From: a virus | Lineage: Duplodnaviria; Heunggongvirae; Uroviricota; Caudoviricetes | IMG/VR virus record: IMGVR_UViG_2690316311_000019 | Length of the DNA stretch: 64,000 nucleotides | Reading direction: 5' to 3' (one strand) | Shown: positions 1-64,000 of the stretch, one piece after another | Layout of the letters: each line of letters starts with the position of its first letter | Numbering within the stretch: position 1 is the stretch's first letter | The notes under the pieces: generated by a model | Databases searched by the model: none | Seen by the model: the letters and a program-made list of their open reading frames with translations, nothing else | What the model was told of the DNA's origin: nothing | Program-made: the position numbers and the translations under genes

Positions 1-134
1 TTGAGCAGAACTCTGATATTGATAGTGAAGATGTTGCGCAGCGACTGGACGCAGATTTCTTCCTGTTGACCAGTGAAATTTCGTGCCTGGTTGATGCTCT
101 GGTAAATGCCCTTGGCGGAGAGGCTAAGCAGTGA
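1..134 (+). CDS. 3' end of an upstream gene truncated by the window edge (product unknown)
   Basis: Open frame from window start to TGA at 132-134; the stop overlaps the GTG start of the next gene (GTGA). Confidence 0.35.
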
Positions 135-3100
135 AAGAGCTGTGCTATGGATCTGTTTGCAGTGGAATTGAAGCCGCGAGTATTGCCTGGGAACCGTTGG
201 GTATGCGTCCGGCGTGGTTTGCTGAAATCGAGCCTTTTCCATCGGCCGTTCTTGCGCTCCGCTGGCCCCATGTTGCCAACCTTGGCGACATGAAAAAACT
301 TGCCAAAAAAGTCTTGGCTGGGGAAATCGAATCCCCTGACGTGCTCGTCGGGGGAACACCATGTTTTACCGCGGGGCATATGGTTCTTTGTAAAAATGGC
401 TATAAACCAATAGAAAATGTTTGCCCTGGTGATTACGTAGTCAGTCATCTCGGGCGGTTACAACAAGTAAAAAGAGTTGGTTCAAAAATAGCTAATACGG
501 GGTTACTTAATGCCGTTGGGCAGCCTTTAGGTATAAGAACAACCAATGACCATCCCTTCCTGGCTGTTCGGTGGAAAGCCCAAAACACCCGGAAAAATGG
601 CACATATTTTAAGAGAGAGTTGTTGTCTGAACCGGAATGGCGAGCAGCATGTGATATGCCGGGATATCAATGGTGCGCTCTAACTAATTTCAATATTGCA
701 TTTCCAGATATTTGTTCTCGGTTCTTGTCTGAAGAACAGGCTATGTATCTTGCGGGCGCTTATGTTGGCGATGGATATATTAGGAGATGGAGAGGTAAAT
801 CTAAGAAGGCGGTTGTTTTTGGCATAAATTGCCAGAAATTGAGAAAGTTTCATTGCCGCATACCAGAAAACATATTTTCCGTGGCAAGCGAAATCCGAGG
901 GAGCATCAAAGTAACCTTGAATGATACGTGTTATGCCAATTGGCTTAATGAACATTTTGGCGAGTTAAGCCATGCTAAGCGTATCCCTGCATGGGTGATG
1001 TCGCATCCATTGCGTCATGTGTTTTTACAAGGCTATCTTGATACTGATGGGACACCAAGTGGTAAAGCGGGATTTAGAATTAATAGTGTTAGTTCTGCGC
1101 TTGCTTGGGGCGTTGCGGGGTTGTCACAGACTTGTGGTTATGTTTCTTCGGTCAGCTTTATTGAAGTTGAGCCCAAAAAAGTGATCGAGGATCGCGTGGT
1201 AAATCAACGGAATTATTATCAGGTAACAATCTGCCCGCAGAAATTGTCACGTAAATCAAGATTGGCTCATGGAATGCTTTTACGAACAGTCAAAGAGTTT
1301 AAATCGGTAGGCCTAGATACTGTATACAACATAGAAGTCGAAGGTGATCATTCCTATATCCTCAATGGTGCGGTGGTCCATAACTGTCAGGCATTCAGTA
1401 TCGCGGGATTACGTGGTGGGCTTGATGATGAGCGTGGCGCGCTAACTTTAAAGTATGTGGAGTTTGCAAATGCAATTGACGACAAACGGGCTGAGTCATT
1501 TCTCAAACCAGCCGTTATCGTCTGGGAAAATGTCCCAGGAGTCTTGTCATCGGCAGATAACGCCTTCGGATGTTTCCTTGCCGGATTGGCTGGAGAAGAT
1601 GTGCCATTTGAACCAGGTGATCGACCTGAATCAGGAAAAAGCAACGCGTTCTGGCGGTGGGATGGCAAAACCGGTTGCCATGTTCCAAAGTGGCCGCAGT
1701 GTGGTTGTATTTATGGACCGCAGCGAAAAGTGGCCTGGAGAATCCTTGATGCCCAATACTTCGGAGTGGCACAACGACGCCGACGCGTGTTTGTTGTCGC
1801 AAGTGCTCGAACAGATCTCGATCCCGCAACGGTACTTTTTGAGTTCGAAGGCGTGCGCCGGAATATTGCGCCGAGCAGAGGCGAGGGGAAGGAAACTACC
1901 AGATATACTTCAAACATCGCTATCAGAACTTGCGATGATACAAACATAATTGCCATGGCACATGGGCAAGGAGGGGCTGAGATAAAAACCGATAATTCGG
2001 CACCAACTTTGACATGTAACCATGAAGCACCAATTGTATTGCTCGGCGACGGTAGAATGCGCCGTCTTACCCCTGTCGAATGTGAAAGGCTGCAAGGTTT
2101 TCCTGATTGGCATACGTTGATCCCTACGGAAAAGCGTAAAAAAGTTAATTCAGATGAACTGGCATATCTGCACAATCACTATCCAGATTTAAGCGAAGAA
2201 GAGGCCGCAATGCTTGCAGCTGACGGACCGCGTTACAAAGCGATCGGCAATAGTATGGCAATACCAGTAATGCGCTGGATTGGCGATCGGATTACTAAGG
2301 CCGTATGTCGGCAGAAAGAAGGAAGTGAAACAAAAGAGCGAAAAGTTAAACCAGCGGCAGAATTCGAACGGTCCATATTCAAATGGGCTGGTGGAAAATT
2401 TGGTGTTCTGGAACAAATCTTTCGCTATTTGCCAGAAGGGAAGCGCCTGATTGAACCTTTCGTTGGTGGCGGAGCTGTCTTCATGAATGCCGGATACCAG
2501 GAAAATCTGCTAAATGATGTGAATGCTGACCTGATTAACTTTTACAAGACTCTGCAACGCGAGGCGCATTCACTTATCACTCTGGCACATCGTTTCTTCC
2601 AGGACTACAACACACAGGAAGGATACCTGGCAGTACGGAATGCGTTTAACAAACAAGTCTATGATGATTTACATCGCGCAGCGGCGTTTTTGTTCCTGAA
2701 CCGACATTGTTTTAACGGATTGACGCGTTACAACCAGGCCGGTGAGTTCAATGTCGGTTATGGGAAGTATAAAACTCCGTATTTCCCATTACAGGAGATG
2801 GAAGCCTTCCTCGGTGCGGAAGGGCGGTCTGAGTTTGTATGCGGTGATTTTGCAGCGGTGATTGAAGCTGCCGGAGAAGGAGATGTCATCTTTTGCGATC
2901 CGCCGTATGAACCGCTTCCAAATACAGAGGGATTCACGAACTATTCCGGTCATGACTTTAAGTTTGAAGAGCAAAAACGCCTGGTGTCTCTGTTGACGGA
3001 TGCTCATCGTCGAGGTGCAAAGGTTCTCATTACTAACAGTGGCGCGCCAAACATCAGAGAGCTTTATCATGACAGTGGCTTCAGAGTGGAACCTCTTTTT

Positions 3101-3172
3101 GCCAGACGTTCTGTGTCTTGTAAGGGGGACACTCGAGGTGTAGCTCATGACGTTTTGGGTATATTGCTCTAA
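131..3172 (+). CDS. dmt: Bifunctional DNA methyltransferase: N-terminal C5-cytosine MTase domain (interrupted by an intein) fused to C-terminal Dam-like N6-adenine MTase domain
   Basis: C5-MTase motifs (GGTP|[10 protein letters not shown] motif, [23 protein letters not shown]) and Dam motifs ([21 protein letters not shown]); position and architecture match P1 dmt. Confidence 0.88.
362..1384 (+). other. Intein (341 aa) with LAGLIDADG homing endonuclease, inserted between Pro and catalytic Cys of the C5-MTase PC motif
   Basis: Starts CFTAGH (block A), TTNDHPF (block B), two LAGLIDADG motifs ([23 protein letters not shown]), ends VVHN followed by Cys+1; lower GC than flanks. Confidence 0.85.
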
Positions 3173-3179
3173 TAAATTT
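3163..3179 (+). promoter_or_regulatory. C1 repressor operator (ATTGCTCTAATAAATTT) overlapping dmt stop codon
   Basis: Exact match to the P1 C1 operator consensus. Confidence 0.75.
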
Positions 3180-3353
3180 ATTAGTGTAATATCACCTCAA
3201 TGAATCGTGATTTATAGAGCGATTTAGCTGTTAGCCGCGACAGGCGCGGCGGTAAGCATGGCTGGGCCTAGTCCTCCCAGACAAACCACCGAGTTGCCAG
3301 GTTGACCATGCGCCTAAGTGGCAACGCCGAAGTGCGTTACGAGCGTCCAGTTT

Positions 3354-3379
3354 GCCCATCTTCGGGTGGGCGTTTTTTT
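3354..3379 (+). terminator. Rho-independent terminator-like hairpin plus T7 run
   Basis: gcccatc-ttcg-ggtgggc stem-loop followed by ttttttt. Confidence 0.55.
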
Positions 3380-3844
3380 CAGGGTTTTCGTCATGGTTAG
3401 CGACTTTGCGGCGGTTTAGAAACTGACCATTAAAGTAAATGCAAACGATGATCTGATGATGGTAGCGGCCTAAGAAGCCAGATGCCATGGGGTATGAGTC
3501 GTCCCCCGTCAAAAAATCGACCGCAGAGTGTCCCCGTCTGTGTATTAGGGAACGGGGAGGCACAACAGGTAAGGGCGCTGGTGTGATTAACCAGATGAAC
3601 GAGAAGGGGCCATCTGTTGGTCAGCGTCCTTTCCTGTTGCGTTTTCTTTTCAGCGTAACAGCGGTGCTTAACAGCACTTTGGGTACAGTTCCACGAATTT
3701 ACGGGTATATCCCGTCATGCTGAAGGCGCTAATCACGCTGGAAGCCAGGGTTATGCATCCCCTGTTACCGAATTGCAGCCAGGGCGCGGTGCGCCGAAAA
3801 GCATACGGAGGTGGAAGCCCTCGCCGGAGACGTACCCGGCAAGT

Positions 3845-3918
3845 GATGGTGTAGCTCAGCGGTAGAGCAGTTGGCTGTTAACCAACTGGTCGGTAGTTCG
3901 AATCCACCCACCATCGCC
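3845..3918 (+). tRNA. trnA: tRNA-Asn (anticodon GUU)
   Basis: Manual cloverleaf: 7-bp acceptor GATGGTG/CACCATC, D-arm GCTC/GAGC, anticodon loop CTGTTAA, T-loop TTCGAAT, CCA end. Confidence 0.85.
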
Positions 3919-3923
3919 ACTTT

Positions 3924-4010
3924 AGGGGAGTTAGTCCGTAGGGGTAGCGGGGTAGACTGTAAATCTACTGTCATTGCGACTCGGGTGGTTCGACTCCATC
4001 ACTCCCCACC
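3924..4010 (+). tRNA. Type II tRNA-like gene, anticodon GUA (Tyr-like), long variable arm; D-arm atypical
   Basis: Acceptor GGGGAGT/ACTCCCC, anticodon stem GTAGA/TCTAC with loop CTGTAAA, 15-nt variable arm, T-arm GGTGG-TTCGACT-CCATC, CCA end. Confidence 0.55.
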
Positions 4011-4014
4011 ACAT

Positions 4015-4090
4015 TGCCGATTTAGCTCAGTTGGTAGAGCAGTCGCTTTGTAAGCGAATGGTCAGCGGTTCGATCCCGTTAATCGGCACC
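4015..4090 (+). tRNA. trnT: tRNA-Thr (anticodon UGU)
   Basis: Acceptor GCCGATT/AATCGGC, D-arm GCTC/GAGC, anticodon loop TTTGTAA, T-loop TTCGATC, CCA end. Confidence 0.85.
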
Positions 4091-4095
4091 AACAT

Positions 4096-4170
4096 AACAG
4101 GTAAGAGCATTCTCCCTTATGGGGCCTGGCTTAAATGCATCGAGTGCTCTTACCGTTGTGATGAAGTGCA
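4096..4170 (+). repeat. Structured repeat copy A (long hairpin ggtaagagca...tgctcttacc, then cgttgtgatgaagtgc tail)
   Basis: Shares 5' module acaggtaagagcattctcc and 3' tail with copy C; starts right after tRNA-Thr. Confidence 0.55.
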
Positions 4171-4466
4171 GATCTTAGAAGCAACCAGAAGATAAGCATC
4201 TGGCTTCACAACATAAACCGCAGGAACGACCAATAAACGGTAGTCCGTATGGAGAACACCCCGTTGAGGAAGAGGCCTGGCCGGAACCGTAACCGGCGAC
4301 TGGTAATGTGTGTAAATGGAGCGAAATATGTGGGCGTTTAACGGGATACGGGTTGTAACAGCGATTATTAACGGCGAACTTAAGTATTCACGTTTCGAGA
4401 CAAATGAACGTGATGGGAAATGTATTGGTGTGCGGTTAGTAAGAGAATACGCATAACAACTACAAC

Positions 4467-4565
4467 GTTGAGAACACTGGCGTAACGGGGTCATATCCCA
4501 ATCTACGAATAAATGTTGCGTTGCCGCGTGACAACCAGTGTTCTCAACATTGTGGTGAATGCACA
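4467..4565 (+). repeat. Structured repeat copy B (14-bp perfect stem gttgagaacactgg/ccagtgttctcaac enclosing conserved core cgtaacggggtcatatcccaatctacg)
   Basis: Core nearly identical to the core of copy C; 3' tail ttgtggtgaatgc. Confidence 0.55.
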
Positions 4566-4740
4566 GGCTGATGTGCCGCAACTACAGTAGTGCGCGCTTT
4601 GCGGGGCTTGCTACAACCCTGTGTCGGAGTTCAGCACCGACCATCACAGTTTGATTCTCTGGCATGAGCATAACGCTGAAATAAGTCCAGTCTGGTGCGG
4701 TCTGATCACCCGCCGTTAGCTCCACGAAACGGAGCACGTA

Positions 4741-4820
4741 ACAGGTAAGAGCATTCTCCTGTAACGGGTTCATATCCCAATCTACAGGTCCACCAAGAAT
4801 GCTCTTTCCGTTGCGGTGAA
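4741..4820 (+). repeat. Structured repeat copy C (stem aagagcattct/agaatgctctt enclosing core cctgtaacgggttcatatcccaatctacagg)
   Basis: Combines the 5' module of copy A with the core of copy B; 3' tail ccgttgcggtgaatgc. Confidence 0.55.
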
Positions 4821-4964
4821 TGCGGCTAAGCGCACGCGGGGAAATGGTTATATCTGTCCATTATTTCTCCTTGTTTCCACGTCCACGGTGGATAACCAGC
4901 CAAAGGACACCGGGAGGAACCCGGCACCGCAGCTTTTTTATTCGTTAAATAATGGAGTGAGAGG

Positions 4965-5201
4965 ATGCAGAACAATCCGAACAAATGTCGAACGCTATGG
5001 GTGCGGTTATATATTTATGCCGTCCTCTGTTTGATTGTGTCACTGGTTCTGTATGTTTGGCTTTTGCCAAATATGATCTCATCTAACAGCACAATACTTG
5101 TATTGTTGGGAGTCCTTCTCGCGCTCATTTACCCGGCTTTCGCAGTAGTCTTTTTTCGTGAAAAAACCAGGAAATTAATTAATGAAAAAAACGTTGATTA
5201 G
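4965..5201 (+). CDS. upl: Small membrane protein (two predicted TM helices), upstream of plp
   Basis: ORF with GGAG/GAGG RBS; hydrophobic segments; position as in P1 upl. Confidence 0.55.
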   Translation: MQNNPNKCRTLWVRLYIYAVLCLIVSLVLYVWLLPNMISSNSTILVLLGVLLALIYPAFAVVFFREKTRKLINEKNVD

Positions 5202-6009
5202 TGCAGCGATTATTTTGGGTTCTTTATGTCTGACCGGATGCGATCGGGTAGAGCCAGGTAACGTAGGGATCAAAGTAAATAAGCTGGGGGATGATAAAGG
5301 TATCGGTGAAGTAGTTGGCGTTGGTCGCTACTGGACAGGCTTGAATACTGAAGTTTATATCTTCCCGACCTTTAAGCAAATGAAGACATACGATGAGCCG
5401 TTCAGCTTCCAGATGAGCGACGGAACAACCATTGGTTACCACATCGGCGTAGCCTACAAGGTTGATCCAGCAAAAGTCACAACGGTATTTCAGACCTATC
5501 GCAAAGGTGTAGATGATATTACTGATACCGATCTACGCCAGAAGGTTGCAGATGCTCTGAACCGATTAGCCAGCAAAATGACCACCGACAAATTTATCGA
5601 CGGTGGCAAATCTGAATTGCTTGATGCAGCCCTTAAAGACATTCAGGAAGAAATGACGCCAATCGGCATTCAGGTGATGAGCCTCTCTTATGTAGGTAAG
5701 CCAGAATACCCGCCAACAGTTATTGACAGTATTAACGCCAAAGTCACGGCAAACCAAAAAACCCTGCAACGCGAGCAAGAGGTCAAACAACGTGAAGCAG
5801 AGGCCAACATGCTGCGCGCGGAAGCTGCCGGACAGGCTGATGCTATTCGCACAAAAGCCCAGGCCGAAGCTGATGCCATTCGTTTACGTGGTGAAGCTCT
5901 GCGCCAGAACCCCGGTGTTATGGACTTGGAAGCGATCAACAAATGGAACGGTACATTACCGCAGTATATGACCAGTAATACCGCTGTTCCGTTTGTTCCG
6001 GTGAAATAA
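5182..6009 (+). CDS. plp: Lipoprotein with SPFH/band-7-like domain
   Basis: Signal peptide with lipobox LTGC, coiled-coil C-terminus; P1 plp position. Confidence 0.75.
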   Translation: MKKTLISAAIILGSLCLTGCDRVEPGNVGIKVNKLGDDKGIGEVVGVGRYWTGLNTEVYIFPTFKQMKTYDEPFSFQMSDGTTIGYHIGVAYKVDPAKVTTVFQTYRKGVDDITDTDLRQKVADALNRLASKMTTDKFIDGGKSELLDAALKDIQEEMTPIGIQVMSLSYVGKPEYPPTVIDSINAKVTANQKTLQREQEVKQREAEANMLRAEAAGQADAIRTKAQAEADAIRLRGEALRQNPGVMDLEAINKWNGTLPQYMTSNTAVPFVPVK

Positions 6010-6036
6010 AAGCGTAAGCAAAATTGGCAGTAATCC

Positions 6037-6112
6037 GGCCCTTTAGCTCAGTGGTTAGAGCTGGCGACTCATAATCGCACGGTCACCGGTTCAAGTCCGG
6101 TAGGGGCCACCA
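6037..6112 (+). tRNA. trnI: tRNA with anticodon CAU, strongly resembling E. coli ileX (tRNA-Ile2, lysidine)
   Basis: Acceptor GGCCCTT/AGGGGCC, anticodon loop CTCATAA, T-loop TTCAAGT, CCA end; near-identity to ileX by recall. Confidence 0.85.
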
Positions 6113-6392
6113 TATTTGGTTGTAACACGGCGTCTGGCACATGCGTCGTTAGCGGTCTGGTGACGTTAAAGGGGTAACCTTTCCCCTAGCTCAGGCAACA
6201 AACCAGGTAGCCGGAATGTGCAAGCCCCGTTCATAGCGTCGGACTGCGGATTCACCATCCTGGCGATTCGGTGTGACAACCGGGAAGAGTCCGGCGCATT
6301 AATCCTGATTTTCTGGTGATGACTCATATCGTTAGGAGTGATTTGAGTATGCCGATTATATCTGACATTCAGCACGCCTGGGTGGAGTGCTA

Positions 6393-7757
6393 ATGTCTGC
6401 ATCCCCTCTTGAATCCATGCCAAATTCCCTTAGTGCAGAACAAGCTGTACTTGGTGGCTTAATGCTTGATAACTGCCGCTGGGATGAAGTTGCAGATCGT
6501 ATAGTTGCTGATGATTTTTATACCAGTGCTCATCGTGAAATTTTCAGTGAGATGGAGAGGTTATTAAGTCATGGCAAACCGATTGATTTGATAACACTTG
6601 CTGAAGCACTTGAACAGAACGGTAAATTAGAACGCGCCGGTGGTTTTGCGTACCTTGCGGAGATGTCAAAGAACACGCCCAGCGCGGCAAATATTTGTGC
6701 TTATGCGGATATCGTTCGTGAACGCGCGGTTGTTCGTGAAATGATTTCCGTCGCAAATGAAATAGCTGAAGCTGGATATGCGCAGGATGGCAGGGGCAGC
6801 AATGAATTGCTGGATATGGCCGAGCGCCGCGTTTTTGAAATAGCTGAAAAACGACAAAAGAGCGGTAGTGGTCCAAAAGATATCGCCAGCATTCTCGATG
6901 CAACGGTATCTCGCATAGAAGAGTTGTTTCAGCGACCGCATGATGGTGTAACGGGGCTTGATACCGGATTTACCGATCTCAATAAGAAGACGGCAGGACT
7001 TCAGGCGTCCGATCTCATTATTGTCGCCGCCCGCCCATCGATGGGGAAGACTACGTTTGCGATGAATCTCGTCGAAAATGCCGCAGTCCGTAACGATAAG
7101 CCCGTATTGGTTTTTAGCCTTGAGATGCCGAGCCACCAACTGATGATGCGCTCACTGGCTTCTCTTGCACGCGTTGATCAGACTCGTATTCGAACAGGGC
7201 AACTTAACGACGAGGATTGGGCGCGGGTTTCTGGCGCAATGGGGATTCTGTTGGACAAGCAGAATATTTTTATTGATGACTCAAGCGCCCTGACACCTAC
7301 AGAGCTTCGTTCCCGCGCTCGTCGTGTTTATAAAGAAAATGGTGGTTTGAGCATGATTATGATCGACTACCTGCAACTTATGCGCGTCCCCGAGCTGCAA
7401 GATAACCGAACGCTGGAAATTGCCGAGATTTCTCGCTCACTGAAGGCTTTGGCGAAGGAATTACAAGTACCGGTGGTGGCATTGTCACAACTTAATCGAT
7501 CGCTTGAACAGCGTGCGGACAAACGACCGGTAAATTCAGATTTACGTGAATCAGGAGCAATTGAGCAGGACGCAGACCTGATCATGTTTCTGTATCGCGA
7601 CGAAGTTTATCACCCGGATAGCGAAATGAAGGGCATTGCCGAGGTAATTATCGGAAAGCAACGAAATGGCCCAATTGGCACGGTGAGATTGGCTTTTAAC
7701 GGCCAATACTCACGGTTTGATAACTATGCTGGTGCTGACTGGCAAGAGGATTATTAA
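6393..7757 (+). CDS. ban: DnaB-like replicative helicase (Ban)
   Basis: DnaB N-terminal motif and Walker A (ARPSMGKTTFAMN), 454 aa from ATG at 6393. Confidence 0.92.
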   Translation: MSASPLESMPNSLSAEQAVLGGLMLDNCRWDEVADRIVADDFYTSAHREIFSEMERLLSHGKPIDLITLAEALEQNGKLERAGGFAYLAEMSKNTPSAANICAYADIVRERAVVREMISVANEIAEAGYAQDGRGSNELLDMAERRVFEIAEKRQKSGSGPKDIASILDATVSRIEELFQRPHDGVTGLDTGFTDLNKKTAGLQASDLIIVAARPSMGKTTFAMNLVENAAVRNDKPVLVFSLEMPSHQLMMRSLASLARVDQTRIRTGQLNDEDWARVSGAMGILLDKQNIFIDDSSALTPTELRSRARRVYKENGGLSMIMIDYLQLMRVPELQDNRTLEIAEISRSLKALAKELQVPVVALSQLNRSLEQRADKRPVNSDLRESGAIEQDADLIMFLYRDEVYHPDSEMKGIAEVIIGKQRNGPIGTVRLAFNGQYSRFDNYAGADWQEDY

Positions 7758-7780
7758 TGCAATGGAATGAGGAAAAGCCG

Positions 7781-8755
7781 ATGAACATCCTGATCATTGG
7801 GCGAAAATTTGAAGCTATCAGTGATGTGAAAACATATACGGAAATGTGGGCTTACAACCTGGCCTGCGCCTTTAGTGAGGCAGGGGTAACATTGCAATTC
7901 CATCGTCCATATTCCCCCGGCGTCGAAAGCCCGGAGGATTATGTTGAAGCTGTGTTGACCGCTGCGACCTCGTGTTCTGCGAAAGCCATTTTAGCGCCAG
8001 GATTGCGGTATTTTACTACGGTGCCCAGGGAAATAGGCGTGCAACTGCGTCGTCGATTCACTGGATGGGTAGCCCAGGTATACGACGGTTCTATGCTGGA
8101 TTCGGCACCAGTCGATATTACTTTTACTGTCCGCGATGATACCTGGCGGTACCTGGATAATCCCGGCAGGTTAGAGCGTCATAATCGCTTTAACAAACAT
8201 GTTGGATGGGCAGCGAATCAGGATCTGTTCCATCTGGAAACCAAAACAGACGATGTTCTGCGTATTTTTGTAGACCACGCTGCATTTGATGTTAGTGGGT
8301 TTGATCACTCCTTAAGTATCCTTATGAACCTTCAGCGTCTGACCGTTCCGTATGAGGCCAGAACGTTGACCGATGACGGATTGATTACCATTGATCCGGG
8401 GAATATATCGGTAACCCCATACAGACGGACGCCGGTACCAGCAACCGAATTTGCAGCTGAATTGCGTAAGAGTGACGTGTTTATCGTTACGCATCCCGAA
8501 AGCCTTGGATTAACTGTACTTGAGGCGGCAATGTGCGGGGCGTTGGTATTAACGCCTCCCGATTGTCTTCCGCCAGATCGCCTGGCTTTGGTGAACCATA
8601 TGGTTATCAAGTCGCGGATTGATTGGGATGAGGTTATTGCTCGCGTTGATCGCGTGAAAAATGCTGAAAAGGTCCAGTGTCACACCTGGTCGGCAATTGC
8701 GGAAAAGATGCTTGAGACGTTTGTCACGCAGAAACCGTCGCGCGGTAACGGATAA
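7781..8755 (+). CDS. Hypothetical protein downstream of ban
   Basis: Long ORF; start chosen at ATG with GAGGAAAAG RBS (track ORF begins 7757). Confidence 0.55.
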   Translation: MNILIIGRKFEAISDVKTYTEMWAYNLACAFSEAGVTLQFHRPYSPGVESPEDYVEAVLTAATSCSAKAILAPGLRYFTTVPREIGVQLRRRFTGWVAQVYDGSMLDSAPVDITFTVRDDTWRYLDNPGRLERHNRFNKHVGWAANQDLFHLETKTDDVLRIFVDHAAFDVSGFDHSLSILMNLQRLTVPYEARTLTDDGLITIDPGNISVTPYRRTPVPATEFAAELRKSDVFIVTHPESLGLTVLEAAMCGALVLTPPDCLPPDRLALVNHMVIKSRIDWDEVIARVDRVKNAEKVQCHTWSAIAEKMLETFVTQKPSRGNG

Positions 8756-8779
8756 AAAATTGAACCCGTCATAACAGAA

Positions 8780-8801
8780 AAGCCCGAACGCCGGGCTTTT
8801 C

Positions 8802-8802
<1 letters not shown>
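8780..8802. terminator. Bidirectional terminator hairpin between convergent genes
   Basis: aagcccg-aacg-ccgggctt with T-runs on both strands. Confidence 0.55.
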
Positions 8803-11948
<3,146 letters not shown>

Positions 11949-13166
11949 TTATCCTTTCCGTTTACGGGCTTCGTTAATTTGTATCTCAAGAATGCTTCGC
12001 GCCTGCGCGGTGGCAGCGGCTTTGTCCATTCCCTGACTCATGAAAAACTTTATGAGGTTGTTCGCCTGCGTTTGCAGGGCTTTTTTAAGAGCGTCGGCTT
12101 CAGCGCGAGCCTGGGCTTCCCTCACCCGCGATGCTTTTAGTTCGGCACTCTTCCTGTTTGCCGTGGTGCGAGCTTTTTTTAACAACCGGCGAACGTTGTC
12201 CGTGGCGCTATCTTTGGCGCGTAGTTTTTTGCCTAATGCATCCTGAGATTTCAGATATAACTCATACTCACGCGCCGCTTTAGCCTGATCCGTCGTTGTT
12301 GTCCGGTTGCGCGCGAGCGATTTAGCCAGTTCGCCTTTGAAATAGGTTGTTGTCTTCCGCTTGTCATCGCCGAAGGCCACCTGTTCAGCTGCTTTTTCCA
12401 GGGCAATAATGATGGCCTTGTGCCATGTGGGAGACTGAAAACGCGTCATAGCGTGCAAAACATGTTTGCAAGCCACACCAGTCAGATCAGGGTTGCGGAT
12501 TTTAGGGAAGGCATACTCTTTTGGCGGCGTGACAGCATAGTTACCAGCCGTGGCCATATAACGATACCAGTATTGATGGCGTCCACAATCACAGTCGAAA
12601 GATACCCGGCCCTTGCAGAGATCGGCAGCGATTCGGGCTTTTTTCGCACCGTCTTCAGCAATTTCCTCAACGGCTTTATCCCATTCCTCAAATCGAATTC
12701 TGACACGGTGATGCTGGTGGACCGACTCATCCGAGGCATTAACAGATATCAATGCAAGGTTGTGTTTTAGCCCGAGGAATGTCGCGGCTTTGATCCCTGT
12801 GCCATCAGAAACTTTGTTGTTAGCGCGTTTTATATCAATGCTGGTGGACTGCGCCACCAGCTGAGCATAGGTAATGCCGGGTACCGTGCTCTTGAATTTG
12901 GTTTTATGAGCCTGCCTTGAGGTGTTGAAACTGCGTATATCTTCGGGCGTAAAGTAGGTGCCATCTTTCTTTTTCCCAAGGCTGAGGAATGCCTCAAGTT
13001 CGCGGTTACGCATCCCCATAATCCTTGGGGTGAGTGTACGTCGCGCGTTTCGCCGATTCTGACGCTGCTGTTTACGGATAAGATCGAAGACCTTGTTAAA
13101 GTCTTTTGCACTTAATCCATCAGTCTGATAGCGACCAAGATTGTCGCGAGCATATTCAGTTGGCAT
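11949..13166 (-). CDS. Hypothetical protein with SWIM-type zinc-finger motif (CxC...CxH)
   Basis: FDCDCGRHQYW...CKHVLHA motif; basic coiled C-terminus. Confidence 0.55.
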   Translation of the reverse strand: MPTEYARDNLGRYQTDGLSAKDFNKVFDLIRKQQRQNRRNARRTLTPRIMGMRNRELEAFLSLGKKKDGTYFTPEDIRSFNTSRQAHKTKFKSTVPGITYAQLVAQSTSIDIKRANNKVSDGTGIKAATFLGLKHNLALISVNASDESVHQHHRVRIRFEEWDKAVEEIAEDGAKKARIAADLCKGRVSFDCDCGRHQYWYRYMATAGNYAVTPPKEYAFPKIRNPDLTGVACKHVLHAMTRFQSPTWHKAIIIALEKAAEQVAFGDDKRKTTTYFKGELAKSLARNRTTTTDQAKAAREYELYLKSQDALGKKLRAKDSATDNVRRLLKKARTTANRKSAELKASRVREAQARAEADALKKALQTQANNLIKFFMSQGMDKAAATAQARSILEIQINEARKRKG

Positions 13167-13175
13167 TCATTTCCC

Positions 13176-22773: not shown

Positions 22774-23289
22774 ATGGCGTTAACACACCGAGAACTCTGT
22801 CAGATTGCGTACAAGTTCCTTAAGCGCAACGGGTTCAAGGTTTGCTTTCATGACCGCTTTATAGCTGTAACCAGTACCGGAGAACAGCCAGATGCTATGG
22901 GATTCAGAAATTCAGCATCATGCCTGATAGAGGCGAAGTGTTCTCGTGCTGACTTGTTGGCAGATAAAAAAAAGCGTTTCCGTAAAAATCCGTCTCTTGG
23001 AATGGGCGACTGGCGATTCTTTATTAGTGAGCCGGGAATTATTTCAATTGAGGATTTACCACCTGGCTGGGGATTACTTCACGTTGTTAACGGAAGAGTA
23101 CGGAAAGTACATGGGTGGCCCAAGGGTAATTGCTGTTGGGGTAACCCTGAAGATAAACCTTTTATTGGGAATAAGCAGGTTGAATGCGATTACATGTTAT
23201 CTGCATTAAGGCGCATGGAGTTGAGAGGGCACCTTAATGAAATATATGACGGTGTAATTGTTAATAAGAAAGAAGGAAACGCGGCATGA
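22774..23289 (+). CDS. PD-(D/E)xK nuclease-like protein
   Basis: PDAMGF...CLIEAKCSRADL motif; ATG with AAAGGAGAG RBS. Confidence 0.5.
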   Translation: MALTHRELCQIAYKFLKRNGFKVCFHDRFIAVTSTGEQPDAMGFRNSASCLIEAKCSRADLLADKKKRFRKNPSLGMGDWRFFISEPGIISIEDLPPGWGLLHVVNGRVRKVHGWPKGNCCWGNPEDKPFIGNKQVECDYMLSALRRMELRGHLNEIYDGVIVNKKEGNAA

Positions 23290-24143
23290 TCACTATTACC
23301 AAAGAGCGACTGCTGACAATCAAGCAGTGGCGCGAAACATACGGACCTGATAGCAACGTTGTACTGCCAGCAGAAGAAGCGGAAGAACTGGCGCGTATCG
23401 TGCTGGCATCGCTGGAAGCAGAGCCTGTTCTGTATCAGTCCTGCACTCGCCCCACCTGGAATAGCGGTGTTCCGTGGACGGAATGGAAAGAACGTAGTCG
23501 TGAGTGCTACGAAGACGATTTGCGTTTTACAGACACGCCTGACCATGCCGGTTGGATATACAAATGTCGAAAACTATATACCACTCCGCCAGCGCCGATA
23601 GCGTTAGAGGCCATTGAAAACGCAATTGAATACATTCGTAGTATCGCTTTTCACATCGATGAAGACGATTACCACGGCAAACATATTGCGTATTTCATGC
23701 GACAAGCATTGGCCTGGCTGGAAGGGCATTCATGCAGCGACGACAGACTGGGTAAAGCCGACAATCAGCCAGCATCTGGCAACCAGGCTGCCGAATCCAA
23801 TCGCGGTAATGAGTGGACCGGCAATCCTGATATTGATAACGCCATCATCATGCTCGACCGCATAGATACGCTGGAAAATTGCGATGATGACCGTATTGAG
23901 GCTGTTAAGGCTGTTTTGCGTAGACTGGCAGGCAACTCTCCGGTAACTCCGGATGGTTGGATAAGCTGTAGTGAGCGAATGCCACCTCAAGATGATTGGA
24001 TTTTAATTTATTCAAAGCACGGCGAGTATATGGCAGGACAGGTACAAGGGGAATACGTGGAGTTGAGCGACGGCACTTTATCGTGGTTAGGGAACGCCTT
24101 GTTCTGGATGCCGCTACCAGAACCGCCGCAGGAGGCGAAATGA
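23286..24143 (+). CDS. Hypothetical protein
   Basis: 285-aa ORF coupled to neighbours. Confidence 0.55.
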   Translation: MITITKERLLTIKQWRETYGPDSNVVLPAEEAEELARIVLASLEAEPVLYQSCTRPTWNSGVPWTEWKERSRECYEDDLRFTDTPDHAGWIYKCRKLYTTPPAPIALEAIENAIEYIRSIAFHIDEDDYHGKHIAYFMRQALAWLEGHSCSDDRLGKADNQPASGNQAAESNRGNEWTGNPDIDNAIIMLDRIDTLENCDDDRIEAVKAVLRRLAGNSPVTPDGWISCSERMPPQDDWILIYSKHGEYMAGQVQGEYVELSDGTLSWLGNALFWMPLPEPPQEAK

Positions 24144-24400
24144 TGGATGTAAAAGAGAAGGTTTTGCAGGTGATGCGTTCCCGGGCTGCCCTGCAAGATA
24201 AAGCTCTCGGCGGGGAATATCCATTCAGGATGGCAACCTGGAATCTGCGGTTGGCAATGGAGAAGGAATTTCCTGATGAAGAATGGCGTTCGGCAGATTT
24301 GCGCAAAATTCTTATGGAGCTGGCTAAAGACGGAACAGTATCCAAAGATACCCATGCCAGCCGGATTGGTCAGGCGGTATGGAGACTGGAGGTGAGGTAA
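24141..24400 (+). CDS. Small hypothetical protein
   Basis: ATG at 24141 within track ORF. Confidence 0.45.
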
Positions 24401-24681
24401 TGGCTAACCTGCAACTTGCCGTTAAAGGTGAATACTTCGATGCCATGATTCGCGGGGAGAAAACGGAAGAGTATCGCCTGTGTAATGACTACTGGAATAA
24501 GCGCCTCGTTAACTGTAAGTATGACCGCCTGATTATCACAAAGGGATATCCGAAGCGCGAAGACTTCAGTCGCAGAATTGACGTCCCGTATAACGGATAT
24601 GAAATAAAAACAATCACACATCCACACTTCGGTGATAAACCGGTAAAGGTGTTCGCGATAAAAGTGAAGATTAATAGCTAA
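24400..24681 (+). CDS. Small ASCH-like protein
   Basis: RGEKTEEYR motif. Confidence 0.45.
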   Translation: MANLQLAVKGEYFDAMIRGEKTEEYRLCNDYWNKRLVNCKYDRLIITKGYPKREDFSRRIDVPYNGYEIKTITHPHFGDKPVKVFAIKVKINS

Positions 24682-24704
24682 ATTTCAATTAACACGGAGT
24701 AATT

Positions 24705-24998
24705 ATGTGGCGCGGTAATAATCATGGCGGAAGTCAGATGATACTTACCGAATATACGTTCGACCACAAAACCAATAAATCACGTTCAGTATATTTGCTT
24801 CGGCACAATAGCCGCGTAAGAAATACCGTTCTGGAGCAAAATCTGACCGTTGAAATGGATAATTTGGGAAACTTCAAGCCAACAATATCGCTTGATGATT
24901 TTCCGTGTGGTTTAAGCGAAAGAGAAGCAATGCTGAAATTAGCAGAATGGCTACAAAGATTAAGCATTGCTATTGAAGATAACTGGCCTGAACCTTAA
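24705..24998 (+). CDS. Hypothetical protein
   Basis: ORF. Confidence 0.45.
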   Translation: MWRGNNHGGSQMILTEYTFDHKTNKSRSVYLLRHNSRVRNTVLEQNLTVEMDNLGNFKPTISLDDFPCGLSEREAMLKLAEWLQRLSIAIEDNWPEP

Positions 24999-25004
24999 AT
25001 TAAT

Positions 25005-25379
25005 ATGATGACACTAAAACATTTTCTTGACCGCCCATTATGGGCGGCAGCCGCAGGCTATGACTTTAATTATATGGATTGCATGTCTTATACTGCCAAT
25101 GCATACGACCATTCGTTCAGCCTGCTGTTTAATTCTTTAAGAATATTGCCGGAAACAGAAGTTGGAGAGCTTCATTTATGGATATTGGGCTTTATCGCGG
25201 CTGGAGTTGGTATTGCCGTATGGCCTTTTATTTTCTGGCTGGTGGCTGTTGTAGTGTGGTTTAAGTGCAAGACGTACCGGAAAAAGTATTTCTTAGGTGA
25301 TGGAATGACTGATATTGCCAAAATGAACATTGAAAAATGGACTAAGGAATGTGAAAAGAAATGGCGCAAAAAGAAATGA
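25005..25379 (+). CDS. Hypothetical membrane protein
   Basis: Hydrophobic helices. Confidence 0.5.
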   Translation: MMTLKHFLDRPLWAAAAGYDFNYMDCMSYTANAYDHSFSLLFNSLRILPETEVGELHLWILGFIAAGVGIAVWPFIFWLVAVVVWFKCKTYRKKYFLGDGMTDIAKMNIEKWTKECEKKWRKKK

Positions 25380-26050
25380 CTACTCTAACGACAGCATACT
25401 TACAGCAATTGGTATTTTTTGCAGGCGAGGCTACTTGTCATCCTGACGCAAACTATTTATTGGAATTTGAGAGGTTAGCGTCACCCGGTATCGTTCTGGA
25501 ACTGGCCCAACAGGTGCTGGCCTTGAGACAAAAAGAGCAACATGAAAGTAATACGTGTAGATTGAATTTTGAGCAGTGGCTGGAACAGCAACGCGGAAAA
25601 ATCGATGTGGACTGTGGTTGTGTGTCCACTGAAACATTCATGCACTGGCTGCGGGTAGCTTACGAGGCTGGCAACTATCCGGATATTCCGGATATTCCGG
25701 ATAGTTCGGTGCCAGCGCCAGGAAAGGGCGTCACAGGTGAACGTATCCGCATTAAGCCGCATGTTTATCGCGAACTGGTTAACCGTCTCCACGATACAGC
25801 GATCAAGTGTGCAGGCACCCAGCAATTACGAGAAAGAATTAGCCGTGTTTTGGGCGACGTTATTACGCCAGACCATCATAAACAAGCCGAGAAAAGTGAC
25901 CTGGAAAGGTGTCACCTTGAGGCGGCATTAAACATTAAGCCGGGGCATACGCTTGGCATTATCGATGCTCTGTTGGTTCATAAGATGGCCAGGGCTTTAT
26001 TGCCGCTGGTGGCTGAAAAGCATGAGGCGGACCATGCCAACGAAAGCTGA
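25361..26050 (+). CDS. Hypothetical protein
   Basis: 229-aa ORF. Confidence 0.5.
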   Translation: MAQKEMTTLTTAYLQQLVFFAGEATCHPDANYLLEFERLASPGIVLELAQQVLALRQKEQHESNTCRLNFEQWLEQQRGKIDVDCGCVSTETFMHWLRVAYEAGNYPDIPDIPDSSVPAPGKGVTGERIRIKPHVYRELVNRLHDTAIKCAGTQQLRERISRVLGDVITPDHHKQAEKSDLERCHLEAALNIKPGHTLGIIDALLVHKMARALLPLVAEKHEADHANES

Positions 26051-26318
26051 GTTACAGGCGCGCATAGATATTCTTGAAAAAGAGAATGCGAGTCTAAAAG
26101 GAATGCTGGCGCGGGCGGAAAGGGAATTATCAGGCAAATTATTGCCAGAAGAGCTGCCACCAGCAGATATACCTGATCGAGTGTCCTGGTGGATGAAGTA
26201 TTTCCGTGCACCGTGGGAGGCGTTTTGGTGCTACGACCATCGCAGATGGTGTGATGAGCTTGATAGCAGTTTCCCCTATTTTGCGGAAGGGAACTCTTGC
26301 CCTGAATGTAGGAGTTAA
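26034..26318 (+). CDS. Small coiled-coil / Cys-His motif protein, paralog 1
   Basis: C-terminal WEAFWCYDHRRWCDELDSSFPYFAEGNSCPEC. Confidence 0.5.
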   Translation: MPTKAELQARIDILEKENASLKGMLARAERELSGKLLPEELPPADIPDRVSWWMKYFRAPWEAFWCYDHRRWCDELDSSFPYFAEGNSCPECRS

Positions 26319-26623
26319 TGATGACCGGAGAGCTTTATTTTAAAATGGCACGGGAGCGGCGTGTGCATCTGGATCGGATATTTCATCTCCAGAAGAGAGT
26401 AGAAGAACTGGAACGTCGTCTGAACTGTTATCCTGTTGATATGGTGTCTGCAATACCGCCGATTCCAATAGAAATGCAGATCCGCCTATGGATGGAAGAA
26501 TATGGAATGCCGTGGGAGATATTTTTCTGCTTCGACCATAAACAGTGGGTAGATGAGCTGGATAATAGTTTCCCATATTTCACAGAGAACACATGCCCAG
26601 TATGCAGGAAGAACGGAATATGA
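26318..26623 (+). CDS. Small coiled-coil / Cys-His motif protein, paralog 2
   Basis: C-terminal WEIFFCFDHKQWVDELDNSFPYFTENTCPVC. Confidence 0.5.
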   Translation: MMTGELYFKMARERRVHLDRIFHLQKRVEELERRLNCYPVDMVSAIPPIPIEMQIRLWMEEYGMPWEIFFCFDHKQWVDELDNSFPYFTENTCPVCRKNGI

Positions 26624-27144
26624 CAAAATTTGGAAAGCTGGAAGCTCATTTGCTAACTCGTAACTACCGCCATGATATACACCCATATAGACAGTGGATC
26701 GATGAAAGTGAAGGAGTAGTTACATTCCCTCTATACAGGTTTGATGGGATGTTGGCTGGGTATCAGACATATAGACCAGGTGCTCCTAAGCAGCATAGCA
26801 ATCCGAAGATGGCCCGGTATTTCACGCGATCACATGGCAGACAGTTACTTTGGGGAACCTATCTTCCTTTAAAAGATGGCCCAATATGGATAACTGAGTC
26901 TATTTTTAAGAGCGCAGCTGTACACAACGCGGGCGGCAATTCGTGGGCGCTGTTAGGTTCGACTTTCTCCGCAGGATTACGCCGTCAACTTGCGATGCTG
27001 CCGTATGACTTTCGTGTAATAGGTGACAATGATGCGGCTGGTGAATTACTTGTGAAGTCTTTCGGAAAAGGTTTTGTGGCCCCGGATCTTGACGAGCTAC
27101 AACCACATGAAGTGTCTCATTTGATTTTTAGCCATAGCCAATAA
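26620..27144 (+). CDS. Toprim-domain protein
   Basis: Conserved E (ITESIF) and DxD (GDNDAAG) motifs. Confidence 0.55.
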   Translation: MTKFGKLEAHLLTRNYRHDIHPYRQWIDESEGVVTFPLYRFDGMLAGYQTYRPGAPKQHSNPKMARYFTRSHGRQLLWGTYLPLKDGPIWITESIFKSAAVHNAGGNSWALLGSTFSAGLRRQLAMLPYDFRVIGDNDAAGELLVKSFGKGFVAPDLDELQPHEVSHLIFSHSQ

Positions 27145-27204
27145 GCATCTCTCCCCTTTGAGGCCACAATTAGTGGCCTTAAACAATGTGTTTTCTACCT
27201 CGAT

Positions 27205-27420
27205 TTAGCCTCTATTATCGTTTTGCATTTCTCTAATCCGGTTCAGAACTACTTCATGCTGGGCTTGGATAGCGGCTTTTTCGTTTTCAAGTCGGGCAAT
27301 AGACATCTCTAATTCTTTGCTGTACCAGGCGAGTTGGGCCAGGTTCATCCGGTTGTGGTCGAGAGTTGGAGACACTTCGACGCGATCCCTTTCTTCCTGC
27401 TTTAATGAGAAGAGATTCAT
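27205..27420 (-). CDS. Small hypothetical protein
   Basis: 71-aa ORF. Confidence 0.4.
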   Translation of the reverse strand: MNLFSLKQEERDRVEVSPTLDHNRMNLAQLAWYSKELEMSIARLENEKAAIQAQHEVVLNRIREMQNDNRG

Positions 27421-27450
27421 CTCATCCCTTGAGGAAAATTCAGCAACAAT

Positions 27451-27786
27451 TTATTGTTGATGATCCGGTCGCTGCGGCATCCTCGCCAGTATAAATGGCG
27501 GTTCTTTTGAAAACATGAATGTCGGTTCAGACCGTGTTTTTACCCAGCTTGCCTGCTGTCTTTCGGCAAGTTCACAGGCTTCATCATAGTTATTTGCCAA
27601 ACCAAGCACGGATGGACGGTCCCACGCGCCACCATTCAGACAATAAACAACAATTTTCCCGTCATGTTCTGTAACCCCATAGGGATGGTCCCACCAGGCG
27701 TCCAGCTGAGCTTTAGAGCGTCTCTCGTTAGGAGTGCAGTCAAAATTTTTGGGCAATACAGGATCGAGAGGAATGCGATTAGGCAT
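27451..27786 (-). CDS. Hypothetical protein divergent from humD
   Basis: 111-aa ORF. Confidence 0.5.
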   Translation of the reverse strand: MPNRIPLDPVLPKNFDCTPNERRSKAQLDAWWDHPYGVTEHDGKIVVYCLNGGAWDRPSVLGLANNYDEACELAERQQASWVKTRSEPTFMFSKEPPFILARMPQRPDHQQ

Positions 27787-27921
27787 AGCTAATTCCTTAT
27801 TAACTGATTGGCAATGAGGTTACGCTGATCCGTTGGTGATGAATAGTAGCAAAGCGCACAAAATCATCTGCGGTGGTTGATGTACATAACGCGTTTGCAC
27901 CAAAGGTGTCTCTTTAATGTA

Positions 27922-27941
27922 TACTGTATAAATGAACAGTA
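27922..27941 (+). promoter_or_regulatory. LexA (SOS) box upstream of humD
   Basis: TACTGTATAAATGAACAGTA = CTGT-N8-ACAG, about 20 bp before humD start. Confidence 0.8.
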
Positions 27942-27960
27942 TTATTGAGGTGAAAACGCT

Positions 27961-28350
27961 ATGGGCTTCCCTTCTCCTGCGGCGGATTATGTTGAAAGCA
28001 GAATTTCTCTTGATCAGCAACTAATCAGGCATCCATCAGCGACCTACTTCATGCGGGCGGCAGACAGCCATCACCGTGAGGGAATATTGCAGGGTGCTTT
28101 GCTGGTGGTTGATTCCTCGCTTACTCCGGTTGATGGTTCGCTGCTTGTCTGCGCTATGGAGGGTGAATATCGCATAAAGAGATACCGAAAGTATCCGCGC
28201 CAGCACCTGGAGGATTTAAGCACCGGGAAGAAAGAGGCGTTACCAGTAGATGACGATGGTTACACGGGTAGTAATGCTGTTTTTGGTGTGATCACTCATG
28301 TCATCAATGATGCCCGATGTGGGGAGTTTGATGATTGTCCGATCATTTAA
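27961..28350 (+). CDS. humD: UmuD homolog
   Basis: UmuD'-like peptidase S24 fold, 129 aa, matches P1 HumD by recall. Confidence 0.88.
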   Translation: MGFPSPAADYVESRISLDQQLIRHPSATYFMRAADSHHREGILQGALLVVDSSLTPVDGSLLVCAMEGEYRIKRYRKYPRQHLEDLSTGKKEALPVDDDGYTGSNAVFGVITHVINDARCGEFDDCPII

Positions 28351-28416
28351 GCTGCAAAGTGCTGGTGCTTTATGCCTGTGAAGTTTATAATTGTGTACAC
28401 ATAACGAGTACACGAG

Positions 28417-28644
28417 GTGTTTATGCAATCCATTAACTTCCGTACCGCGCGTGGCAACCTTTCTGAAGTGCTTAACAATGTTGAAGCCGGGGAAGAGGTT
28501 GAAATCACCCGCAGAGGCCGTGAGCCAGCAGTAATTGTCAGCAAGGCTACTTTCGAAGCCTACAAAAAAGCGGCGCTGGATGCTGAATTTGCATCCCTGT
28601 TTGACACCCTGGACTCCACCAACAAGGAACTGGTTAACCGATAA
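28417..28644 (+). CDS. phd: Antitoxin Phd
   Basis: Sequence matches P1 Phd by recall; overlaps doc. Confidence 0.9.
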
Positions 28645-29024
28645 TGAGGCATATATCACCGGAAGAACTTATTGCGCTTCATGATGCGAATATAAGCCGC
28701 TACGGCGGCCTGCCGGGAATGTCAGATCCGGGTAGGGCAGAGGCCATTATCGGGAGAGTTCAGGCCAGAGTTGCCTACGAAGAGATCACCGACCTTTTCG
28801 AAGTCTCCGCCACCTACCTGGTGGCTACGGCGAGAGGGCATATATTCAATGATGCCAATAAGCGTACCGCGCTAAACAGTGCGCTGTTATTTCTACGCCG
28901 TAACGGGGTGCAGGTATTTGATTCACCTGAACTGGCAGACCTTACCGTAGGGGCTGCGACTGGCGAGATATCTGTATCTTCTGTCGCCGCCACGTTACGT
29001 AGATTGTATGGTTCTGCGGAGTAG
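28644..29024 (+). CDS. doc: Toxin Doc (Fic-fold kinase)
   Basis: 126 aa with [11 protein letters not shown] motif. Confidence 0.92.
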
Positions 29025-29208
29025 ATTAATGGCACGCAAATACAACAAATTGTCCCGTGAAGCGTTAAAGATGCTTCTTGATGGCGTGAGTCGCCGCGAG
29101 GTAAAGCAATACCTGGTTGGTAAGCAAATTAGAGCCAGGACTGCTATTGCTGTGTTATGCCGTCAGGAAATGGTTGTGCTTAAACAGAGAATGCCGGGCA
29201 GCAGATAA
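29008..29208 (+). CDS. pdcA: Small protein downstream of doc
   Basis: Position as in P1. Confidence 0.5.
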
Positions 29209-29235
29209 AGCCCAATCAGTGATGAAAGGTGTGAT

Positions 29236-30279
29236 GTGAAAGCCGTAATTACTCCCTTTGTACAAAAAGAGCTTGGCGTCGCCACATTCAAAGTGGATCA
29301 GGAAGTCAGAAAGCTGGTGGAGGCTGGCCGTAAATTTATTATGGAGCCGGTGCCGCGTGAGTTAATCGAGCACATGGACGACGGCCTCGTTGTTTCCGAG
29401 CAAACTATGGCAACAAATGAGGCGTTGCAGCCGTTTTTTAACAGCGATGAACTGTTTCGCCGTATTGGTGGAATTGACGCGCTGGTGGCGTGGTTGCGCA
29501 GGAAAGAGGGGCAATGCCAGGCCGCAGATCGTAGCTGGTGTGACAACCATATTGTCCACGCAGAACGAGACAATAGCGCGGTGTTGTTGTGCTGGCATCA
29601 CGATAACCATTACCGGATGCGTGGTTTTAATGAGCTGAAAGAAACGCTGCATAATAATCGCGTTAACTGGATACTGGATGTCGCCCGTCAGGAAATGGGG
29701 CTTTCAGATGGCCATGATTTAAGTATTCAGGAACTGTGCTGGTGGGCTTTCATGCGCAACATGATGCACCTGATGCCGGAAGAAGTTTGCCGCATATCAA
29801 TAAATAAGATGAAGGCTGCTCCGCAGGATAGCGGACCTTTGAAAGAGGCGGATATTCGCCCGTACGACGATCGTGCTACAGCATATGTTCAGATGATGGA
29901 AGAACGCGCCGCGCCGATGCGTGCAAAAGTATGCCCTGTGGATGTTGACTCCGACCCTGGCATGGCGCATTTCAAAATACCAAAACTGCAATCGCTAAAA
30001 TTACCCGAGTACATGGACTTTGTTGCTTCCCGTCCGTGCTGTGGATGTGGAGCTGCGGGAGCTGGCGCTCGCATTACGCCTTATATCGTTCGTCATAGTC
30101 GATTATGCGCGCATGACATTTACGCAATTCCTCTGTGCCAGTCATGCCAGCGTGATATTGAGCGTGACCGCGATAATTGGGAGAAGACGCACGGCAGGCT
30201 GGCGATGCATCAACGATTGTTCTTTGATTACGCGCTTGGAGTCGGCGCTATCACAAGTCACTCGTCGAGCGTTAGATAA
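29236..30279 (+). CDS. pdcB: Protein downstream of doc
   Basis: 347-aa ORF, P1 synteny. Confidence 0.65.
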
Positions 30280-30280
30280 A

Positions 30281-30297
30281 ATTGCTCTAATGTATTG
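30281..30297 (+). promoter_or_regulatory. C1 operator upstream of lpa
   Basis: ATTGCTCTAATGTATTG. Confidence 0.7.
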
Positions 30298-30367
30298 CTA
30301 TTTCTTTAATCGAGGGTATTATATTCCACGTTGATTAGTTGACATGGGCTAATCAGTAGGTGACAGG

Positions 30368-30820
30368 ATGTTACTTAACTGGCAGGGACGCCACTTCATG
30401 GAAATAAATCACTCACGAATAACATCGTACGAGATTGCGGATTACATGATCCGCACTAAATCTCTTCTATCAGCGAAAGAACTCGCAGCAATTCTTGAAA
30501 AGGAATACCCGCATCTGGATGTCGATAAGCGCGATGTTTATCTGCGCTTAAAGGCTATCGCTGTGTCTAAGTATTCGTCTGTTTTGATTGATGACAGTAC
30601 ACGCCCACGTAGATTTCAGATCCACTCTCTGAATCCTGAATTCTTTCGCCGTAGCCGCGCTCCGCGCCGGTTTGATGAAAAACTCCAGAACGAACTCTAT
30701 ATGACGCAGGACGAAAAGGAACGCCGGGAGCACCAGCCTTGGGTAATGGCGCGTCAACTTTTCAATAAGGTGGCCCGTCAGCACCGTCATTACGGTAATG
30801 CCACATCCGCACGTATCTGA
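30368..30820 (+). CDS. lpa: Late promoter activator
   Basis: 150-aa ORF after C1 operator and before pacA. Confidence 0.7.
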   Translation: MLLNWQGRHFMEINHSRITSYEIADYMIRTKSLLSAKELAAILEKEYPHLDVDKRDVYLRLKAIAVSKYSSVLIDDSTRPRRFQIHSLNPEFFRRSRAPRRFDEKLQNELYMTQDEKERREHQPWVMARQLFNKVARQHRHYGNATSARI

Positions 30821-30905
30821 TTGATTGCTTGCCCGTTCCGGGCCTTTTGACATGTGACTTTCGTTACCCTCGCGTCAAAAAGAGTTTTTACGAAAGGAAG
30901 CATAA

Positions 30906-32099
30906 GTGACCTGGGACGATCACAAGAAGAATTTTGCTCGCCTGGCGCGAGATGGTGGTTACACCATCGCACAGTATGCCGCCGAGTTTAATCTTAACCC
31001 TAATACTGCACGTCGTTATCTCCGTGCCTTCAAAGAAGACACCAGGACAGCGGACAGCCGCAAGCCAAATAAGCCAGTCAGGAAGCCACTAAAAAGCATG
31101 ATCATTGATCACTCTAATGATCAACATGCAGGTAATCACATTGCGGCTGAAATAGCGGAAAAACAAAGGGTTAATGCCGTTGTCAGTGCCGCAGTCGAGA
31201 ATGCGAAGCGCCAAAATAAGCGCATAAATGATCGTTCTGATGATCATGACGTGATCACCCGCGCCCACCGGACCTTACGTGATCGCCTGGAACGCGACAC
31301 CCTGGATGATGATGGTGAACGCTTTGAATTCGAAGCTGGCGATTACCTGATAGATAACGTTGAAGCGCGGAAGGCCGCGCGCGCTATGTTGCGTCGGTCC
31401 GGGGCCGATGTTCTGGAAACCACTCTTCTGGAAAAGTCTCTTTCTCATCTCCTTATGCTGGAGAACGCCAGGGATACGTGTATTCGTCTGGTGCAGGAAA
31501 TGCGCGATCAGCAAAAAGACGATGATGAAGGGACTCCGCCTGAATATCGTATCGCGAGCATGCTAAACAGCTGTTCCGCGCAGATAAGCAGCCTGATCAA
31601 CACCATTTACAGCATCCGGAATAACTATCGAAAAGAAAGCCGGGAGGCGGAAAAGCACGCTTTATCTATGGGGCAAGCTGGCATTGTTAAGCTGGCATAC
31701 GAACGAAAGCGTGAAAATAACTGGTCAGTGCTGGAAGCAGCTGAATTCATCGAGGCGCATGGCGGGAAAGTGCCGCCCCTGATGCTGGAGCAAATCAAAG
31801 CCGATCTGCGTGCTCCTAAGACCAATACCGATGATGAGGAAAGGCAAACAGCCGTCGGTGGCCCTTCTCTTGAAGATCTGGACAAAGTTGCGCGAGAACG
31901 GGCCGCCAACCGCCGCGCGGATGCCGCATTGTGGATTGAGCAGCGTAGGGAAGAAATCGCCGATATCGTTGATACAGGCGGTTATGGAGATGTTGATACT
32001 GAAGGTGCATCAAACGACCCATGGCTGGAACAAGACCTGGACGAAGACGAGGAGGAAGACGAAGAAGTTACCCGCAAGCTATACGGGGATGATGATTAA
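30906..32099 (+). CDS. pacA: Terminase small/pac-recognition subunit PacA
   Basis: 397 aa; contains pac hexamer cluster; acidic C-terminus. Confidence 0.88.
31099..31284 (+). promoter_or_regulatory. pac: pac packaging site: seven TGATC(A/G) hexamers in two clusters
   Basis: Hexamers at 31099, 31106, 31118 and 31229, 31241, 31252, 31279. Confidence 0.75.
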
Positions 32100-33583
32100 T
32101 GGCCAGAAGTTGCGTAACGGATCCACGTTGGCGCGAGCTGGTGGCGCTATATCGTTATGACTGGATTGCGGCCGCTGATGTTTTGTTCGGCAAAACACCT
32201 ACCTGGCAGCAGGATCTGATTATTGAGTCTGTGCAGGAACAGGGTAGCAAGACATCTGTTTCGTCTGGTCACGGTACCGGGAAATCAGACATGACTTCTA
32301 TCATGATCATGTTGTTCATAATCATGTATCCCGGTGCCCGAGCCATTATCGTTGCGAACAAAATTCAGCAGGTAATGACCGGTATATTCAAGTACATCAA
32401 GATAAACTGGGCTACTGCCACCAGCCGTTTCCCATGGCTTGCTGATTATTTTGTTCTGACAGAAACCGCTTTCTATGAGGTTACTGGTAAAGGTGTATGG
32501 ACTGTAGTACCGAAGGGCTTTCGTCTGGGAAGTGAAGAAGCTCTCGCCGGTGAACACGCAGATCATCTTCTGTATATTATCGATGAAGCCTCCGGTGTCA
32601 GTGATAGAGCTTTCGGTATCATCACCGGTGCTCTTACCGGACAGGATAACCGCATCTTATTACTGTCACAGCCTACACGCCCAAGCGGCTATTTCTACGA
32701 TACTCACCATAAACTGGCCAAGCGTCCTGGTAACCCTGATGGCGTTTATACGGCGATCACGCTTAACAGTGAGGAATCACCGCTGGTAACGCCAGCATTT
32801 ATCAAAATGAAGCTGGCGGAGTACGGCGGGCGCGATAACCCTATGTACATGATTAAGGTACGCGGCCTATTCCCTAAATCACAGGATGGCTTCCTTCTTG
32901 GACGTGATGAGGTTGAACGTGCAACGCGGCGGAAAGTCAAGATTGCAAAAGGATGGGGCTGGCTTGCATGTGTGGACGTTGCTGGTGGTACGGGACGGGA
33001 TAAGTCCGTTATCAATATCATGATGGTGTCCGGCCAGCGAAATAAACGCCGTGTAATCAACTATCGAATGCTGGAATACACAGACGTTACAGAAACGCAG
33101 CTTGCCGCCAAAATTTTCGCAGAATGTAATCCTGAGCGATTCCCAAATATCACCATAGCGATAGACGGCGATGGCCTGGGTAAAGCAACGGCGGATCTGA
33201 TGTACGAGTATTATGGTATTACCGTACAGCGTATACGCTGGGGTAAAAAGATGCATAGCCGTGAAGATAAGAGCCTGTACTTTGATAAACGTGCTTATGC
33301 CAACGTTCAAGCCGCAGAGGCCGTAAAATCTGGTCGTATGAGACTGGATAAGGGTAATGAAACTATTGAGGAAGCGTCGAAAATCCCTGTAGGGATTAAC
33401 TCCGCAGGTCAATGGAAAGTGATGAGTAAGGAGGATATGAAGAAAAAACTCAACCTGCACTCACCAGACCATTGGGATACATATTGTTTCGCTATGCTGG
33501 CTGATTATGTTCCCCAGGATGAAGTGCTTAGCGTCGAAGACGAAGCGCAGGTTGATGAAGCTCTGGCATGGCTTAATGAATGA
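32099..33583 (+). CDS. pacB: Terminase large subunit PacB
   Basis: 494 aa; Walker A-like GHGTGKS and Walker B LLYIIDEA. Confidence 0.9.
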
Positions 33584-33585
33584 AT

Positions 33586-33602
33586 ATTTGCTCTAATAAA
33601 TT
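33586..33602 (+). promoter_or_regulatory. C1 operator-like site
   Basis: ATTTGCTCTAATAAATT. Confidence 0.6.
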
Positions 33603-33922
33603 GTGTTTTTTAGCTACCGATGTTACATTGAACCTGACCTCTTGCGCCTTGAGGCATTTTCGGTTTATGCTTATCAGGCACCTCATTAAAACGGGTGCCG
33701 GGATTGGCCTCCCGCTTAAGTCTAAGGCGATACAGACGCCGCTCGCGTCTTTTTTTGTATCGGCGTACACGCACACCTCTACAATGGTGGGCTGTATGGG
33801 GCTACCTTCGGGTAGGCTGGTTACCTTGGACGCCAGTAAGGCCAACTCCGTACAGTCCACCGCCAGCAAGATTGGTCTCTTCTGCGGTGGTTACATACCA
33901 ACGTCTAAGGAGGCTGCCAATA

Positions 33923-34143
33923 TGGCTACTATCCCTACCCCAACTCATCCTGAATTTATCTGGCGCTTTTACTCCTGCCAAAAACGTCACTATCACTTCG
34001 TTATTGCACCAACAGAAGATGAGGCCCGCTCTCAGCTTCCTGACGCCCCATGTATTTTCTCTGCCCGTTTTTCCACTGATTCACGCAATTCTCTCAGTTA
34101 CTGGTGCCTCCCTGTTAACGCTTCTGCTCAGGAGGGACTATGA
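33923..34143 (+). CDS. Small hypothetical protein
   Basis: ATG with AGGAGG RBS inside a longer track ORF. Confidence 0.4.
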
Positions 34144-34913
34144 GAACGTCATTAGTCACCCGTGAAGAGATGATCGAGGCAATTGAACAGCACACTGCCT
34201 GTATCAGTACCAGGGATATACCAGGCGTTATTGCCAACTACTTCATGATCACCAAACAACTTTACCGGAGAAAGGACAAGAACGCGGTTCACCGTATCCT
34301 GTTGTCTGATATCCGCGAATACCTGCTCGAACAGGGTCATCTGAATTACGCAACCGTCGCAGCCGAAGCACGCAAGGAGGCACACAGAATGAAAGCAACT
34401 AACGTTAAATCAGAAAAAATTCATGCACCTTCAGTTCAGGAATCGGAGCTGGTGGTTGTTCAGAATCAGTCTGATGAAATTCCCGTTCTGGAATGGCAGG
34501 GAGTGCGTGTAGTGACAACCGAGACTCTTGCTAGAGGGTATGGGACAGAAACAATCCGTATTCGCCAAAATCATCATGAGAACAAAGTACGCTTTGTTGA
34601 AGGGAAGCACTTTTTCAAAGTTGAAGGAGAATCATTGCGCGAGTTGAAGCACAGAGTAGCTTTAAACTACTCTGTAAAAATTGCTCGCAATGTTCGCTCA
34701 CTCCCCTCTGGACAGAACGCGGCGCAGCCCGCCACGCTAAAATGCTCGAAACCGATCAGGCATGGGCATTCTTTGAAAAACTGGAAGACAGCTACTTCCG
34801 ACAAAAAGAACAGCAACCGATCGCAATCCCCCAGACGCTTCCTGAAGCCCTACGCCTGGCTGCCGAACTGGCTGAACAAAAGCAACTTCTGGAACAGAAA
34901 GCCCACCAGCTAA
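34140..34913 (+). CDS. Antirepressor-like protein, N-terminal part (ORF6N/AntA domain); frame-broken
   Basis: IPVLEWQGVRVVTTETLARGYG...FVEGKHFFKVEGESLRELK motif. Confidence 0.6.
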   Translation: MRTSLVTREEMIEAIEQHTACISTRDIPGVIANYFMITKQLYRRKDKNAVHRILLSDIREYLLEQGHLNYATVAAEARKEAHRMKATNVKSEKIHAPSVQESELVVVQNQSDEIPVLEWQGVRVVTTETLARGYGTETIRIRQNHHENKVRFVEGKHFFKVEGESLRELKHRVALNYSVKIARNVRSLPSGQNAAQPATLKCSKPIRHGHSLKNWKTATSDKKNSNRSQSPRRFLKPYAWLPNWLNKSNFWNRKPTS

Positions 34914-35257
34914 ATCAGCAGCTGGTGGCCGCCGCTCCTAAAGTCGATTTTGCCGACCGGGTATCAGTAGCTAAAGGGATCCTGATTGGGAATTTTGCAA
35001 AGGTTGTTGGACTTAAGCAAAACGCGCTGTTTGTCTGGTTACGGGAGAACGGCATCCTGATAGCGTCCGGTGGACGTAAAAATGTGCCGTTCCAGCAGTA
35101 CATCAACGCGGGGTATTTCACGGTGAAAGAAGTGGTGCTGGATGATGAAGATGGCTACCAGATACGGTTGACGCCTCAATTAACGGGTAAAGGCCAGCAG
35201 TGGTTGACGCGTAAACTGCTCGATGCTGGCTTGTTAAAACCGGTGGCAGCTGAATAA
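34742..35257 (+). CDS. Antirepressor-like protein, C-terminal part (KilAC/ORF6C-like); frame-broken
   Basis: LWTERGAARHAKMLETDQAW motif readable in this frame from 34700. Confidence 0.6.
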   Translation: MLETDQAWAFFEKLEDSYFRQKEQQPIAIPQTLPEALRLAAELAEQKQLLEQKAHQLNQQLVAAAPKVDFADRVSVAKGILIGNFAKVVGLKQNALFVWLRENGILIASGGRKNVPFQQYINAGYFTVKEVVLDDEDGYQIRLTPQLTGKGQQWLTRKLLDAGLLKPVAAE

Positions 35258-35264
35258 TGGAAGA

Positions 35265-35286
35265 ATGCCCGGTTGATGCCGGGCAT
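35265..35286. terminator. Hairpin between convergent antirepressor-like gene and c1
   Basis: atgcccgg-ttgatg-ccgggcat. Confidence 0.5.
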
Positions 35287-35289
35287 AAT

Positions 35290-36141
35290 TTATTGCGCGC
35301 TTTCGGGGGTGTCGTTTACTGGCTGCCCCTTCTTGGTTTTACGGCTGCGCGTAACTGATGCGGCTGACTTAACCTTTTTCTCTTCGCGAGTGATGGCAAT
35401 TTGTTTTTTTACATTTTCAATATCTGCCAGGCGATATATTTTTGCTTGCGGCCAGCGGTCGCAGATGATCGGTTCTATGGAGTCATAAAGGCTAAATTTT
35501 GCTTTTTCGAATTCACCGTTGATGATAATTCCATCACGGAGAGTTTCATCGCAGATAAACACGCCACACAGTGGCACATGGTAACTAACTGATTTACCAT
35601 CATTGTAGTTAGGGCTACTGGAAATGTAGTGGACGCGCAGCATTGTTTCGCTAAAGCCGTGTACGCGCATACGGAATTTTTCATCCTCCGGGTACTGCTT
35701 CATTAGCTCTTTTGTTGCTTCCAGGTTCTCTATGTATTTCGCACTGTGCTCATTGATCCCCGCGCTTTTTTGGATGCGAATGTCCTTATCAATCAGATGA
35801 ATAATGCGGCCAGCGGTCATGTTGACGCTGTTCACAGCTTCTGTCTGATAAGTTGTAACCTTACGCACACCGCGAAGGATGTTAGGCACTGGATATAAAA
35901 TAGTCTTTGGGATATTGAGGTCTGGGTACTGTTCCAGTTCCCGCGCCATTAAAGTCCATTTATCAATTTCAGCCTGAATGCTGTCAGTTTCTTTGAACGG
36001 TAGAACGACAACCGGGCGTACAGGACGACCGTCGCTGGCTGTATCAACGTGTTGGGCGCGTGCAACAGCTTTTTTTAGAAAGAGATCCCTGAAGCTGACG
36101 AACTCCTGGTACAGTTGTTCGCCGTAGACATAATTTATCAT
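35290..36141 (-). CDS. c1: C1 repressor of lysogeny
   Basis: 283 aa; recognised as P1 C1 by recall. Confidence 0.93.
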   Translation of the reverse strand: MINYVYGEQLYQEFVSFRDLFLKKAVARAQHVDTASDGRPVRPVVVLPFKETDSIQAEIDKWTLMARELEQYPDLNIPKTILYPVPNILRGVRKVTTYQTEAVNSVNMTAGRIIHLIDKDIRIQKSAGINEHSAKYIENLEATKELMKQYPEDEKFRMRVHGFSETMLRVHYISSSPNYNDGKSVSYHVPLCGVFICDETLRDGIIINGEFEKAKFSLYDSIEPIICDRWPQAKIYRLADIENVKKQIAITREEKKVKSAASVTRSRKTKKGQPVNDTPESAQ

Positions 36142-36236
36142 TGATCCTCCTCCAGAATTGACATGGCCAACAACTCACAGCGGATTACACTGGGAGTTGT
36201 TGGCCACCATTATAGAAGGATCCAACGAAAATAATA

Positions 36237-36253
36237 GATTTATTAGTGCATTT
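36237..36253 (-). promoter_or_regulatory. C1 operator-like site upstream of c1
   Basis: AATGCACTAATAAATCT, 14/17 match. Confidence 0.45.
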
Positions 36254-36461
36254 ATTGTGAGTCTGGCTGGTTAGTGGCCATGAGATATTCGATTGTGTCA
36301 GTGAGATCATCCAGGTCGTCTTGGGTGATGCGGTACTCCTGATTGGATATCTTTGAGTAGTGTTCAGCAATGGCGCGGGCAGCGTCGGTTTCGGCAGGGT
36401 CTACAGATAAAGCGTTAGAGCAATGTCTAACGTCGTCGATGGTTGGTTGAATGAAAGCCAT
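36252..36461 (-). CDS. coi: C1 inactivator Coi
   Basis: 69-aa ORF immediately upstream of c1. Confidence 0.8.
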   Translation of the reverse strand: MAFIQPTIDDVRHCSNALSVDPAETDAARAIAEHYSKISNQEYRITQDDLDDLTDTIEYLMATNQPDSQ

Positions 36462-36699
36462 AATTATGCCTCACTGTATTGACAACACAGAGCCTGAAGC
36501 TCTGACCTACTGTTTCACCCATGATCCATGCTGGGGTAATCTAACAACATTGCGCTGTGTGTAAGATGAGCAATGCATAGCTGTAATGCCGTTGTATAAG
36601 GTTTCCCTGTTTGCTCATTTCCTTCTGAGCCGCTCTACAACGCTGAAGACACATTAAATAGTGAATCCAAAGTCGTATTACGTAACGGCGGCAAAACTA

Positions 36700-36716
36700 T
36701 AATTTATTAGAGCAAT
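36700..36716 (-). promoter_or_regulatory. C1 operator (Op99-type)
   Basis: ATTGCTCTAATAAATTA on minus strand. Confidence 0.7.
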
Positions 36717-36782
36717 TGTCAAACAACTATGAAAAACAATCCAGTTTTTGGCTGGTGGAGTGGGATTTTTCTCTCAAAATTT

Positions 36783-36799
36783 ATTGCTCTAATAATTCT
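36783..36799 (+). promoter_or_regulatory. C1 operator
   Basis: ATTGCTCTAATAATTCT. Confidence 0.7.
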
Positions 36800-36842
36800 T
36801 GATTTTTATGCGTAGCTGGACGTAAACTCCTCTTCGGACCTA

Positions 36843-36876
36843 ATAACTTCGTATAGCATACATTATACGAAGTTAT
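36843..36876 (+). other. loxP: loxP recombination site
   Basis: Exact ATAACTTCGTATA-GCATACAT-TATACGAAGTTAT. Confidence 0.97.
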
Positions 36877-37285
36877 CTTAAGGGTTATTGAACATGATTA
36901 ATTTACCTGTAAATCCATACAGTTCAATACCTTATCAGGTCAAATAGTGATCATTTGATCAAGGTTGCGCTACGTAAAATCTGCGAAATGTTGGCAGTGT
37001 TAGTGCTCCAGATTTCGCGTAGCGCACTTAGCACCACCAATCAATCAGAGGTGAAAAATGGGATATTCAGCTGCTAAAGGTCCACTCATCTTGAGCTTGA
37101 GAAAAATCGTGGTTACTGGCGGGCAAAAGGGTTTGATCGTGATAGTTGTCAACTGTCATTATCGCGCGGTGAAGAAAAGATAGAACGCAGTCGCGGTCGT
37201 TGGCGTTTCTATGACGAGAATCATAAACAGGTAAAGGCAGAGCCGATCCTGTACACTTTACTTAAAACCATTATCTGAGTGTCAA

Positions 37286-38317
37286 ATGTCCAATTTACTG
37301 ACCGTACACCAAAATTTGCCTGCATTGCCGGTCGAGGCAACGAGTGATGAGGTTCGCAAGAACCTGATGGATATGTTCAGGGATCGCCAGGCGTTTTCTG
37401 AGCATACCTGGAAAATGCTTCTGTCCGTTTGCCGGTCATGGGCGGCTTGGTGCAAGTTGAATAACCGGAAATGGTTTCCCGCAGAACCTGAAGATGTTCG
37501 CGATTATCTTCTATATCTTCAGGCGCGCGGTCTGGCAGTAAAAACTATCCAGCAACATTTGGGCCAGCTAAACATGCTTCATCGGCGGTCCGGGCTGCCA
37601 CGACCAAGTGACAGCAACGCTGTTTCACTGGTCATGCGGCGGATCCGAAAAGAAAACGTTGATGCCGGTGAACGTGCAAAACAGGCACTAGCGTTCGAAC
37701 GCACTGATTTCGACCAGGTTCGTTCACTCATGGAAAATAGCGATCGCTGCCAGGATATACGTAATCTGGCATTTCTGGGGATTGCTTATAACACCCTGTT
37801 ACGTATAGCCGAAATTGCCAGGATCAGGGTTAAAGATATCTCACGTACTGACGGTGGGAGAATGTTAATCCATATTGGCAGAACGAAAACGCTGGTTAGC
37901 ACCGCAGGTGTAGAGAAGGCACTTAGCCTGGGGGTAACTAAACTGGTCGAGCGATGGATTTCTGTCTCTGGTGTGGCTGATGATCCGAATAACTACTTGT
38001 TTTGCCGGGTCAGAAAAAATGGTGTTGCCTCGCCATCATCCACCAGCCAGCTATCAACTCGCGCCCTGGAAGGGATTTTTGAAGCAACTCACCGATTGAT
38101 TTACGGGGCTAAGGATGACTCTGGTCAGAGGTACCTGGCCTGGTCTGGACACAGTGCCCGTGTCGGAGCCGCGCGAGATATGGCCCGCGCCGGAGTTTCA
38201 ATACCGGAGATCATGCAAGCTGGTGGCTGGACCAACGTAAATATTGTCATGAACTATATCCGTAATCTGGATAGTGAAACGGGGGCAATGGTGCGCCTGC
38301 TGGAAGATGGTGATTAG
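37286..38317 (+). CDS. cre: Cre tyrosine recombinase
   Basis: 343 aa, near-identical to canonical Cre (MSNLLTVHQNLPALPV...). Confidence 0.98.
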   Translation: MSNLLTVHQNLPALPVEATSDEVRKNLMDMFRDRQAFSEHTWKMLLSVCRSWAAWCKLNNRKWFPAEPEDVRDYLLYLQARGLAVKTIQQHLGQLNMLHRRSGLPRPSDSNAVSLVMRRIRKENVDAGERAKQALAFERTDFDQVRSLMENSDRCQDIRNLAFLGIAYNTLLRIAEIARIRVKDISRTDGGRMLIHIGRTKTLVSTAGVEKALSLGVTKLVERWISVSGVADDPNNYLFCRVRKNGVASPSSTSQLSTRALEGIFEATHRLIYGAKDDSGQRYLAWSGHSARVGAARDMARAGVSIPEIMQAGGWTNVNIVMNYIRNLDSETGAMVRLLEDGD

Positions 38318-38334
38318 CCGTCAATGTATAATAA

Positions 38335-38351
38335 ATTGCTCTAATTATTTG
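38335..38351 (+). promoter_or_regulatory. C1 operator
   Basis: ATTGCTCTAATTATTTG. Confidence 0.65.
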
Positions 38352-38367
38352 ATATTTATGGTGGCAT

Positions 38368-38679
38368 ATGAGAAAGGATTTCAACATCGACGGAAAATAT
38401 GTAGTGCTGTCTGTAAGCACTAATATTCAGTCGCCAGCCGTCATTGTCACTGTAAAGCTGAGCGATAGAATGCCTGATATTGACTCAATATCCGTTGCGT
38501 TTCCTGTCAAAAGTATGCGTAGTGCTGAACATTTCGTGATGAATGCTACCGAGGAAGAAGCACGGCGAGGTTTTGCTAAAGTGATGTCTGAGTTTGGCGA
38601 ACTCTTGGGTAAGGTTAACAATGTCCTTTCAATCAGTTCAGCAAGGTCCAAAGCATTAACAGCTTCCATGATGAAATAA
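38368..38679 (+). CDS. cra: Cre-associated small protein
   Basis: 103-aa ORF in P1 cra position. Confidence 0.6.
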   Translation: MRKDFNIDGKYVVLSVSTNIQSPAVIVTVKLSDRMPDIDSISVAFPVKSMRSAEHFVMNATEEEARRGFAKVMSEFGELLGKVNNVLSISSARSKALTASMMK

Positions 38680-38810
38680 AAAAAGCCTGGCAAGGAGCCA
38701 GGCTGCACAAAAGAGCGGGTTTGTATTCCGCATCCAATCAATCAAGAAGGAGTATAGCAGACAGATACTGAAGTGAAAAAATGTGACTCACGATAAATAA
38801 AATATCTATC

Positions 38811-38827
38811 ATTGCTCTAATTAATTG
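38811..38827 (+). promoter_or_regulatory. C1 operator overlapping putative ref promoter (-10 TATAAT at 38829-38834)
   Basis: ATTGCTCTAATTAATTG followed by gatataat. Confidence 0.65.
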
Positions 38828-38894
38828 ATATAATTGAGCCGCAGTTTTTGTCAACTACGAAGACGTTGCCATTACTTCACTCCTTGACATCATT

Positions 38895-38920
38895 GGCGGC
38901 CATTAGGCCGCCTTTTTTTT
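38895..38920 (+). terminator. Terminator/attenuator hairpin immediately upstream of ref start
   Basis: ggcggcc-atta-ggccgcc followed by T8. Confidence 0.6.
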
Positions 38921-38926
38921 GACCAT

Positions 38927-39487
38927 ATGAAAACAATCGAACAAAAAATTGAACAGTGCCGCAAGTGGCAGAAGGCAGCCAGAGAACGAGCGATCGCTCG
39001 GCAACGGGAGAAGTTGGCTGATCCGGTCTGGCGAGAATTTCAATATCAGAAAATGCGGGATACTATCGACCGCCGTATCGCTAAACAGAAAGAGCGCCCA
39101 CCAGCTAGCAAAACGCGGAAAAGCGCGGTAAAAATAAAATCTCGTGGCTTGAAGGGGAGAACACCAACGGCGGAGGAACGGCGCATCGCCAATGCTCTTG
39201 GCGCTCTCCCCTGCATTGCCTGCTATATGCATGGAGTAATATCTAATGAGGTGTCTCTGCACCATATCGCCGGTCGTACCGCGCCGGGTTGTCATAAAAA
39301 GCAATTGCCACTTTGTAGATGGCACCACCAGCATGCAGCACCGGCTGAAGTAAGAGCAAAATACCCCTGGCTGGTCCCTGTTCATGCCGATGGTGTGGTT
39401 GGAGGCAAGAAAGAATTCACCCTGCTGAACAAGTCAGAGATGGAGTTACTGGCTGACGCCTATGAGATGGCAAACATCATGCACTAA
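38927..39487 (+). CDS. ref: HNH endonuclease Ref (recombination enhancement function)
   Basis: 186 aa; HNH motif CYMHGVISNEVSLHHI...CRWHH. Confidence 0.9.
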   Translation: MKTIEQKIEQCRKWQKAARERAIARQREKLADPVWREFQYQKMRDTIDRRIAKQKERPPASKTRKSAVKIKSRGLKGRTPTAEERRIANALGALPCIACYMHGVISNEVSLHHIAGRTAPGCHKKQLPLCRWHHQHAAPAEVRAKYPWLVPVHADGVVGGKKEFTLLNKSEMELLADAYEMANIMH

Positions 39488-39529
39488 TAAATATATTATT
39501 TTTAATGATAAATGATTGACAACTGACAA

Positions 39530-40318
39530 GTGACTTCAGTCAGAATCATCACACGCCCGGTACGGATGGATCCCTTTTCAAATATTCCATGGACGGCACA
39601 GTCTGAGTACCGGGCGCTACCTTCAGTTGTATTGCTAAGCCGCCGCTGGTGGCTTTTCTTTTTTGTAGGGGGCGCTATGGATAAGAAAATATGCGTTGTT
39701 TCGATGAGCGTCGGCAAACCGGCGTCAATGACTGCTGCATGGATCAATAACGAGCTGATAATGGCTGAGCGGACCAGCTACCCTGAACGCCGCCGCGATA
39801 TGGAACTCCAGCTGCTGCGCGAATTGCGAGAAAAAGAGGAAAAGGGTTTTATCGTGCTGGTGGAAGAGGAAAACAGCTTTATTACTGGTCGAGTTGGCCA
39901 GCGTGTAAGGTTGCGCGATCCCTTCATGAACAGCAGGCCGGTACTAATTGAGGCAATGCAGATTTATAAGGAGCTGGAACGCCAGAAAGCAATCAAGTTA
40001 CCGCGCAAGGAATCCGGCAAATACATCCTTCACAAAAGCATCTTCGATTCCGAACACGATAAAAAAGGCGATGAATTTTTCAACATCAACTGGAGCGAAA
40101 TAACGACAGAACATGTTCTGACGTTACTATGTTGCTTTGCGACGGAATACAACAACGTTGCCAGCGCCGACTACATCAGGGCAATGGCTGGAGAAGTTGA
40201 GGCCAATCAGGATACGTCGTTACTAAGTCCCCTAGTGAATATAATTCAAGCTACTCATGAAATTGCCGCGCGGAAAGTGCCTAAAGGTTCATTAACTGGT
40301 AAAGATAATTATCTTTAA
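39530..40318 (+). CDS. mat: Particle maturation protein Mat (start may be ATG at 39677)
   Basis: ORF in P1 mat position. Confidence 0.6.
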   Translation: MTSVRIITRPVRMDPFSNIPWTAQSEYRALPSVVLLSRRWWLFFFVGGAMDKKICVVSMSVGKPASMTAAWINNELIMAERTSYPERRRDMELQLLRELREKEEKGFIVLVEEENSFITGRVGQRVRLRDPFMNSRPVLIEAMQIYKELERQKAIKLPRKESGKYILHKSIFDSEHDKKGDEFFNINWSEITTEHVLTLLCCFATEYNNVASADYIRAMAGEVEANQDTSLLSPLVNIIQATHEIAARKVPKGSLTGKDNYL

Positions 40319-40322
40319 ACTT

Positions 40323-40346
40323 ATTGGGCGCTAACTATGCGCCCAT
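40323..40346. terminator. Bidirectional hairpin between convergent mat and PIN-like gene
   Basis: attgggcgc-taactat-gcgcccat. Confidence 0.5.
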
Positions 40347-40350
40347 TATA

Positions 40351-41301
40351 CTAATCAATAAATACACGGAATGTCTCCAGCATCCCTTCAGGATCTTTAT
40401 CCTCGTCACCTAATGATATTAGTCTTCTGGCAAGAAGTTTCACATCATCATCATCTTTGATGTAACCAACCTGATCATTTTCAAAATAAATATCAATTAT
40501 TTTTAGGATTTGCTCTTGTGTAAAGTGAGTGAGCTTTAATAATTTTGCTACAACTCGATGTGTTGTAGCAAAACTGCCAGAGTGTCGTAATTCATCTATA
40601 GTGAGATTAACTTCCATTTCCACCAAGTTACTAGCTTGAGGAAAGTGCTCGCCTATAAACTCTGATAAGCGGGAATAGATATGTGGTTCTGAATTTTTCT
40701 TTTTTTTCCACTCATGCTTCAAATATTCATTCATATCATCCTTTATAAAGGCACTTTTATAATCACCATCTTCAGTTATGATATATATATCCTCACCGTC
40801 TGGTATCGCTTTTAGCAAACATTCCCAATTAACTGCGTCACCATATGATTTATTTTTGCCTGGCGGGTTTCCAAGATCAAATCGAAGTTTCCCCTTATCT
40901 ATTGTTTCATCATCAGCCTCTATTTTAGATGCTGCATCAAAAATCCTTTTAATTACAATATCGGCAGCCAAAGCCTCCTCTTTAAACAATTTCTGGATAT
41001 CTGTAATAATTTCATTCTTTAACCTACCTGCTTCTATAACCTTATCATTAAATTGTGAATGCTTTTCATGTTGCCTAAAAATCTGGGGAAGCGCGGGCTT
41101 ATAATCTTTTGTTATTTCCTTTATGGTTTCAGAGAGAACTTTAGAACGATTTCTCCAGAACTCATTCACTAAAAGCTCTGGTAACCAAAGTTTTAAACGA
41201 CCATATTGATGTAAGGCAAATACTTTATCCAGCTCATCTAGTTTATCTCTACCCATCCTGTAAAATTCTAAATATAGATTTGTATCAATAAAAACATTCA
41301 T
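40351..41301 (-). CDS. PIN-like nuclease domain protein (316 aa) in the locus that holds res/mod in P1; candidate defence/exclusion gene
   Basis: N-terminus MNVFIDTN with downstream acidic residues (E43, D147, D170); markedly AT-rich gene. Confidence 0.7.
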   Translation of the reverse strand: MNVFIDTNLYLEFYRMGRDKLDELDKVFALHQYGRLKLWLPELLVNEFWRNRSKVLSETIKEITKDYKPALPQIFRQHEKHSQFNDKVIEAGRLKNEIITDIQKLFKEEALAADIVIKRIFDAASKIEADDETIDKGKLRFDLGNPPGKNKSYGDAVNWECLLKAIPDGEDIYIITEDGDYKSAFIKDDMNEYLKHEWKKKKNSEPHIYSRLSEFIGEHFPQASNLVEMEVNLTIDELRHSGSFATTHRVVAKLLKLTHFTQEQILKIIDIYFENDQVGYIKDDDDVKLLARRLISLGDEDKDPEGMLETFRVFID

Positions 41302-41362
41302 ATCACATCCTCATTAAGAGTAATTTAGGCCACTCTAAAAAATAAAGTGACCTAACAGGAAA

Positions 41363-41611
41363 TCAATCAGCATTCAGGAGCAATGCGTTATCTATGATGA
41401 TCTGCTCCCATTCTTCGAATGCCCGGTCGCGGACGCCCTGGGGAACGCTGTTAGTTTTGAAATCGACGACCGTACGCCATTTCCCGTCCGGACGGTACAT
41501 GCGCAGAGCTTTACTTCCCCCTTCCCTGCGCACCTCAACGTTATGCTTATCAGCAAACTCTTGTAATGCTCGTAGCGTCCCATGCTTTACTGTGTAGTAT
41601 CGCTTTTTCAA
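41363..41611 (-). CDS. lxc: C1 co-repressor Lxc
   Basis: 82-aa ORF, P1 synteny. Confidence 0.65.
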   Translation of the reverse strand: MKKRYYTVKHGTLRALQEFADKHNVEVRREGGSKALRMYRPDGKWRTVVDFKTNSVPQGVRDRAFEEWEQIIIDNALLLNAD

Positions 41612-42048
41612 GTTTTCTCTCCAGCCTGTGCTAAGGCTTCAACTTCCAAATCGTAAGACTCAAACTCATAGTCCTGGTCGTCAACTTCTTCAGGCACTGG
41701 CAATAAATGCCAGGCTGAGTATATCTGACCGTTATCAAAACGCTCCTGGCTGTAGAGCGTCGCAGCTATGAGCGTCAGCGCCGGGCGGTCATAACGGTAA
41801 ATTTTGCGAACGTCACGGTCAACGAGACGACCCAAATTACCATAACCGCGCTCCAGTAATAATTTTTTAATTTCCGGCCAGTATGGGCCATAGCTGCGGT
41901 ACAGGCGGGGATTTTTCAGTAATCGCCCGCGTAGCCCTGACAGGAAGAAATCAACGTATTCGTCTTCTGTCTTTCCTAACAACGCTGTACGGAGTACCGC
42001 CTCAAGATATGTTTTATTCGGTTTTATTGTATCAGATAGTGTGGCCAT
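41608..42048 (-). CDS. ulx: Ulx (upstream of lxc)
   Basis: 146-aa ORF between darB and lxc. Confidence 0.6.
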   Translation of the reverse strand: MATLSDTIKPNKTYLEAVLRTALLGKTEDEYVDFFLSGLRGRLLKNPRLYRSYGPYWPEIKKLLLERGYGNLGRLVDRDVRKIYRYDRPALTLIAATLYSQERFDNGQIYSAWHLLPVPEEVDDQDYEFESYDLEVEALAQAGEKT

Positions 42049-42081
42049 ATTATGCGACGCCCGGCGAACCGGGCGCTCCTG

Positions 42082-45000
42082 TTATGCGTATTGTTGGATG
42101 ACGGCCAGAACGTCCGCCACGTTGTGTTTTGTCTCGATAATCCACCAGTTACCCGGGAAATCGCTGTTCTTCGCCTTCGCTGGCAGCCAGCGAGCGCCGA
42201 ATTTTTCCTTGATTGCGTCTTTAGCACGGAAAAGAACGCCTTTCATGCCGGACGCCTCCTGAAGCCCAAATACCTCTCCAGCGGCGAATTTTGGTGCGTA
42301 CATCATCTTCAGGTCGGCAGTGGATACGCGATAATTCAGACCAAGAGACTGAGCTATGCTGGTGGCATCACCCTGTATTGATGATAACTCTTCTTGTTTC
42401 TCGTTTCTGGCGGCAATTTCTTCCTCCGTGATGTTGCCAAGGGCCAGGTTTATCCGATCAGCGTCGGCCTGTTTCTCTTCATCGGTGCGCCCGGCAAGAA
42501 CCGTGTTAATTCTCTGCAATATCTCCACATGATTCTTGCGCATGCTGAGCAAGTCCGGCGTAACCTCGTTAAGATCCACCAGCCCAAGGATGGCAAGGTC
42601 GGAAAACATTGATACCAGGTTGTAGGTCATGCGATAGCTGAGTTGACCATAGGCTGATGGCAACTTCATCGCATCCATTTTATAGGCATCCATAAATTTA
42701 GAGCCGTCGTTTACGACATCCGCAATTGCCGGTGTGATTTTTCCTGTGGTGGCGGCCTCCCTGATTGCTGTTACCCACGATTGAGTCAGCGCGGCGACTG
42801 CATGATTCAGATTGGCTTTCCGTTCTGCTGCAATGCGCGCGCTTGCTGCGTCCATTGCCTGCTTGATCTCGTCTTTATTGCTGTAAATGCCAATGGTGCC
42901 AAACTGTGCTGTGGTGATCTCATAATCTGACGCCCGGAACTCATTGGTACCGAAAATAGCATTGGTGACCTCAAGTTCAGAATCCCCGTTACGAGTAGCC
43001 CCCTGGTTTGTTTTTTCCGGCATTCTGGCGATCGCATCCGCTATTTTCTCCTGAATTGCTTCAGGGGATAGCGTATCTCCGTATGACGCGATTACATCGC
43101 CATAATTGGAGCCAAACAGTTCAACCAGGAATGTTTCTGCCGAACGGATCTGGCGGTTATTCCCTTCCGACATCATACCAAGCACCCATTTTGCAATTGA
43201 CGACTTCAGCGCGCCGTCACGGCGATCCGGGTAAACCGCATGCTTCAGTGGGTACGTATAGGTACCAACAAAATCAATGCTATAGCCTGACTCTGTAGTC
43301 TGAACGCCGTATGAGTCAGTGATTTTGATCATGCCGCGCTGCTGGAAACGGTAGAAATCGTCACAGGAAATGATGTCGTTAATCCCGGCGATGGAGACGC
43401 CACCACTGATTTTCTGCATAACAGCATCTTCATCGGGAGTTACATCAACCTGTTTATCCAGCGTCTTCACATCCCAGTTACCCGATTTGGTACCTTTGAA
43501 GGTAAAGATGATCTCCACGTCTGCGCGCTGGCTGTCGAAGTCCAGCGACTTAATGCGAACGATATCACCGGCACAATCATAGTATTGGCCTACACGCCAT
43601 GAGCGATCGCCGATAACAAGGAACTCATTCGCATGGTTAACCAGATCAGGATCAACATCCAGAATGCCTTTATTTATTGCATCCTCCACCAGCGGGCGCA
43701 GGCGTTTGATATCCGTCGCGGCCTTCTGAGTACGGTTCAATAATTTCTCATAGCGGGAGATGGCCTGAGAGATATTAGCCTTGCGCTGAATGGCGCTTTT
43801 CAACGACGCGCGATACTGTGCTAACAACATACGGTCTGTGTGATGGACGCTACCCCAGCGGGCTTTCCAGTCTGCGTTATCAGCTGCTTTGGCCATTACC
43901 GCCTGTTTGAATTTGGCGACGTCGGCGGTGGTCTTTTCAAGTTCCGCTTTGCTTCGCTCCAATTCAGCGGTAAGTACCTCCACATCCTCACCAGCTGCGT
44001 GCTGCGCCTTGATGTAGTTCTGAAGGTCGATAGTAGCCTGTTCTTTCTGGCGAGCGCGTTTCGCAGCTTTCGCCTTATCCATTTGAACCTGCATCATTGC
44101 CAGACGTTCGCCGTCATCCTTCGCGGTATACATCTGCATTTCGATCATGTCATTGGCGTCGGCGTTCTCCATTTCTGACTTATCTGAACGGAGGATATCG
44201 GAGATCCAGCCTGCTTTACGCTTCAGCGTCTTCAGTCGGTATTCATCGAAAGACCCCTTGCCGCAGTAGTAGTGAACGCGAACGCTTGCACGGTTGGAGC
44301 CAACTCGTGCACCGCGACCGTTACGTTGTGCGATGCTGGCTGGAGTCCACGGCAACGTCAGGTGGTGGATATCCGTCGTTCCTCGATGCAGGTTGATACC
44401 CACCTCTGCCTTTTTGTTGCAGATGATGATCGGAGTCCGGCCCTCCTGGAAGTCGGCTGCAATCTTTTCCAGACCGCCCAACGACATTTCATTTTGCTGC
44501 GCGATATAGGCGTCATACCGAGCCATTTGCTCGTTGTATTTCGCTATCTGCGCATCTGTTGGTTCATCCGGTAGCTCTTTCGGCGGTTTAACAGCTTTCA
44601 GTTTCTGACCGGTTTTACCTGCCTCGGCAACCGTCTGAGCATTCAGGATCCCCACCTTTGAAGGTTCAAGGTTAAGAGCATTGCAGATAATGCGCTTGAG
44701 CTTCTGGTGCTGCGTTTTTTCATCGGTGAAGATGATTTGCTTACCTTCCGGGAAAAACTCCTTCAGCGTGGCAATCAGCTTCGCGTATTTGGGCGTAACG
44801 GGGTGAGTTACGGTCTGTTCGTCAATGCCAAACCTGGCCAGGCGCTTATTCACTTCCTGCTCGAACGCTTCCGGAACCTGCAACTGAATAAACTCGCCCT
44901 TATCTATCAGGGAGTATTGCGATTGCTGCGTGATTGAATCATCACTGTCGTCGTCTTCGCTGGTGGCTTGTTTAGGCAAACTGTCCGCCAGCTGCTGCAC

Positions 45001-47994
45001 CGCATCGGCATACTCCGGCAGGAAACGATAGGTGATCCGGCGATAGTACAGGTCCATGTCAGTACATACGCGGTCCATATCCCTGATTATTGAGAAGATC
45101 GGACGGGCTTTCTCGTGCTCAATCACGCCGTCTTCATTGACCGAGGTCGTTACGCCATTGTTGGCTTTGGCTGCCGCTTCCGCCTGCTGACGCAATTCTT
45201 CATACGCCGCCAGTTGTTCTTCAGTAAGTGGTGCATCCTGCTGGTGTTCGTCCAGTTCCGGGATCTCCACGGTATCCTTAACGTCTTCCGCCGTTTTAAG
45301 CGTTGTCCAGCGATGGAATATGCCGCGCAGCGCATCAAGGTTTTCAAAACCCACCAGCGCCATTTTTTCTTCAACTTCGCCGCTGATTTTCTGTACCGTT
45401 TCCAGCCTGGTCTTGCCGAAGAATTTAACGAAGTCATCAGGACCGTAGATCCCCATCTTCTGCCAGTATTCCTTCGGCAGCACATGAGAAAGCATGTTGT
45501 ATGCATCGATCGGGGTGTTAACTACTGGCGTTGCAGTCAGGAGAACCGGTCCGCGCCCACCATTCTTTTTCATCAGGTACGCGTTTTTGATTGCCATATC
45601 CCGCGCCGATTGCGCCACCGCGCTGGTGGGCAGATAGGCCAGTTGTGACGCTTCGCGACCATTTTTATAGCTATTGCGGTAGTTGTGGCCTTCGTCAGCA
45701 ATCACGCTGTCGAAGCCCATATCCTCAAAGTACGGATACTTCTCTGCTTTTTCGGTACCGGTATCTGAATACTCCGACAATACCCGGCGACGCGCCGCCT
45801 CTTTGCGATGGGAATCGGAGTCCATTGCGCTGGCCACACGCCCGGCAGCAACGAAGTCATAAAGCATGTCTTGTGCATGCTCATCTACGGTGTCATCACG
45901 TAGCGGAATGCGGGCGTATTGTTCTTTGGTAAACACGACTGCACGGTAATTTGAGTGCGGGATCGCGTTCATCCGCGCCGTGATAGTGGCTTCATCTGCC
46001 AGCTTAAGAGCATCGCGCATAACTGGAGTGCCATCAGTACCAAGAACAGGTTTACCGTTCTCATCGAGCACCGGCACCTGGCGAATCTGATCGCCATCCA
46101 TCAGCACATCAAGACCGACGAACAGGTAGTTACTGAATGCCTCTTCACTCAGGAACTCTTTTGCTTCGTAATACCAGTTTTCCAGCACTGCTTTAGGCAC
46201 TACATAAGCAGTACGGGTGGAGCGACCGTTCTCATAGTTGAACGCCTCAAGCGCCAGCGCGGTCGTCGTTTTACCCAGCCCGGTGCCGAAGCCCAGGATG
46301 CCGCGCCCATCTTCGGACAGTCGGCGCACCTCGCTATTCTGGTAATCAAATGGCTGGCGCTTACCGCTTAATCCCTTCAACCCAAGCGGATCGCCAGAGT
46401 GTTCATACGGGATATTGCTATTGAACACATCGTTGTATTTGGCAACCAGCTCATCGTAGCGATCGTGCGTCTTGAGCCACTTATTGAACTGGTCCTCAAG
46501 CAGTGCCATCTGCTCGCGGTAGCCGTTCGCCGTCGCGCTATCTTTGCCACCGATACGCGCACCATTGAGATACTTTTCCAGCTGTGCCGGGAACCCGGTC
46601 GCGTTTTCACCTGATTTACGGTCCCACTCGTAGCGGATCTCGCCTGTTTCTTTATCCTTGCGCTGGACGACACCGTATCGGTGTCCGACGAACAGACCAT
46701 CACCACCGTGATAGGTGTCAGAAACCATTTCGTCGCCTTCCAGCTGCACTGACTGCACATAGCGCAGATCCGGATAGCCGTTTTCCTGCAAAAATTCCAG
46801 AATGACGGAACGGTCGAACCAACGGCTATTGAGCTTAAAGCGGATATTCTCTGCTGGCGTCTTGATGCGCTTCTCTTCGATCGCTGCCAGCTGATTAAGG
46901 ACGTTGTTCTTTACTGGACCGTCGGGGAGCGTGGCGAGGAATTCCTGTTTTGGAGCCACTATCTCGTTAATGTCGCCGCTGGTGGCGCGGGCGAACGGAA
47001 CAATCCCGCCATACGGTGAAACCGCAATACCAGGGGTGCTGGCCAATAAATTAAGCAACTCTTTATCACTGGCTGGCAGTTCGCCGGTAAACGCAAGGCG
47101 GAAATCATCGAGCTGGATTGGATCGCGGGTAAGATCGCTATAGAGATAACGCAGGATGTCCTGATAGCTGGTGGAGTCATAACTGGCGCTGGAATCATGC
47201 GTAACCAGCTTTCCTGTCAGCTCGTCAGAAATAGTGCCATCCAGCTTAATCGCACCACGGAAAGCAAACCAGGCGCGCGCACCGCTCCCCGACAATTTCG
47301 CTATAGGACCGCGACCAGGATTACCAAAGCGGTCAATCTCTGCCTGCAAACGGGATACCAGAGAAAGGCGCTGCTGTTCGATTTGTTCAGCACTATGCCC
47401 GGCGGCCTTCATATCCTGATATTCAATTAACATCCGGCCAATCATCGCCCCGCGATACAAGCGTTCACGGTATTTTTCAGGCTGGCTGTTAATCCAGTCC
47501 ACCAGCTGCACCATATCGTCGCTGATTGATGTGGTGTACTTATCGCGGACATTTGCCATCTGGGTAAATGTCATGCCGAGACGACCTTCTGTGGTAGTCA
47601 GGTTACGCTGAAGAGCCTCCCAGCTATCCGCGCCATAACTGGCAACATCAATCTTCAGCTCCTTCCCGGCATCAGCTTCAATCCAGCGACCACCAGCATA
47701 TTTTTGCCATACGCCATTAATCAGGCGCATTTCCCCTTCATCAACAACATCTGCGGTCGGTGACGGTTCAGCCATATCGAGCAAAGACCAGTCGATACGA
47801 CTTTCGAAACGATGAATCAGCTTCGCTTTAAGAGCCAGGTTATCAATCTGCCCGTCGGCACGAACCTCAATACGCCCCTGGAAACCCTTCTCCTGGGTGC
47901 CATGAACAAACCGGCGGCCGTCCTTTTCGAACCACTTGCCAGAAATAAACGTTGGCCAAAGCACATTTGCCGATTCAAGAGTGCCTTCATCCAC
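42082..47994 (-). CDS. darB: DarB antirestriction protein, C-terminal 1970 aa (SF2 helicase region); frame-broken from N-terminal part
   Basis: Helicase motifs GFGTGLGKTTTA, DEGHNYRN, GRGARVGS; 8-nt overlap with upstream ORF. Confidence 0.85.
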   Translation of the reverse strand: MDEGTLESANVLWPTFISGKWFEKDGRRFVHGTQEKGFQGRIEVRADGQIDNLALKAKLIHRFESRIDWSLLDMAEPSPTADVVDEGEMRLINGVWQKYAGGRWIEADAGKELKIDVASYGADSWEALQRNLTTTEGRLGMTFTQMANVRDKYTTSISDDMVQLVDWINSQPEKYRERLYRGAMIGRMLIEYQDMKAAGHSAEQIEQQRLSLVSRLQAEIDRFGNPGRGPIAKLSGSGARAWFAFRGAIKLDGTISDELTGKLVTHDSSASYDSTSYQDILRYLYSDLTRDPIQLDDFRLAFTGELPASDKELLNLLASTPGIAVSPYGGIVPFARATSGDINEIVAPKQEFLATLPDGPVKNNVLNQLAAIEEKRIKTPAENIRFKLNSRWFDRSVILEFLQENGYPDLRYVQSVQLEGDEMVSDTYHGGDGLFVGHRYGVVQRKDKETGEIRYEWDRKSGENATGFPAQLEKYLNGARIGGKDSATANGYREQMALLEDQFNKWLKTHDRYDELVAKYNDVFNSNIPYEHSGDPLGLKGLSGKRQPFDYQNSEVRRLSEDGRGILGFGTGLGKTTTALALEAFNYENGRSTRTAYVVPKAVLENWYYEAKEFLSEEAFSNYLFVGLDVLMDGDQIRQVPVLDENGKPVLGTDGTPVMRDALKLADEATITARMNAIPHSNYRAVVFTKEQYARIPLRDDTVDEHAQDMLYDFVAAGRVASAMDSDSHRKEAARRRVLSEYSDTGTEKAEKYPYFEDMGFDSVIADEGHNYRNSYKNGREASQLAYLPTSAVAQSARDMAIKNAYLMKKNGGRGPVLLTATPVVNTPIDAYNMLSHVLPKEYWQKMGIYGPDDFVKFFGKTRLETVQKISGEVEEKMALVGFENLDALRGIFHRWTTLKTAEDVKDTVEIPELDEHQQDAPLTEEQLAAYEELRQQAEAAAKANNGVTTSVNEDGVIEHEKARPIFSIIRDMDRVCTDMDLYYRRITYRFLPEYADAVQQLADSLPKQATSEDDDSDDSITQQSQYSLIDKGEFIQLQVPEAFEQEVNKRLARFGIDEQTVTHPVTPKYAKLIATLKEFFPEGKQIIFTDEKTQHQKLKRIICNALNLEPSKVGILNAQTVAEAGKTGQKLKAVKPPKELPDEPTDAQIAKYNEQMARYDAYIAQQNEMSLGGLEKIAADFQEGRTPIIICNKKAEVGINLHRGTTDIHHLTLPWTPASIAQRNGRGARVGSNRASVRVHYYCGKGSFDEYRLKTLKRKAGWISDILRSDKSEMENADANDMIEMQMYTAKDDGERLAMMQVQMDKAKAAKRARQKEQATIDLQNYIKAQHAAGEDVEVLTAELERSKAELEKTTADVAKFKQAVMAKAADNADWKARWGSVHHTDRMLLAQYRASLKSAIQRKANISQAISRYEKLLNRTQKAATDIKRLRPLVEDAINKGILDVDPDLVNHANEFLVIGDRSWRVGQYYDCAGDIVRIKSLDFDSQRADVEIIFTFKGTKSGNWDVKTLDKQVDVTPDEDAVMQKISGGVSIAGINDIISCDDFYRFQQRGMIKITDSYGVQTTESGYSIDFVGTYTYPLKHAVYPDRRDGALKSSIAKWVLGMMSEGNNRQIRSAETFLVELFGSNYGDVIASYGDTLSPEAIQEKIADAIARMPEKTNQGATRNGDSELEVTNAIFGTNEFRASDYEITTAQFGTIGIYSNKDEIKQAMDAASARIAAERKANLNHAVAALTQSWVTAIREAATTGKITPAIADVVNDGSKFMDAYKMDAMKLPSAYGQLSYRMTYNLVSMFSDLAILGLVDLNEVTPDLLSMRKNHVEILQRINTVLAGRTDEEKQADADRINLALGNITEEEIAARNEKQEELSSIQGDATSIAQSLGLNYRVSTADLKMMYAPKFAAGEVFGLQEASGMKGVLFRAKDAIKEKFGARWLPAKAKNSDFPGNWWIIETKHNVADVLAVIQQYA

Positions 47995-48850
47995 CAGGGG
48001 GGATTTTCTCAGCCATCTCTGCCGGATGTTTACGCATCAGCACCACATCAACGACCGTACTGGTCCCGTTTGCGTCAAAAGTACCGGTAGGCAAGCGGTG
48101 AGCGCCAAGAAATTCAGCTTTACGGGATAGGCGCAGGCGTAACCGCTTCATGTTTGAACCTGAAACAATGGACGGCGGCACAATCACACACATGAATCCG
48201 CCAGGCTTTATCTTGTCCAGCATGCGGAGCATGAAGTAAGAACCCATGTCCGTTTCTTCTGCGTAAGGCTTATCGATGTTGCGTGTGTTATCACGACCGC
48301 CGAACGGAACGTTACCCACAACATGGTCGAATGAATCGTTAGGCGTGCTTATAGCCAGCTGTTCGAACGGGGAAATCTGTACGCTGTCTTCCGGGTGTAA
48401 CAACTGGTTTATACGACCGGAAACACTGCTGATCTCAGTCGCGGTCATCACCGTACCAACCGGTTTTGTCTCATTAAAAACGCCGGTTCCCGCCGATGGT
48501 TCCAGAGTGTTACCTACGTCCGCGCCGTAGAGCTTCATGATCTCCCAGACGCCTTCAGCGATCGGCTTTGGTGTGTAATATTCGGAGACGGCCCCGCCAA
48601 TGCCACCTTCACCGGTGTACCCAGCCAGGATCTGGCGCTGTTCATCTGTCAGTGTCGCGCCGTCCACCAGCGAATTAAGCAAATCTATCGCCTTCTGATT
48701 CGCCTCCCGGCGCAGTCGGTCATAGCTTTTGCCTTCCACCTTTTCCACGCCGTATTTAATCGGCGCCCGGTGAGATGTTATTGCCCTAATGTATTTCAAT
48801 ATTTCGCTGACACTTGAACAGCGAAACACCCCCATAGATAGCTTGTTCAT
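47987..48850 (-). CDS. darB: DarB N-terminal 287 aa (N6-adenine methyltransferase-like region)
   Basis: MTase-like NVPFGG motif; ends at stop inside a C6 tract. Confidence 0.8.
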   Translation of the reverse strand: MNKLSMGVFRCSSVSEILKYIRAITSHRAPIKYGVEKVEGKSYDRLRREANQKAIDLLNSLVDGATLTDEQRQILAGYTGEGGIGGAVSEYYTPKPIAEGVWEIMKLYGADVGNTLEPSAGTGVFNETKPVGTVMTATEISSVSGRINQLLHPEDSVQISPFEQLAISTPNDSFDHVVGNVPFGGRDNTRNIDKPYAEETDMGSYFMLRMLDKIKPGGFMCVIVPPSIVSGSNMKRLRLRLSRKAEFLGAHRLPTGTFDANGTSTVVDVVLMRKHPAEMAEKIPPGG

Positions 48851-48860
48851 TGGTAATCCT

Positions 48861-48886
48861 TAACAAGTGACTAGTGTTAAATTCCG
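48861..48886 (+). promoter_or_regulatory. Putative late (Lpa-dependent) promoter element upstream of prt
   Basis: TAACAAGTGA decamer, also found upstream of lyz. Confidence 0.35.
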
Positions 48887-48916
48887 TTCAAACACGATGC
48901 GAATTATTCTAATTAA

Positions 48917-51647
<2,731 letters not shown>

Positions 51648-51658
51648 CCACCAAAAAT

Positions 51659-51686
51659 AACCCCGGCGGCTGCCGGGGTTCTCGTT
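51659..51686 (+). terminator. Terminator hairpin after pro
   Basis: ccccggc-ggct-gccgggg then T-rich. Confidence 0.6.
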
Positions 51687-51938
51687 AACTATTATCGCCT
51701 TCGCCTGCGTGCCATATATTTGCGCACCGCGCGGCGTGGACAATCTGAAGCGGTTTCTTTCTGCTGCATCAATCTTGCAGCCATGCTCAAAAATGTCAGG
51801 CACAGCCGAAGCCCGGCATACAATAGCGGTTCCAGTGGCCACGTCTCATTGAGCACATATACCGCCATGAAAATCGAGTCGAAAACTATCGCCGCCAGCG
51901 ATAACTTCATTGTCGAAAGTCGGCGGAGCTGCCGGAGT

Positions 51939-52493
51939 TTATTCATTGACCAGTCCCGTCAGGCAAAGCTGGCGTTCTTTTTCACGGCGAATCTTTAAAC
52001 CTCGCAGGGGCACGCCGTTACTGTTCACGAAATCAGGGAGATGGTTACACATATTCACCCATTCCCCTTTCTGCGCCCACTTGTGGATGGACGTTTCTAC
52101 TCGCATGCCTCGCGCTTTGCTGTAGTAGGTCCGTAAACTATTGCATCCCATATTGAATGCCGCGCTTGTCATTGCACTGAAGGCATTATCGGGCATGTCT
52201 TTGCCCCGGAAGTGCTGATTAATACAGCGTTCAGCGATCAGGATATTCTTTTCCCAATCAGCGGCGATTTGCTGGTCAGTTTTTCGCACGCCTGGCGTTA
52301 CCCCGTGTGTATTACCAATCCCGTCAGTCCATACACCCGCCGGGCACATGTATGGGTCACGTCGGCAACCTTCAGCGTTTCCGATAAGCTCAAGCCCCGC
52401 CTGGTTGGTTCGCACATTGCCATTACCCATCACGATGGTAATCATCACCGCGATAGCGCAAATTGCACCGCCTCCTGCGGCTGTTTTTCCCTT
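51939..52493 (-). CDS. lyz: SAR endolysin (T4-lysozyme-like)
   Basis: 185 aa from MKGKTAAGGGAICAIAVMITIV (N-terminal hydrophobic SAR-like segment). Confidence 0.85.
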   Translation of the reverse strand, partial: KGKTAAGGGAICAIAVMITIVMGNGNVRTNQAGLELIGNAEGCRRDPYMCPAGVWTDGIGNTHGVTPGVRKTDQQIAADWEKNILIAERCINQHFRGKDMPDNAFSAMTSAAFNMGCNSLRTYYSKARGMRVETSIHKWAQKGEWVNMCNHLPDFVNSNGVPLRGLKIRREKERQLCLTGLVNE

Positions 52494-52580
52494 CATAAAG
52501 ACCTCATAAGCGAATTTTTTACGCTCCAGGACAAACACCCATTCACAGCCAATACCGACTGACTCGATCCCTTTAGAAGG

Positions 52581-52606
52581 CACAGGATAATGCAAATCAC
52601 TTGTTA
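52581..52606 (-). promoter_or_regulatory. Putative late promoter element upstream of lyz
   Basis: TAACAAGTGA on minus strand. Confidence 0.35.
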
Positions 52607-52629
52607 GCTACGTTTCAAAGATATACATT

Positions 52630-52646
52630 ATTGCTCTAATTAATTT
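52630..52646 (+). promoter_or_regulatory. C1 operator upstream of ssb
   Basis: ATTGCTCTAATTAATTT. Confidence 0.7.
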
Positions 52647-52665
52647 ATTTTATTAGGTAAGATAA

Positions 52666-53154
52666 GTGGCACAACGCGGTGTAAACAAAGTCATCCTGAT
52701 TGGTACCCTGGGGCAAGACCCGGAGATCAGGTATATACCAAATGGCGGAGCGGTCGGAAGACTCAGCATCGCAACGAATGAATCATGGCGCGACAAGCAA
52801 ACGGGCCAACAGAAAGAGCAAACAGAATGGCATAAAGTCGTTTTGTTCGGAAAACTTGCTGAAATTGCGAGTGAATATTTACGAAAAGGTTCTCAGGTCT
52901 ACATCGAAGGGAAACTTAAAACCCGTAAGTGGACAGATGACGCCGGTGTAGAACGTTACACGACGGAAATTATCGTCAGCCAGGGCGGCACCATGCAAAT
53001 GATCGGCGCTCGCCGTGACGATTCACAGTCCTCAAATGGCTGGGGGCAATCAAACCAACCTCAAAACCACCAGCAATACAGTGGTGGCGGTAAACCTCAG
53101 AGCAACGCCAATAACGAACCTCCAATGGACTTTGACGACGATATTCCGTTTTGA
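52666..53154 (+). CDS. ssb: Single-stranded DNA-binding protein
   Basis: OB-fold N-terminus, Gly/Gln-rich linker, acidic tail DFDDDIPF; GTG start. Confidence 0.92.
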
Positions 53155-53351
53155 ATGTGTAAAAAACGACTGAAAGAAAAGCGGTGGTCCAGACGCCGAC
53201 AAAAGCACGAACTCGCAAACAAACGCCAAAGTTGGCAATGGCACGCGCTTTTCACGAAAAGAACACCCCGAGATATTGCGTTCGCTGGTGGGAAAACATT
53301 CCTGACCCACCTGAAGGCGCAATACATCAGGTTTTAAGCAGAGGAAAGACT

Positions 53352-54029
53352 ATGAATAACATGACAACGAAAGAGCTTTTGACGGCACTTCCAAAATACA
53401 AAAGCCATAAAACAGTTCGCGCCTCAAAAATCAAAGATATCGAAATTATCGCCCTAATGGATGTGGTCCTTTTTTGCAACATCGAAGTCGTTGAGCCAGA
53501 AGGGGTAAAAGTCCATGTTGATAAAATATTTTTGCAAAAACACCGACCAGAAATTGGCGGATATCTGGTCGCTTATGAGGACGGATCTCTGTCCTATTCG
53601 CCAGAAAAAACATTTGAAGAAGGCTTTAGTCGGACTAACGACTTCTTCGAAAATGGGGTATCGCTCAGCATTGAAGGTCACAATGGGGTGACATTCATTA
53701 CAGCCAGGGACGTAACTATTTCTGCTGGCGGTATCGCTACTCTACAAGAAGAAATCGACCTTGAAGCAGCCGACTTTTCTGACGCGCTGATGTGGCTGAA
53801 GGATGGCAAGAAAGTTGCCCGACGCGGGTGGAACGGCGAAAACCAATTCTGCTGGCTGGTTCCTGAAGGACAGTACCCGGCACGAATGGAAGCCATTAAG
53901 GGATATTTCCCCGGCGACCTCGTTCCGTATGGTGCTTATTTCGCCTTAAAAAATGCACAAGGTGTAGTTGTTCCGTGGGTTCCTTCTGTAGGCGACTTAC
54001 TGGCATGTGACTGGTTTGTAGTGGAGTGA
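53352..54029 (+). CDS. Hypothetical protein
   Basis: ATG with GAGGAAAG RBS. Confidence 0.55.
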   Translation: MNNMTTKELLTALPKYKSHKTVRASKIKDIEIIALMDVVLFCNIEVVEPEGVKVHVDKIFLQKHRPEIGGYLVAYEDGSLSYSPEKTFEEGFSRTNDFFENGVSLSIEGHNGVTFITARDVTISAGGIATLQEEIDLEAADFSDALMWLKDGKKVARRGWNGENQFCWLVPEGQYPARMEAIKGYFPGDLVPYGAYFALKNAQGVVVPWVPSVGDLLACDWFVVE

Positions 54030-54035
54030 TTTAAC

Positions 54036-54818
54036 GTGGAAAATACTAAAGCAATTCAATACCGCCTGCGTAATGGTCAGAGTGTCGAAGTGACCATCAA
54101 TAATGATGGTGTGCCTGGCGAAAAGGTTTCGATCTCTGATCTGGCTATCGAAAAAACCATCATGTGCCACCTTGGCTTTACTGAAGAAGTGAGCAAAAAG
54201 CATGGTGTAGCAATCTGGAGCGCAATGGATACTGGTATGCGCAGATTCATTACTGCTCGTACCCCAGGGATGACCATGATGGACCTCATGCAGATTGCGC
54301 CGCTGTTTGAATGTGAGCCTTTAGATGTATTCAGCAATCCAGCTATCTGCCAGCAGCTATATGGTGAGATGAAACTCGCGGTTACCCCCATTGTGCTGCA
54401 TGAAGGATCGCTTGCTGGTGTGTGGAAAGTGGAGCGTATTTCAAGCTACATGCCTTTCCATGTCAACGGCGTAATCACTGGTGAAAATCAACCTGTTTCC
54501 GTTATAAAGTCAGACCTCAAGCGCGCAATTCTTGAAGCAAGTTGTCGAGTTGTCGGCCTGGGCAAACAGTCTTATGTTTCCTTCCCGGCTGGCCCTGAAG
54601 GCCCGGCAGAAATTCTGATTATGGATGCCGATCTGCTCTGGCAAATACAGTTTCTGATTGGCAAAAGCATCATCCGCGCTGAAGAACTCGATCAGTACAT
54701 TACCTGCACGATGACGGATGAAGTCAAAAGTGTGGCTATAGCCAATGCCCGGAACCTATGTCGTGCTGCATTAACAGAACTGCAAGAAAACACCACGGAA
54801 GAAGTGGAAAGTGATTAA
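54036..54818 (+). CDS. Hypothetical protein
   Basis: 260-aa ORF. Confidence 0.55.
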   Translation: MENTKAIQYRLRNGQSVEVTINNDGVPGEKVSISDLAIEKTIMCHLGFTEEVSKKHGVAIWSAMDTGMRRFITARTPGMTMMDLMQIAPLFECEPLDVFSNPAICQQLYGEMKLAVTPIVLHEGSLAGVWKVERISSYMPFHVNGVITGENQPVSVIKSDLKRAILEASCRVVGLGKQSYVSFPAGPEGPAEILIMDADLLWQIQFLIGKSIIRAEELDQYITCTMTDEVKSVAIANARNLCRAALTELQENTTEEVESD

Positions 54819-55064
54819 AAAGAACCCGCCAATTGGCGGGTTCTTTATTTATTGAATTAGCATTCAACTCCCGATTGTTATAGCGAACACTATGTAACAG
54901 AATAATATTATTAACATTTTAGTAATAAGTTGATTATTCATCTTCTGTATTCGCAAAGCGTAAGTATTGCTCATAGTTTCTTATTCCAGTACATTGTGAT
55001 TCGTTGAGGCAAAAGAATAGTGGCAATTCTACTGGCAATAAACTCAAGTAAGAGGTTGTAAACA

Positions 55065-55352
55065 ATGGAAAAACTGAACAATTTCTTAGACAAAATATCC
55101 ACCACAAACACTCGCGCAGGCCACACTATTACCCGCATAGCTAAGCTAAGCGATGCGGGTGTCAGTGATGACGTAATCGCACTTCAACTGTCCAGTAACA
55201 GTGCAAATGGCTTCCGATATACAGCAGATGAAATAAAAGCGTATAAGAAGCTCCACAATGATGTAAAAACTAAAGTGGGAATTACATCCAAACAAACAAA
55301 AGCATTAATCAAAGATCAAGAGCTGACTTTTGTTGCATTGCCTCAAAACTAA
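55065..55352 (+). CDS. Small hypothetical protein in AT-rich island
   Basis: 95-aa ORF. Confidence 0.45.
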   Translation: MEKLNNFLDKISTTNTRAGHTITRIAKLSDAGVSDDVIALQLSSNSANGFRYTADEIKAYKKLHNDVKTKVGITSKQTKALIKDQELTFVALPQN

Positions 55353-55380
55353 ATTTGTTTAAAGCTATAGCTAACAAAGA

Positions 55381-55426
55381 GTTATAAGAGCGATAGTGAT
55401 AAATTTATCATTGTCGCTCTTATAAC
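55381..55426. repeat. 46-bp near-perfect palindrome
   Basis: gttataagagcgatagtgataaa|tttatcattgtcgctcttataac. Confidence 0.8.
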
Positions 55427-55555
55427 CTTGTTAAAGATAAGAATATAACCCAAAAGATATACATGGGTTATTAAGGCCATAATTATCAGGCAAATAACAT
55501 GAAGTCGTCTATGTGATGGATGAAATTTGAACAATCAATTCTATGCCAATTCCTG

Positions 55556-55876
55556 TCAATACAAGAGTTGGTTGACTGTTTCATCACTAAAACCCTCTTC
55601 ATCGTCATCATCATCCTCATCGCCACCATCTACTGCTGGCCAATCAACAAACCAGCCAGCGTAAAGATGCAGCGTTCGGAGAACATCACTTGCGGGAGCA
55701 TCAAGGGTGTTAACGAATCCCATATAGCTATTGGGATTTGCCCCAGCTATGGCTTCAGCGATCATGTCCTCGGTAATGTCACCGGAGATAATGCTTAAAC
55801 GCCCGGAAACTTCTTCATTATCATCAAATTCGATAATGGCATCTCCACCTAATGGCGCTGCGATTTTAATCTGCAT
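55556..55876 (-). CDS. Small acidic protein at the 3' end of the dar operon
   Basis: 106-aa ORF with DGGDEDDDDDEEG tract. Confidence 0.5.
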   Translation of the reverse strand: MQIKIAAPLGGDAIIEFDDNEEVSGRLSIISGDITEDMIAEAIAGANPNSYMGFVNTLDAPASDVLRTLHLYAGWFVDWPAVDGGDEDDDDDEEGFSDETVNQLLY

Positions 55877-58853
55877 TATTTAGCTCCTTTGCCACACCTA
55901 ATAACAGTTCCAGCAATCCGTCACCATTCATCAGTGATGCGGCAGCGGCCTCTTTGTCATGATACAACTGAAGAGCCATAGAGAATACTTCCGTTGCTGA
56001 CGTTTTGGAAATAGTCGGTGATTTCTGCCGAATTTTCCCGGTGTTACTTACTGAGGCTGGCGGGTATACCTTCGCCATATAAATATTACTCAATCGAGAT
56101 CTGAAGCACCATTCAGGCTTGCCACGCCCACCGATATTGACGAAAGATGGCTTATCCCCTTCAACATTGGCCTTCAGGAATGACCGGGCTTTCTCTAACA
56201 AACCTGGGTTACTGTACTCAAGATGATGACCCAGCTCGTGCCACAGTGCACTTGCATTTTCATCGTTCAAATTGACAGCAACAACACCATTAAGATTTGC
56301 ATATGCCCTTCCCTGGTGGTGAACCACCTTTGATAAGGTCGAAATTTTACCGCCGGTCAGGCGATAAATATCAGCAAGTTCCTTGCGCAGGTCTATCCCA
56401 CCATTCTGTCCAGCGCGGGCTTCTTCCACTTCTTCCGTGATAAAAGAGTCGGCCCACTCAAGAGCTTTTTCTTCAGATACGGATGAGTTGGCGATCGCAC
56501 TGTTCATGGCGGATAACACTTTCTCGTGGACCGAACCCATACTTCGCTGATTCATTTGCCAGCGTGTCTGCGGGTTATATGAGAATCGCTTAAGTAGTTG
56601 GTCAAGATGCTCAAGTTCTTCTTCGCTGACATACTTTTTAGCCTCACCAATAATGCCGGGGAGAATATTGCCGTTAGGATTAAACGCTCGCGAAAGGAAG
56701 TGTTTCAGCGCCCCCATGCCCTCCGATGCTTCAATATCACCAATAACCCGGTTAACAATGGCCGCACTCTTCGGATTAGCATCCGCCAACGCTCTGACTA
56801 CAATTTGCAGGGACGATACGACCTCACGCTGCATATCCGTCCTGATCTCATCAATAAACTCTGGCGTTATGCCGTGCTCTTTAAGGATATCCCTGCCTTC
56901 CGCCGTTACCCCATCGATATCACCGACATGTTTATTAACCCGACTTTGCAATGCCTTAAATGCCTTCAGAATTCCACGGGCATCATCCGCTTTACTAACG
57001 GCCTTCCTGAATGCTGGCAAGAAGTCTGAGTTAACCTCATTTTGTTGATCGGCCCACTGAATGGAGGCTTCTTTCATCTCGTCCAGAGTCAGATCACCCA
57101 ACGCGGTATGGTCTGTGAATATGAGCGATAACCTCTGAACCATTTCTGCCAATGGTGATGCCGAATGCGCCGCGCTAAGGAATGCTTTCACCCTGGTTGG
57201 GCGAATGGAAAACCAGTCAATAGCTGGTGGCATATCTCCGTTTTTTATCGCCTGCGCTATCTCGTCAAAGCCATCGCGCCCAAGGGAGGATGCGTGATTT
57301 AACAAGCCGCGAAGTAACGAATTGCTGATACCGAATAATCGGCACCATTTTTTCACGTCGGCAACAGGCATTCGAACAAAATGCGCAAGCACTTGAACAA
57401 GCTGTTCATCCTGGGGATCTGTACGGGAAAGCAGCCTGATCAGATGAATAATGTCTTTGATGCCGGATGCCCGATGTAATAGCAAACTGGTATACGGAGC
57501 AACACCGTTGTAACTACCGCCGGAAACGGACTCGAAAAGACCGCCGGATATCCCTTGCATGCCTTCGTTTTCCAGTTCCTGAGACACCTGGCGAAGGATA
57601 TCCTGTAACGACACATCGCCGCCGCCAAACATATCCCCCAGCGCCTGGCCCTGGTGCTGTAACTCATCATTGATACGTTGCGCCATCAACTTAAAGGCGG
57701 TGGCCATACGCTTCGCGCTACGGTTATTCGCGACGATGAACAACGCGAGTGCTTTCACTTCCGGGGCCGTTTCGCTGAACATATCCCCCTGAGCAATAAC
57801 ATCGGTAATATGCTGGCCTGACTCCTTCGATTGCCTTACCAGGTCTACCGCATCTTTCAATGCCGCCAGCGCCTTTTTATCGAGGCTATCCGCTGTCTCA
57901 ATGCCATCAACAATAGTTGTCACAGCCTGCTTGTGCGCTTCTCCTGATAAAGCCTGCATCTGGACAAAATCATTGGCTGCCGCATTAAGCGCCGTCAGAA
58001 CATTACGCATATCCGGATCAGGTTCTTCTGCAACCATCCTTACCAGGCGCGCATCCTTATATGCCTTGGCAAAGATCGCGTTTTGTATACGGTCTACAAG
58101 TTGCCGTGTTGGTCGCCCATCTTCAGTTACAAGGCCAGCCGCCTGTGTGGCACCAACTTGCGTCATAAATCCGCGAATAAACGCGTCATTACTGCGGCTA
58201 AGCAGATCTCCGCTTTCTGACGGGTTAAAAAGCGCCATCATCGCCGGTGTTATGCTGTCGGCATCAACAAAAGCCTTTTCACTGGCTGCCATTTCCTGAA
58301 GATCAGAAATATTTGAGTCCTTGGCAAACTGAACGCGGTCAACCTTAGTTAACCGGCGGCGCACCAGTACCGGAGCCGTCATTGATTCAACCTTTTCAGG
58401 TCGTATGCCGAATTCGGTCGCATGATCAATCAGGTACTCACGATACCGATCCGCATTGCCGTCCTGATAGGCTTTGATGATCCCCATGGTCCGTCCATTA
58501 CCTGACTCAACGGCATTGTCCTCACCAATTATCGGCGCACCATGGCTGGATAAACCGGAATCAGTAAGCTGAGCAGGCCGCAAATCTTTGGATATCTGGT
58601 TAACCTGAAGAAGGCTGGATGCGCGGGTCCGGTCGCGCGGCTGAAGTTCCTGGGGATAGTCAGGATTAATTTTCCCATCCAGAGTATTGGATACCAAAAG
58701 AGCTGAGGCATCGACGATATCAAACGCTGTTTTTACCTCGTCTCCCTTCGCTGTCACCACATACGAAACCCGCCCATAATCGGGCAGGTTCTTTAGCAGC
58801 TCGATCAGCGTTTCTATGCTGGTGGCCATTACCACCTGATCGCTTAAGCTCAT
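55866..58853 (-). CDS. ddrB: DdrB-like large protein with HExxH zincin-type motif
   Basis: 995 aa; WHELGHH motif; downstream of darA and ddrA. Confidence 0.7.
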   Translation of the reverse strand: MSLSDQVVMATSIETLIELLKNLPDYGRVSYVVTAKGDEVKTAFDIVDASALLVSNTLDGKINPDYPQELQPRDRTRASSLLQVNQISKDLRPAQLTDSGLSSHGAPIIGEDNAVESGNGRTMGIIKAYQDGNADRYREYLIDHATEFGIRPEKVESMTAPVLVRRRLTKVDRVQFAKDSNISDLQEMAASEKAFVDADSITPAMMALFNPSESGDLLSRSNDAFIRGFMTQVGATQAAGLVTEDGRPTRQLVDRIQNAIFAKAYKDARLVRMVAEEPDPDMRNVLTALNAAANDFVQMQALSGEAHKQAVTTIVDGIETADSLDKKALAALKDAVDLVRQSKESGQHITDVIAQGDMFSETAPEVKALALFIVANNRSAKRMATAFKLMAQRINDELQHQGQALGDMFGGGDVSLQDILRQVSQELENEGMQGISGGLFESVSGGSYNGVAPYTSLLLHRASGIKDIIHLIRLLSRTDPQDEQLVQVLAHFVRMPVADVKKWCRLFGISNSLLRGLLNHASSLGRDGFDEIAQAIKNGDMPPAIDWFSIRPTRVKAFLSAAHSASPLAEMVQRLSLIFTDHTALGDLTLDEMKEASIQWADQQNEVNSDFLPAFRKAVSKADDARGILKAFKALQSRVNKHVGDIDGVTAEGRDILKEHGITPEFIDEIRTDMQREVVSSLQIVVRALADANPKSAAIVNRVIGDIEASEGMGALKHFLSRAFNPNGNILPGIIGEAKKYVSEEELEHLDQLLKRFSYNPQTRWQMNQRSMGSVHEKVLSAMNSAIANSSVSEEKALEWADSFITEEVEEARAGQNGGIDLRKELADIYRLTGGKISTLSKVVHHQGRAYANLNGVVAVNLNDENASALWHELGHHLEYSNPGLLEKARSFLKANVEGDKPSFVNIGGRGKPEWCFRSRLSNIYMAKVYPPASVSNTGKIRQKSPTISKTSATEVFSMALQLYHDKEAAAASLMNGDGLLELLLGVAKELNNAD

Positions 58854-58865
58854 CCCTGTTACGCC

Positions 58866-59231
58866 TTATGCTGCCTCTTTAATGTTGGCGGCTATCCATG
58901 CCGCCGTGTGCTGTTTAACCTGGTCCAGGTCGATGTATGTGCCAACATATTGACTCAAATCCTGCAAGGTACCGATAAATGCATCGGTGCTCTGATCGAC
59001 GAATTTATCAGCCAGGAAATCAGCAACCAGTTTTGGCACACCATCATGTACCGAAGGTTGTTTTTCCTCGCCACTACTGCCGCCGGACACACCGTACCCC
59101 ATCTGTTGCATGATCTGGTCAATTTCATCGCTGATATCCAGCAACTCCATGCCACTCGCGGTAGCCGCTTTGGACATCAGAGCATCCAACTTATCGCTGA
59201 GATCCATTAACTCAATAGCTGATAGTGTCAT
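58866..59231 (-). CDS. ddrA: DdrA-like protein
   Basis: 121-aa ORF coupled to darA. Confidence 0.6.
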   Translation of the reverse strand: MTLSAIELMDLSDKLDALMSKAATASGMELLDISDEIDQIMQQMGYGVSGGSSGEEKQPSVHDGVPKLVADFLADKFVDQSTDAFIGTLQDLSQYVGTYIDLDQVKQHTAAWIAANIKEAA

Positions 59232-61147
59232 GCCGCTACCCCCGCTTTCTGGATTGCTACCAGCAGATCAGCCAGGTGGCGAGCAGCGCCATTAACCAGC
59301 TCTTCGTTTTCCTCAAAACGTCCGGCAGCCTGAAGGGCTGCAATCGCTTCCCGGACATTGCCCCGGGCGTTACGGATCTCCGCCATGTCAGTGCTTTGCA
59401 TATCCATCACGTTATTGAGATATTCAATGGCTTTATTAGCCTCTGCATCTGCTTCGCTAACCGTTTCATCAGGCTGTGCCGGGGCCGGTTCTGGCTGAGT
59501 AATCTCACCGACTTCGGCCTGCAATGCATTGATCATGCTCTGCACCATTTTCTCGGTGCCAGCGCCCCCCGGAAACGCAATATTGGGGAAAGTTTTTTGA
59601 AACTGAGTCTTCAGCATTACGCGGAACTCGTCTGGTGAGCTGGTGGCCAGCTCCAGAGCTTTTTGTGCATATTTGCCAAACGGACCATTAGTAAGTGTCT
59701 TCGCCAGGAAGTCGAAAGAATCCTCGCGAGGCAATAACTTCAGGTCGTACTCACTCATTTGCTGATCAGAAAGCGGGGTATCGTAAGTAGCAATGCCGTA
59801 GCGTGCATATTCATAATACGGGTCACCTTCATCAGGGCGCGGCAGAATTGCTTTGTTACCTTCAGGTATTGCGCCAGGGGCCGCCGGACGCATTTGCAGG
59901 GCATATCGATATGCACCTACAGAGACTTCTGGTTCAGGCGAAGAGCTACCGGTATCCTCCGCTGGTTCAGGTTCGACGTTTTCCGGTTTATGTTCTTCTG
60001 GTTGGACCAGGTATTCCGATACATTACCCGCTTTATAGGCTTTAAACAGCTTGCCGATCGCATCTGCCATGTCCACACCCTGTATGGATTTAGCCTTGAT
60101 CATGTATACGCTGCCATCCGGATCGGTTAACTGGATATACCCTTCGCCATCCCCAATGAATTGCTTCATTGATGCACCATTACTGAGCGTCGCTTCCCCG
60201 TCCATATGCATACGATTTTTGATACTGGCAAGGCGATCCGTCAGCGCGCGAGAGTGCCCACCAGTCATCCCCGCAGGAGCAATGGTATCGCGCCCACCAG
60301 TGCGATTGAGCTGATCAATCTCCGCCTGCAAACGCTCATTTTCTTGATAAAGAGAATCCGCTTCCGAAGCAACCACGTTAATTTTCTGCTCCAGATCTGC
60401 CTTCTGGCCTTCTACCGCTGCCACCTGATCCGCGAGGTCGCTCATGGCATCCTCTTTCTGGTCACTGTCAGCCTGTAGTTGGGTTATTTCATCAACCAGG
60501 GCTTTTTTCTTCTTCTGCGCACGCTGGAATTTTGCCGAGTTTTTCTCTGCAAGGTTGGCAAGTTTCATGGTGACCTGCGCCAGCGTCATATCACGTCCAC
60601 TCATCGGAGCAACGGTATGAGTAACGTCTTTTTTATTCAGTAAGAACTGGAAAGCAATCAGCGTATCGCTATTGGTGATCCGGTTTTCCGCTGTCGGGCT
60701 ATGAAACAGAATGCTGATAGTCTGACCATCACTGAGCGGAATAATGGCTGGCAGAACCGGCAGCCCGTTAACGTTACGCGCCCGGCCAATTTCAGCCCCG
60801 CCGATCGCGCGTGCACCGTTCTGGGCCACGTCCCCCGTTTTATCACTCCCCGCAGAGATTCCGGTACCATTCAGCTTCTGGTTCAATGCCCGGACAAATG
60901 CCTGCATGGTCCGGTGTAGCTGCAAACGAGTAGAACTAATCGCCTCCAGTAAATCCGTAGCACACCAGTGGATCGGCGTGTCATAGAAGAACGTAGCCTC
61001 GATTTCCTCCAGGGTGTTGGATTCCGTCATCAGATAGCGGTCCTCACCGGCCATTAATGCGCGATATTCATCATCAGTCACTGGCGGGGGAAGCACGTCA
61101 AGCCCAGGCTTGATCGCCACCCCTTTATTGATATTGAACTGTTCCAT
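59228..61147 (-). CDS. darA: DarA antirestriction/head internal protein
   Basis: 639 aa, matches P1 DarA length; synteny. Confidence 0.8.
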   Translation of the reverse strand: MEQFNINKGVAIKPGLDVLPPPVTDDEYRALMAGEDRYLMTESNTLEEIEATFFYDTPIHWCATDLLEAISSTRLQLHRTMQAFVRALNQKLNGTGISAGSDKTGDVAQNGARAIGGAEIGRARNVNGLPVLPAIIPLSDGQTISILFHSPTAENRITNSDTLIAFQFLLNKKDVTHTVAPMSGRDMTLAQVTMKLANLAEKNSAKFQRAQKKKKALVDEITQLQADSDQKEDAMSDLADQVAAVEGQKADLEQKINVVASEADSLYQENERLQAEIDQLNRTGGRDTIAPAGMTGGHSRALTDRLASIKNRMHMDGEATLSNGASMKQFIGDGEGYIQLTDPDGSVYMIKAKSIQGVDMADAIGKLFKAYKAGNVSEYLVQPEEHKPENVEPEPAEDTGSSSPEPEVSVGAYRYALQMRPAAPGAIPEGNKAILPRPDEGDPYYEYARYGIATYDTPLSDQQMSEYDLKLLPREDSFDFLAKTLTNGPFGKYAQKALELATSSPDEFRVMLKTQFQKTFPNIAFPGGAGTEKMVQSMINALQAEVGEITQPEPAPAQPDETVSEADAEANKAIEYLNNVMDMQSTDMAEIRNARGNVREAIAALQAAGRFEENEELVNGAARHLADLLVAIQKAGVAA

Positions 61148-61148
61148 G

Positions 61149-61760
61149 TTAATTTCCTGCTTTCAGTTGCTTAAGACGGCGTTTGAGTTCGCCATTTCGG
61201 GCCTTTTCGTTATTGAGTCGGCCTGTCTCCTTATCCAGCTTCGCCCGCAAATCAGTGATCTGCTGTTGATTGAAAGACACCGAGTTCTGCGCTGATTTAT
61301 AAGCGGCAACCACCTGAGCATTCCGCTGTTTTGCCTCTTGCAGGCGCTGAAAGTTGGATTTTACTGCCGGTTTCTTGTCTACCGGATTGGCAACACGTTT
61401 CGCTTTGGCGATCAGTGATTTCTGGAATTTTGCGGAGTTTTTGCGGGCCGCTTGCCCCATGACGGTACCAAGCGTCTTGATATCCGGCGACTGAGCGTTA
61501 GGAATAGCTTTTCCATTCAGCCTCACAGACGATATATCGCCAGTATCGTTTACCTGTATGGCAAGAATTTGTCCGTCGTTAAGAACCAGCTTTGCGGTTT
61601 TAACTTTAACGCCATCTTTCGTTGTTGCGCGGTTGCTGGAGTCAACCTCAATTACCGTAACACCGGTTTTATTGATCGCCGCGATAAGGGATTTCAGCCC
61701 CTTTTCATTAACCTGGTCAAAATCGACCGTTGCATACTTATTTTTCGTCATCTGACACAT
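61149..61760 (-). CDS. hdf: Hdf
   Basis: 203-aa ORF upstream of darA. Confidence 0.65.
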   Translation of the reverse strand: MCQMTKNKYATVDFDQVNEKGLKSLIAAINKTGVTVIEVDSSNRATTKDGVKVKTAKLVLNDGQILAIQVNDTGDISSVRLNGKAIPNAQSPDIKTLGTVMGQAARKNSAKFQKSLIAKAKRVANPVDKKPAVKSNFQRLQEAKQRNAQVVAAYKSAQNSVSFNQQQITDLRAKLDKETGRLNNEKARNGELKRRLKQLKAGN

Positions 61761-62181
61761 CCTGTGCGAGATTTATTACGTAACTTCTGCGGATTTGCTG
61801 AGTAACAGGGAAAATCCGATACAACGGGTTAATGAACGAGTCGCCATGCGTAACCATGACGTTGAAATGCCACAGCCGTTCTCCTTTACCCATATATTCA
61901 GTGGGTATGTACAACCATTCACTGTTTTCGCCCTGTTCAGCCGACGTCAGACAACGTTGTTCGCCTTCAATCACTGTCGTTGGCTTCTGAACATCGCGGA
62001 TCCAATATCTGACCGTTGCGCCGCGCAAAAACGGGAATTTAGACCGGTATTTGAACGGCACCCGGATGAAACCCGGTTTAATTTCCACATCACCAAGTTC
62101 TAAATGCGTGATGTCCTTGCGTTTTAGCAAATAGCGATCGGCTAAGGCTAACGCAAGAGCGCATACACCCCAGCCAATCAT
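61738..62181 (-). CDS. lydB: LydB (antiholin-like)
   Basis: 147-aa ORF overlapping lydA. Confidence 0.6.
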   Translation of the reverse strand: MIGWGVCALALALADRYLLKRKDITHLELGDVEIKPGFIRVPFKYRSKFPFLRGATVRYWIRDVQKPTTVIEGEQRCLTSAEQGENSEWLYIPTEYMGKGERLWHFNVMVTHGDSFINPLYRIFPVTQQIRRSYVINLAQDVSDDEK

Positions 62182-62507
62182 TTCCCACCTCCCTTTTTCA
62201 CCAAACTTGTAAGAACATTCAGAATGCTATCGATATTCACTCGTTTCATCCCTGAAATCACCTCATGACCGTTATTGCTGGCTATCGTTACCATTAAGTA
62301 CGTAATTGATAACTCCCAGCCCTCGTGTTGCCCCAATAGGTACGCCACCGCGCCAGCTGTCACTGCAACAAAGATCTCCGTAACCAATCCCAACAAATTG
62401 CCAGACTGGCGACCGTCTCGGACATCCATCAGGAACGTGCCTATCCCACCAATTACTGAAAGCAGGAGCGCAATAGCAACTGGAGCTAATTCCTGTGTGT
62501 CAAGCAC
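62178..62507 (-). CDS. lydA: Holin LydA
   Basis: 109 aa with hydrophobic TM segments. Confidence 0.7.
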   Translation of the reverse strand: MLDTQELAPVAIALLLSVIGGIGTFLMDVRDGRQSGNLLGLVTEIFVAVTAGAVAYLLGQHEGWELSITYLMVTIASNNGHEVISGMKRVNIDSILNVLTSLVKKGGGK

Positions 62508-63331
62508 AAGTTCCCTCCTACGTTGTCAGGAGGTAATGGTATGCAAAGTAACTTCTCAACCGGTCATGCAAAGACAACAAGCGGAAAAAGAAAAGCAAAG
62601 CCTGCTACAGCTCGTCAGGGATAAAACTCAGCTCTGGGACTCACAGTTACGGCTAGGCATTATTTCCGTTCAGGGTAAACAAAAATTAACCGAGTGGATT
62701 CTCTATGCGCAGAAAGTCGAATCCACGGATACCTCCATCCTTCCAGTAACGTTTCCCGAAAAGCCGGAATGAGGAAAGGCCCGGAATCGGGCCTTAATTA
62801 ATATCTATAAGCTCAACAAATAAGAGCTAACAATTTTGTTAATTTCCTCTGGAAATAATGCATTGTGCTTATATATACCTGAAGCTATATTAAAGAGCGT
62901 CATGTAAAAAATAAACCAATCAATTAAATCTATTTTCAACAAACAAGTCAAAATTTTTAACAGATATGTATAGAAATGGCAAGCCATAAATTAATAATGA
63001 CATCCTTAATAAGTCTAAAGAAACACTAAATAGATAAAATATAAATTATTACATCCAAAAATATAGAAAGTGTTGGCAATCTTGCAACTCATTATCAATA
63101 CAATATTGACATCCCTTTAGCGCTCAGTTTAAAATTAACATTTGTGTTTACATTGTGCGTTGATTTAGTTTAGCAGGAACGCAGTAACACACTGATGATT
63201 ATTGTTTTAATTATAATGTCAATATATAAACATAGAAACCAAAAAATATAGGCAGTTGCAATATGTTATGTTACTTAATAGCTATTCACTTTGTCATCTT
63301 CGGGAATTCAAAAGCTCTATTGAGCTACTGG

Positions 63332-63835
63332 ATGGCTGAAATCATCAGGCGTGAAAAAATGGATGTTTGGCGACTATTAAGAGAGAAGAAGCAGCGCAAT
63401 CGGAATTTCCTTTTCTGGTGGAGACTGGCTAATGAAATGTATATTAATGGCAATAAATTACATAAGAAAGCAGCCAGAAAGTTAAACAATAATATAATTA
63501 ACAGATTTGGTTGCGAAATTGGATTGGGCGCAAATATTGGAAAAGGTTTAACAATTCCCCATCATACTGGAATTGTTGTTCATTTTGCTGTTGATGCTGG
63601 TGAAAATCTGGTTTTGCGACAGAATACTACCATTGGACAGGTAGATGGTGACATGCCTGGTTCAAGAGTAAAAATTGGTAATAACGTTGATATCGGAGCT
63701 AATTGTTGCATCATTGGATTATCACGTAAAATTGGGGATAATGTAAAAATAGGTGCAATGTCTTTTATAAATAAAGATATACCATCGAACTGCACATATA
63801 TAACAAAAAAGAGCGGTGTTGTATTGTATAAATAG
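63332..63835 (+). CDS. Hexapeptide-repeat acyltransferase (CysE/LacA-like left-handed beta-helix); start uncertain (track 63263)
   Basis: Repeated [LIV]G-x-x-x-x motifs (IGNNVDIGANCCIIG, IGDNVKIGAMSFI); AT-rich. Confidence 0.7.
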   Translation: MAEIIRREKMDVWRLLREKKQRNRNFLFWWRLANEMYINGNKLHKKAARKLNNNIINRFGCEIGLGANIGKGLTIPHHTGIVVHFAVDAGENLVLRQNTTIGQVDGDMPGSRVKIGNNVDIGANCCIIGLSRKIGDNVKIGAMSFINKDIPSNCTYITKKSGVVLYK

Positions 63836-63843
63836 AGTACATG

Positions 63844-63880
63844 AAGCCATCAATATTTCTATCGATGGCTTTATCCTTTT
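63844..63880 (+). terminator. Rho-independent terminator after acyltransferase gene
   Basis: aagccatc...gatggctt hairpin followed by T-rich run. Confidence 0.65.
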
Positions 63881-64000
63881 ATTGCGGGGCGACTGGCCAC
63901 TCAACATCCGATGCTACTGTTGTATCAACACGATTCAACAATACCCGATATGTCTTCCATGCAGTCAGTAACGATGCCTCTTCCTCCGTCGCAATATCCA
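63879..64000 (-). CDS. 3' end of a leftward gene whose start lies beyond the window
   Basis: Open minus-strand frame from window edge to TAA at 63879-63881. Confidence 0.4.

Follow-up and report, generated by a model that had tools for sequence, protein, structure and literature searches.

The closest described counterpart of the locus analysed here is DarB of the phages P1 and P7 (UniProt DARB_BPP1, 2255 aa), in which an N6-adenine methylase is followed by an SNF2/ResIII helicase and a Helicase_C domain, and whose gene, in P1, lies between prt and ulx and is divergent from the portal gene prt. The signal that targets DarB to the capsid is formed by its N-terminal 30 residues (PMC9024508), and P1 with a deletion of darB is sensitive to EcoB/EcoK (PMC11109961). 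In a 64,000-nt stretch of Caudoviricetes DNA (IMG/VR record IMGVR_UViG_2690316311_000019; hereafter the window), we find a locus with the same domain order and the same gene neighbourhood as in P1. Unlike in P1 and P7, where the homopolymer tract is C5 and darB a single ORF, darB is interrupted here by one additional C at codons 283-285, and the locus is composed of the following features:

42082..48850, minus strand: darB pseudogene, the former whole frame (6769 nt versus 6768 nt in P1)
47987..48850, minus strand: 5′ ORF of 287 aa by translation, with an ATG start and a TGA stop at 47987-47989
47997..48002, minus strand: C6 homopolymer (G6 on the plus strand) at gene positions 849-854, where the 1-nt insertion lies; C5 in intact alleles
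42082..47994, minus strand: 3′ ORF of 1970 codons from an in-frame GTG, the remainder of DarB (SNF2/ResIII helicase, Helicase_C and a long C-terminal region)
48926..50635, plus strand: prt portal gene, divergent from darB, in the same synteny as in P1
41608..42048, minus strand: ulx, intact, 146 aa, whose product helps DarB reach the capsid (PMC9024508)

The coding strand across the break reads gagaaaatCCCCCCtggtggatgaagg. An initial annotation of the window had described two leftward ORFs, of 287 aa and 1970 codons, that overlap by 8 nt, and both are present on the minus strand with an overlap at 47987-47994; it had also placed a run of six C at this overlap, and while the run itself is there, it lies 2 nt upstream of the overlap and outside it, a trivial correction. 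The 287-aa ORF comprises DarB residues 1-283 followed by an out-of-frame P-G-G and the stop, so that it ends in …AEKIPPGG-stop. With Pfam matches above the curated cut-offs, it carries N6_Mtase (residues 90-282) and Eco57I (residues 160-244), within which a motif I-like EPSAGTGVF and a motif IV-like NVPF of the methylase core can be read by eye, and SNF2-rel_dom, ResIII and Helicase_C fall in the 1970-codon ORF. The proposal that deletion of one C would fuse the two into a 2255-aa protein, methylase first and helicase second, agrees with the Pfam matches and with the repaired frame, since removal of the extra column relative to P1 leaves a continuous 2255-codon frame that has 0 internal stops; the P1 protein, with which the size had been equated, indeed has 2255 aa. 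No Shine-Dalgarno sequence precedes the junction GTG of the 1970-codon ORF, the earliest ATGs that have one in the 3′ part of darB being at gene positions 1121 and 1277, and gene callers place the start of the 3′ ORF at 1277, which gives an 1830-aa product. We also considered the ATG within the junction GGATGA as a start; read from the sequence, it belongs to neither frame and is irrelevant.

The comparison with P1 darB that the initial annotation had suggested identifies the split gene as its orthologue. Identity to P1 is 97.9% at the nucleotide level over a 7,001-nt query spanning the gene, with 146 substitutions (about 2%) and 1 indel across the 6768-nt darB; the first 30 residues are identical and the first nucleotide difference, at nt 84, is synonymous. 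When the 6.77 kb are aligned with six intact alleles, those of P1 and P7 among them, no indel appears other than this single C, and the two ORFs are not adjacent by chance. Judged by its sequence, darB is here a frameshift pseudogene and a predicted non-functional member of the DarB family, with its frame broken at codon 284.

The other genes named for this system are in a different state. Four of them, listed below, have the lengths of their P1 counterparts and 0 internal stops:

61149-61760, minus strand: hdf, full length, 200/203 protein identity to P1
59228-61147, minus strand: darA, full length, 628/639 protein identity to P1
58866-59231, minus strand: ddrA, full length, 116/121 protein identity to P1
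55866-58853, minus strand: ddrB, full length, 983/995 protein identity to P1

Across 5,426 complete E. coli genomes, the tract is C5 in 428, as it is in P1 and P7, C6 in 8 and C4 in 3. The eight complete C6 plasmids come from O157, O111, O103 and other E. coli from the USA and Japan (one is given without a country), and all eight are annotated as 'frameshifted'; C6 was further found in one IMG/VR contig and in 10/10 sampled draft assemblies, and a product identical to the truncated 287-aa protein is encoded on no fewer than 1,000 contigs and matched in 1,927 index blocks. The split is shared within one lineage only, about 98% of the homologues being a single 2255-aa ORF. In-frame CCCCT alleles, in which the run is shortened to C4, make up 2/71 of the scanned loci, and plasmid H8 is probably also of this kind, as suggested by a failed tract match together with a SNP at gene position 854.

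All C6 copies share one 5′ haplotype, with 0-1 SNP among them over the 5′ 3.29 kb of darB, and only the 8 C6 records among the 5,426 complete genomes carry a 5′ haplotype that is at least 99% identical, the next best reaching 98.5%. The C6 haplotype is set apart from C5 alleles by 21 fixed differences, 17 synonymous and 4 non-synonymous, and this synonymous excess implies that the allele evolved as a functional gene and that the frameshift came late. Differences among the C6 copies are mostly clustered recombination imports, with mosaic blocks that begin as early as gene position 1000. Only two isolated SNPs arose within the lineage, S87A and Q478P, and both are non-synonymous, an anecdotal sample (n=2) whose comparison with the 17:4 background gives p=0.06 in a Fisher test and rests on too few SNPs. 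Of the 18 C6 copies sampled, made up of the eight complete plasmids and the ten drafts, 15 are free of any further stop or indel in the downstream 5.9 kb, and an identical 2000-bp out-of-frame deletion is found in 2012C-4227 and two draft assemblies. That the downstream frame is open in most C6 copies could reflect residual selection; it may equally be explained by a young mutation combined with repeated recombination import from intact alleles.

The insertion is therefore real, arose once and has spread, and some of its descendants have decayed further. As a whole, we think it highly likely that the locus is best explained by a genuine 1-bp insertion at codons 283-285 that is inherited and lengthens C5 to C6. 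It originated once on a distinct darB allele, was then carried along by one lineage of P1-like phage-plasmids, mainly in Shiga-toxin-producing and cattle-associated E. coli, and would entail loss of DarB function. The true inactivating mutation, one of three options named in the initial annotation, is accordingly the one that the data support.

As to the products, translation from the darB start is predicted to halt after 287 residues. The resulting fragment retains both the signal for the capsid and the methylase core; its synthesis, and perhaps its packaging, could continue. The approximately 1970 codons for the helicase and the C-terminal region are out of frame and lack a ribosome-binding site at the junction; even if translated, the helicase part would be without the targeting signal. 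Virions would then contain no full-length, 250-kDa DarB, and the protection that DarB gives against restriction of the EcoK/EcoB type is predicted to disappear. From the sequence, we infer a probable loss of DarB function, except for what rare +1 slippage at CCC-C might supply, and the fate of both fragments is to be read in the same way.

Such slippage is the basis of the alternative that fares best, in which the gene is leaky or split and still functional: +1 slippage would give a low dose of full-length DarB, or a separate function would reside in the 287-aa fragment, either by itself or together with a helicase part translated by re-initiation. A +1 slip on CCC-CCU-G would, as we read the sequence, restore the exact wild-type junction …K-I-P-L-V…, and P-P-G, as read in the new frame, is an EF-P-dependent pause motif. 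In E. coli, the sequence CC[C/U]-[C/U] is particularly prone to +1 slippage, which reaches about 1% when it stands at codon 2 (PMC4519876), and the C6 allele is very common, with a downstream frame that is usually still open. We nevertheless regard this alternative as improbable, because the C6 configuration is derived and limited to one young lineage rather than conserved, because the slippage reported for the position that shifts most readily is itself about 1%, and because descendants tolerate the 2-kb loss of the downstream part; that both S87A and Q478P are non-synonymous is, with n=2, only an anecdotal addition. The slippery CCC-C is present, but the stop follows three codons past the run, and no SD-like stimulator was found in the 20 nt upstream. 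Nor does the locus resemble a programmed, prfB-like +1 frameshift, given 428 genomes in frame (C5) versus 8 with C6. The specific form in which the C6 allele would be alive in a successful lineage as a hypomorph or split gene, with a packaged fragment and P-P-G-aided slippage of tRNA-Pro that yields low-dose wild-type DarB, we hold to be decidedly unlikely, and only if the leaky-expression reading were true would the locus imply new biology.

A phase-variable contingency locus, in which slippage in the C-run would switch DarB between off and on states, could be suspected from the three tract lengths in the databases (C4, C5 and C6) and from the fact that the tract is part of the coding sequence of a gene involved in conflict. 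The wild-type run, however, is only 5 nt long, when contingency tracts usually have 7 nt or more, and the C4 cases come mostly from error-rich assemblies. The in-frame CCCCT alleles shorten the run, which would not be expected if selection favoured a long tract. C6 arose once and sits on a single haplotype, on which no C5, and hence no revertant, occurs among the 5,426 complete genomes. The slippage-prone tract that the initial annotation had listed as another option is, as a switch, thus very hard to credit.

Short C-runs are typical indel sites in long-read assemblies, and where the tract of darB is C4, it does resemble such an error: the three C4 plasmids that we fetched and aligned have three different haplotypes, darB carries 62 indels in plasmid ECO12 and 2 in UID2309220007, and it is divided into several CDS in the phages 673R5 and 813R1. 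In vB_EcoM-673R5, vB_EcoM-813R1 and the ECO12 plasmid, which we take as artefacts, a one-base change in the length of the same tract likewise splits darB; unlike the C6 of the window, which is clean, reproducible and linked to a haplotype, these records are C4, and most have further indels or extra CDS fragments. That the true tract is C5, darB intact and C6 a sequencing or assembly error, the remaining option of the initial annotation, is extremely improbable. C6 recurs in many independent assemblies (8 complete plasmids, one IMG/VR contig and 10/10 drafts), where the 6.77 kb are free of other indels, and a minimum of 1,000 contigs encode the identical truncated protein; its linkage to the haplotype is perfect, which is not expected of random error.

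The finding is an ordinary one, since RefSeq already flags identical copies as frameshifted. Two of its pseudogenes, E3159_RS27735 (pF1273-3, E. coli O157:H7) and E4U64_RS27220 (pTX376-2), are 100% identical over the 7,001-nt darB query and are annotated by PGAP as 'N-6 DNA methylase, frameshifted'. Literature searches on the C6 darB allele and on how its carrier strains had been sequenced returned only a plasmid-typing mention, of the p0111 replicon in F1273 and TX 376-2 (PMC10731853). The practical value of the locus is limited: annotation should keep it as a true pseudogene, without "repair", and C6 is a handy clonal marker for one P1-like (p0111-type) phage-plasmid lineage in STEC. It is also a further example of the decay of phage-lifestyle genes in phage-plasmids that are inherited chiefly as plasmids.

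An IS3 insertion in bplA was considered as a reason for tolerance of the frameshift and rejected; of the C6 plasmids compared, only the one from O157 carries the IS3, at a site that the window does not cover. Because the O111 and O103 C6 plasmids keep an intact bplA, the frameshift preceded this insertion, and C6-lineage lysogens with intact bplA (the two checked, O111 and O103) would be natural darB-null relatives of P1 for studies of the Dar system.

Beyond darB, the window and pF1273-3 are not the same plasmid: pF1273-3 is collinear with the window in the blocks 1-8748, 8814-21523 and 27252-64000, at 99.0-99.6% identity, and has no long match to window positions 21524-27251. The best match to the backbone of the window is plasmid NZ_CP074968.1, at 99.7%.

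The split locus is darB of a P1-like phage-plasmid, as the initial annotation had it. A 7,001-nt query spanning the gene is 97.9% identical to P1 at the nucleotide level, with 146 substitutions and a single indel separating the gene itself from P1 darB; its flanks, the portal gene and ulx, follow the P1 arrangement; and the Pfam domains of its two reading frames, N6_Mtase and Eco57I-methylase in the 5′ and SNF2-rel_dom, ResIII and Helicase_C in the 3′ one, make up the set found in P1 DarB. The frames meet at a run of six C on the coding strand (C6; C5, the run of intact alleles, and C4 are named likewise):

47987-48850, minus strand: 5′ ORF, 287 aa
42082-47994, minus strand: 3′ ORF, 1970 codons
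47997-48002, minus strand: C6 run, just 5′ of the ORF overlap

The overlap amounts to 8 nt, and at the junction the coding strand reads …GAG AAA ATC CCC CCT GGT GGA TGA…, with the 3′ ORF in the +1 frame relative to the 5′ ORF (CTG GTG GAT GAA …). The proposal that loss of one C would fuse the two holds, as the deletion yields a single 2255-codon darB frame without stops. What results is an ordinary pseudogene by frameshift, which RefSeq already marks as such; the only non-trivial additions here are its single origin and its very wide spread in public E. coli assemblies.

P1 and P7 have C5, and two long-read phage records have C4. Tract length was scored in 5,426 complete E. coli genomes by megablast with queries of 46-48 nt, whose 21-nt flanks on each side permit a 28-nt seed only where query and subject tracts are of equal length; recovery of the window-identical records by the C6 query served as positive control.

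Tract length in darB among 5,426 complete E. coli genomes (megablast survey)
C6: 8 genomes
C5: 428 genomes
C4: 3 genomes

The total of 439 is consistent with the 448 genomes in which the 5′ part of darB is mostly present, and the remainder probably include alleles such as CCCCT, a synonymous in-frame change that shortens the run and was seen in a variable-gap pattern scan of IMG/VR and GTDB species genomes (71 loci: 68 C5, 2 CCCCT and 1 C6).

Among the explanations first offered for the tract, a true inactivating mutation is the one supported, with C6 present on one haplotype in 8 complete plasmids and in 10 of 10 sampled draft assemblies. The complete plasmids, from O157:H7 (2), O111:H8 (3), O103:H2 from Japan, 2012C-4227 and 94_0962, all carry a frameshift annotation (8/8) and are identical over the first 3.29 kb of darB but for one SNP, at position 259 of the gene, whereas six C5 alleles differ from them by dozens of substitutions over this segment. 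Only these eight records match the C6 5′ segment at ≥99% identity among complete genomes (next best 98.5%), and the IMG/VR C6 contig falls on the same haplotype (1 mismatch in 1962 nt). We conclude that C6 is a genuine mutation, which arose once and has since become widespread. A slippage-prone tract, understood as recurrent switching, finds no support in this single haplotype. Homopolymer sequencing error can be set aside, as C6 is reproduced across assemblies and the exact 287-aa product occurs on at least 1,000 contigs (1,927 index blocks); no further darB indels were found in the eight complete plasmids except a 2,000-bp deletion in 2012C-4227, nor in the drafts except a 2-kb deletion in 2 of the 10. 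The pattern expected of long-read error is shown by the three C4 plasmids, which represent three unrelated haplotypes and carry 62 darB indels in one case and 2 in another.

Across the darB query, the window is 100% identical to pF1273-3 and pTX376-2, two E. coli O157:H7 plasmids in which PGAP labels the gene "N-6 DNA methylase, frameshifted". It is neither of them: outside darB it is 99.0-99.6% identical to pF1273-3 (blocks 1-8748, 8814-21523 and 27252-64000), with non-collinear segments and no long match to that plasmid over 21524-27251, and its backbone is closest among complete genomes to plasmid NZ_CP074968.1 (99.7%), which is not a C6 record. The window is therefore a related mosaic plasmid, the disparity between darB and the backbone pointing to recombination around this gene among P1-like plasmids.

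Fixed differences separate the C6 haplotype from all six C5 alleles at 21 sites, of which 17 are synonymous and 4 non-synonymous, an excess which argues that the allele evolved under purifying selection and that the frameshift came late on the branch. Isolated SNPs arisen within the C6 lineage are S87A and Q478P, both non-synonymous (n=2, too few to test). Downstream differences among C6 copies form clustered blocks matching other darB alleles, which indicates recombination there. Outside the deletion carriers, no stops were found in the repaired frame of any sampled C6 copy, which fits a young lesion and import of intact downstream segments. Some C6 descendants have decayed further: the deletion, out of frame, is identical in 2012C-4227 and two draft assemblies (gene positions 4721-6720).

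P1 DarB, a 250-kDa protein, is loaded last of the Dar components at ~40 copies per virion, and its N-terminal 30 residues suffice for capsid targeting (PMC9024508); deletion of darB renders P1 sensitive to EcoB and EcoK (PMC11109961). The 287-aa product has the same N-terminus as that of P1 and retains the Pfam-detectable methylase core, the rest of DarB being gone. No Shine-Dalgarno sequence precedes the junction GTG of the downstream frame, and the first ATGs so preceded lie 260-420 nt further on, so that a product started there would be without the targeting signal; full-length DarB is therefore not expected in virions. DarB is the only arm of the Dar system affected in the window, with hdf, darA, ddrA, ddrB and ulx intact and 96-99% identical to P1. 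In the Japanese O103:H2 plasmid NZ_AP038984.1, an InsQ/TnpB-type element (33999-35207) lies right after ddrA, the usual start of ddrB, and may disrupt a second Dar component.

tRNA-Pro is known to slip +1 on the motif CC[C/U]-[C/U], at rates of up to ~1% at codon 2 against a background of <0.003% (PMC4519876). A +1 slip on the C6 run would give back the exact K-I-P-L-V, so full-length DarB may be made in trace amounts. The tract bears no marks of a programmed frameshift site: its configuration is derived rather than conserved, an SD-like stimulator is absent, and the stop codon lies three codons past the run. After the tract, CTGGTGG (47990-47997, minus strand) makes the junction CCTGGTGG, identical to Chi (GCTGGTGG) at 7 of 8 positions, where P1 has CCTGGTGC; darB is reportedly rich in Chi sites (PMC11109961), and the near-match is probably of no consequence.

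Other loci are split as well:

34140-35257, plus strand: overlapping ORFs in different frames, 34140-34913 (257 aa) and 34742-35257 (171 aa)
19586-20306, plus strand: overlapping ORFs, 19586-19891 (101 aa) and 19842-20306 (154 aa)
pF1273-3 record 11470-14216: IS3-family insertion in the baseplate wedge gene bplA, O157 plasmids only

The first corresponds to a [quoted passage not shown] in the PGAP annotation of pF1273-3, and the second to a hypothetical gene likewise "frameshifted" there (record 63155-63875). These, at least two in the window besides darB, are consistent with an element that is inherited as a plasmid and gradually loses its phage functions. The bplA split lies outside the window, and the O157 plasmids that have it probably cannot form infectious particles; as bplA is intact in the O111 and O103 C6 plasmids, the darB frameshift preceded the IS3 insertion.

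Two other loci were also observed. Next to ssb, a DUF2829 gene (~53350-54030, minus strand), placed by collinearity with pF1273-3 record 28852-29529, has a product that matches Pfam PF11195 (Tad2-like) in related contigs and may be an anti-Thoeris-type counter-defence gene. At 40351-41301 (minus strand), 3′ of ulx and an 82-aa ORF, the window has a PIN_12/PIN_8-domain gene where sister C6 plasmids have a SIR2_2 gene, an AraC-type HTH gene or a DUF2971 gene, a pattern suggestive of a hot spot where accessory or defence cargo is exchanged.

Follow-up and report, generated by a model that had tools for sequence, protein, structure and literature searches.

The C segment of phage P1 is an invertible tail-fibre segment which shares its architecture with the G segment of Mu. 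This architecture is the same in the intact relatives JL22 and pLH09-a-D, both of which have (i) the invertase gene cin; (ii) two cix sites; and (iii) two convergent sets of fibre-tip and chaperone genes, with both orientations being represented in databases. In P1, the stop codons of the chaperone genes U' and U are located 28 bp apart and no acetyltransferase gene is present there. We know of no cargo at the corresponding point of the Mu G segment.

Some acetylases carried by phages have been described. NeuO, the polysialic-acid O-acetyltransferase of prophage CUS-3 of E. coli K1, is a left-handed beta-helix enzyme with its catalytic His on a helix loop; it depends on acetyl-CoA, its gene lies apart from the polysaccharide cluster of the host, and its substrate is a surface glycan (PMC3046976). 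NeaT and Oac, on the other hand, are integral-membrane enzymes of the Acyl_transf_3 type (PF01757). At the P2 site, an acyltransferase moron has been reported as an exceptionally AT-rich single gene that separates tail-fibre assembly gene G from the tail genes and runs opposite to the fibre genes (PMC3573123).

The window analysed here, i.e., the whole stretch of 64,000 nt, belongs to a P1-like phage-plasmid, and the stretch of interest is identical to E. coli O111 plasmid pO111_2. At the right end of the window, an acetyltransferase gene occupies the centre of the C segment, flanked by the convergent genes U' and tfa, so that 1.1 kb of cargo is found where P1 has only 28 bp. The features of the locus are collected in Table 1.

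Table 1. Features at the right end of the 64,000-nt window, with the evidence for each of them
Feature	Position	Strand	Evidence or remark
lydA holin gene	62178..62507	-	109-aa ORF; holin/lydA annotation in P1, JL22 and pO111_2
lydA upstream region	62508..62567	-	100% identity to P1, ending at 62567
Late promoter LPdar	~62536-62554	-	coordinate transfer from P1 31212-31230 (NC_005856 annotation)
Deletion junction	62567..62568		~2.87 kb of P1 and JL22 missing (blastn of pO111_2 vs P1 and JL22)
U' 3' remnant, 68 codons	62568..62772	+	86-89% DNA identity to U' of Mu, SfMu and P1
GC-rich hairpin 3' of U'	62776..62795		-15.1 kcal/mol (+), -14.6 kcal/mol (-), z about -3
AT-rich non-coding spacer, 23-30% GC	62798..63262		composition; ORF not conserved; no Rfam family at threshold
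Promoter-like site TTGACA-18-TAAAAT	63106..63135	+	11/12 consensus match; ~130 bp 5' of the acetyltransferase start
Acetyltransferase gene, 190 codons, ~35% GC	63263..63835	+	N-terminal helical domain and left-handed beta-helix; PHROG 2154 member
Hairpin between convergent acetyltransferase and tfa genes	63841..63874		-14.7 kcal/mol (+), -16.4 kcal/mol (-)
tfa (tail-fibre assembly gene), 3' end	63879..64000	-	translation; annotation of pO111_2 and JL22

Regarding base composition, GC content drops from 45-52% to 23-30% over positions 62800-63299 and then stays at 33-40% across the acetyltransferase gene, up to ~63899; the island as a whole has 23-40% GC versus ~50% in its flanks. A preliminary description of this DNA placed the AT-rich stretch immediately beyond lydA, which does not hold: positions 62508-62797 have 45-49% GC and contain the P1 late promoter region, together with a truncated U' gene that had passed unrecognised. 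Its claim of a nearly gene-free AT-rich stretch (62780..63260) was, by contrast, borne out. The only spacer ORF of at least 30 aa (60 aa; 62805-62987, minus strand) was rejected as a gene, as it matches no family and its frame is shifted or destroyed in the three other spacer variants; the spacer is therefore truly gene-free. An Rfam scan of positions 62400-64000 at E <= 1 gave no family at threshold in the spacer, where it returned a tmRNA fragment at chance level (18 bits vs 70). The same scan gave a partial IS009 match within tfa. The spacer is present in 65 of 5426 complete E. coli genomes, in all cases on plasmids, without annotation and exclusively in P1-like ones.

Both hexamers of the promoter-like site, which is a consensus match only, are identical in the four spacer variants (4/4), while in the P2-like context a different promoter-like site (10/12) lies upstream of the acetyltransferase gene. 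Downstream of the gene, the hairpin at 63841-63874 has z values of -4.7 (plus strand) and -4.9 (minus strand), none of 200 shuffled sequences being as stable, and is followed on the plus strand by the U-rich tail UUUAUCCUUUUAUUG. Judging from its predicted energy, it is probably a two-way terminator, missed by a simple terminator scan because of one bulge. The terminator and the left-handed beta-helix acyltransferase that the preliminary description proposed are both supported, the former as a prediction. The leftward gene entering from the window edge is also real and corresponds to tfa: the stop-free translation of 63879-63998 (minus strand) is the C-terminus of the tail-fibre assembly protein. 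In the near-identical plasmid, tfa has 579 nt and is followed by tail-fibre gene S, outside the window.

The island had been described as lying next to the lysis operon. Indeed, it adjoins lydA, the final gene of the darA-hdf-lydB-lydA block, but its true position is inside the C segment, and the contact is due to a deletion of ~2.9 kb. The sequence lost, just upstream of lydA, comprised lydC, cixL, Sv', the first two thirds of U', and cin along with its promoters and enhancer. What is left of U' matches the Pfam family Caudo_TAP (E 5e-18) at profile positions 60-131 of 131 only. The hairpin that follows it is the U'/U intergenic hairpin, common to P1; homology to P1 reaches this point and then the island starts. 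At the base level, the junction showed neither useful microhomology nor a cix-like site, and an identical junction is found in phage vB_EcoM-Ro157c2YLVW. A repeat search around the island for element ends or target duplications gave short chance matches only.

Since the 3' third of U' was kept when ~2.9 kb were lost, the acetyltransferase gene now sits in the middle of a frozen invertible segment. In contrast to working Cin/Gin switches, the C segment of this plasmid is no longer able to invert. A cin gene had been expected near here or beyond 64000; however, tblastn with P1 Cin found no homologue in the 64-kb window or in 19.5 kb of pO111_2 around the locus, including the next 10 kb of that near-identical plasmid. 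Only one cix site is left in pO111_2 (cixR-like, with one mismatch, beyond the window) versus two in JL22. Besides, of the two alternative sets of fibre-tip and chaperone genes the second is incomplete, with Sv' absent and U' reduced to its last 68 codons. Only the fibre set adjoining the moron (Sc-Sv plus tfa) would then be expressible in this plasmid.

The acetyltransferase has the traits of the left-handed beta-helix (hexapeptide) acyltransferase superfamily, including the catalytic His on a helix loop, and its AF2 model (pLDDT 89) is that of a soluble helical and beta-helix protein. His100 is invariant in eight of eight sequences, nearly invariant in 24 family sequences and aligned with the catalytic His of solved serine acetyltransferases; at position 85, an acidic residue is retained as Glu or Asp. 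The values of dN/dS (0.09-0.21) indicate purifying selection. The 190-codon frame is kept in all relatives, and this start was preferred over the 158-codon start of the JL22 record because the extra 32 N-terminal residues are conserved across the family. The protein matches PHROG 2154 over practically its full length (E 1.9e-83; residues 13-190 on profile positions 3-181 of 185). This family, to which no function is assigned, also takes in chromosomal members from LPS clusters, and has signature motifs of its own: FWWR, RQNTTIG and IGAMSF. Literature searches for a characterised member returned the gene only as an unexplained mention (JL22, PMC9603915; a C. rodentium prophage table, PMC6456863), and the only paper found that discusses it states that its role is not known (PMC9603915).

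The closest sequences and folds are those of CysE and WcaB/EpsC, with which the protein shares (i) a helical N-terminal domain; (ii) the beta-helix; and (iii) the catalytic His with its acidic partner. Nevertheless, its scores fall under every curated cut-off: 65.6 vs 210.65 bits (TIGR01172) and 42.2 vs 397 bits (NF008349) for CysE, 56.6 vs 196 for WcaB, 77.5 vs 150 for EpsC, 32.5 vs 347 for LacA, 21.9 vs 314 for Maa, 24.2 vs 243 for WbbJ and 20.7 vs 192 for WcaF. Consequently, none of the comparison families named in the preliminary description (CysE, WcaB, LacA, WbbJ) accommodates it. On sequence comparison, the protein belongs to a CysE/WcaB-like branch of the superfamily but is not CysE, WcaB, LacA, WbbJ or Vat.

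The name "serine O-acetyltransferase" given in databases is probably mistaken. If it were correct, the gene would be an auxiliary metabolic gene raising the synthesis of cysteine in lysogens or while the phage grows, which, beyond agreeing with that name, is very unlikely. Apart from the low CysE scores, the Pfam search found no SATase_N match, though the N-terminal domain is helical, and the protein has 190 aa versus ~273 aa in CysE. The motif LDHATG of solved serine acetyltransferases aligns with IPHHTG here, so that Pro replaces the Asp preceding the catalytic His; opposite GDRHPKIG stands GSRVKIG, where Arg-His-Pro reads Arg-Val-Lys in a loop that is variable across the family. That Asp and the Arg-His of the "RHP" loop are what we take to be the serine/cysteine-binding residues in the E. 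coli and H. influenzae structures; they are not kept here. Furthermore, relatives are found in LPS clusters or beside tail fibres and not in cys regulon contexts.

The preliminary description hesitated between a moron that modifies surface polysaccharide and an antibiotic acetyltransferase. Xenobiotic or antibiotic acetyltransferases of the Vat or CatB type have the same superfamily fold, and resistance genes are frequent on P1-like plasmids (PMC9603915), but Vat and CatB are not the closest folds, and the Vat model gives 14 bits against a cut-off of 300, which makes such an activity hardly credible. Of both proposals, surface modification is the best supported. As to the phage-borne acetylases mentioned above, neither a close fold match to NeuO or OatWY nor the N-terminal heptanucleotide poly-psi repeat of NeuO was found. 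In the Pfam search, the protein did not match Acyl_transf_3 either, so it differs from NeaT and Oac in being a soluble beta-helix protein.

Absence from close relatives and deviant base composition mark the gene as a moron. It is not a gene conserved with typical GC in all P1-like genomes, which would have spoken against cargo: the island is absent from P1 and was found in 33 of 494 matching P1-like plasmid records. The acetyltransferase gene itself is present in 530 of 5426 complete E. coli genomes (~10%), and among the matches listed from these 530 genomes the adjoining feature is a tail-fibre assembly gene in 40 of 40. The gene is part of a module of ~1.8 kb, along with tfa and the final ~200 codons of the fibre gene. 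This module is 96% identical in an O104:H4 P2-like prophage and, with its three parts, 87% identical in a third myovirus prophage. An O157:H7 P2-like remnant retains the acetyltransferase gene and most of tfa at 91%, and is then truncated by an IS element. The P2-like copies occupy the same genomic niche as the acyltransferase moron reported at the P2 site (PMC3573123). Tail-fibre genes are also the neighbours of relatives at 43-69% protein identity, both in Citrobacter phage phiNP and in prophages of other types. Judged from these shared neighbours, the tail-fibre tip, its chaperone and the acetyltransferase gene are exchanged as one cassette among unrelated myoviruses. In any case, adjacency to tail fibres alone is no proof of a functional link, since morons in general often insert downstream of tail-fibre genes (PMC3573123).

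Additional evidence on function comes from 15 species-level relatives (L016-L030) retrieved in a genome-wide survey, from which L031-L095, mostly generic beta-helix enzymes at < ~39% identity, were left out. Those in LPS contexts match PHROG 2154 at full length (E 1e-53 to 1e-62). In Leminorella, the relative is part of a waa operon, with the order GT4, GT8 (WaaO/J type), WaaY, MptE-like and acetyltransferase, followed by a convergent waaL. In Pseudomonas abyssi (L017) it comes after hldE-msbA and an LPS-kinase gene, and in Halopseudomonas (L019) it adjoins a Kdo/WaaP-family LPS-kinase gene. In a Xenorhabdus prophage, the relative forms a pair with a GT25 "LPS biosynthesis" glycosyltransferase, flanked by the integrase on one side and the tail fibre on the other. 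Among the 15 relatives, the nine surveyed others lie outside polysaccharide/LPS clusters, either alone among unrelated genes or beside IS elements.

These contexts point to a lysogenic-conversion moron that O-acetylates LPS, a function to which we give an even chance. The moron would be a single gene, equipped with a promoter-like site and a hairpin terminator of its own and placed between convergent tail-fibre assembly genes. Its product would be a soluble, probably trimeric, acetyl-CoA-dependent O-acetyltransferase which, in the lysogen, may acetylate a sugar of an envelope glycan during glycan assembly on the cytoplasmic side of the inner membrane. As acceptor, LPS would be the most likely, be it in its core or elsewhere; core assembly takes place on that cytoplasmic side and, hence, within reach of a cytoplasmic enzyme. 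Since the LPS-cluster relatives are only 39-46% identical to the window protein, the acceptor may differ from theirs. An altered surface could then affect LPS-binding phages, leading to superinfection exclusion at the level of adsorption, or could spare the progeny adsorption to lysogens and debris. Recognition by host immunity could change as well.

The same kind of surface conversion would result if another envelope glycan were acetylated, i.e., colanic acid, enterobacterial common antigen, capsule or a nucleotide-sugar precursor. EpsC and WcaB are, after CysE, the nearest named models (though under their cut-offs), nonulosonic-acid (NeuB) or UDP-glucose dehydrogenase genes are neighbours of some relatives, and the island is AT-rich, as polysaccharide gene clusters typically are. 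The clearest operon contexts, however, namely the waa operon and the hldE-msbA-kinase cluster, belong to the LPS core. Besides, the hosts span many serotypes (O157, O111, O26, O104), which makes a serotype-specific O-unit or capsule less likely as acceptor than a shared structure. All in all, acetylation of a glycan other than LPS seems rather improbable.

A target other than a glycan is more unlikely still. The gene could act in anti-phage defence or counter-defence, with proteins, nucleotides, tRNA-linked substrates or the fibre of the phage itself as examples of acetylation targets. The P2 fibre/tail-gene site and, in general, prophage ends collect defence genes; the relative in phiNP is located beside hicAB, and those of L004-L007 beside a hok-like ORF. 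The P2 site between fibre and tail genes is, in addition, a known moron site (PMC3573123). But no PADLOC defence model was matched, and the chromosomal relatives are embedded in LPS biosynthesis operons. Moreover, to our knowledge, acetylating toxins are GNAT-fold enzymes, unlike the beta-helix protein encoded here.

If LPS is indeed the substrate, the tip, the chaperone and the acetyltransferase might constitute one portable host-range and exclusion cassette, an extension that we regard as speculative and doubtful. The enzyme would acetylate the LPS structure bound by its partner tip, so that a tip acquired by recombination would bring with it the masking of its receptor on the phage's own lysogen. 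In intact P1-like elements, the gene would ride the invertible segment. A switch of host range would then also change how the gene lies with respect to late tail-fibre transcription, i.e., whether it is downstream of Sc-Sv'-U' in the same direction or convergent with tfa. The partner fibre tip is related to tips of the lambda-Stf and T-even types, and some of these bind OmpC and not LPS.

With respect to its significance, the locus carries cargo at the centre of a Cin-type invertible segment whose switch has decayed by deletion across a lineage of STEC plasmids. Near-identical copies of the acetyltransferase gene are found in about one tenth of complete E. coli genomes, including O157:H7, O111, O26 and O104:H4 strains. 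If LPS acetylation is true, the enzyme would represent a second fold class of phage-borne LPS acetylase, beside the membrane-bound Oac type. It would then affect phage susceptibility and, hence, the choice of phages for STEC therapy and biocontrol, and possibly LPS antigenicity.

By sequence comparison, the end of the window belongs to a P1-like phage-plasmid. Eight E. coli plasmids, one of them pO111_2 from E. coli O111:H- 11128, match positions 62500-64000 at 100% identity; the sequenced Punavirus phages vB_EcoM-Ro157c2YLVW and JL22 do so at 94-96%. Over 55000-64000, 49 mismatches to pO111_2 occur in 9 kb, with zero in the final 1.5 kb, an uneven distribution which suggests mosaic relatedness among these plasmids.

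The preliminary description placed here an AT-rich, nearly gene-free stretch, an acyltransferase gene with a hairpin, and a leftward gene entering from the window edge. The GC profile, the open reading frame (ORF), the folding and the identity of the edge gene (tfa) all agree with it and, in consequence, the cargo island is real and was correctly spotted. Only its beginning has to be moved: AT-richness was said to start immediately beyond lydA, but this does not hold for the first 290 bp, since GC content stays at 45-52% until ~62800, and only then falls to 23-30% (62800-63299) and 33-40% (on to ~63899).

Features at the end of the window
Feature	Position	Strand or direction	Remarks
darA, hdf, lydB, lydA	block end at 62507	leftward	
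U' remnant	62568-62772		resembles the tail-fibre assembly gene U' of Mu/P1 at its 3' end (86-89% identity); covers Caudo_TAP profile positions 60-131 of 131 only
GC-rich hairpin	62776-62795		P1 homology extends through it; island begins directly after
AT-rich spacer	62798-63262		465 bp; first low-GC part of three
Promoter-like TTGACA-18-TAAAAT	63106-63135		
Acetyltransferase ORF	63263-63835	+	190 codons; second low-GC part
Hairpin	63841-63874		-14.7 kcal/mol, z -4.7, U-rich tail; third low-GC part
tfa, tail-fibre assembly gene	stop codon at 63879	leftward	enters from the window edge
Rfam IS009, partial	63916-64000	-	inside the tfa coding sequence; 59 bits against a gathering score of 117, the match being truncated at the window end

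The island lies in the remains of the C segment, the tail-fibre segment that Cin inverts in P1. P1 identity ends at 62567, shortly after the late promoter LPdar, and ~2.87 kb are absent at 62567/62568 relative to P1 and the intact relative JL22; no useful microhomology was seen at this junction. The deletion removed: (i) lydC; (ii) cin with its promoters and enhancer; (iii) the crossover site cixL; (iv) Sv'; and (v) the 5' two thirds of U'. Neither the 64 kb window nor 19.5 kb of pO111_2 surrounding the locus yielded a homologue of P1 Cin, and the sole remaining cix site is cixR-like, with one mismatch, within the tail-fibre gene beyond the window. Hence, cin and the invertible segment, which had been expected near or beyond 64000, do not lie just outside the window. 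The switch is thus dead and locked in the orientation from which Sc-Sv and tfa are expressed. The identical junction is present in vB_EcoM-Ro157c2YLVW (host STEC O157) and in many STEC plasmids (O111, O26, O157), variants whose cassette differs by 4% being among its carriers.

In JL22, the order is cin, Sv', U', spacer, acetyltransferase ('sacF'), and then the convergent tfa and full tail-fibre gene, whereas in the P1-like plasmid pLH09-a-D the cargo-carrying block is reversed relative to cin and lydA. Since both orientations exist in databases, the acetyltransferase rides in the middle of a segment that inverts in nature. The pLH09-a-D record (NZ_CP100548.1; L106, 1400-5810) has the same spacer and acetyltransferase, the whole C segment being inverted compared with JL22; many of its genes are frame-shifted, probably through sequencing error. 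While P1 has 28 bp between the stop codons of its convergent genes U' and U, the gap between U' and tfa is here about 1.1 kb.

Of 5426 complete E. coli genomes, 65 contain the spacer, which is plasmid-borne in every case and annotated in none. Its conservation is higher in the half nearest the acetyltransferase gene, where the promoter-like hexamers are unchanged across all four spacer variants, and we read it, by consensus matching only, as a putative promoter/leader region. Its sole ORF (60 aa, minus strand) was rejected as a gene, being frame-shifted in JL22 and vB_EcoM-Ro157c2YLVW and destroyed in pLH09-a-D. No Rfam family reached threshold in the spacer, and no meaningful repeats were seen on either side of the island.

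Comparison of pO111_2 with other loci (blastn) defined a continuous block that runs from the acetyltransferase gene through tfa into the tail-fibre gene, of which it takes in the last ~610 nt. A P2-like prophage of O104:H4 carries this block at 96% identity and another myovirus prophage at 87%; in an O157:H7 P2-like remnant, the acetyltransferase and most of tfa match at 91%, followed by truncation by an IS element. Homology begins no more than 8 nt from the start codon of the acetyltransferase and, hence, the P1-type spacer is outside the block; P2-like copies have a different promoter-like site upstream. The gene itself occurs in 530 of the 5426 genomes, mostly on the chromosome, and a tail-fibre assembly gene is its neighbour in 40 of 40 among the matches listed. 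Its P2-like copies are found at an established moron site, which separates fibre genes from tail genes (PMC3573123). More distant relatives also adjoin tail-fibre genes, here of other types, at 55-69% protein identity (a prophage end beside copA; Buttiauxella) and at 43% (Citrobacter phage phiNP), with the exception of a Salmonella copy beside an integrase fragment. A further exception, not phage-associated, is a 52%-identical member in EPEC plasmids (L098-L100, 5001-5594), just downstream of the bfp operon with its bundle-forming-pilus genes (Peptidase_A24, SLT), in an IS66-rich region. At the copA prophage end, a hok/gef-like 46-aa ORF (L004-L007, 5662-5803) lies ~200 bp upstream of a 55%-identical acetyltransferase. 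In some P2-like prophages (L008-L010, 6617-7605), an 87-aa truncated Caudo_TAP gene and a 222-aa methyltransferase gene, further cargo at the same hot spot, separate the acetyltransferase from tfa.

Judged from its reading frame, this is a genuine gene under selection: the 190 codons are intact in every relative examined, the N-terminal 32 residues (omitted from the JL22 record) are conserved in a 24-sequence family alignment, and pairwise dN/dS is 0.09-0.21. The anticipated left-handed beta-helix is recovered in a confident AlphaFold model, following five helices (pLDDT 89, pTM 0.83). Invariant His100 aligns with the catalytic His of solved serine acetyltransferases, and the acidic partner is retained as Glu85 or, in some relatives, as Asp; Pro replaces the Asp before the catalytic His, and Arg-Val-Lys the Arg-His-Pro loop, which is variable across the family. 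The roles of these residues in CysE are known from its structures in E. coli and H. influenzae. Pfam Hexapep matches fall slightly below cut-off, and the nearest NCBIfam models score far below theirs (EpsC 77.5/150, CysE 65.6/210.65, WcaB 56.6/196; score/curated cut-off), with LacA, WbbJ, WcaF and Vat lower still. None of the suggested families (CysE, LacA, WbbJ, Vat) is thus a fit, and by scores, model and alignment together the protein is an acetyltransferase of the CysE/WcaB-like branch that looks active, without being a CysE equivalog. Its match among the PHROGs is PHROG 2154 (E 2e-83), labelled 'unknown function', and it fits no PADLOC defence model.

Clues to the acceptor come from a species-level survey, which returned 15 true family members (39-51% identity); the chromosomal ones match PHROG 2154 at full length (E 1e-53 to 1e-62), with His100 and the motifs of the family retained. 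In Leminorella grimontii (L018, 1309-9818), the member is the last gene of the waa (LPS core) operon, in the order GT4, GT8 (WaaO/J-type C-terminal domain), WaaY, MptE-like protein, acetyltransferase and convergent waaL. In Pseudomonas abyssi, hldE, msbA and an LPS-kinase-like gene precede it; in Halopseudomonas it adjoins a Kdo/WaaP-family LPS-kinase gene; the layout of another relative (L026) matches by ORF size; and in Halomonas it comes after an MptE-like gene, with a UDP-glucose dehydrogenase gene facing it. Xenorhabdus bovienii prophages (L102/L103, 5001-6393) carry it with a GT25 'LPS biosynthesis' glycosyltransferase between integrase and tail fibre, possibly as a two-enzyme LPS-modifying cassette. 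The nine other relatives are isolated among unrelated genes or beside IS elements, several with GC clearly below their surroundings.

LPS core is assembled on the cytoplasmic face of the inner membrane, where a soluble acetyl-CoA-dependent enzyme can act. Given this and the contexts of the relatives, we propose a lysogenic-conversion moron whose enzyme would O-acetylate LPS, most likely the core, which may alter adsorption of LPS-binding phages. The suggested modification of surface polysaccharide by a moron is the best-supported candidate role, while the antibiotic acetyltransferase is disfavoured by the low Vat score. Against the LPS proposal, the partner fibre tip is of lambda-Stf/T-even type, and the position after fibre genes is a hot spot for cargo in general. 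Acetylation of an envelope glycan or LPS is about evenly balanced, and the core specifically as acceptor is a more doubtful assignment.

By analogy with the proposed function, the nearest precedents are NeuO and NeaT/Oac. NeuO of prophage CUS-3 shares superfamily fold and prophage carriage with the island protein (PMC3046976); NeaT and Oac share genomic niche and AT-richness with the island gene but, unlike its product, are membrane Acyl_transf_3 enzymes (PMC3573123). The protein falls outside these families, as well as outside CysE, WcaB, EpsC, LacA, WbbJ and Vat.

A phage acetyltransferase moron is a known kind of element, and this gene is already in databases under a probably misleading name ('serine O-acetyltransferase'); in the literature found, only PMC9603915 discusses it, leaving its presence in JL22 unexplained. 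What is new here is: (i) its location inside a decayed invertible tail-fibre switch; (ii) the deletion responsible for the loss of cin; (iii) the tip-chaperone-enzyme cassette common to several phage types; and (iv) the tie between this family and LPS-core gene clusters.
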